The notes beneath the pieces were generated by a model. The model was not told the DNA's origin. It saw only the letters and a list, made by a program, of their open reading frames with translations, and ran no database searches. DNA of 53,298 nt, counting the filler, from Jimgerdemannia flammicorona (Eukaryota): NCBI GenBank assembly GCA_003990765.1. It is 2 parts of 2 records of this genome, joined end to end, with 100 filler letters (N's around TTAATTAATTAA, not from the genome) between each part and the next. Parts side by side here need not be neighbours in the genome. Positions count along the whole stretch, not along the records: positions 1 to 26,601 come from RBNJ01000714.1; 1 more part is not named here. One strand, written 5' to 3'. Positions 1 to 53,298 of this stretch are shown piece after piece (within the stretch, counting starts at the first letter, position 1; the number at the start of each line of letters is the position of its first letter). The translations under genes were made by a program, and so were the position numbers.

Positions 1-1767
1 ACCGAACTCCTTGCACTACACCCAGCAAGTCAAGATGAAGAAGGTCTTATTGAAGCCTTCTTTACTCTTCTCAATAAGAGTTTTGTCAGCTCCACAAATC
101 CGAGTGACCTAGGACAACCAGCAGCAGTCTTTCTAGCCTTAGTTCCTCATGAAGCCCAAGCCTCTGTAGCCAAGTGGCTCAACTCTACTGACTTTCACTG
201 CACCAGGACCAAGACCGCCTTATACTACCAATTCCAGAACAGCAAGGCCTGCCATATCCTTAAAGAAGAAGCAAGAGAAACCCTTCATCAACTACCTGAT
301 CCCAAACCTGAAGCAGGCCCTGCTACAGCCCTACCTGAATCTGAAACCAATACCAAACCTGAACTTGACTTTGAATTAAGTCCGTCTGAAATCAGATATA
401 TAACTGATTCTGTCTACTTTGATGCCGAGCAAACCCAATTACACAGAGACCAAACTGAAGAAGAGGAGGAGTATCTCAGTGAATTCGATCCCAGATATAC
501 CACCAAAGGAGAAGTACCTCCATCAGGACAGAATACACCTACATAGCAACAAATAGTTATCTATTAAGCTCTCACTCCAGATCCACAACTACTACTCCAG
601 CAACTTACACAGACCCAAAGAACCTCATCACACTCTGCACCAGTATCTCAAGTAGTACCAGTAACACTACTACCAGCAGTCCAAGCACCTCCAGTAAACA
701 ACATGGCAAACTAACAGATTCTAGACCTTACAGCCCAGGTAGCCATAATGGCAGCAACCATTATTGCCTTAGCTGAACAGACCTGACCTACCAAAAATCT
801 GAGCCTACCTACCTTCAATGGTACTGTACAAGAAGTCCAAAGCTTCATTAGTGTAGTTGACACCAACTTCGAAGCCAATCAATGGACTAATGAGCAAGTT
901 GCTGACCATATTCTGATAAACAATCAAGACCACACCCTGGAATAACTCTTTGCTACCACTACAACCTATGTCCGCCGAGTTGTTATATTCTTCTGAGGAC
1001 CTGCTGAAGAATGGTGGTGAATCCTTCCTGAAAAACTCCTCACATGGGATACCCGACCTGCAGTAGTTGCCCAGAATGCAGCAAACAATGCCCCAGGATA
1101 TAGAGCCCATCCTGCAGCCCCTGGACTCAAACAACTCATGATTGCTCAATATCGCAGTGAAATCATAATTGCCGAATCTCGAGTAAAACTCTGCAACCTC
1201 AAATTTAATATATATGGCAAAGAAGAATTCGAAACCTTCTGTACAAAACTCAAGTCACTCCTGAACACTGTTGGCCTAGGATTCATTGCCAATGACAAAG
1301 CACAAAATAGTACAAGAGCAGACCATTTATTTGATGCTCTGCCTGAATGGCTTACTAGAAAAATCTGAGAGCAAGGCTGCCTAGTTGGTTGTAATCACCA
1401 ATAATGGTACCTGGTAAGAATCAAGACCATGGTCAAGCAAATCCTAACAGCTGGACCAATTCTGCCCTGAAGACAATTTAACAACAAGGAAAAGACTTGG
1501 ACCAAGAAAGAAGAACCCAAGCATGAAGCATCCTGAGCTCCCTCCACATCCACCTCTTGGACACCCAGAAATCCTGAACTCACCCAGCCCAGTACCTTCA
1601 AGAAACTTACTGAAGGTGAAAGGAATGAACTTCAAAGAAGTGGAGCATGCTTCTATTGCCGAAAGACAGGACACATGGCCAGTACCTGCCCCAACCGAAA
1701 ACCCCGAACAGCAACATGAGCAACTGTTACCACTCTGCACCACCTCAACAACCTGACCACCAAAACA

Positions 1768-2175
1768 CTAGACTTTGTCAAGTTAAGACAAACTGCTAAG
1801 ACCCCAACCAAAGGAAGTCAAAAGGCAGCCGGATATGACCTGTATGCAGCTGAAGAAGCTACAGTTTCCAACCGAGAAGTCAAACAAGTCTATACAGGAA
1901 TCAGTATCCAAATCTCTGAAGGACATGTTGGAAGAATGTGCTGTTACAGCAGCCTAGCATTGAAAGGACTCTTAGTAGAAGGAGGAGTCATTGATGAGGA
2001 TTACACAGGTGAAATTATTGTCCTCATCCGAAACCACAGTTAGACACCCTTCAAGATCCCTATTGGTTTCTGCATTGCCCAGATTCTATTCGAAAAAATC
2101 AAGTCAACCCTGACAGTCAAGGAAGTCTCTGAACTACTGCCCACCATCCGAGGATCCAAAGGATTTGGCTCATCA
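1768..2175 (+). pseudogene. dUTPase domain between Gag NC and protease (family A)
   Basis: Frame-1 translation gives trimeric dUTPase motifs AAGYDL (~1825-1842), SSLA, GGVIDEDYTGEI (1981-2016), IAQILF and RGSKGFGSS (2149-2175); one TAG at 2041. Confidence 0.93.
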
Positions 2176-5100
2176 AACAAAGCCCCAGCCCAACCTACCA
2201 TGAGCAAAGAAGAACAATTCTACAAGAAGATCGAAGATGGATATGTACCAAGTGGCCGATGTCCTCATGGTATTGGAATGTACTCTTCCCGAATAATTGA
2301 TGATTGCTTCTCTTGTGTCAATGAACTGGCTCAAAGAAGAACCAATAGAAGAAAGGCTCCTACAACTGAAATCACCACCATTGGATCAGACAAACTGCTC
2401 ACCCTTAAGGCTTTTGTCAACGGAGCACCTGTCAAGATTATGATAGACAGTGGTGCCTCAGGCAACTTCATCAATGAAGAGACAGCCAATAGACTCAAGG
2501 TCTTCACCTCTCCAGTACAGCAAACTCAAGCAGTTGCTACAGCTGATGGAACCTCATATGTTATTAGCAAAGAAGTCTGCAATCTACCCTTCCGAAATGG
2601 CAACTACCAAGTACATGTTACCCTCCAAATTGTACTACTTCCTGACAATGAAATCATCCTTGGGACTCCATGGTTAAAACAAGAGAACCCCATGATTGAT
2701 TGGGTAAACCATTCTCTGACCATCAAGAAAGGACGCCACAACTTCAAACTACAAGGCAAAAAGGACTCACTCAACTCTAGTGACCCTGGACCAAAGATCA
2801 CCCACATCAACAAGCTACAACTCAAGAAATTGGCCAAGAAATACCCTCTCTTCACTATCTCCATCTGACCATCTAAAGGAGAACCTGAGAACTCTGAAGA
2901 AGATTTCTCCAAAGTTGACAGCTGTGTCCGACCACTACTCCAGAAATTCCAAGATATATTCCCAAAGAAGCTCCTGAAAGGCCTACCTCCCAAACGAGCA
3001 GTAGACCATACAATCAAGACTATCCCAGATGCCAAACTAGCCTTCAAGTCAATCTACCACATGTCTCCAAGAGAAATCGATGCACTCAAGAAAGAAATTG
3101 ATGAACTCCTAGAACAAGGGTTCATCAGACCCAGCATATCACCCTATGGTACACCAGTCCTCTTTGTTGTCAAAAAAGGAGAAGACCTGCGAATGTGCAT
3201 TGACTACTATGATCTCAATGAACAGACCATCAAGAACTGTTGCCCACTACTGAGGATTGATGAAATATTCGATAGGCTCACCAACCCACAATTCATAAGC
3301 TCTTTTGACCTGCGAAATAGTTACTGGCAAATTGCCATGAAAGAAGAAGACATCTACAAGACAGCTTTCCGAACTCGCTATAGACACTTTGAGTTCCTGG
3401 TTATGCCATTTGGCTTAACTAATGCCCCAGCAACCTTCCAGACACTGATGAATACCATTCTGCATCCATACCTGGACAAATTCATTGTTGTCTACATTGA
3501 TGACATCCTAGTCTTCAGCAAAACCCTAAAGGAACATCTTGAACACCTTGAACTAATACTACTAAAACTCTGAGAAAACCGACTCTTTGCAAAACCCAGC
3601 AAGTGTGAATTTCTTCTGAAAGAAATTCAATTCCTTGGACACATTGTCACTCCAAATTGAATCAAAGTGGACCCCAGAAAAATCTCTGCAATCAAAGATT
3701 GGCCTACACCCAAGAAGCTAAAAGACCTCCAGTCATTCCTGGGATTAGCAAACTATTATAGGCAATTTGTTGCCAACTTTGCTAAAATCGCTACTGCCCT
3801 CACCCAAATGACCAAGCATAGTAAGAAACAAGAACAACCCTGGACCATGAAACAAGAGAAAGACTTCAACAATCTTGTAAATTGGGGATACAAGCAAGAT
3901 ACCACCTTTCAAGCACTGAAAGATGCCCTGATAACCACACCAGTACTTCAAGTGGCAAACCCTGCCCTACCATATGAAGTCACTACTGATGCCTCTGATC
4001 TAGCTCTTGGAGCAGTGCTCATGCAAGAAGGACACCCTGTGGCCTATCACTCCCACAAGTTCAATGATGCCAAAATCAACTATGCAACTCATGAGAAGGA
4101 AATGCTAGCCATTGTAGACACTCTGATCAAATGGTGACCATATCTAGAAGGAGCACACTTCACTGTATTGACTGACCACAAGTCATTAGTCAACATCAAG
4201 ACACAGGCTACCCCTTCCCGAAAGCAAGCCAGATGGATGAAAGTCCTCACTAACTTTGACTACAAAATCCAGTACCACCCTGGCAAGGAAAATATTGTTG
4301 CCGATACAATCTCCAGACCACCAATCGAAGAGGTTATCCAAACTCTGACCTTGGTTACCAACACTATCATGGAACAAATCATTGCAGCATGTATTGATGA
4401 TAAGGAAGCTCAAGCACTCCGAGAAATCCTGAACAATGATGATGCTGACAAGTATACCTAGTACAATCAATACCAACTCAAGGACAATGCTATCTACTAC
4501 AAGGATAGATTGTATGTCCCAAACAACCAAGACCTCCGAAGGACTATCCTATTCGAATGTCATGATGCCCCTATAGCTGGACATTTAGGATTTGATAAAT
4601 GCTATGAAGTTATCTCCCAGAACTTCTATTGGCCCTGCATGGCAGATCAGCTCAAAACCTACATTACTTCCTGTGATGCCTGCTAACGAAACAAGTCCTC
4701 AACACTAGCAAAACCCGGCTTACTCTACCCTATCCCAGTACTATCCACAAATTGAGAACAAATCTCTATGGACTTCATTGTACAACTACCCTGAACCAAG
4801 AACAGGAAAGATACAATTGTTGTCTTTGTGGACTATCTCAGCAAACAAGCCCACTTTGTGCCTACTACTACTACTGCAACAGCACCAGACATAGCCACAC
4901 TCTTGTTTGACAATATCTTCCACTATCATGGTCTTCCTGAGATCATTGTTAGTAACCGAGATCCGAAATTCACCAGCCACTTTTGGAAAGCCCTCCATGT
5001 ACACCTTGGAACAAAACTTGCACTATCCACAGCCTTTCACCCAGAAACTGATGATCAAACTGAAAGAATGAACCGAACTCTGGAACAAATGCTAAGGAAC

Positions 5101-5666
5101 TATGTTTCCTACAGACAAGATGACTGGTATGAACACCTCACCGCAGTTGAGTTTGCCTACAACAATAGCAAGCAAGGCTCCTTGGAATGACCCCATTCTT
5201 TGCCAATACTGGACAAAATCCAAACACCCCTTTGACACTTATCTGAACTACTGAAGAACCCTCCACAGTTGAAGCTGTTGAAGAATTCTTACTCCGAATG
5301 TGCAATTTAAGCCAGATTACTATTGAGAATTTATCACGAGCTCAAGAACAATAATCACAGTATGTTAACCAACATCACCAAGAAGAAACTTTTGATATTG
5401 GAGAAAAAGTCCTACTAGACATCAGAGGATACCGAGTTGACAACCTCAAGCACAGACTATCTACAAAGCTGAACAGCAAGTTCATTGGACCATTTGAAGT
5501 CATCGCATAAGTCTCTCCAACCTCCTACAAACTGACACTACCAGACACCATTAAGATTCACTCAGTCTTTAATGTTCAACGTCTCAAGTGATACAATGAG
5601 AATGATGATGAGCTATTTCCAAACCGGACCACCAAACCACCTGCACCTGTCATTATAAATGACTAA

Positions 5667-5834
5667 GAAGAGTACAAAGTTGAACAAATCCTCAACAAAC
5701 ATGGCAACAAGAGCCACCCTGAGTATCTTGTCAAATGGAAAGGTTACCCGATCCATGATGCAATCTGGGAACTCAAGACCAATCTCCAGAATGCTACCAA
5801 CCTAGTTTAGGAATATGATTCCTTGAACAACTAG
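5667..5834 (+). pseudogene. Integrase C-terminal chromodomain (family A)
   Basis: EEYKVEQILNKHGNKSHPEYLVKWKGYPIHDAIWE matches the group I chromodomain pattern Y.VE.IL...YLVKWKGY....WE. Confidence 0.92.
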
Positions 5835-6045
5835 AACCAGATACTTCGTACCTATTCATACATACTATATATTATCCTCCCGAACATTATAATTATTGCA
5901 ACCCAAACCAAGAACTCAGCAAAACAAGACAAGAATACTGACCCTCTGGAGAAATGGCAAACCGAAAGCAAGCCTATTCTCCCTGTACCACTGAACAAAA
6001 TTAGAAGGCCCCGACAAGGACGTCGAAAGCTAAGAAGGGGAGAGT

Positions 6046-8106
6046 TGTAAGCGCACAACCCCCAAGCCACTGAAATTATATGTCACCCTCTGAACAAGCC
6101 ACTGAAATCATACGTGACCCTGAACAAATCTAGAAATTACTTGCTTGATCACAAAGCTGAGTCAAACTGAAGTCACAGTGCACAAAGCTGAGTCAATATG
6201 AAGTCACGGAACACAAGATTTACACAAATGGAATCTTACCAATCAGGACTAAATGCATATATACCAAGCACTGAGATGCATCGAATCAGAGAACCAAAAC
6301 AAACAACAACCATAACTTCCAAACACACAAACATGACTACTGAGATCTACAACTGTATCCATGCTGACATTTGGAATGCTATTGTCAACCGAGCTACACC
6401 CCCTCTGCCCCTCATGAATATCCATAGCCTAGCACCCCTCTACTTTGTGGAAGCCTGATGGAACGCTCTGAACATGCTTAGCAAGGCTCACCAAATTGGA
6501 CAAATCTCAAGCTACTACCAGATCGGCTGCCTCCTGGAAGACATGGTCGAACACCATCATGATACAGACATTACCCAGATGTCTCAACACCAGAAGCTCA
6601 TCACCCACAAACATCGAGAACTCTTCTACAAGTATAGCACCTTTATTCCCCACCTCCGAGTTACTACCAGTGAAATGGTTGCTACCCTGTCCTACAGCCA
6701 AATCGATGACATAATATAAGAACTCAACCAGAAGTACCTCGAGTACATTGAAACCACAGACCGAACCTTCCCTCACCCCAATGATCACATCCTACAAATG
6801 CCCCAAGTTGGATATGCCATGAAGGACATCTACAATATAATCCACTTTAATGAAGATGAAGCAGAAGACAATGATTCCTCTGATACTGACATGACCTCTA
6901 GCCAAGGATCTCTGCCAACCCTGATCATACCGCCAACCTTGCTGATGAACTTACAACAGTTCATAACTACATATGAGACTTATTGGGACAATGACCACTG
7001 GCATGAATACCAACCTGCATTTACTCCCAATTACTTCAACTACAATGAAGAGATTGGAGAATACAACTTGTACCTTCAGACAACCCTCAAGATTGAACCA
7101 ACCACTCCACCACCTGAGTACGAGCAACATGAACCACAGCCGCCAGCTTACTACAATCCTGCAACTCATAGTGCTGTAACCTATAGAAGGTACGCAGACA
7201 GTGAATCCAATGAAAGTGAAGACAATATACCCATCCTTCATCCACCAACACCTTATCCAGCCTACAAGACAGATGATGCTATCCTGTGGGACGGTGATGA
7301 AGTTCCAATATATTATTACCTCAGCGAACAAGGAGAAGTAATCTGTGAACCACTCTTCCTAGACAACTACTTCATCAGAGATGATGCAATTGATGGTGAT
7401 GTCATCGAGGACTACCCAGATAGCACCTAAACTCATAAATAGTCTAGCAGTCATAGTATAGTTAGATTAGCCTTGTATGACGTAACTGTGAACTGACTCA
7501 GCAGTCAGATGATCTCTTGACATATCAGATCACACTTGTATTATGTGACTGCATTCCGACTCAGCAAAGTACTTAGTGCTATATCCATATCTAGCATAGT
7601 CCAGATAGCCCCTCATTAGTATAAATACCCCCTCCTCCAGACCTCAGAATCTCAGACTCGAATACACAAGAACATTCCTGAATACTTCCCCACAATATCC
7701 CTTCATACAACTACTCCTAGTATAGCAATATCATGAATAGCAAATAAACCTATTCAATAACCCACAAACTACTCTTAAGTAAATCCACCCCCTGTTAGGT
7801 CCCACTCCTAACCCCATCACGAAATTTCCTAATTGGGTATTGTCTGCGGCGATACACCAATTCAACTAAGCTGGTCTTAGTTTCTTGAACTTCCTGAAAT
7901 ACAGAAAATCCTAAACATCCAGAACTAGTCCGAAAAAGGACTTTGGTTGAGATGTCAACCCGATCTTGAAATCAATAAGCATAGAGGACATACTCCATAT
8001 GAAATTGATCTTGACCATAAGAAAACAGTCTTCCAGAATATCCAGAACCTCTAGTAAACTCTTCCAGAACCATGTAAAGGTTACCCTAAAGAGTAACTCT
8101 CTTATA
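6046..8106 (+). repeat. Putative long (~2.06 kb) 3' LTR of family A
   Basis: Starts TGTAAG right after the PPT; ends CTTATA; contains TATAAATA at ~7620 and TGA(G/C)TCA motifs at ~6158, ~6189 and ~7494. The 5' LTR is outside the window, so the right boundary is inferred. Confidence 0.65.
6333..7430 (+). pseudogene. ~365-aa accessory ORF downstream of the PPT (inside the putative LTR), two premature stops
   Basis: ORF-track pieces 6198-6458, 6474-6719 and 6798-7430 share one frame, broken only by TGA (6456) and TAA (6717). ATG at 6333 in context CAAACATG; TATA-like ATATATA at ~6257; acidic, Tyr/Pro-rich C-terminal half with PPEY and PPAY. Confidence 0.75.
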
Positions 8107-9530
8107 CTGGGCCACTCTCTTCACTCTTTTTTCCTGCCCTCCCTTGGTATTCCTTCTTGCCAACTCATCTCATTTCTCCTCCAGCACATTCTGCAGTTTA
8201 TCCTCACTAGTAGCCCCACCTGATACTCTATACTGAGGGTGCTTCCCCTCAACCATCTCTATATCTTCCATGACCATACTCAATCCAGAGTCACCTTCTG
8301 CTCTCTGAGTCACCTCTAGAGCCACCCCCTTCTCCTCTGCCCAGGCACTCATTTACAATTCAGCATCTTCAGCAGTAGTCCCCTCTGCTGTCTCCCCTCT
8401 CAACTTCACTAGCAGCTCCTTCTGAATCTGTCTCTCCTGTGCCCACTCCCAGGCTGTCCAATCTAGCTACACCTTCTTGCTATTGACAATCTCTACAACT
8501 ATCTTGACCTCATACTTCTTCTAGACCAATCTCCTCCTCTCTATAGCTCCAGCCAGGTCCTCTAATACCTTCAGCAAGTTCTCTTCTTCCTTCAGTATCT
8601 CTTTTACTTATAAGACCTTGTATTCCACAGATCTCTACTTTAGAACTACCAGTCAGTCCCTTGTCTTCCCCATATTCTTCTTGCCCACCAGCTATATCCT
8701 GATATTCACATCTCCAGTCTGGAATTTGGTACTCACTCAGATCCTAAACCCAATATCCATGATCTCTCTATACTTCTTGATGGCCTCTACAATCAACTCT
8801 CTGATCATTTCCTTTAATACTATAGACATATCTAGTATCATCAACTGTACTACTCAGGGATCCCAGCATAAGCACCAGGCTATGGGAATTACCACCCCCC
8901 TACTACTACTCTATTCTTCATCACCTCCAACAACACCTCCTCCTTCTTGAAGCCAACCTCTACCTCTTCCAGTCTCTTCAAAAACTTCACCAAAGTGGCC
9001 CCCTTCACCTCCTAAGTCAGAAGTCCCAGAATTATTCTTGCTGTAACTGCTAAGTCTCAGAAGCACAATGTGATAGTAAATTCTGACCTCAATTTCTTGA
9101 GTAATAGTGCTACCACCAGTCCCATCACACCATCTGCCAGGTCCCTAGACCTTATGCCCACCTCCTGTCCAGATCTCTCATTAACTATTATATCTGGATT
9201 TTTTTTCAGATTGGCAGTCTTCTTACTATCAGCAGTCCCACTCTCCCTAGCTACTACTCCTCTAGTTCTGCTGCCCTTGCCTCTATGGACTGCTTCCCCA
9301 GTACCTACAGCTCTTGCTATCTCCTTGCCCTTTCTCAGCCAGCTCTCCAGCCCAGTTATCATCATTGATCAACTCTCCTTCACCTTGTCCATAAAGCTCA
9401 TCCTCCTTATTCTCTGTCTCTTCACACTATCTCCTCCTCTTTTATATCTTCTAGTTAGCAAGCCCCTCATACTTTCCTCCAAGCTATAACTCCTCTCTAC
9501 ATACTGTCATTCAAATATACTAGGGCCACT
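8107..9530 (-). mobile_element. L1/Tx1-like LINE ORF1 fragment
   Basis: 9057-9365(-) DLADGVMGLVVALLLKKLRSEFTITLCF matches DLADSIMGLAVAPLLKKSISEFTVTLCF at 43631(+), which lies upstream of an APE-RT ORF2. Confidence 0.8.
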
Positions 9531-11926
9531 CTATATAGCATGTATCTCAGAATACTCATTAGTTACTATATTACTAGTATCTTTTCTCTAAAAATAAAGT
9601 CTTGAGTATTATCAGAAGTTTGTATAATCTGAATATTACTGGAAAAAAGTAAGGAGCAATTAGATGAGACAAAAATGTTCTAGTAATATCTTGATACTAA
9701 GAGAAGATTTTTAGGTACTTAAAAGATACTGGAATATAGTAGAATATTTAAAAAAAGATAAGAAAAGACTAATAAAAAGATGTAAAAAAGTACTATAACT
9801 AAAATATAACTATAAAATTATTACATTCCTCTTTTCTTAAGAACTAATATTCTTATTGAGTTTTTAGATTATATAAGACTAAATATACTTAACCAAAATT
9901 TCTCAAACTTATATTGATATATTAGTAAGGACTGACTATTTTCATATAGGGTAGAGAGTCTATTACTAGACTAACTATCTGAAAGAGATTCAAATCTAGC
10001 TAGTAGCTTCATTTTGGTAGACTTCTTATTCACTAAATGTTCTGTTAATTTCAGGGTCCCAAAGTAAACTTTTAATATATAAGATACTAGTTATTGTTAT
10101 AAATCATCAATAATTCAAAAATGTCACTATAGAGATTACATAATATATTTTATCTCAAAGTCTTAAATAGGTCTTGAGAGTTCTTAAGGTTAACTGATAA
10201 TTTTCAGATAGTATTATATTTAGGATAGCTCATCCACTTGACCAGATATTTAGGATGATGATAGTAGATTCATTTGTTAAGTATTTTCTCATCTTCATAC
10301 TCAATATAGTCCTCAATAATTATAAGAGTAGATGGCTTGAGAATTTAACCAGGATAGGGTAGTGACTGGTTCCAGATCTTGAGATATAATATATAAAAAA
10401 CTGATATCCTCATGATTTCAGATAACTTAAGATAATAGAAGGATGCAGAGACTTGTTTGGTAATCTCAAAGGGTCTAATATACTTAGGTTATAATTTATT
10501 CAATATATAGTTGACTTGAGATTATATCTTAAGATTTTCAATAGATAATAAGACTTGATCTCTAATAGTATATATGACATTATGGTACTTCTTGTCAGTA
10601 TATTTGGCTTAGTATTGTTGGCCTTTCTGAAGATTCATAGTGGTAATCTTAAATAGTTCATTTATCTTATCTGTGAGGTTCTTAGTAGTAGAAACTTATA
10701 TTTGACTATTTTTTTAAAAAAGAACTAGACTTGCAGAGGTCTCAGAGTCTTAATTATAAAGTAGCCAAAAGGGAAAAAGACCAGTAGATTATTAGACAGC
10801 ATTGTTGTATATAAATTCTATATAAGTTAGATAGTGGTCCAAATTATCTTACTCATAAAAAATATAGTTTCTGAGTATTTGCTCTAAGGTTCTATTTATA
10901 CACTCAGTTTATCCATCAGTTTGTAGGTCAAAGATAGTAGATATAGTCAATTGGATTCCCAGAGTCTTGAAGAGAGTTTGCCAGAAGTAACTGATAAACT
11001 TGGGGTCATAGTTACTGACAATTACTATAATAAGTTATAGTGATGAAAGATAGACTTGAAAAAGATTTTTACAATCTCAGATATAGTAGTATTGATAGTA
11101 GTAAGTTTGGTAACTATAGTCTTGATCAGGTGGTTAATGAATATGATGATAGCATTAATAACAGATTGAGTTCATAGTAGTTAAGTTACAAAGTTTATTA
11201 TAATTTACTCAAATTTCTTAGTTGGGATTAATAGTAGTTGTAGTAAACTAGCTAATGCTTAGTTGGTAGATTTATTGTACTAATAGAGATCATAGCTAAC
11301 AATATAGTTATTGATTTCCATAATTATATTTAGCTAATAGTAGTAGTATTGAGTATTTTTGATGGTTTTCTCAATTCTAAGTTAACCAGTAAGTAGAGAG
11401 TTATAGTGTTCTTACAGTATCTTATATGTAGTATAGATTTATATTATCAAATAGATAGACTTTGTAATAATTTCACAGTTATATTTAGTCTTAGTATATT
11501 TTCACATCTTTTAGCTAGTCTTTTTTTATTATTTCTTAAATATTCTATTATGTTCCAGCATCTTCTACTTGTTTGGAAATCTTCTCTCAGTTAGTGCTCT
11601 CAAATGAATCAAATCAATTCAAATCAAATCAAATTGAGGGTGATTCAAATTGAATCAAATTGAGGATTTTTCAATTCGAATTAGGTTCGAATTGAATTGA
11701 GTTCAAATCAAATTAAGGTCTGATTGAAAATATTCAAATTGAATTGAGGTTCAATTTGATTTGAAAAAAAAAAAAATTAGGTTTGTAATTATTAGTGGCT
11801 TATATGATTTATTTATTATTTACATAGATATATATACAGTACTCATGATATATTTCACTCACCTAATACATTCAGCACTCATGACACTCAGTACCTAGCA
11901 GTATGTCTGGTCACAGCAATAGCTAA

Positions 11927-12483
11927 TTAATGGAAATTGTTGTAAGGCCTTTTTCTCAAAGGTAGGTCAGGAGTCAATGGGTTCAACTTCTGGCAAACTT
12001 TAGAGAGAGTACTACAAGTCTTTCCATATCTTCTACAATTATAACAACTGGTCTGAAGATGGCCTCTTGGCTTTAGAGGGGCCAGGGCAATAACTGGGAC
12101 TGGGGCGAAAATAACCAGGGCTGGGGGGGGGTCAGGGCAACAACTGGGGCTGGAGTGACAACTAGGGCTGAGGTGACAACCAGGGCTAGGGCAACAACCA
12201 GGGCTGGGGTGATGACTGGGGCTGGAGGGGCCAGGGTGATGACTGGGGCTGGAGGGGCCAGGGTAACAACCAGGGCTGGGGGGACCAGAGCAGCAGAGAG
12301 TGTTGAGGTAATAGCTAAAATAAATTGCTCAATCACTTTAGCAAGTATTTTCTTCTTCTTTCTATATTCTTCTTGAGTAGCATTGATTTCATCAGTTACT
12401 ACCCAAGTATATATCTTGTCAATAGCATGGTTTATGTCTTTGAAATAATTTGAGAGATAGTTGAGATAAGTTTGAATATGTAT
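11927..12483 (-). pseudogene. Second ORF in the hAT: Pro/Ala/Val repeats, decayed AT-hook-like motif and Cys4 motif
   Basis: Open frame from 12483 (ATA, possibly ex-ATG; TATAAATA ~45 bp upstream) through the 12073-12336 ORF; after a frameshift in the G9 run at ~12123-12131 it reads LKPRGHLQTSCYNCRRYGKTCSTLSKVC..LRKRP..stop. Confidence 0.55.
12078..12290. repeat. 18/27-bp coding-type tandem repeat
   Basis: Units GGGGCCAGGGTGATGACTGGGGCTGGA and ACAACCAGGGCTGGGGTG; all lengths are multiples of 3. Confidence 0.85.
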
Positions 12484-12559
12484 TTTGTTTTTATTTTTAT
12501 TAAAAATAGTAGCTTAGATAGCTTATTTATATGTTTTTAATGCTAGGCCAACAATCAAC

Positions 12560-13095
12560 CCCTGAGAGCTTCATAAGCAAGCCCCAAGCTTCAAATATGG
12601 CTTATAATATTCAAAGCTCTCAGGGCTTGCTTATTGGCTAACATTAATTATATCACCACAGCTTATGAAGCTCTCAGCACCATCTTCTAGCTTGCTTATA
12701 CTCTTGGCACTATATTTGAAGCTCTTGGAGCTCACTTATTAATTGTATCACCACAGCTCTCAGTACCATCTTCTGGCTTATGCTCTTAGTACCATATTTG
12801 AAGCTCTCAGGACTTGCTCATTAATTGTATCACTATGGCTCTTGGCAAGTCCATATAGTGGTGGGTATACTGGTCTGTAGTGGTGGTGGGTATACTGGCT
12901 ATAGTGGATTTGGCAATGGGTTTGGTAGACTGAGACTGGGTAACTGTATATGGTTTGGTCAGAAGTGAGTCCTAAGAGCTTCAAATAATGCAATTAATGC
13001 CAGCCAATGAGTGAGCACTGAGCTTTGAATATAGTGCTATGATGTAATTAATACCTGTTGATAATAAGTAAACTGAGAGCTTTGAATATAGCAGT
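12560..13095. repeat. Direct and inverted ~50-80 bp repeats inside the hAT
   Basis: ATATTTGAAGCTCT..CTTGCTCATTAATTGTATCAC recurs at ~12608, 12713 and 12795; the inverted form GAGCTTTGAATATAG is at ~12586, 12976, 13021 and 13076. Confidence 0.7.
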
Positions 13096-13189
13096 ATGTG
13101 TATTAGAAATATTATGATATATGAATATATTTAGTTAGTTGAGATTAAACTATATTTTGACTATATTTCTAGATTTCAAAATTGGCCAG

Positions 13190-15380
13190 CTTATTGCTAT
13201 ACCTTTAAACACATATATTCATGAAGGGTTTCGGGGTCTAAAGCACCTCTTTTAGGTACCACGAGATCTTTACCTCTTGAAAAAACTCTCTCTATGAGTG
13301 CACTTGTTGCTGGGATAGCTAAATAGTTATATGCCATTTTTGCTAGATTTGGGTAATCTCTGCTATAGCCCTAATGTTTCCAATAAATTAAATTAAATTA
13401 GAGAAACTTAAATAATATTTTGAATTGGATCTATAATATTTTGAATTAGACCAACTTACTTACTATCAAGACAATATATCAACTTCTGGTTGAAATTTAA
13501 CAGTTTTACTTTTTAAATAATTATCTAACTCCTCTTCAGGATTTGTCATCAGTTTTTGTCTTTTGTTGTATATATATTCAGATAGCTCAGCAATGTCATC
13601 AACATTGATATCATCTTCTATTTCAGTATGATCTTCAGAACTTGTATGATAAACTGATAGAGAGGCATAGTTATTATTATAGACTGTATGAATAGTTTTT
13701 TCAGCCATATCAATCCAAATGGTTTCCCAATTGTGGTTTGAATAATATTGTAGTTTAAGTCTGAGATCAAGAACTGGTTCTCATTCAAAGAATAAAATAA
13801 ATTTTGATATGAATTTATAGTTCAAAATTTCAAAATAGTCTTCAGCAACAAGCAAATTTCGAAATATTTACTTACCAGTACCAATATAATAAATTGGATG
13901 ATCTGTCATTGAATAGTATTTCTTCAACTTATCAATAGCTGCTATTAGTGCCTGTTGAATGAGAGTATTCAGCTCTTTAGTTTCTTCTAGTTCTGCTGTA
14001 CAATTTCGAATTACTTGGTCATTATCCTTCAATATATCCAGTAGAAAGTTGTAAATCAGAATAGTAGAATAAATTGTTAGATATTTTTGCCAAGTTGCAA
14101 GATCTGTTATACATTGAAAATTCTTTAACATCAAAATAATATCTTTTAGCAACTGTCAAGTACAATCTCCAATAGCATATTGTTGTAAATCTTTATCAGC
14201 TATAACTATTGAATTTAAGAACTATTAATAAAAATTAATTCATTAGATTAGACTCAGATACAATGGACCCATGTCACCCAATAAATTAAATATAATTAAA
14301 TATAATTACCTCTGATAATTTGATGGCCCATTCAATCATTGAATATGTTGAGTTTTATTAAGTCTTAACATCCAAAATAAGTTCCTTTAGATTGTTGATT
14401 TCATAGGCTTTATATTGTGCAATAAATCTCTCATGATGCTGTAGTGATGACTAGATCTTAATGATGTTCATTTGAAGACTTGAAATCATTTCTCCATTAT
14501 CATCAGCCTTCAGATATATTAAAAAGACTTGAACAGTCAGATTAATAATATGAGTCATACAGCATACATATTGTATTGACTGATAGTTGAGGTTATAATC
14601 AAACTCTATTCTAATTGTTTGAAAAAAATATTGTTATTAGATGCATTATCTGTTATTTTAGTCAATATCTAGAGTGAAAAATCAATAATTTGAAATGTAA
14701 GATAACTGTTTTTTGAAAACCCAACCTTTTTCAAAATTCAAAAAAAACAACCTTTTTCAAAAATCTGACCTTTTGACCTTTTTTGAAAACCTGACCTTTT
14801 CAAAAACCTCTTTTAAAAGGTTCACTCACTCTTTACATATCTTTGTCTGTATACCAAAATCTCGAATATAGCTCCCAAAAGCACTAGCAAGATTTTTGCC
14901 AGAATGAGATCCTTATAGCTTAATAAAATCAATCAATATACAATTGAATTACCAATTTTGACAAATTCAATATGCATTAATTCCAATAAATGCATGTATA
15001 TTCAGTGATGTTCATGTGTCAACAGTGAAGGATATTTGACCTGATATATTCTATTTTGAAATAAATTAAATCAAAATGAGATTAATTTAAAATATTGAAA
15101 TTAGTATTCAAAGTTAAATATTAAATCTTACCTGTAGTGTAATTTTGACAGCATCATGATTCTGTTGAAAGGCCAGTTTAATTTCACTTTATATAGTTCT
15201 AGCAGAAGAAATAGTAATATTCAGTTTCAGAAGACAAAAAACATCTCTCAGCTCCAAATTCTCAACAACTGTAAAAGGCTGACTATCATGAATAATCCAG
15301 TGAACAAGCATATCTTGAAATAATTTTGTAGAAAATCTTGGCTATTTAATATAAAAGAAAAATAGCAATAAATTAATAAG

Positions 15381-15437
<57 letters not shown>

Positions 15438-15744
15438 ATACTTTTGAGAAAAATGATTCTATCACTCCTGCTTGACAACTTTTGTGAAATTTGTTGAAAT
15501 GTGCCCATAGATTTGTTGTAGAGCCACCAATAAACTTATCTGTTATTTTACAGTGATTACATTTAACTCTGGTGATGTCTCCATTCTCTATATACTCTTT
15601 TGTAAACTCTTTCCAAATGCTAGAGTATTCTTTTGCTTTTGCTTTTCCTTTCTTGGACTGTTGTATTGAGACTACACTTGTCATAGCTATGCTTGTTGAA
15701 GCTGTATCTGATACTGAAGCTGTTATCATCACAGTATCCACCAT
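13190..15744 (-). pseudogene. hAT transposase, about 6 GT-AG introns, stops present
   Basis: BED finger SSIWKEF..CNHC..GGSTTNLWAHFNKFH; WIIHDSQPFTVVE; ISFTVDT; IDFIK..SHSGKNLA; TDNASNN; CMTHIINL; LILDVKT; dimerization domain YPNLAKMAYNYLAIPATSALIERVFS. Introns include 15441-15342 (GTATGG..T55..TAG) and donors near 15132, 14830, 14310, 13872 and 13460. Confidence 0.93.
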
Positions 15745-16493
15745 AAGTGGTACTGTAAAAGACGTGTCTAATATGTTTGATTGTGATATACTTGATTGTA
15801 TATATTGTTGTAAGTTGTATCACATGTGAGTTTTAAATTACCATATTTAGTTTTGAATTTTGAATTGAATTCAAAATTCAAACTTCAATTCAAATTGTGA
15901 CTTGATTTTATTCGATTTGATAAAGATTATTAAATTTGGACATATTTTCATTGAGTAATTGAATTTTAAAAATTTAGGTTCAAATTGAAATTTGAATTGA
16001 ATTAGACCTTGATTCAAACCAAACCAAACCAAACTAGACCTCAATTCGAATTGATTCAAATCGAATTGGGCCTCAATTCAATTCAAAGTTTTCAAATTAA
16101 ATCAAATTTAGGTTCAATTTGATTCAATTCAATTCATTGGGAGCACTACTCTCAGTATCCAGATACTACTAGAATATTCTTGTCTTTTCTCAGTACCAAG
16201 TATCTTATATTAGCTAGTTATAGAACCTTTTGGATCATTGTAGAATTATATTAATTAGCTTTCCCAAGAACCTATTTCTTAACATTTCTCTTTCTTTCTA
16301 AGATCCTTCCAGATCTTTCTTTCAGATCATGTATAAATATTCTTATTCTCTGCCTGAATAAAGCTCAGAATATTTTCTCATAGAAATCCTTCAAGAATAC
16401 TTAAATCTTTAAGTATCTCTTTGAGCTACTTTAGGTCAACTAGAACTTTCAGATTTAGCTACTTCTTCTTAAAGAAACTAGAACCATTATACT

Positions 16494-16505
16494 TGATAGC
16501 AGTGG
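16494..16505 (+). promoter_or_regulatory. Putative primer-binding site of B2 (initiator-Met-like, decayed)
   Basis: TGATAGCAGTGG 2 nt after the LTR end; one G>A change from TGGTAGCAG.., the pattern complementary to an initiator tRNA-Met 3' end. Confidence 0.5.
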
Positions 16506-16539
16506 TGTTATTATACCTTGCCTTATTAAGAAACTCTAT

Positions 16540-19500
16540 ACAAATTCAGAAACCAGTTACAACTAGTTACATAAACCTGAAATGAGCCACAAAGAGTCAG
16601 TCTACCAGCTAGACCCCTCTACTATAAGAGAAGTAAAAGAACTATAAGTCAGTATAGAGGACATAATTATCTCTATAACCCATCAAATCTAAGTACTTCA
16701 AGTACAACTAGACTAGCAGAAAATAAGAACTGCAAGTATATCACATCCTACTATAGTATAAGTTAGTTTCAAGCCACTCAAGCTAGATATCTTTAATAGT
16801 TACTGAGGAGGACTATTTATAGATGTATAGATCTTCTAATTTGACCAATACTTCAAGCTTATAAGAATAAAAGAAAATATGTAAGTCCAATTTACTGCCA
16901 CACTTCTCTGAGAAAATGTAGCTATTTGGTGATACAATCATATTATAACTACATCTATGTACTCAAATATACAAATCAAAGATTGAGAAGTTTTCAAAAG
17001 AGGCCTTTACAAGTATTTCAAGTCTGCTAATACTACTAAGCTAGTCAGAGACAAGCTAGCAAACATCAAGCAACTTAAGTCTATACAAAGCTATAATATA
17101 CAATTTCTGTCAATCTTACTCAAACTACCAGCAATAGCTGAAGATGAAAAGATAGACTACTATATCTAAGGTCTAAAGGAAAATATATAAGTCAAGGTCA
17201 AGCTAGAAGAGTCACAAAGTCTTGATAAAGCTATGAGAATTACTGATAGATTTGATGTCATTACTTTTGGTAACTGCTTTGAATCAGAATACTGCAAAAA
17301 GAACTACTTTAAGAACCACTACAGAAACCAACTAAGGATAGTTGGCTTAGTACTAATAGATTTAGACACTATAAATAAAAAGAGTACCAAGCTTATCTCT
17401 GAAGAAAAGAACTGTCTGAAGAAATCTGGAATCTGTTTCTTCTGTCACCAAATAGGACATATCATAACCAAATATCTTAAGAAGACTAGTAAATCTTCTA
17501 GACCAGTCACTGTATTGTCCAAAGATATATCTGTCAATTCTATTATCAGTTAATCTAAGCTTAAGATCAAAAAGCTTCACTTGAAGGCCTAGGTCTCTCA
17601 ATATCAAATAGAAAGAGCCATTGGTCCTGACCTATACTCTGTCAAACAAGTCACTATTTCAGCCAAGAGCCAAACTCTAGTGCCTACTGGAATTGTAGTC
17701 CAATGTCCTGAAGGACTTTATGTCAGAATTGTATCATGATCAGGACTCAGTATCAAATATTATTTAGATATAGATACTGATGTTATTGATCCAGACTTTC
17801 AAGAACAAGTTTAAGTTCTGCTTATCAATCAAAAGAATCAAGACTATACAGTCAAGGAAGGAGACCAAGTCACATAAATGATCCTAGAAAAAGCCAGTCA
17901 ACCCAAGATTATAGAAGTCCAAGAACTCTCTGAAATCAAATGAGACTAAAAAGGTTTTGGTAGTACTGATCAAGCAGCAAGTCTTACTGAAAATCAAGCT
18001 CAAGCTATACTCATTTTCAAAGGTCTAGTCAATAGAAAAGAAGTTCAAATACTTATAGACAGTAGAGCTATAGAGAACTTCATCAATCAGAACCTCATCA
18101 AAAGTCTCAAGATTCTTACCAAGCCTATATCTAAAAATAATAGTATAGTTACTGCAGATGGTACACTGTACCCCATTGAGTCAATTACTGCCAAACTATC
18201 CATCAAGATCCAGAAATATTGGGAATGAGTAGACCTTGAGATTATATTACTAAGTGATCATGATATGATCCTAGGAAAATCCTGGCTTATGAAATATAAT
18301 CCAGACATTGATTGGTATAAGAATGAAGTTACCTTACTTTAAGATAGAGTCAATATCACTATTAAGATAGACAAGATTATGAGTAAGACCCAGATTGTAA
18401 TACTATCAGCCATATAGTACTCAAGAAGGCAATATATGTCTTTGTTGCAATAGTCTATCTCAAGAAATAAGACCAGAAACTATCAGTCAATGAAAGCATC
18501 AAGTTACTACTAGAAGAATTCAAGGATGTCTTTCCAGATAAGCTATCTGGTCTACTACCTATAAGAGAAGTTGATTATAAAATTGAACTGACTCCAGAAG
18601 CTATATCACTCAAGAAATATATATACTACATATTATTACTTGAAATTGAAACAGTTAAGAAGGAACTAGAAGAACTACTTATATTAGGAGCCATTCAGCC
18701 AAGTAAATCTCCTTATGGCTCACCAGTCTTATTTATTAAAAATAAGGATAGTACTCTGTAAATATATATAGACTACTATATACTCAATAAGCTTACTATC
18801 AAGAACTACTATCTGTTACTCTTAATTGATCAAATCTTTGATACTCTCAAGAATGCCAAGTATTTCACCAAGTTGGACCTTATATCAGAATACTATCAGA
18901 TCTGAATCAAGCCAGAAGATATTCCCAAGACTGTGTTTATGACCCCCTTTAGACTTTATGAATTCCTGGTCTTAGAATTTAATCTCACCAATACACCTAT
19001 TATATTCCAGACCTTGATGAATAAGATATTTAAGAACTAACTATTTATTTTTCTGTTGGTATATCTTAACAATATTCTGATATTTAGTACAACTAAAGAA
19101 GAATACCTTGAACATATTTGAATAGTTCTGGAGATTCTGTGAAAATATAAGCTTTATACTAAGCACAAGAAGTGTGAGTTCTTCAAGGAACAAGTCAAAT
19201 ATCTTGGCCACATTGTCTCTATATAAGGAATTCAAGTAGACCTACATAAGATAGAGGCAATTCAATAATAGCCTATTCCATCAAACCTTATAGAACTCTG
19301 ATCCTTCCTCAGTCTAACTGGTTACTATCATTGCTTTATCAGAAACTTCTCTGATATTACTGAGCCACTGACTAATCTCATAAGGAAGGCTCTATACTCA
19401 GATCACTATATACTCTATACCTGGGACCTCTTCTATTAACAAGCTTTCTAAGAACTCAAGAACTATCTAACTTATGCTCCAGTCTTGTATAATGTAGATC

Positions 19501-21361
19501 AAAGTCTAAAATTCATAGTTACCACTGATGTGTTGAATTTTACCATTAGAGTAGTCCTGTCATAAGATGATGGCAAAGAATATCACTTTATTACTTTTGA
19601 GTCCTACAAGCTAGCTCTGGCTAAACAAAAGCTAGCTACCTATAAAAAAGAACTATTAGCAATAATATATGCACTAGACTACTGGTAATACTACTTAGAA
19701 GATATTGAGTTTGATATTATTACTGACTATTAATCTCTTAAGTATATTAACATCCAATCTACTCTATCATATTTATAAGCTAAGTAGAGCCTCAAGCTTC
19801 AAACCTTTAACCTGACAATCATCTATAAGCCTAACAAGATACTTATAATACCAGATACCTTATTGAGACATCTAGACCTTACTCTAATTATGTAAGTCAC
19901 CTTGGTATTAGAATTTTTAGACCAAATCAGACAAGCTTACAAAGAAGATATAGTCACTACTAGAGTTTTCTTAAATAAGCTCAAGGATATATATATACTA
20001 TTACAAACAATCTGATCTATCATTAAGACTAAGTCTATCTACCTAAAAATATAAATCTATATTATAAGGTTTTGTAAGAACACTATGACTCCTCTCTCAC
20101 TGACTACCTTATAATTGAGAAGACTGTTAAGAACATCCAATACCACTACTATTGACCAAGTATGGTTAAGGAAATCAAGAACTATGTTGCTAGCTGTGAT
20201 CTATGTCAGTGTAACAAGTCTACCAACTAAGTACTAGTCAGTTTGCTATAACTATTGCTAATTTCTATCAAGAAATTCAAGTAAGTTACAATGGACTTTA
20301 TAACTCAACTACTATAAACTCAATCTGGTACTGATGCTATCATTATATTCATTGATCACCTGACTAAGACTATGGTTACTGAACTAACTACTACTAATAC
20401 TACTATACTTGAGATTGTAAGAATCTTCCTCAAGTCTATCTTCTGTCACTATGGCTTATTATGAGTAATTGTCAGTAATTGTGACCCCAAGTTTATTAGT
20501 TACTTCTAGCAAACTCTCTTTAAGATCCTGAGAACTCAATTAGCTATATCTACTATCTTTCACCCACAAACTGATAGACAAACTGAGTGCATAAACAGAA
20601 CTCTAGAATAGATACTTAGAAACTATATTTCTTATAAGCAAGATAATTGAGACCACTATCTAACTTATACAGAGTTTATATATAATAATGCTGTCCAATC
20701 ATCTACTGGTCTTTCTCCTTTTCAGTTACTCTATGGTCAAGATCCAAAGATCTCTGTAAGTCTAGTCTCTTTTAAGAAAAACAGTCAAATATAAGTCTCT
20801 ACTGCTAAGAGCCTTACAGACAAAATGAATGAACTACTCAAGATTGCCACTGTAAATCTTCAAAAAGCCCAACAGTATTAAGCCAAGTATGCTGATAAGA
20901 AATATCATGATATCATCTACACTGTTGGAGATTAAGTCATACTATCTACTGAGAATCTCAAGATATAATCTCAAGTCAACCACTTATTGAATAAGTTCCA
21001 ACCTAAATATATTAGACCTTTTGAGATTATTGAATAAGTCTCTGTATCCTCCTACTACCTCAAGCTACCTGAAACCATGAGAGTACACTCAGTCTTTTAT
21101 GTATATATCACACCTCAAGATCTGGAACCAGTTATTGCCCTACTCTGGTCAAATTCCTAAGCCATTTATCCCTATGATTATTGAAGACTATATTGAGTAT
21201 GAAGCTAAGAAAATCCTTAAAAAATGAATCTATTATCACCATTCTGAATACCTAGTTAAGTGGTTAGGCTACTCTGAATATGATGCTATCTAGGAACTAC
21301 TGATCAATCTCAAGAACTGTCAAGATCTAGTTCAAGACTTCAAGGTAAAATATATTGTCTA
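16540..21361 (+). pseudogene. gag-dut-pro-pol of B2, many stops
   Basis: Gag knuckle GICFFCHQIGH (~17430); dUTPase 17557-17970; protease ILIDSRA (~18050); RT SPYGSPVLF, FTKLDL, IPKTVF; RNase H VTTDV; integrase MDF, SNCDPKF, FHPQTDRQTE; chromodomain EYLVKWLGY (~21245). Confidence 0.9.
17557..17970 (+). pseudogene. dUTPase domain between NC and protease (family B)
   Basis: KLKIKKLH...IGPDLYS...LVPTGIVVQCPEGLYVRIVS*SGLS...VIDPDFQ...VLLINQ...VKEGDQV...KGFGSTD; the same domain is in B1 at ~24132-24535(-). Confidence 0.9.
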
Positions 21362-24300
21362 ATCTCTGTAGTAACTTTCTTATATTATTGATAACCTATA
21401 GTAATAACCAGTGCCTTATGCATTGGAAGTTTATTTTGGGACCCCAGAACTAGCAGAATATTTAATGAATAAGAAGTCTACTGAAATGAAGCTACTAGCT
21501 AAGTTCAAACATTAGTCTAATAATAGGCCCTCTGCTCTATATAAGGATGGCTAATCCCCACCAATATGTTAATATAAGTTTGAGAAATTTTGGTTAAGTA
21601 TATATAGTCTTATATTACCTAAAAACTCAATAAAAATATTAGTTCTTAAGGAGGGAGGGATGTAACAATTTCACAGTCATATTTAGTTTTAATATATTTT
21701 TATATCTTTTAGTTAGTTTTTCTTATCATTTCTTAAATATTCTACTATATTCCAATACTTTCTACTTGCTTGGAAATCTCCTCTCAGTATCCAGACACTA
21801 CTAGAACATTCTTATCTTTTCTCAGTACTAAGCATCTTATCTTAGCTAGTTATAGAATCTTTTGGAATATTATAGAATTATATTAGTCAGTTTTGTCAAG
21901 AATCTATTTCTTGATATTTCTCTTTCTTTCTAAGATCCTTCCAGATCTTTCTTTCAGATCATATATAAATATCCTTATTCTTTACCTAAATAAAGCTTAG
22001 AATATTTTCTCTCAGAAATTCTGTATCTCTTTGAGCTACTTTAGATCAACTAGAACTTCCAGATTTAGCTACTTTCTCTTAAAGAAACTAGAACTATTAT
22101 AGACTTTGTTTTGATAGTATATATATTCTTGAGCTTATTTGAAAAAATTCTAGTAGTAATAGTATCTTCTTTAAAAATTCTAATACTAGGGTAACTTATA
22201 TAATTGTGGTGAGGTCTAAATATCTAAATAAGACATCTGATACTATAAGTGTTTTGTCAGACTTATAAGTGATTATTAGATTGAAAGTTTGAAGCTTTAG
22301 GCTTCACTTAGCTTGCAGATATAATATAGTAGGTTGAGTATTAATATATTTGAGTGATTGATAGTCAGGAATGATATCAAACTCAATATCTTCTAGATAA
22401 TATTGCTAGTAATCTAGTATATATATTATTGCCAGTAGCTTCTTCTTATGAGTGGCTAGCTTTTATTTAGCTAGAGATAACTTGTGAAACTTAAAAGTAA
22501 TAGAGCAGTATTCTTTATCATTATCTTGTAACAGAACTACTCTAATGGAAAAATTTGATATATTAGTAATAATAGTAAATTTCAGACTTAGATCTACATT
22601 GTGCAGAACTGGAGTATAGATTAGGCAGTTCTTGAGTTCTTAAAAAGCTTGTTGACAAAAGAGATTCTAAGTATAGGGCATATAGTAATCAGAGTTAGAG
22701 GCCTTCTTTATGAGATTAGTCAGTAGCTCAATAATATCAGAGAAGTTTCTAACAAAGCAATAGTAGTAGCCAGCTAGACTAAGAAAGGACTAGAGTTCTA
22801 TAAGATTTAATGAAATAGGCTATTCTTAAATTATTTCTATCTTATATAAATATACTTAAATTTCTTGTATAGAGATAATATAGCTAAGATATTCAACTTA
22901 TTCTTTGAAGAATTCATATTTCTTAAACTTTATATATAGTTTATATTTTTGTAAGATCTTCAGAACTACTTAGATATACTTGAGGTATTCTTCTTTAGTT
23001 GTACTAAAGATCAGAATGTTATTAAGATATATCAATAAGAAGATAAATAGTTAGTCCTGAAATATCTTATTCATAAATGTCTGGAATATAGTAGATATAT
23101 TAATAAGATCAAATGTTAGGACTAGAAATTCATAGAGTCTAAAGGGAGTCATAAATACAGTCTTAAGAATATCTTTGAGCTTAATTCAGATTTAGTAGTA
23201 CATAACTTGACATGTGATCCAGCTTGATGAAGTACTTGGCATTCTTAAGAGTATCAAAATTTTGATCAATTAAGAGTAGCAGATATCAGTTCTTGACTAT
23301 AAGCTTGTTGAATATATGATAGTCTATATATTTACAGAGTACTATTCTTCTTTTTAATAATAGAACTAATAAGCCATAGGAGAAATTGTTTGGTTGAATG
23401 GCTCTTTATACAAATAATTCTTCTAGTTCTTTCTTAACTACTTCAATCTCAAGAGGTAATATATGATATATATATTTCTTGAGTAGTATAGCTCTTGGGA
23501 TCAGTTTAATTTTATAATCAACTTCTCATATAAGAGATAGATCAGATAGCTTGTCTAGAAAGATATCTTTGAATTCTTTAAGCAAGAACTTAATACTTTT
23601 ATTAATTGACAGCTTCTTGTCTTTACTTCTTAGAATAGACTATTATAACAAAGATATGTTCTGCCTTCTTGAGTAATTTTTTATACTATATTACTAATAG
23701 TATTATAATCTGGATTTTGTTCATAGACTTGTCTGTCTTGATAGTAATATTGACTCCTTCTTAAAATAGAGTAACTTTATTCTTATATCAATTAATATTT
23801 GAATTGTATTTGGTGAGTCAGGGTTTTTCTAAAATTAGATCATAATCTTCTAGTAGTATAACTTCAAAATATACTCATTCTCAATATTTCTGAATCTTGA
23901 TGGGTAGTTTGGTGGTAATTAACTTAATAGAATATAGTGTACCATCTGTAGTAACTACACTATCATTCTTGGGTACTGGTTTGGTAAGAATTTTGAGATT
24001 TTTGATAAAGTTCTGGTTGATGAAGTTTTCTATAGCTCTACTGTCTATGAGTACTTGAACTTCTTTTCCTTTGACTAGTTCTTTGAAAATAAGTATAGCT
24101 TGACCTCAGTTTTCAGTAAAACTTACTACTTGATCAGTACTATCAAACTCTTTCTGGTCTCATTTAGTTTCAGATAGTTCTTAGACTTCTGTGACCTTGG
24201 GTTGACTGACTTTTTCTAGAATCATTTGTACAATTGGTCCCCTTTCTTGACTATATAGTCTTAATTCTTTTAGTTGATACATAAGACTTAAACTTGTTCT

Positions 24301-25439
24301 TAATAGTCTGAGTTAATAATACTAGTACTAATATCTAAATGATGTTTGACACTAAGTTCTGATCTTGGTACAATTCTAATATAATATCCTTCAGGACATT
24401 GGACTACAATTCCTGTAAGTACCAGAGTTTGGAATAGTGACTTACTTAATAGAGTATAGGTTAAGGCCAATGGCTTCTTCTGATTGATATTGAGGGATCT
24501 GGACCTTCAGATGAAGCTTCTTGATCTTGAGTTCATATTGACTAATAGTGGAGTTAATAGATATATTTTTGGACAATACAGTAACTAATCTTGAGGGTTT
24601 GCTGGTCTTTTAGAATATTTGATTATAATTTATCCTATTTGATAACAGAAGAAGCAAGCTTCAGATTTCTTTAGATAATCTTTTTCTTCTAGGGTAAGCT
24701 TGGTATTTTTCTTATTCATAGTATCTAGATCTATTAGTACTGAGTCAACTACTTTGGATTGGTTCTTGTAATGATTCTTGAAGTAATTCTTCTTGTAATA
24801 CTCTTGTTCAAAGCAGTTATCAAAGGTGATGATATCAAATCTATCAGCAATTATCATGACTTTATTAAGGGTCTGTGGCTTCTTCAGCTCAACTTTGACT
24901 TATGTGTTTTCTTTCAGACCTTAGATATAGCAATTTATCTTTTTATCTTCAGATATTACTGGTAGTTTAAGTAGAATTGACAGGAATTATATATTGTAAC
25001 TTTGTATAGACTTAAGTTGCTTGATATTTACTAGCTTATCTCAGGCTAGCTTAGTAGTATTAGCAGGTTTAAACTGCTTATAGAGGACCTCCTTGAAAGA
25101 TACCCAATCTCAGATTCTTATATTTAAATAGGTAAAGATAGTTATGATATAATTGTGCTACCAAATAACTATATTTCCTCAGAGAAGTGTAGTGGTAAAT
25201 TGGACTTATATGTCTTCTTCTATTCTTGTGAGTTTGAAGTATTGGTCCAACTGAAAGATCTATGTATTTATAGTCAGTCCTTCTTGATGACCATTAAAGA
25301 TATCTAGCTTGAGTGGCTTAGAGCTGACTGGTATAGTAGTAGAATGTGATATAGCTATAGTTTTTGTTTTCTGGTAGTCTATTTATACTTGAAGTAGTCA
25401 GATCTGATAGGCTATAGAGATAATCATTTCTGCTCCTAT

Positions 25440-26601
25440 CTTACTAGTCACAATAGTTTGATAGATAATCTTCTGAGTCCACTTTTCATAACTAATACTC
25501 TCTCTACCTTAGATTGATTTGTTATACATATTGTAGGGTAATGGAAGAGAGGCAATGGTGATGAGTTGCCCCTTTATCAGTATCAGATCAGTATATTCTC
25601 CACTTTTTTATGGTTTTTGGTGCCTTCAACTATATTTGGAGTATACCTATTTTGGTGTGGCACCTTCTTTCTTTTGCCATTGCCAATGAGATATCATCTC
25701 AATATATTATAGATTATATAGAAAGTTGGCTAACCTTGGGCATCAAGTACCCAATATAGGTTATCTGCAGGTCCTTGGTATCTATGGTGGGGCCCTCTGG
25801 CTTTGGTAAGCTTCCCAGTAAGTGCAGTTCTGATATAGGTGACTGTTTCTCAGATGATGTTGGGATGGGAGGAGAGATGGCCATTATAGATAAGAGGAAG
25901 AGTAATAACAGTAGATCAGTAGGGTACCAGGCTAGGGGTAGTCATCAGGACTGAAGCAGATACTGCTTCAGTGGGGCCTTTTGATTGGTATAGAATGGTT
26001 AGGTAGTAGGTATCACTCTTGGCTTTTTTTTGGTAATTTATGGGATTGGGCCCTGGTCATTGAGAAGGACTAGAGGGCTCAAGGCTACCTATATCAGACA
26101 TCTTGGCTGTATTTAACTAGAACTAAGAGCTGATATAGCAATATAATTGAGGCCCACAGGCTTGAGTATTGGGGGGTCTCCTTCTACCTTATATGTAAGT
26201 CCTCTACTTATCTTACTTGGGAGAATCAGGCCCTATCTACTGTTCTATACCTTATGAAGAGTTTTTTCTTTATCTGTCATTTCTACTTAGGGTAGCAGGA
26301 GCTATTCTATTTAGCTCAGACATGGTCTTATATATATATTGGGGTTTTGGGCATACACTTTCAGTCATTGATATATGGCTGAGTTCTCTCTAGTAGTAGA
26401 GAGAGTATAGTGCACAGAATGAGATATAGGCTACTATAGATTCTACTGTGCCTAGTATAGTCAAGCTACTAGACAATAGCTAGCTTAGGTTTAATGGGAG
26501 AGTGGTACTCAGTGGGTGGTGGGAGAGGGTTTTGGCCTATATAGTCTAGGTTCTCTTCCAATAAAAATCTGTGGAACTCTGAGTCTATAAAACAAAAAAA
26601 A
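25440..26601 (+). mobile_element. 3' part of an L1/Tx1-like LINE with A-tail
   Basis: G-rich decayed coding-like sequence ending AATAAA..CTGAGTCTATAAAACAAAAAAA, matching the tails at 47983-48033(+) and 32360-32385(-). Left boundary approximate. Confidence 0.6.
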
Positions 26602-26701
26602 NNNNNNNNNNNNNNNNNNNNNNNNNNNNNNNNNNNNNNNNNNNNTTAATTAATTAANNNNNNNNNNNNNNNNNNNNNNNNNNNNNNNNNNNNNNNNNNN
26701 N
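26602..26701. other. Assembly gap with artificial linker
   Basis: 100-nt N block containing TTAATTAATTAA (26646-26657), which gives stops in all six frames. Confidence 0.97.
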
Positions 26702-26790
26702 CCGTCTTGCCCGTCTTGCCCGTCTTGCCCGCCCGTGTTGCCCGTGTTGCCCGTGTTGCCCGTGTTGCCCGTGTTGCCCGTGTTGCCCGT
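26702..26790. repeat. 9-bp tandem repeat CCCGT(C/G)TTG
   Basis: Three CCGTCTTGC and six CCGTGTTGC units at the contig edge; CpG intact. Confidence 0.9.
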
Positions 26791-28209
26791 CTGGGCGCAT
26801 CACCCCTCGCGGCAGAGGGAGTTGTTGGCGAGCTTGCTGTTTGCCATTGCCTTAGTACCTTTCTCCAATAAACGACTTGAAAGTGTGTTGTAAAAGTGTG
26901 TGTAACGTGAATTGTAGCGGAGAAAGGTGTGGTAATATATCTCTTTAAAATATACTACATATGTATACTAGAAATATCAGATGATCAGCCTAATAATATG
27001 AGTATGAAAATAAATATAATAATTATAAATATTCTTTCACCCACAGTTGTAACTATCTCAATAAGTATAGAAAATACAGTTATAGTTATAAGTATGTATA
27101 AATAGAGCAAAGAGATCAATTCTGATCTTTGATGAGAAAGATTATATAATCTAAATATCTTATATAATGAATCTCTTTGACAAATATGACTTAGCAGAGT
27201 ATATAAAGCCATAAGTACTAATCTAAAATTATGATGATACAAATGATCACTGAGTATTATATAAGATTGTATTCATATTGTTGAATTCTCAAATAAAGCT
27301 TATAATATATACTACAATAGCTCATTAGACATAAGAAGCCTTATATAATCATTATATACAAATATTTATATTATATAAATAGTTTTCACCTGAAATCTAA
27401 ACTATTATTCAATTTACAAATAAAGTCTAAAGAGACCATTTATAAATATGGTAGTTATGTATATTAATAATCTGATAATTTTTTTTTTTTTTTTTTTCAG
27501 ACTTTATTATTTTTTTTCTCAGACTTTACTATTTATTACTAGTCTATTAAATATTAATATAGTACTCCAATCTACCACTTTACTCTCTACCCAATCTCTC
27601 AAGAGAGGTCCTTCTCTATACTCTTATACTTAAAGATCAATTACTATAACTCTCTTCTTACTTAGCTCACAAATCTTCTCAACTAAGTAGTACTGATAAC
27701 TTTTCTACAGATTCCATTCTCAACATCAATCCATCAAGATATCTACTATCAACTCTTCTCATCTTACTAGTTACTCTTTCAAACTCAATTACTTCTCTTT
27801 TTTAAAAACAAACAGCTGATATCTAGCCAACTCTACTTACAACATATATAGTCAATACCTACTTAACTATGAGCTACTTATTTCCAATTTTCTCTATCAA
27901 TCTATCTATCAAGTCTTCTCATCTATCTTACTCATTAACCTAGCTCCTCAATACTACCAGTCAAGGTTTAACTACTAACCAAAAGTCTCTAAGTATCTTA
28001 TATTTCTCAAGTCAATGTTTGGGTATCTATACAAATTCTTCTTCCTATTTTATATTATAGTACTTCTCATACTCAAATTATCTCCCTTCTATAAGTTGGT
28101 CTGAGTAAAAGTTAAGTATGATATTTTATCTCAATAAGTACTATCATATCACTCAGAACTTAGATAGTATCTAATACTGTATCTCTGTACTCTAAGTTAA
28201 GATTTTATT

Positions 28210-28220
28210 CTAGTCTCACT

Positions 28221-28265
<45 letters not shown>

Positions 28266-28285
28266 GTCTCTAGTCTCACTTCTTT
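28210..28285 (-). mobile_element. Extremely 5'-truncated LINE insertion with TSD
   Basis: CTAGTCTCACTTCTTT duplicated at 28210-28225 and 28270-28285 around a ~40-nt T run plus ATAGTCT(C), the reverse complement of the LINE terminus GAGACTAT(A)n seen at 32360-32383. Confidence 0.85.
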
Positions 28286-31200
28286 CTAATACCTGTCATC
28301 TACCAGCCACTAGATCATATATTCTATCTTAACTCTCTCTAGCACTCTATCTTATTATCAATATTGAAGTCAATTAGTAGAGTACTCTCTAACAATATAT
28401 AGTCTCATCTCTATATTACTAGATCTTAAGGTATCTCTTCCTCAGCCCTTTGCCAGTGGAGGCTGGTGTAGTGTACTCTATTAACTATCCTCTACCAGAA
28501 GCTCTTATATGGTATATATCTACTACTTCTAAGTCCTATCAAGGATAATAGATCTCTAAATAGGCCTCTTGATGAAAACCTTATCTCTCAGATCTTTGAA
28601 TCAGAGATATCCAGTCCCTCTCTCTTAGTTCTACAGCTCTCTTTAACTAACATACTTATAGGTAATAAAGTCTCTTCAAGAAGTCAACTAGTTTAAGACC
28701 TTCTCTCTCTACTGATATTGACAGAATCTTCCAGCTAATCTGACTTCTTTTCTCAGTTCAGATCTAGTCCTTGGCTAGCTTCAAAAGTCTCTTCATCACC
28801 CAGACTAGAAAGTTTAAGTGATACATATACTAGATACTATAGCTTTGAAAGCTAGTAAATATTCAGAATTGAAATATAGTCTGCTAAAGAAATATAGCAA
28901 CCTCTCTAGCTCTATAAGGCCTTCCTATAAATAGTAACTCTCTGCTCTTACCAAGCTCTAGATAGAATAGATTTATAGACTAAGAGAAAATATCCAAGTA
29001 CTATACAGCTTCACCAGCTGAGACAATTATTCCAATGATATCTTCTCCTACTAGACTATTGTCTAATACTATCATTTTATAATTTTACCAGTTAAGTCTC
29101 ACTCTAAAGTAAGTCTTATATTACTCTACTGTCTCCTAAAGGATATCTATATTAGTAATTGACCAAAGGTCCACTATTATGTCATCTATAAAAATATAGT
29201 ACATAGTTCTGAGAAAGTTCTATATTTTGGTAAGTTTGACTATATCAGCATTAGTAATAGTGGCTATATTGAACTTATCTCTAGTAGGTTCTTTGAGACT
29301 GACAGATAGAAGGGCTAATTGTATATTACATTAAGGATAAAGTATATAAAATAAGAGATAGTAGGCCCTTCTGGAGAATACATACCTCTATCTAGAGAAA
29401 ATATTACTATCTAATGATCATTATATATAAGTACCACCCTACTTTCTTTTAGTAGACTAATTATTAACTCTCAGAATAACTAAGAGACTCTAATTTTATC
29501 TAATATCTCTACCAATCAAATCTACCAAACATGACCATAAGTCTTCTTCTGATTCAGAAAGATCAATTTCCTATTCAGCCCACAAACTCTAGCTCTCTCA
29601 ATAATACTATAAACCCAAGTAGTACTATTTCTGATATGCTGGCCCCCAACAAAGCCCCACTGCTCTTTACCTAGGATTTACTAAGCTACCTTTTACAGTC
29701 TTATCACAACTATCTTGATGACCATCTTTCTGTCAATATCTAGAAATATGATTGGTTACTAGTTCTTTCAATTTTCTCACCTACTCTTGTTCTTATATAA
29801 CAGTACTACCAATCCCAGGTTCTACTCTCCCACTTACTTCCCTAACTATAATATCAAGTTATTATTTCTCTCAGTACTTTAGAGACTCTTATCATCTTCT
29901 TTCAGAAGTCTCAAAGCAGAGCATTCTCACTTATTACAGTATCTATTAAAGTCACAATAAGAATCAGGAGAATTTCTTCTTTTGAACTAATAAAACTAAG
30001 TTACCTAGCCTCTACTTATAGTAAATATTACTCTTTTAAAGTATTTGCAATAGTGACTATATCAGCCCCACTCTTTTTCTCACTCCATACACTACTCCAC
30101 CTTTTCTATAGCAAGTACAAAATATTTTATCAGCCATACACTAGTAGTCTATTAGTACCTAGTACTATCTCTCACTACTGTTTGATCTTTCTTATCTATA
30201 GGAATCTCAAAAGATACTTAGAGGGCCTCTGACCTCTGCCAGCATAGCAATATAGCCATTTCTCATACATGGGTCTCCTCTTCCTCTTTCAACATCTGTT
30301 ATAACTCAATAATCTCTAGTCTCACTTACAGCAGCCTTCAATCCTCAACTCTCTCTAAAGTCAAGAGATCTACTTAATTATTCTTAAGCCAGACTAATCT
30401 AGAAGATATCTAGGCTACTCTTCTCTATCACTATCTTCTAGCCACCTTATTGATATTATTTAAGTAATTCTGAGTAGTCTCCTTTAACCTCACCTACTGA
30501 ATATCTACAGAGATATTCTTATGAATCCAACTATTTACTTTCTGCCCAATATCCTCAGCTCAAGTATCTCACAATCTCTTCTTAACTAATAAGGAGAAAT
30601 TAAAATACTAATATCTAAGTCCATCTCTACTGCCCCCAAATCAACTATTCTCTAACAAATCCCAGTAGTCTGATTAAAGATACTATTCAATCTCCAGTGA
30701 CTTCAAGATATCTTGATCCTAATAATCAGCAGTTAGTACTTAATCTAAGTCTATCAACCCAATGAGTATAGATGCTCCTATTTTCCCATATTACTTGACT
30801 AATATCCATTTAGGATCCAAGTTACTCTACTTCCTCCAAATTCTTAAGATTACTATTTATATCTATGATATTTCTTTCTCCATCTATTCTGTCTATCTGT
30901 ACTGATAATATTATATTGAAGTCTTCTTTCAGTATATTCACTCCAGTCTCTATAAGTATATGTATAACTATTCAGAAGACCTACAATCTACTCCATATAC
31001 TCACTCCTAATAGCAAGATAGTAGTAAGATATAACTACAATCAGCTCTCACTCTGGCCAAATATCATTGTTTCCAAACTAGTTAATTCTTCCAATTCCTA
31101 CTGTTAGATATTTCATCTTGCTCTTTCCATATCAATATCCTGACATTATCCATCTATACAGCTTCTCTTCTCTATTCTCTTATCCACTTCTATCAATCTA

Positions 31201-31372
31201 GATATTCTTCATATTGTATATTCTATAGAAGAAAAAGATCAGCTTTTAATCTCTTTAGTCAAGTAAAAATATTATATCATCTCTGAGTATCTCTCAAGTC
31301 ATTCACATTTAATAAATTTTTTTTGATTATACTGTTAATGGAAAATAATATTAAAATAAATATATACTCTTC

Positions 31373-31736
31373 TAGTACTCTCAAATGAATATTCAAATCC
31401 AATTGAAGTAGATATATATAGTATTTGAATCAAATTGATTAAATTTGATTCAAATATTATTTGATTTCGAAATTAGAACATAAATATTTTCCTCAATAAC
31501 TTCATGAGGTTTTATCTAATTTCGGTAGCCTTGATGTCATTGGAAAGCCATTATAGAGGACTTTCTAATTATACTAGTTTCATCAAAATTGGATGAAAAC
31601 TTATAGAGTTATTGAGGAAAATGTTTGTGTTATAATTTTAAAATTAAAATAATATTTGAATTGAATCAAATCAATTTGATTCAAATACCATATATGTCTA
31701 CTTCAATTGATATAAATATTCATTTTAGAAGTACTA
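31373..31736. mobile_element. hAT-type MITE, 364 bp
   Basis: TIR TAGTACTCTCAAATGAAT versus hAT TAGTGCTCTCAAATGAAT; 8-bp TSD TACTCTTC at 31365-31372 and 31737-31744; ~130-bp inverted arms. Confidence 0.95.
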
Positions 31737-32359
31737 TACTCTTCACAACTCCATATTCTGCATCTCTCTAGCTAAGTCCAATATATGTTCTCTAGAACTC
31801 TTCTCTTACTTGACCTGCTTAGCCTCTAGTCTAACCAGAAGTTCATTTATTATTGTATTATCCTTTAGCTTCATCTCCTCTCAGTACTCTAGGAAAATCT
31901 TCTGCCACATCTCTAGTCTATACCTCTGTTCCCACCAATAGGCTGCTCTCTCTCTCACAGGTACTACTATTTATGCCTCTCTTGTCTTATCAACCTCATA
32001 GTCTTTCTCATCCAGAAAAACTGCCAATATCTCTATTATAAAGATCTCTACAATATCTTCCCCCTATAATATGCTCTCTTAGTACTTCATACCAATATAT
32101 AACTTACAAATTTATATTCTATAAATTTTCAACTACTAGTTATTCATTACCTAAAACATCTACTATAAGTCTCCAATCTTCTTATCTCTAGGGGTTACTG
32201 GTCAGCCAACCCTCAGTATTACCATATCTATCTCTATATTTGCAGACTCATCCCACTTCTTTTCAGGAATATTTCCCAGCTTATTCTCTCTAACCTCAAT
32301 TATATATCTGTCACTTACTATATATGTATCTCAGATACTCTAAACTGAATATGTCAAGT

Positions 32360-34365
32360 CTTTTTTTTTTTTTTTATAGTCTCTTGGACTGCGAATCTAT
32401 AGTGTTTACAATATAAGTCACCCACCCATTCAACCAATGCCCCGGGGGCCCAACCCCCCTCCCTCAACCTCCCTCTGCCCAAGCACCACCTGATCACCCA
32501 CAGCCTGGACCCTATGACACCATGCACCCATGCTGTCTCATCCTGTATAAGTCTTTCTCTAACAAAGCCCTGCTGCTTCTCCCCCAGCACCTGTTGGGCA
32601 ACTTTCTGCAGCTGTGCGACAATCACCTTAGTCACCATCTTCCTGTCCATATCCAGAAGCATGATCAGTCTCCAATTCTTCCATCTTCTCTCCTCTCCTT
32701 GTCTTTGTACAATAAGGCCACCAGCCCAAGATCCTGCTCTCCAACCTACTCACCATTCTGAAGAACATGGTCACAGAGAGCAGCCATCTCACCCAAAACT
32801 CCAGGGACCCTCACCATCTTCTTTCAGAAGTCCCACAGTAACCCATCATCCCCAGGCACCATCTCAAGCTTAGTTGCTACAAGGATACTCTGGATCTCCT
32901 CTCCTTACACCAGTAAGATCAAGTCCCCCAGTCCTTCTATCTGCAGCAGTCTCCACTCCTCAAGTGTATCTTCAATTGTCTCCTCATCAGCACCCCCTTC
33001 TCCCTCACTCCACAAACCCTATCATCTCTCCTTCAATACCTCTAATATTGGTTGTGTACTATGCACTATATCCCCTTTGGCATCTAAAACCCCATCCCAC
33101 TTATGATACGCCCTCCTAGCTTTGAGGAGTCTTATCAAGTACCTAGTAGGCTGCTCACCCTCCTCAAGTCCCTGCCACCATAGCCTGGTAGCCATTTCCC
33201 TCATGTGAGTCTCCTCCTCCACTCTCAACACCTGTTGCAGTTCTACTATCTCCAATTTCACCCACTCTAACCTCCAATCCTCCACTCTATCAGAAGTAAG
33301 CAAATCTGCCCAATCTATTTGCAGTCTCCTCAACCTGCTGGAAGCACACTGCATGCACTTCCTCCTCTGTCTCCCAGCTTCTCTACCAGCTCCTCCCCAA
33401 TAGACCCTTGTAGCCTCTTTTAATCTCATCCAGCAGACACCCACAGACAACCCCTTCTGCCTCCAGATAAAAACCTTCACCTGAATGTCCTCTACCCATG
33501 AGTCCCACAACCTCTTCTCAGCCAGCAGGGAGGAGTTAAGGTGCCAATGTCTGGGTCTATCTCCACTTCCCCCAAACTGCCCCTGCCCAAACAGTCTTCT
33601 GTAATCAGACCATGGGCACCACTCTACCTCCAATGTCTTCCAAACATCTGAACCCCAACACTCAGCCATCAGAATCTAGTCAATCCTTGTACCCAAGCCA
33701 TTCACCCAATGTGTGTAGACCCGGGTATTGCCCTATCACATTCTTCCCATATCTCTTAAGGAGCTCAAATTCTCCACCTTCTCCCATACATCCAGACCTC
33801 CACTTCTCTCCCCTGCATTCCTTCCACCATCAGTTCTATTCAGATGCTGATCCCAAACCATATTAAAGTCTCTACCAAGAATATCGACCCCTTCCTCCAA
33901 GAGAATACCCTCCTCCAGCAGCTCCCTAATCTATACCATTCTCTTGCCCCTAACTGCTGGGCAGTAGTAAGAGCCAACCCTCACTGACTCCCATTCTGGC
34001 TGATGCCAATCTCCCCAGACCAAGTGATCACCCCAGCTCTTGATTCCCCCCAAGTCTCCTCTACCCTTCCTCATCAGAATTGCCACTTTTCCAAACCAAG
34101 CAGTAGCCCCACCCCATTCCCTAGTCCACTCCACCCTATCATCCTCATCCTTACACTATACATCCTATAGTAAAAAGAGATCAGCCTCCAGTCCCTTGAG
34201 CCAAGAAAAAATGGTCTTACACCTTCCAGATCTCCTTAACCCATTCACATTCAAAGAGAAAATATTGGTTGTACTATTCATAAGAAATAATGTTATATCA
34301 TGATACAAGTCCACATTTGGCTCCTCCTGCACCAAGTCCAAGTTATGTTCAGCAGCTAGTTCCTT
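32360..34365 (-). mobile_element. L1/Tx1-like LINE, internally deleted or rearranged
   Basis: EN IFSLNVNGLRR (~34260), GSYYCP, RIDWI-like, PWSDY; linker WHLNSSLL, EGEQPTRY; RT N-part WRLIMLLDMDRK..QQGFVRERLIQD..WVHG joined at ~32500 to a ~140-bp 3' end and poly-T 32360-32375. Confidence 0.88.
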
Positions 34366-36350
34366 GTGGCCTTAAATAGATTACCAAAAGTGGCCTTAAA
34401 TTGTGTTCTCGAGTGGAAGTGGGGAAGGACCTCAATTCCACTCAACCCACTCAATCCACCTCTACCTTCCCCCACTTCTACTTGATCTACCTCCACTCCA
34501 CCTTGAGGAAGTGGGGGGAGGTGGATCAGGTGGAAGTGGGGGAAGGTAGATCAGGTGAAATGGCTCCCCTTTGCCATCAATTACCATAATTGTTCCCCTT
34601 TGCTGAATTCCCCAAATTCTCCTTCAAGTGGCTTTAAATCGATTACCAAAAGTGGCCTTAAATCATGTTCTCAAGTGGAAGTGGAGAAGGACCTCAATTC
34701 CACTCAATCCACTTGATCCATCTCTACCTTCCCTCACTTCCACTCAATCCACCTCCACTCTGCCTTGAGGAAGTAGGGAGAGGTGGATTGGGTGGAAGTG
34801 GGGGAAGGTAGATCAGATGGAATGGCTCCTCTTTACCATCAATTACCAAAATTGTTCCCCTTTACTGAATTTCCCAAATTCTCAAAGTGGCCTTAAATTG
34901 TGTCCTTGAGTGGAAGTGGGGAAGGACCTCAATTCCACTCAATCCACTCAATTCACCTCTATCTTCCCCCACTTCCACTTGATGCACCTCTACCTTCCCC
35001 CACTTCTACTCGATCCACCTCCACTCCACCTTAAGGAAGTGGAGAGATGGATCAGGTGGAAGTGGGGGAAGGTGGATTGGGTAGAATGGCTCTCCTTTGT
35101 CATTGATTACCAAAATTGTTCCCCTTTGCTAAATTCCCCAAATTCTCCTTCAAGTGGCCTTAAATTGTGTTCTCGAGTAAAAGTGGGGAAGAACTTCAAT
35201 TCTACTCGATCCACCTCTACCTTCCCCCACTTCCACTCGATTCACCTCTACCTTTCCCCACTTCCACCTGATCCACCTCCACTCTACCTTGAGGAAGTAG
35301 GGGAAGGTAGATCAGGTGGAATGGCTCCTCTTTGCCTTCGATTATCAAAATTGTTCTCCTTTGCCAAATTCCCCAAATTCTCCTTCAAGTGACCTTAAAT
35401 CGATTACTAAAAGTGACCTTAAATTGTGTTCTCGAGTAGAAGTGGGGAAGGACCTCAATTCTACTTGATCTATTTGATCCATCTCTATCTTCCCCCACTT
35501 CCACTCAATCTATCTCTACTCCACCTTAAGGAAGTGGGAGAAGGTGGATTGGGTGGAATAGCTCCCCTTTGCTATTGATTACCAAAATTGTTCCCCTTTG
35601 CCAAATTCTCCAAATTCTCCTTCAAGTGGCCTTAAATCGATTACCAAAAGTAACCTTAAATCATGATCTTGAGTGGAAGTGGGGAAGGACCTCAATTCTA
35701 CTCAATTCAGAACAATTTTGGTAATCAATGGCAAAGAGGAGCCATTCCACCTGATCCACCTTCCCCCACTTCCACCCAATCCACCTCCCCCCACTTCCTC
35801 AAGGTAGAGTGGAGGTGGATCAAGTGAAATTGAGGTCCTTCCCCACTTTCACTCAAGGACACGATTTAAGGCCACTTTTGGTAATTGATTTAAGGCCACT
35901 TGAAGGAGGGGAACAATTTTGGCAAAGGGGAGCCATTCCACCTAATCCACCTACTTCACCTCAAGGAAGTGGGAAGAGGTGGATTGGGTGGAAGTGGGTT
36001 GGGTAGAAGTGGGTTGGGTGGAAGTAGGTTGGGTGGTAGTGGGAGATTGGGTGGAATGGCTCCCCTTTGCCTTGATTATCAAAATTGTTCCCCTTTGCTG
36101 AATTCTCCAAATTCCCCTTCAAGTGGCCTTAAATTGATTACCAAAAGTGGTCTTAAATCATGTTTATCTTTGCCAATTTCCCCTTCAAGTGGCCTTAAAT
36201 TGATTACCAAAAGTGGCCTTAAATCATGTTCACCTTTGCCAAATTCCCCTTTATGTGGCCTTAAATTGATTACCTACTTCCATCGATCTATATTACCTCC
36301 ACCTTCTTCCACTTCCACTTGATCCACTTCTATCTTCCCCTACTTCCACT
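34365..36350. repeat. Left array of ~240-270 bp hairpin-forming repeat units
   Basis: AAGTGGCCTTAAAT..GTGGAAGTGGGGAAGGACCTCAATT..C-rich..G-rich..ATTACCAAAATTGTTCCCCTTTG units start near 34365, 34626, 34884, 35151, 35386 and 35624; inverted block ~35708-35960. Confidence 0.92.
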
Positions 36351-36420
36351 TGATCCCTATTTATTGAATATATTTGATAAGATAGTGTTATTTATACAAT
36401 ATATCTGGTAGCTAATTCTA

Positions 36421-38448
36421 AATAATCTGAGAGACATGTCGATGTGAATGATATTTTTTAACATCATTTTCTATATCTGCTAATATAAGTCTTTTTTGAT
36501 ATATATTCATATATTTTTATGAATGATATGCATATTTTCTAATTGTAATAAGATCAACAGAGGCTAAAGCTTTTGGAATATTTTGCTTCAATCCAGTCCA
36601 TGTATAATTGCAATGAGTTCTAAATATTATAAATAATAAATATAATAATTAATATATATATATATTACATACCTATAATACTTTTTGCATTACTCCAAAA
36701 ATATTCAATATAATTAAGTTCACAATGGAACTTAGGATAAAAAATACATTTATGCCCTAAGTTTTCAATAATTTCTTGAAGAAGTGGCTTCCGTACTTTA
36801 AAATCTTCTTGATGAGATGGAATTTGTACAGTATAACAATCTTCTTTCTTGCATTTTTCCTTACATTTTCTTTTTAAATCTTTTTTCCAAAGATTTCTTT
36901 CTTCAAGTACTTGTTGTAAGCCCTTTACTTTATCACACAGTTTAACAATTTTATATTTCTTTAGAAATATCATTTCTTGAGTAATATTGTTAAACTTTGT
37001 AGTTCTCATAAGTGGCTGTTTTCCACCAGATCCAAGATTCATCTTGTGAGCAAATAAAGCATCTGATGTACATATACATTGAATGTCCTTGACTATAATC
37101 AAATGCAAATACTGCCACACAGTTGGGATGATTAGTATTGAAAATTAGAATAGCATTTTCTTGAATCTAATTATATAATATTAATTTATATTATAAGTTT
37201 TTATTAATATATTATTAAATTAAATTGTTATTATATATATATATACATATCTGATCTATTAGATGATTTCCAGTCAAATAACCTTTCTTAGCTTTTCTAA
37301 TTTCAAGTAGACAACAAGCTTCTCTTGGAGGCTTTGGATCTTTCATATCTTTATATTGTTCTTCAGATATAGCCAGCCTTCTAACAGTATCCAGAAGAAA
37401 GTCACTAACCATTATACTAGCACCTCTACTTTTTTTTCTAAGTGGAAATTGTCCTTTAGGTCCCCATCCATAGTTTAAATCATCATTAGAATTGAAAGTA
37501 GCCTCATCATGTGTTACTAGAATATGTTGTTGTCTAAGAGGAATAGTATGTTGTAATGGTTGAAAATCTTCATCATATTGAACCATAAATGGTTTCCAGT
37601 CAGCCATCTGCTTTAAAAATTATTCACAGGATACTTTAATATCATCTCTTTCATGACCATCAATATAAAGTCCTTTTCTGTGCCTACTATAAGTATAGCC
37701 CATCTGTAGCATCTATCTTCTTGCTGTATCTTCATGAATTTGTATAGATTCTGCTGATGTTGAAAGAATCTCTTTTTCTAAATATTTTTTAAGAGACTTT
37801 GGAGTAGCAGTAAACTTATTATTTTCTAAATAAGTTTTAACTGCAAGTTTAATGTTTTTATCTTTAAGAAGACTTTTCTTCTTAGTATATCATTCTTGCT
37901 GAGAAATAAGAAGAGTTCTGTTGTTAATCCAATTTTGTATCCATCTTCTTAAAAGCTTTGCATAGTATAAGCCTTTATTGATACTTTCTGTAATCAGATG
38001 ACTAGCTTGAGAAGCACTCCTATTATTATTTCTAAATATTATATATTATGATATATGCATGTATTTTGAAATAGAATTTGGAGATAGATTCTCTAAATTC
38101 TTCATATGTATATCAAGTGCAATAATATGAGATTTCCAACTATTATCAGCTTTTTTATCTCTATCTTCATTATCTTCTTCATCTTTATCATCATCATCAT
38201 CTTCATCTCTATCTTCATCTTCATCTGTATTTTCATCTTCAACTATATCTTCATATTTATCTTCATCCTCTTCCTCTTCTCCTTCTCTCTTATCATCATC
38301 ATCTATATTATAATTATAATTATAATTATAATTAATATATTATAAAATCAATAATATTTATATAATAATATTTATCTATAATCTCTTCTTCAAGTTTACT
38401 TTTTTGTAAACTTTGTAAGTGCTGAGTTTGTTTAGATAGTCTTGGCAT
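36421..38448 (-). pseudogene. IS630/Tc1/mariner-like DDE transposase with introns and an acidic N-terminal tract
   Basis: ATG at 38448 (MPRLSKQ); D/E tract 38140-38305; KGLYIDGHERDD; LVTHDEATF; RKKSRGASIMVSDFL; VFAFDYSQGH; MNLGSGGKQP; KGLQQVLEERNLW; IFYPKFHCELNYIEYFW; C-terminal KKYHSHRHV. GTATGT intron donors near 37250 and 36672. Confidence 0.88.
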
Positions 38449-38499
38449 TTTGTTATAACTAAAAAAAATATGAATTTAATAATTTAGTAAGATCATCTA

Positions 38500-38800
38500 A
38501 AAAGGTGATATGAGATAGACAATGGAAGACAGATAATGGAAGACAAGACAAGTGATGGGAGATGAGACAGAAAATGAGTGACAATACAATGAGTAATAGA
38601 AGACAAGATTGGTGATGAGATAGACATAACCATTGTCTACCTTCTAATTGCATCTCATCTCCCACACCTGTCTTGTCTTCCATCACCTGTCTCATCTCCC
38701 ATTGCCCATCTCATCTCCTATTGTCCATCTCATCTCCCATTGCCTGTCTTATCTTCCATCACCCATCTTATCTTCCATGGCCTATCTCATCTCCTATCTC
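38500..38800. repeat. GAGATGAGAC / CTCATCTCCCA inverted low-complexity repeat upstream of the transposase
   Basis: Purine-rich half 38503-38625 mirrored by a pyrimidine-rich half 38630-38800. Confidence 0.7.
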
Positions 38801-38932
38801 AGAAAAAATATATATTACATATATATCTTGGTTGTATAAGATATCAAAGAAAGATTGTTGACAATATTAACAGATGAACAATCTTATAGCTGAGTTAGAA
38901 ATAAAATGTAGATGTCACACTTGAATTATCTG

Positions 38933-39260
38933 GGTTTGAAGTGTGGTTTGAAGTGCAGTTTGAAGTGTGGTTTGAAGTGTGGTTTGAAGTACAGTTTGAA
39001 GTACAGTTTGAAGTGCAGTTTGAAGTACAGCTTTAAGTGAGGCTTGAAGTGCACAGCTTAAAGTGCATGGCTTGAAGGAGAATTTGGCCACTTTTGGTAA
39101 TCAATTTAAGGCCACTTGAGGTAAAGGTAAATATGATTTAAGGCCACTTTTGATAATTGATTTAAGGCCACTTCAAGGGCACTTCAAACTGTACTTCAAA
39201 TCACATTTTTCAAACCATACTTCAAACCATACTTCAAACTGTACTTTCAAAACTGCACTT
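38933..39260. repeat. 12-bp tandem repeat GTTTGAAGT(G/A)(T/C)(G/A) with inverted copy
   Basis: About 10 units at 38933-39075; reverse-complement units CTTCAAACCATA/CTTCAAACTGTA at 39181-39260. Confidence 0.88.
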
Positions 39261-41580
39261 ATACAATTTTGGCTCTCCTTTGCCATTGATTACCAAAATT
39301 GATCACCTTTGCCAAATTCCCCAAATTCTCCTTCAAGTGGCCTTAAATTATGTTCTTGAGTGGAAGTAGAGAAGGACCTCAATTCCACTTGATCCACCTC
39401 TACCTTGAGGAAGTGGGGGAAGGTGGATTGGGTGGAATGGCTATCAATTACCAAAATTGTTCCCCTTTGCCAAATTTTCCAAATTCTCCTTCAAGTGGCC
39501 TTAAATCATGTTCTTGAGTGGAAGTGAGGAAAGACCTCAATTCTACTCAATCTACTCAATCCACCTCTACCTTTCCCTACTTCAACTCAATCTACCTCCT
39601 CCATCTTGAGGAAGTGAGGGGAGGTGGATCAGGTGAAGGTGGGTTGGGTGGAATAGCTCCCCTTTGCCATCAATTACCAAAATTGTTCCAGAACAATTTT
39701 GGTAATTGATAGCCATTCCACCTGATCCACCTTCCCCCACTTCTACCTGATTCACCTCTCCCCACTTCCTCAAGGTGGAGTGGAGGTGGATCAAGTGGAA
39801 GTGGGGGAAGATAGAGGTGGATCGAGTGGAAGTGGGGGAAGATAGAGGTGGATCGAGTGGAAGTGGGGGAAGATAGAGGTGGATCAAGTGGAAGTGGGGG
39901 AAGATAGAGGTGGATCAAGTGGATTGAGTAGAGTTGGGGTCCTTCCCCACTTCCACTTGAGAACATGATGTAAGGTCACTTTTGATAATCGATTTAAGGC
40001 CACTTGAAGGAGAATTTGGAGAATTCAGCAAAGGAGAACAATTTTGATAATTGATGGTAAAGGGGAGCCATTCCACCTGATCCATCTTCCCCCACTTCCA
40101 CCCAATCCACCTCCCCCCACTTCCTCAAGGTGGAGTGGAGGTGGATCAAGTAGAAGTGGGGGAAGGTAGAGGTGGATCAAGTGGAATTGAGGTCCTTCCC
40201 CACTTCCACTTAAGAACATGATTTAAGGCCACTTTTGGTAATCAATTCAAGTGGCCTTAAATCAATTACCAAAAGTGGCCTTAAATCATATTCTCAAGTA
40301 GAAGTGGGGAAGGACCTCAATTCTACTCGACCCACTTGATCCACCTCTACCTTCCCCTACTTCCACTTGATCCACCTCTACTCCACCTTGAGGAAGTGGG
40401 GGAAGAGAGATCAGGTGGAATGGCTCTCCTTTGCCATTGATTACCAAAATTGTTCCCCTTTGCTGAATTCCCAAATTCTCCTTCAAGTGGCCTTAAATCA
40501 ATTACCAAAAGTAGTCTTAAATCATGTTCTTTAGTGGTAGTAGGGAAGGACCTCAATTCTACTTGATCCACTCAATCCACCTCTACTCTATCTTGAGAAA
40601 GTAGGGGGAGGTAGATCAGGTGGAAGTGGGGGAAGGTGGATCGAGTGGAAGTGGGAGAAGGTGGATCAGGTGAAAGTGGGAGAAGGTAGATCAGGTGGAA
40701 TGGCTCCTCTTTGCCATCAATTACCAAAATTATTTCCCTTTGCTGAATTCCCCAAATTCTCCTTCAAGTGGCCTTAAATTGTGTCCTTGAGTGGAAGTGG
40801 AGAAGGACCTCAATTCCACTCAATCCACTCAATCCACCTCTACCTTTCCCCACTTCTACTTGATCTACCTCCACTCCACCTTAAGGAAGTAGGGGGAGGT
40901 GGATCAGGTGGAAGTGGGGGAAGGTAGATTGAGTGGAATGGCTCCTCTTTGCCATCAATTACCAAAATTGTTCCCCTTTGCCAAATTCCCCAAATTCTCC
41001 TTCAAGTGGTCTTAAATTGATTACCAAAAGTGGCCTTAAATTATGTCCTCAAGTGGAAGTGGGAAAGGACCTCAATTTCACTCAATCCACCTCTACCTTC
41101 CCCCACTTCTACTCAATCCACCTCCACTCCACCTTAAGGAACTGGGGGGAGGTGGATCGGGCAGAAGTGGGAAAAGTGGATTGGGTGGAATAGCTCCTCT
41201 TTGCCACAAATTATCAAAATTGTTCTCCTTTGCTGATTCTCCTTCAAGTGGCCTTAAGTCAATTACTAAAAGTGGCCTTAAATTGTATTCTCAAGTAGAA
41301 GTGGGGAAGGATCTCAATTTTACTCAATCCACCTCTACCTTCCCCCACTTCCACTCAATCCACCTCTACCTTCCCCCACTTCCACTCAATCCACCTTCAC
41401 TCCACCTTAAGGAAGTGGGGGGAGGTGGATCAGATGGAAGTGGGGAAAGGTAGAGGTAGATTGATCCACCTTGGAAATACAATTTAAGGACACTTAAAGG
41501 GGAATTTGACAAAGGTGAATATAATTCAAGGCCACTTTTGATAATTGATTTAAGGCCACTTGAAGGGGAATTTGGTCAAT
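39075..41580. repeat. Right array of the same ~240-270 bp repeat with fold-back inversions
   Basis: Same unit as 34365-36350; inverted block ~39690-40245; 31-bp subrepeat GGATCGAGTGGAAGTGGGGGAAGATAGAGGT x4 at ~39788-39920. Confidence 0.92.
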
Positions 41581-41627
41581 TCAACAATGTCAAAATTACT
41601 AAGCCACAAATTAATAATTATATCTAA

Positions 41628-42210
41628 ACTTATGCTTAATTTTTTGTCACTCCTTTTTGCTACTCCTATTTAATATATTTAATAAAATAAAAATAAAAAC
41701 TAGAAATTGATAGAAAAATCTATTGAGTTTAATAAAATGAAGAGCTTTTTTTTTATTATTGTATAAAATATTTTAATAAAGATTATTTTTTTACTTATTT
41801 AATATAGATCTTTACATTTTTTAAATCTCTTCTCCTTTATATTGATCATATTAAAAAAATATATTATTAGAAATTTAAATAATAAATATTATCTACTTTA
41901 GTTAAATAAAAAGCTTTTTTTAAATAATATGATTACAAATGATTTACTAAAGTTAATTATAATTTTGGTCTTATTTAATATTTTATTGGCTTTGAAATTG
42001 TGACCAGTAATTTATAATTTGGCTTTAATTTAAGGCTGAAATTGTGACTAGTCTTAATATTTATTATAAAATAATAAAAAAACTATTTTTATTGAAATAT
42101 TATATGTAATAATTAAAAAAGCTCTTTATTTTATTAAACTTGATAGAATGTTTTATCAATTTCTGATTAAATAGATTAAAAAGGAGTAGCAAAAAGGTTG
42201 AGTATAAGTG
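41628..42210. repeat. AT-rich inverted-repeat element, MITE-like or a transposon end
   Basis: ACTTATGC..CCTTTTTGCTACTCCT..AGAAATTGATAG..AATAAAATGAAGAGCTTTTTT (41628-41800) is mirrored at ~42060-42210 (AAAAAAGCTCTTT..TATCAATTTCT..AGGAGTAGCAAAAAGG..GTATAAGT). No clear TSD. Confidence 0.75.
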
Positions 42211-42239
42211 TGGTGCACTATACTTGGACTCCAACTTTA

Positions 42240-43612
42240 TTATCAGACCATTTATAGTATATTAATACAGAGTACTCCCCCCTCTACACTATCCTACATG
42301 GGACCCACTTGCCCCCATCCTTTACCCAAGAGATACCTGTTTCTGACATCTCAATCCTCTCTCCACTCATTATAGCAATTCTCCTCACCAGTCTCTTCTG
42401 GCTCCCCCCCTTGGGCCCCCACCCTACCCACCACCTATTCAGTAGCTCTAATACCAACCACTCTCATCTTGCTATCCTCATCCCTAATGCTAAACTAGGA
42501 CCCTCCTCAAATATACTCTGCCAATGTTCTGCAAGCCCAACCCATATAGCTAATGCCCACCTGACCATCAGTTACTCATTACCCACCCCCTCTACCAATT
42601 ATGATTGCAACACTATCTACCTCTTCCCTCTCCTAAGTACTGGGGCCACTATTCCAAACCTCTTCTCAATCCTCTTCCAAAAGAACTCTAAGCTCTCACA
42701 TTCTCCTAGCCAATGTTCTGAGATCTGTACCACTCCACCCTCCTGTTCTATATCATGGCATTCCTCACACTTGAATGAGTCACCTTTGACTAGGTGCTCT
42801 GACTGGAAGTTTAGCATCACATTCCGCCTCAAGAACCTTCACCACACCACCCAGAACTTGGGTGGGAGCCACCTTACCACTACCTTATTCTATGACCAAA
42901 TGCTAGCCCAGTCCCACCCTTTCTCAATATCAACTCCTTATCAGGCCTCTGGCCAGAGATCTCTCTCCTGTCCTCTAAGGCATTTCATTCTATTCTTAAG
43001 ACTGAAGTCCTCTACCTGGCTACCTCCCAATTGAAGACAATCCCACCTCTACATTCTAGACCCCCAATTCTCTTCTCTCTCCTCACTCCTTTACCAGATG
43101 CCAATGTGGTGAGCTCCATTGACTATGCTCTACCAGAAACCTTTATATATAGCACATCTTATAGCTCCCCTCTAGTGTTATCAAAGAAAGCAGATCACCT
43201 GATCCTCTCCTGGATAACACCTGCTTCTCTCACAGATATTGTATAAGAAGTACTCATTCTCCTCCCCTCAGTTCCTCTACTCTCCTCAACAATTAAGCCC
43301 TTAAGCAATATAGTTGCTTGGTAAAGTCTAACAGACCAAGCCCACCCTGGTCCACTGGGATAGTCAGTACCTTCCATCCTATCTGACTATGCCTCCCAGC
43401 GCAGAGCTATGAATGGGTCATCTTCAGAAGCCTCTTAACCACTCAAGTTGAAAAATTCAAATGGTAGTCTAGATACTATAACTTTGGTATCTAGTATATA
43501 TTCAGCACCATTACCCTCTCTGCCAGAGATATATATCAACCCCCCTAGCTTACTGATGCTCTATTCCATTCTACCAGCTTCTGTTCCCACCACTCTTTGG
43601 GAAGTATGCTGA
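42240..43612 (-). mobile_element. 5'-truncated L1/Tx1-like LINE (ORF2 C-terminus and 3' UTR)
   Basis: Begins SILPKEWWEQ (compare SILPKLWWEQ at ~47630+); C-terminal Zn knuckle FKCEECHDIEQEGGVVQISEHWLGEC..FFW (42617-42832). Confidence 0.82.
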
Positions 43613-46600
43613 TAGAAGTGTGATAGGTGATTGGGAAAAAATCTAGATGGGACTGCTGATAGTAGACTAGGCAGTGAGAAAGGCACAAGACCTAATGATC
43701 TGGCAGATAGTATAATGGGACTGGCAGTGGCACCATTACTCAAGAAGTCAATCTCAGAGTTCACAGTCACCTTATGCTTCCAGGGTCTGGCAGTGATAGC
43801 AAAAATAGTCCTGGGGCTGATTGCTAAGCAGGTGACTAGATCAGCATCCATGAAGTTCCTGAAGAGACTGAAAGAAGTAGAGGTAGGCTTTGAGGAGGCT
43901 GGACCATTGGAGGCACTGAAGACAGGGTTGACAGTTGGAGAGATATGTGTTCTAATAACATGCTGCTTGAGATGGGACCCCAGGGTGGTGTAATTGCTGG
44001 TGAAGGGGGTGCCCACAGTAACTGCTGAGGAGACAAGGAGGAGAGTTGAGAAAGTTATAGCTGAGTATGATGAGGTGGTCAATGTTGGGTTCTGGGTCTG
44101 GAAGGGGACCTTGTTCAGGACAGGAGATGTTGATGTTCAAATCTGGTTGGCAGAGAAGGAAGCTACCAGGAAGGCTAGGGACTGGTCTTTAGTGATAGTC
44201 TGAGGGGCTTTCTTGTATAAGGTGATGAGGGTGAAGGGGAGTGAGGAGGAGGAAGAGGATCTGCTGAAGGTGCTGGAAGAGCTGAGTGGTACTGTGGAGC
44301 AGAGGGCTAAGACTTGAAAGGTATATATTGAGTCAATGCATTTGGAAGTGGTTGATGGAAAGAGGATTTAGATAGATAAGAAGTGGTGGGAAAGATCTCA
44401 AGGATGCAAGAGGCAGAGAGAGCTGTTGGCAAAACTGGAAAGCAGAGTGAAGAAGGATGCTAGTAGTGTTGAAATCATGGGGAGAGCCAAGGAGAGCATC
44501 TGGGCTAGTGAGGATAGAGAGAATACAGAGAAGGAGTCAGGAGGGAGAGAGGAGGCAATGGGAAATAACCCTTATACAGATAGTACCTTTGAGGTCTGAG
44601 AGCTATCTCTAATCTCTATGCTGCTTATTAGATGAGGTCCAGCTTCAAGGAGCAAGGTGGCAGAGGATGTGCTCATGCAGGGAGCCCAGAGAGTATACTT
44701 TGGAGTTTCTGAGATGGCTAAGGGGGGGCAGGTGGTGGTGGTGAGTAAGGACGAACTGGTGGATGTTCAGGAAGAGGAGTGAGATGAGACTGCAAGTGCA
44801 GGGGCTGATATCTCAATACTGGATGGAGGGTGGCTAGCAACTTCCAGGGAGAAGGAGGTGAGAAATCTGCTATAGATGTACAAGATGATGAACAACTTTG
44901 CAGTGGAGGAGTTGGGGGAGGTGGACCTACAAGTGATGAGTGATGAGTATTGGGCACATATCTTGTATGACAAGGGAGTGATAGAGGTACAGAAGGCAGA
45001 GATTCATACAGTTTTCCTAGAGGAAGAAGGGTATGATGTTGATAAGGAGAGAGAGGCTGGGCTGGCAGTTGCTGCTAGTGAGAGGGCTGCTTTCTGTTGG
45101 GCAGAGCAGTATGGGTTGAAGCTCTGGCAGGAGGCCTGTCTGGAATATCATGAAGAATTCAAGAAGAAGGAGGTTGGGGAGCTTACCAAACTTCTGGCTA
45201 GATTGTAGGCTAAGAGGACTATAGAGGAGGAGGAAGCTACAGAACATGATCTAGACCTAGCTCAGGATGAGATATATATAGAGCAGTAGAGGATTTACTT
45301 ACTATTATACATTATTCCTTATGAATAGTATAACCAATATTTTCTCTTTAAATGTGAATGGGCTCTAGGATTCATTTCATTGATAGAATATTTTTGCTTG
45401 GCTGAAGGGATTGGAGGCTGATATCTTTCTTTGGCAGGATGTCAGGTGCAAGGATGATTTGGATAAACTGGAATGGACAAAGAAATGGAGAGGGGAGGCA
45501 GTTTGGAAGTACAATGTTGGAATTCTGGTCAGGAAGGGCAGAGGGGAGATATAGGATATGTAGAACTAGGGAGATAGGCTGGTCTAGGGTGAGTGGATTC
45601 ACACTGATCAGGAACCAGTTATAGTTGGATCCTGCTACTGTCTTGTAGCAAGAAGTGAGTATATAGAGTGGATGAAGGGTCTCCAGGAGGAAGAGACTCT
45701 GGTAGGAGCTGGAGTAGATATGCTTGGTGGAATCTTTAATATGATCAGAGATATACTATTGGATAGAACTGATGGAGAGCAGGGGGCAGAGGGAAGGAGT
45801 GGAGGTTTGGAGATATAGGAGGAAGTAGAGAGGCTGAGTGCTTTGGTAGATGCTGGCAGAGAGTTGTAGGGTGACAGAAGGGTATATACACATTGGATGA
45901 GTGGTCTGGGGACAAGGATTGACTGGATTTTGACAGTAGACTGCTAGGGTCTGGATGTTTGGGGGTCTCTGGAGATAGAATGGTATCTGTGGTCTGATTA
46001 TTAGGGACTGCTGAGACAGAGCCATTTTGGAGAGAGTGGAGATAGACTGGGACATTGGTGCCGCAACTCCTCCCTGATAGACAATAAGGTATTATAGGAC
46101 AAGTGGGCTGAGGATATTCAGCAGAGGGTGGAGGAGTGAATACAGGAAGGTATCTCAGTTGGTATTAGGTAGATGAGGCTGAAGGAGACAGCTAGGGTCT
46201 ATTGGAGGGAGGTAGGTACAGCAGCTGGGAGATAGAGGAGAGAAAGGAGGCTGTGGACCTCTGCTAGATTGACAAGGCTGTTGGAAGATTGGGTGAGTTT
46301 GGTGGCCCTAGAGGGGGTGAAGAATTGAAGAGTACTATAGGTGAAAAAGGAGGTTGTAGAGTTGTAACAGATATTGTGAGAGGTGGAGGAAGCACAGGTA
46401 CTAAGTATGGCAGCACATCTACATTGACAGTGGCTGGAGGAAGGAGAGAGGTCCTCTAAGTTTCTCATGAGTGCCCTTCAGGCAAGGAGGGTTCAGCAGA
46501 GGTGGGAGGGGGTTCTCAATTCTGAGGGAACATTGGTATATAGTATCAAGACATTCTCAGGTTACTAAAGGAGCAGTGGGGTGGCTTGTAGAGTGAGGAG

Positions 46601-48033
46601 GAGGGTGGAGCAGAAGATGCCACCATTGGTCTTACCTTGGAGAATTGGCACCCACCACAGGCAGAAGGGCTGGGTGACCTAGTGATGCTGGTGCAGGAGG
46701 AGGAGATTTGCTAGGTTCTTACTACAACTTCACTGAGTACAGCACCAGGTGAGAATGACCTGCCCTAGGCTTTCTGAAAGAAGATAGTGGATGATGTCTC
46801 TAGTGTGCTGGGAGAGCTGAGAGTATTATGTGACTTGGTACTATAGTCTAGGAGATGGGTAGGGGAGCAGGATCTGGGGCTGGTAGCACTGCTGTATAAG
46901 AACAAGGGTAGGAGTGAGGACTGGAAGAACTGGAGGCTGATCATGCTACTAGATATAGACAGGAAGTTGATTACTAAGGTGGTAGTAGTGAGGCTGCAGA
47001 AGGTGGCCCAGCAGGTCTTGGGGGTAGAGCAGTGGGGATTTGTCAGAGGCCAACTTATTTGGGATGATATAGCTTGGGTACATGGGATTATTGAAGAGGC
47101 ACAGGTCTGTGGATTGGATGGGCACCTGGTCTTCTTGGATCAGGAGAAGGCATATGACTATGTTCAGAGGGTCTGGTTGGCAAAGGTACTAGATAGGATT
47201 GGAGTCCCTCAATAGTTCTAAGTGGTAATGGTCAGCCTACTGGAAGGGAGCAGGGCTATACTCCTATGTAATGGGTATTGAGGGGTAGCTTTCCCTCTGA
47301 GTAGAAGTGTTCTCTAGGGGGATCCACTGTCTCCCATTTTGAATGCACTCTCCTTAGAAAAAGATAGGAAGGCTTTTGGTTTATGGCATTGAGTGGAAAG
47401 TTGGGGCTTTTGCAGATGATATAGTGGTTGGTCTGGGTTTGATTACTGATGTTAAGGAACTCAAGAAGACAATGGAGTGGTATGAGGCACATTCTGGGGC
47501 TAAACTCAATTGGTACAAGTGTGAAACAATAGTGCTAGATAATGGTCTGATGGGGGGGGATGTCATTGGAACAATTGTCCCTGCTGAGGAGGCAGTGAGG
47601 TACTTGGGTATCTATCTATCAGTATATGGGTCCATCCTTCCAAAACTCTGGTGGGAGCAGTGGATGGTTATCTGAGGGGAGGCCCTGTAGAGCTGGGGAG
47701 ACCACCACTTGTCTCTGGCAGAGCATGTTTTCATCTTGAATACTTACTGGCTGCCAAAGTTGTGGTATCTGGTATATCACCTGAACTTTCCAGTCTGGGT
47801 GGTAAAGAGACTACTGAAACTGGCCAAGAGGTGGATCTGGACATGGAGGAGGAGTCAGATTAGCTGGGAAATTTTGTTCTTACCAGTGACTAGTGAGCAT
47901 GAAGAGGTGGGGGGGGGTGGGATGTCCCCTATGGGGATTGGGTAGTGGGAGGAGATAATTTAAATTTATGTATATACTGGTAATAAATGGCAAAGTCTGA
48001 GTGACTATAAAAAAAATAAAAAATAAAAAAAAA
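43613..48033 (+). mobile_element. L1/Tx1-like LINE: ORF1 (~43631-45290), ORF2 (~45320-47890, C-terminus absent), 3' tail
   Basis: ORF1 RRM-like VKGVP..EVVNV..RTGDVDV; EN IFSLNVNGL, QDV, GTRIDWI, SDY; RT KNWRLIMLL, EQWGFVRG, LDQEKAYD, GDPLSP, FADDI, LNWYKC, RYLGI; tail AATAAA..GTGACTAT(A)n at 47983-48033. Confidence 0.93.
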
Positions 48034-50860
48034 TAGGCTTTCTCATGATCCAAGAACACTTGGTGACCATTTACTCTAGCAGCCCTTACTCCTTCAATAA
48101 CTCCATGGACCCAAGCAGTATCATCTTTTATAAGGCAACCCCCCACAAAGCCACTCTGCTCCTTTCCTAATATCTATTATACCACTCTCTACAATCTGAC
48201 CACCAGAACTTTCATCACCATCTTGCAATCTATGTCCAGCTGACTGTCCTCTCCAGATACCATGCCTAGGCTCATGGAAGCCAAGATCTGGAGAATTTCC
48301 TCCCATCATACTGGTGCTTCCAGTTCCCTCAATCCCACAGCCAGAGAATGGTACCACTATTCTAGATATCTCTCAATGTCTGGCACATCCTCCCCTCCCT
48401 CCTCTTTACTCCAAAGTATATCCAACCAGCTACTCAACTATTTCAGTATCTCCTGCACCCCAACCACCATCTTGTCATCCTTACCTAACACCCCTTCCTA
48501 CCTATTCCATTCTCCTTTAGTCTGGAGGAGTCTTGACTGATACTTGGTAGGCCACTCTCCTTCCTCTAGTCCCTATCATCACAATATAGCTACTACCTTA
48601 TCTCCTTCTCTCTCCTTAGTAAGTTCTGCAACTCCACAACCTCCAGCTTAGCCCACTAAACCGTCCAGTCCATTCTTCCTTCCTCCTACAATGACTCCAC
48701 TCAAGATAGTAGTAACTGTTTCAATTACTGAGACACTCACCAGACACTTCTCCATCTTTGAGCACTCTATGCCTTCCCTGCCTCACCCCAAAAACACTGA
48801 GTCTTTGACTTCAATCAATGCCACTGATCTCTAATACACAGGCCTGCCTCCCTCTATATTTCAATCTGGGCCATAATCCTCTTTACTCAGGAACTCCACA
48901 GAGTAGCTTTCTCTAATAGAGAAGAGTTCAGGTACTAATGTCCAGGCCCCTCTCCACTCTCTCCAAATCTCTCCCTTCCTTAAACACTCCAATGGTCTGA
49001 CCAGGGGCACCATTCCACCTCCACCCTCTCTCAGACCATCTCACCCCAGCACTCTGCAGTCAAAATCCAATCAATCCTAGAGTCTAGCCCCTCTACCCAA
49101 TGTATATATATTCTGTATTCATTGCCTTATAATCTCACAGCATCCAATAGAGCCCCAAGTCATTCAATTTTCTCTCAGTCTGCCATCTCTCCTCTCCTCT
49201 CTGACATTCCCCTCCCTCCATCTATCCTATCCAGTCTGCTTTCTCAGACTATATTAAAGTCACTACCCAGGTAGTCCACTCTAGTCTCTACCAGTATTCT
49301 AGCTTTCTTCAGTCTCCAGATCCAGTCAACTCTAGCTTCCCTCTCTGCTGGAACATAACAAGACTCTATAACTATGTTGCCCCAGCCTGGCCTCCTCTAT
49401 GATCCCCAAACTAACCTGCTCCCCCAATATCCAATATCTTCAATGTCTCTCTTCCCTTTCCTGATCTTTCTCCTTCCATATTACCACCCACTTTCCCCTT
49501 CTATATCACTATCCCCCCTCACTCCCATGTCCATTCTATGCTATTATCATCATCCTCACACTATATATCTTGAAGTAGAAACAAATCAGCATCTAGTTTT
49601 CTCAGTCAGTCAAAGATATTATAATATCTCTCTGCCCTCCAAAGTCCATTGTCATTTATAGAGAATATATTAGTTGTTTTATTTATAATGAATAAATGTT
49701 ATAAGATATAGATTCACTCTACAATTCCATACTCACATTCTCCTCTACCATGTCCAAGTTCTGCTCAGCTTCAACTTCTGTCTCTAATTCCTGTTGTTCA
49801 TCCAGCACTGCCAATAACTCCACACAGTTCTCTCTATCTACCATTTTTATAGACATGCAGTACTTCTCACACACTACCTACCACTTTGTATTTCTATTCC
49901 TTAGTCTCCACAGATATGTTGCCATATCATTTACAATACTCAGAAGAGTTGCCTTGTAGGCTGCATCCACCTCATACTTCTCCTCCTCTAACAGTATTAC
50001 CATCATCTTATCTCTGATCTTCCTCACCACCCCCTCACCCCACAGCACCTCTCCCCAGAAGTCCTCACTGATCACTCAAAAGTCTACCTCTCCCAGCTCC
50101 TCTGTTGCTACATTTGTCAATGTCTTCTATAGCCACTTCTCTCTACCAACTGTCTCCTCCCCCCAGACTAACTCCTGCCCACCAGTCCTCCTACCCTCCC
50201 CTTCCTCAGTTCTCCTGGACTCATCCCAATCATCCTCTGATACATTCTGTAGCTCCTCCTCTCCTATGCCAGATACTCTATACTAGATTGAAGTACTCTC
50301 CACCATCTCTATATCTGCCACCACCACTGCCACCTCTGGCATCCTGGCCTTTCCCTTATCATCCCATTCCAGCCCATATGCTAGCCCCTATGTCCTCTCT
50401 GAAAGCCAACTCCACTCCCTTCAGATCCCCTCTCAGGCTTACTAACAACTCCATCTGTACCTTTCTCACCTGTGCCTTCTCCCAGAGAGCCCAATCTATC
50501 TGCACCTTCTTGTCATTGATGACCTCAACTACCATTCTAGCCTCATACTTCTTCCAAGCCTTCTGCCTCTTCTTGACTGCTCCCACTATGTCCTTCAGTA
50601 CCTCTAGTAGGTCCTCCTCCTTCTCTAGTGTCTCCAGCATCCTCAATACCTTGTATTCCACTGGTCTCCACCTTAACACTATTGGCCAGTCTCTTTCTTT
50701 CCCAGTATTCTCATTTTCTGCCAGCCTCACCCTGATATCCACATCTTCAATCCTGAGCTCCATCTCTTCTCAGACCTGGAATCCAATATTGATGATATTG
50801 CCAAACTCCCTGATAGCATCCTCTATCAGTTGCCTAGCTTTCTCCTTCTTGACAATCAGC
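48034..50860 (-). mobile_element. L1/Tx1-like LINE fragment (ORF1 middle to RT region)
   Basis: 50359-50763 is homologous to ORF1 at 44000-44450; EN ADLFLLQDI (~49570) and RIDWIL (~49070); ends at VFLDHEKAY (48035), abutting the A-tail of the + copy. Confidence 0.88.
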
Positions 50861-50884
50861 AGGTCTACAAAGAAACCAATATAC

Positions 50885-51524
50885 TGTTAATTGCTGATTT
50901 TTTCAACAGAGAAATCATCTGCTGATTTAAGACTCTAAAGTAAGTAATAATAGATAGAGGACCAGAATTCAGGAATCAGTTCTTTGAAATACTCTATAAG
51001 AAGTATAAGATTCAGTATATTTGAACTATAGCTTATTATCTATCAGAAAATAGATAGTATGATGGTTGATCTGAATTAGGAATATAAATCAGAGAAATTA
51101 GACATTTGATCACAGTACTTGAACTCTATTCCTGATATAGTATAGTCACATAAATAGCTGTCATAAAATCTTGCTACTAGCAAATACCTTGATATTAGTG
51201 AATATCTTACTACTAGCGAATACCTTGCTACTAGCAAATACCTTACTACTAGTAAATACTTTGCTATTAGCAAAATGACTCATAGTATAGCTACCTTATA
51301 GCTAGCAAACTTGTATAAATAATCCAGTATCTCAGAGTTAATAAACCTCAGATCAAAATAGTTTAAAGCAAAGAGAAAGCAAAAGGAACTGGTAAGTCTG
51401 CAGACAGATATACTTTGAACTCATCTACCCCTACATCTGAGAACTCTGCAGAGTCAAAGAAGATCAAGTTTGCAAGATATAGAAATCTGACATACTTCCA
51501 AGGTTAAGTATCTGCTATGTTACA
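50885..51524 (+). repeat. Decayed LTR-like sequence (family C), perhaps followed by a PBS/leader remnant to ~51721
   Basis: TGTTAA start, GTTACA end; 18-bp repeats ACTAGCAAATACCTT at 51176-51275; TATA block ATAGCTAGCAAACTTGTATAAATAA..AATAAACCTCAG (51298-51351) shared with ~52647-52700(-). Confidence 0.55.
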
Positions 51525-51721
51525 ACTTAGTACCCATTGACTGATAATTCAAGATAAATCTCTCACTTTCAAGCTGAACAACAAATAACTACCACCTGAA
51601 CAACTATATAAATCAAACAGAGATATCCAGACAAGATGGATATGAGACCACTAGTATTTCATAGTTATACTTCAGATGAATCAATCATTATCTTTATTGA
51701 TGATTTTAAGTAATATACTGC

Positions 51722-53298
51722 TGTAAGGGGTCTGACAGTAAGGCAAAAAGTAACCCTCATGCCCTTCAGCCTCCAAGGATCAGCAAGAGCAGTATTCACA
51801 GCTGCAACTCATGTAGGAAATGATGACAACAATATGATAGCAGCACAGAAGACCTGGCTCTGGGCCATATATTATATAGTGTGGCATCGGTTATGTATAA
51901 TGAACTTCGACTGTACAGCTCAATGTGTGCCACTGGTGAAGCACGCGATGGATAACTGAATGCGTTGGTGACGTTCGCAGCGGGTACGGGTCAATGGTCA
52001 CATGATCGGCTTCATTCGATTCGTGTGATAACTGATAATAGCGGGACTTCGATTGTTCGTTGGCTCAATTGTTTAGTGGATAAGGTGTTGTTGCTAACCG
52101 AGGGCAGTTATTATGCTGGCTAAGTTTCCTGGCGGTGATTAACTTGTCGGCAAACTCGAATTTATGCGGCAACGGGCTTGCTCTTTATGTGGTCAATTAA
52201 AGCGGTCCGTGGCGCAGTAGGTCGGGAATCGGAGAAGCGGAGGTTGACGGCTCGCTCGTCCGTCTTGGTTAACTTGAAAGGTTTCCTGGCAGTCGTTCGG
52301 GTCTTTGGCAGTTGTTCTTGCTAGCTGGCGGATCTTGTACTGGTATCCTTGAGTTTTCGGGTTTTCCGGGTCTTGAATCTCGAATGGCAGTCAAATGGCG
52401 GCGGTCCAAATGGCGGTCTGGTCTTGAATCCTTGGCTGGGTCTCGGGTCTCGAATGGTGGTCCAAATGGCGGTCTGGTCTTGAATCCTTTTCGTGGCAGC
52501 AGTCTTGTAACGTTTTCTTTCTTTCCATGGCAAGAGAAAATTCTTTAACTCAAACTTCTGAGCGATCCGTTGCTCTAGGTTGTTATCTTGTTCTCAGAAT
52601 TTATCCAGTCTCTTGGAGGCAGTGGTTATTTCACAAAACCAATTGACTGAGGTTTATTCACTCTAAGAATATGGGTTATTTATACAAGTTTGCTAGCTAT
52701 GAGGGGGGCGCGACTAAGGCTAAGGTATACTATGTTGTGGCAAACTTCGCTATGCTATTGGCTTGCATGATGTGAAGGGCTGACTTGCTGACAAGATGCT
52801 GAAAATGGTTGCACTGGATAGCAATGCTGGATTCGGTTGTACTGGATAGCAATGCTGGATTCGGACTTGCTGACTTGCTGACACGGATGGATATGGATGC
52901 GGCGATTGTTGCCAGAAGCGGTTGTGGAGGGTAGCAATGCTGAAAACGGACTTGCTGACAAAATGCTGAAAATGGTGGTACTGGGTAGCAATGCTGGATT
53001 TGGTTGTGCTGACATGATTGCCAGAAACAGTTGTGAGGGGTAGCAATGCTGAAAACGGATGCTGACTAAAAGCTTGGTTCTCACGGCTGATAGGCAGTAC
53101 TCTAGAGGGAATAGTACCATTCGTCCGCGGTGGGCAAATCTTGCTGGGTTGCGATTTCTTCTTCATCATATCTCTCCTCAAAAGGGGGAAGCGCCGGCCA
53201 AGAGGTGAGGGGGTAGAAAAGTGGCCAGTCATCTTCAACAACATTCTCCAACCCTTGAACAGCTTGAATGTGGACAGAGGACTGGTAGTATCTCTGTT
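51722..53298 (-). mobile_element. Long LTR-like sequence (>=1.58 kb, CpG intact), runs off the window
   Basis: Ends CCCCTTACA on - (TGTAAG at 51722, the same hexamer as the family A LTR start); TATAAATA and AATAAA block at ~52647-52700; repeats TAGCAATGCTG and GACTTGCTGAC at 52780-53070; duplicated GGTCCAAATGGCGGTCTGGTCTTGAATCCTT at ~52403 and ~52459. Confidence 0.6.
53102..53296 (-). CDS. 3' end of an acidic/aromatic ORF inside the LTR-like sequence (partial)
   Basis: Frame open from the window edge: QRYYQSSVHIQAVQGLENVVEDDWPLFYPLTSWPALPPFEERYDEEEIATQQDLPTADEWYYSL*; only 64 codons visible. Confidence 0.45.
   Translation of the reverse strand, partial: QRYYQSSVHIQAVQGLENVVEDDWPLFYPLTSWPALPPFEERYDEEEIATQQDLPTADEWYYSL

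Follow-up and report, generated by a model that had tools for sequence, protein, structure and literature searches.

The window, by which we mean the whole analysed stretch of 53,298 nucleotides from Jimgerdemannia flammicorona, opens with a decayed Ty3/gypsy chromovirus, whose internal region (1-5810) lies on the plus strand, as do the features described below unless stated otherwise. Its gag and pol genes form a single frame, along which Pfam searches placed the zinc knuckle of gag (zf-CCHC, about 1645-1695), a dUTPase domain (PF00692, 1795-2175), an aspartic protease (about 2386-2736), reverse transcriptase (RVT_1, about 3172-3561), RNase H (about 3883-4257), the zinc-binding domain of integrase (Integrase_H2C2, 4525-4683) and the integrase core (rve, 4813-5043). 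C-terminal to the integrase, there is a chromodomain (PF00385, E 8.9e-13; 5673-5801), and the frame ends with a TAG stop at 5808-5810. An earlier note on this DNA had identified the element as a chromovirus. This is borne out by the chromodomain and by the Pfam domains along frame 1, which follow the order protease, reverse transcriptase, RNase H and integrase of a Ty3/gypsy chromovirus pol. The dUTPase domain sits between gag and the protease and is split by an in-frame stop (2041-2043) into two pieces that matched PF00692 with E values of 2.8e-22 and 3.4e-05. Chromodomain-carrying Ty3/gypsy elements that, like the one in the window, have a dUTPase inserted in the polyprotein are known among fungal chromoviruses, with PosPlaTy3 of Postia placenta, elements of Phanerochaete and Tmt1 of Tuber as examples (PMC2864245).

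The gag-pol frame is already open at position 1, and the 5' end of the element and its 5' LTR therefore lie beyond the window. Frame 1 contains 22 stops up to position 5190, and a frameshift precedes the chromodomain. With these many stops in gag-pol and two more in the ORF described below, the copy in the window is dead. The remainder of the window is made up of remnants of decayed retroelements, one satellite and AT-rich DNA, and Rfam and tRNA scans across the window gave no matches.

The chromodomain stop is followed by a 3' untranslated spacer (5811-6031) and then by the polypurine tract AAGAAGGGGAGAG (6032-6044), which is the longest perfect purine run in the interval 5800-8200 and one of only three runs of at least 8 purines there. 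Directly after AAGAAGGGGAGAG come a single T and the sequence TGTAAG (6046-6051). A TG in this position is what would be expected at the left end of an LTR, and we assigned the 2061 nt from 6046 to 8106 as a putative 3' LTR based on its position behind the polypurine tract. The right end is uncertain. One candidate is CTTATA (8101-8106), which is an inverted match to TGTAAG in 5 of 6 positions and ends in TA, and an alternative is a CA at 8071-8072 in the sequence ...AACCA. No second copy of 6046-8106 was found within the window. Past position 7430, the sole run of at least 8 purines is at 7932-7940, and between 7430 and 7700 there is neither a purine run of that length nor a 15-nt window with 13 purines.

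Within the putative LTR there is an ORF of 365 codons that runs from an ATG at 6333 to a final TAA at 7428-7430 and is interrupted by two in-frame stops, a TGA at 6456-6458 (codon 42) and a TAA at 6717-6719 (codon 129). By position, the whole ORF (6333-7430) falls between the LTR start at 6046 and the TATA box TATAAATA at 7620. Its length is far from what the composition of the region would produce by chance, since none of 2000 dinucleotide-preserving shuffles of 6046-8106 matched the open stretch of 236 codons, with 205 codons as the largest value reached, and none of the 2000 reached 412 codons with two stops or fewer, as the actual sequence does. The base composition at the three codon positions is nearly equal to that of pol, and the correlation of relative synonymous codon usage (RSCU) between the ORF and pol was 0.78 in frame compared to 0.26 and 0.60 out of frame. 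The density of stops is also similar, with 2 in the 365 codons of the ORF and 9 in 1156 codons of pol, and thus the ORF was probably intact at insertion and decayed together with the rest of the copy. In public contigs aligned to 5000-9000, 8 of the 12 best-supported indels (the best 12 of 28) are located within the spacer, at 5832-5958, and none of these 12 are inside the ORF. Likewise, none of the four skips listed fall inside it. On the opposite strand, a frame of 135 codons is found at 6951-7358.

Relatives of the ORF product were sought exhaustively with HMMER among 1.84 billion representative proteins, and only two true relatives, P0003 and P0004, were found, each on a metagenome contig of about 1 kb. 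P0004 (128 aa) starts with the same methionine and is 88% identical to residues 1-128, whereas P0003 (247 aa) covers residues 115-364 with 66% identity, 83% positives and two short gaps. The earlier note had described the two stops in the ORF as compatible with single C>T changes. The relatives have sense residues at these positions, with an arginine in P0004 at the TGA and a glutamine in P0003 at the TAA. The window and P0004 differ at 16 positions, mostly with arginine in P0004 and cysteine, histidine, glutamine or a stop in the window. This is the pattern expected from CpG decay, and it agrees with the low observed/expected ratios for CpG in the element (0.24), in 6046-8106 (0.33) and in the flanks (0.00-0.03). 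The end of P0004 coincides with the position of the TAA in the window, and P0003 begins at Met115. The ORF may be split in some, perhaps still-active, lineage, and the TAA would then be older than the copy in the window, or the contig may simply end there. Similarly, the copy that gave P0003 may be broken or shorter upstream. A search for shorter relatives returned P0004 alone, and a search for longer ones returned none. P0005 and P0006 were also considered as relatives and were discarded as chance matches driven by repeats. The loci of the relatives were not recovered from collections of metagenome, genome and viral contigs, in which one viral stretch was positive by tblastn, without a locus.

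The divergence between the window and P0003 was compared with a neutral simulation in which the open 236-codon part drifted to 67% protein identity, with 1000 runs per setting. The frame remained open in 28 of 1000 runs at a transition share (ts) of 0.9 and in 20 of 1000 runs at ts 0.67. The share of conservative replacements had a simulated mean of 0.33 at ts 0.9 and 0.31 at ts 0.67 (sd 0.05), compared to an observed share of 0.50. The simulated maxima were 0.47 and 0.51, respectively, so the observed value exceeds only the former. Thus, the shuffles, the two relatives, the neutral simulation and the codon usage together uphold the proposal that the ORF is a genuine, once-intact gene. That 6333-7430 is a coding sequence under selection, now or formerly, and that it has long resided in the element rather than having been captured recently, is in our view well supported.

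The ORF product is hydrophilic and rich in tyrosine, proline, aspartate, glutamate, isoleucine and threonine. It is acidic, with a pI of 4.4, as is P0003, with a pI of 4.05. Averaged over 19 residues, its Kyte-Doolittle hydropathy peaks at 1.04, and there is no hydrophobic segment. Therefore, the product is not envelope-like, as had been claimed from the apparent lack of a transmembrane segment. The fold of the product had also been put forward for analysis. AlphaFold gave no confident fold, either for the full-length product (pLDDT 33.7) or for its N-terminal part (pLDDT 49.9), and the N-terminal third is predicted, at low confidence, to be helical. A profile search of the PDB gave no relative, with nothing below an E value of 0.23. 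The ORF product has no Pfam family, the ESM Atlas gave no usable lead, and the ESM Atlas model of P0003 has a pLDDT of 0.39. There was no likeness between the ORF product and the N-terminal gag region of the element itself. Two PPxY-like motifs (PPEY and PPAY) in the window copy were set aside because they are not kept in P0003. Since the C-terminal half is acidic and rich in aromatic residues, our guess from composition is that the product would be a soluble, trans-acting regulator that activates the LTR or counters host silencing, and not an enzyme, a capsid or an envelope protein.

Promoter-like and poly(A) motifs are located on both sides of the ORF. Upstream, a tandem repeat with a 31-bp unit and 2.2 copies (6150-6216) resembles an enhancer and holds two TGAGTCA motifs (6158 and 6189). 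It is followed by TATATA (6258-6263), which lies 70 nt before the ATG of the ORF and is proposed to belong to an upstream promoter. Downstream of the ORF, a TGACTCA (7494-7500) precedes the TATA box TATAAATA (7620-7627), which is the sole strict match to TATA[AT]A[AT] in the LTR and the putative core promoter for the genomic RNA. The sole AATAAA or ATTAAA in the LTR is an AATAAA at 7743-7748, which we propose as the poly(A) signal of both transcripts. Both TATAAATA and AATAAA are downstream of the ORF and are found in the order expected of U3-R. The TGASTCA motif is not enriched in the window, with 11 occurrences compared to 10.9 expected, and 2 of the 3 copies inside the LTR belong to one and the same tandem repeat. 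The purine run, the ORF and its stops, the promoter-like motifs and CTTATA, all of which had been listed in the earlier note, were each recovered in place.

Public contigs gave further indications of where the LTR begins and ends. In run X2, a single contig with a depth of 2 passes from position 7736 into TGTAAGTAT and continues at 6055, and it was aligned at 80% likeness, at which joints can stem from repeats. If the joint is genuine, the TG at 6046 would also exist with other sequence in place of the polypurine tract before it, as would be the case for a solo LTR, or a 5' LTR, inserted into another copy. In run X7, contigs matched from 7676 onward and were preceded by sequence unlike that of the window. 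As a hint only, this pattern would fit a U3/R border near 7676, with R-U5 common to several subfamilies. X7 covers 7680-7947 heavily and the ORF thinly, but this run is only guessed to be RNA, and its cover was set aside as a sign of expression. In run X1, the summed contig depth was about 306-421 over 5000-5803, 631-1314 in the bins of the ORF, 1751-3095 over 7412-8081 and 3-12 from 8082, which is to be taken as a hint and not as evidence because contig depth cannot rank the parts of a stretch. At single sites in X1, the number of contigs was 23 at 8055 and 9 at 8071, and the depth profile was alike in the other three runs. Read as such a hint, the profile would be compatible with an LTR that is more abundant than pol and has its end at about 8070-8106, and of which the last 700 nt or so are common to more subfamilies.

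The reading that we favour, with a probability of roughly 0.6, is that a long-dead, dUTPase-carrying chromovirus has its 3' LTR, unusually long at roughly 2 kb, between 6046 and about 8106, and that the U3 of this LTR holds a selected accessory gene of 365 codons. The LTR assignment of 6046-8106, taken on its own, appears reasonably probable from the sequence. With the sole polypurine tract upstream of it, the ORF should be part of U3 and is probably a U3-borne accessory gene. The proposal of an accessory gene in U3, made in the earlier note, is indirectly supported in this respect; on the other side, the repeat was never seen twice and the promoter motifs are not enriched.

If instead the true LTR were short, at about 650 nt as in many chromoviruses, and started past 7430, the ORF would sit in sense between pol and the 3' LTR and would count among the ordinary additional ORFs of internal regions. 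A length of 600-700 nt, with a TATA box and an AATAAA included, would be typical for an LTR, and the X7 contigs that match from 7676 on indicate that the last 430 nt or so also circulate as a separate module. Furthermore, additional ORFs of LTR retrotransposons are most commonly located in the gap between pol and the 3' LTR, as stated in the review PMC7264820. However, the interval 7430-7700, where the polypurine tract of a short LTR should be found, is without one, the only good tract (6032-6044) is upstream of the ORF, and one contig appears to join foreign sequence exactly at the TGTAAG at 6046. We therefore regard a short LTR as unlikely. Still less probable is that 6046-8106 is foreign to the chromovirus, either as another repeat or as a captured host gene that abuts an element truncated at its 3' end. 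The 5' LTR, which is beyond the window, was not seen, and the ORF has no match to a transposon family and no likeness to the N-terminus of the element's gag, as would be the case for a foreign stretch. In contrast, the junction is exactly behind the polypurine tract, at a TG, and base composition, strand skews and codon usage are those of pol, whereas the surroundings differ and have 27-32% GC. The density of stops in the ORF is similar to that in pol, and the CpG ratio of 0.33 is near the 0.24 of the element and not the 0.00-0.03 of the flanks.

The frame could also have arisen by accident, without a function, in an LTR that is rich in A and C and poor in G, with the two database proteins as gene-caller artefacts on other copies. 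Such an accident would be compatible with the two stops in frame, with the low-confidence structure models, with the presence of just two relatives, both on contigs of about 1 kb, and with the antisense frame of 135 codons. It does not agree with the shuffles, none of which reached the observed length, with a codon periodicity equal to that of pol, or with a frame that is still open at 66% identity and has conservative replacements, and we consider it very improbable.

In the favoured reading, with the accessory gene in U3, the ORF would have been intact when the copy was inserted, and selection would have maintained it in the element family. Reverse transcription copies U3 to both ends, so a gene located downstream of the polypurine tract would be placed in both LTRs, and it would persist in solo LTRs. 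The accessory transcript could start in U3 near 6290, after the 31-bp tandem repeat and TATATA and upstream of the ATG, and could end at the AATAAA (7743), about 310 nt past the stop codon. Each LTR would then be a self-contained unit that gives a monocistronic mRNA of about 1.4-1.5 kb, and the start of the genomic RNA would be expected past TATAAATA (7620), near 7650-7680. Alternatively, the gene might be expressed from a spliced subgenomic RNA, which is the route used by sag of mouse mammary tumour virus (MMTV). The step from a gene in U3 to an LTR that is a self-contained cassette, with its own upstream promoter, the 365-codon gene and a poly(A) signal, and in which every LTR, solo LTRs included, is an expressible copy of a trans factor, is tentative, and we think it rather doubtful that it holds. 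The same low expectation applies to the part of the cassette proposal in which the trans factor activates the promoter of the family or blunts host silencing and represents a protein family without known relatives.

MMTV sag, a vertebrate retrovirus gene that encodes a membrane-anchored superantigen, is a close parallel in arrangement. With its few hundred codons it is contained completely in U3, past the polypurine tract, and thus belongs to both LTRs, an arrangement that the ORF studied here would share. Unlike sag, the ORF is hosted by a chromovirus, and its product has no hydrophobic segment and no likeness to PDB or Pfam entries. In HIV nef and in bel/bet of foamy viruses, the coding sequence likewise shares the LTR with promoter elements, and foamy viruses add a second (internal) promoter. 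However, those ORFs start internally and merely overlap U3, whereas here the whole ORF, including its start, is within the putative LTR. Literature matches to the wording 'LTR ORF' were, as far as their titles tell, mostly on MMTV or its superantigen. Among the papers matched in full-text literature searches for an ORF inside a retrotransposon LTR, the only such ORFs were retroviral cases. A gene within an LTR appears to be an arrangement that a mouse retrovirus otherwise represents almost alone.

Additional ORFs of LTR retrotransposons (aORFs) are a second group for comparison and include the env-like ORFs of Athila and Bagy2 and those of Grande, RIRE2, Retand and the fungal element Boty (PMC7264820). 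As described there, these aORFs are, like the ORF in the window, conserved extra ORFs of obscure function that have no relatives outside the elements and are kept across copies. In contrast, they are located in the internal region, either ahead of gag or in the gap from pol to the 3' LTR, whereas the ORF here is past the polypurine tract; the wording 'in', 'within' or 'inside the LTR' does not occur in the review (PMC7264820). Among the dUTPase-containing fungal chromoviruses, a figure legend in the accessible part of PMC2864245 mentions an 'add. ORF', without placing one in an LTR.

If the LTR is short after all, the ORF would be one more internal additional ORF of a known kind. If the gene is in U3, this would bear on how LTRs are regarded in general. 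Retrotransposon LTRs count as regulatory and non-coding, and they are masked by annotation pipelines. With a gene in U3, solo LTRs, which are usually counted as inert scars, could remain gene copies, and the dose of the accessory factor would scale with the number of LTRs and not with the number of elements. The ORF product would represent a new orphan protein family, and, if the cassette proposal also holds, the gene would be a retrotransposon counterpart of the retroviral regulatory genes, housed wholly in U3. A gene in U3 would, in addition, mean that retrotransposons outside the retroviruses had reached a 'complex' genome organisation independently.

The window's 365-codon frame in the putative LTR (6333-7430, plus strand) is interrupted at codon 129 by TAA at 6717-6719, and P0004, a 128-aa metagenome protein that is 88% identical to ORF residues 1-128 and comes from a separate metagenome contig, terminates at residue 128, exactly at the site of that stop codon. 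The TAA may be common to the window and P0004 by descent, or the P0004 contig may merely end there.

The right-hand part of the putative LTR was examined in contigs from public sequencing runs that had been aligned to the window at 80% likeness. Across 7676-8081 the contig depth in one run, X7, was far above that over the remainder of the LTR, although such depth cannot rank parts of the stretch. The X7 contigs that matched from 7676 on carried unlike sequence upstream of this position, and thus the R-U5-like end of the LTR (7676-8081) seems to be joined elsewhere to other upstream sequences and to circulate with them in another organism. Closer to the LTR end, TCCAGAACC is present twice within 8041-8071, with the two occurrences 22 nt apart. 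After 8048, the contigs of all four runs departed from the window sequence with the same nine letters, so that the window copy seems to carry a small private insertion or duplication at 8041-8071, close to where the LTR ends.

The window also holds remnants of other mobile elements. Large inverted repeats pair 9802-11426 and 16660-19919 with 20063-25430 at 78-83% complementarity, in arms of at most 1029 nt, and a retroviral protease remnant (17950-18225) lies within one arm. These repeats (9802-25430) are probably two old, oppositely oriented copies of another retroelement. Reverse transcriptase remnants were found at 32357-32749 (minus strand) and 46847-47672 (plus strand), as was a BED zinc-finger ORF at 15376-15819 (minus strand, E = 2.2e-4). 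The remnant of a DDE_3 transposase at 36668-37144 (minus strand) is weak, scoring E = 1.7e-3, below the Pfam cut-off. At 34378-36356 and 39228-41483, a satellite whose unit recurs about every 235-262 nt forms two blocks that are partly inverted to each other, and a C/T-rich repeat is common to 8393-8601 and 50426-50634 at about 70% identity. GC skew was near -0.5 in 8001-9000, 32001-34000 and 48001-51000 and about +0.43 to +0.53 in 44001-47000. Two runs of 44 Ns (26602-26645 and 26658-26701) both lie inside the joining filler between the records.

The observed/expected CpG ratio was 0.00-0.03 outside the chromovirus, as measured on 8107-9500, 10000-25000 and 27000-32000, compared to 0.24-0.33 in the element. 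The extreme loss of CpG around the chromovirus suggests that older repeats have decayed heavily through methylation, and the contrast suggests that the chromovirus is younger than the DNA that surrounds it.
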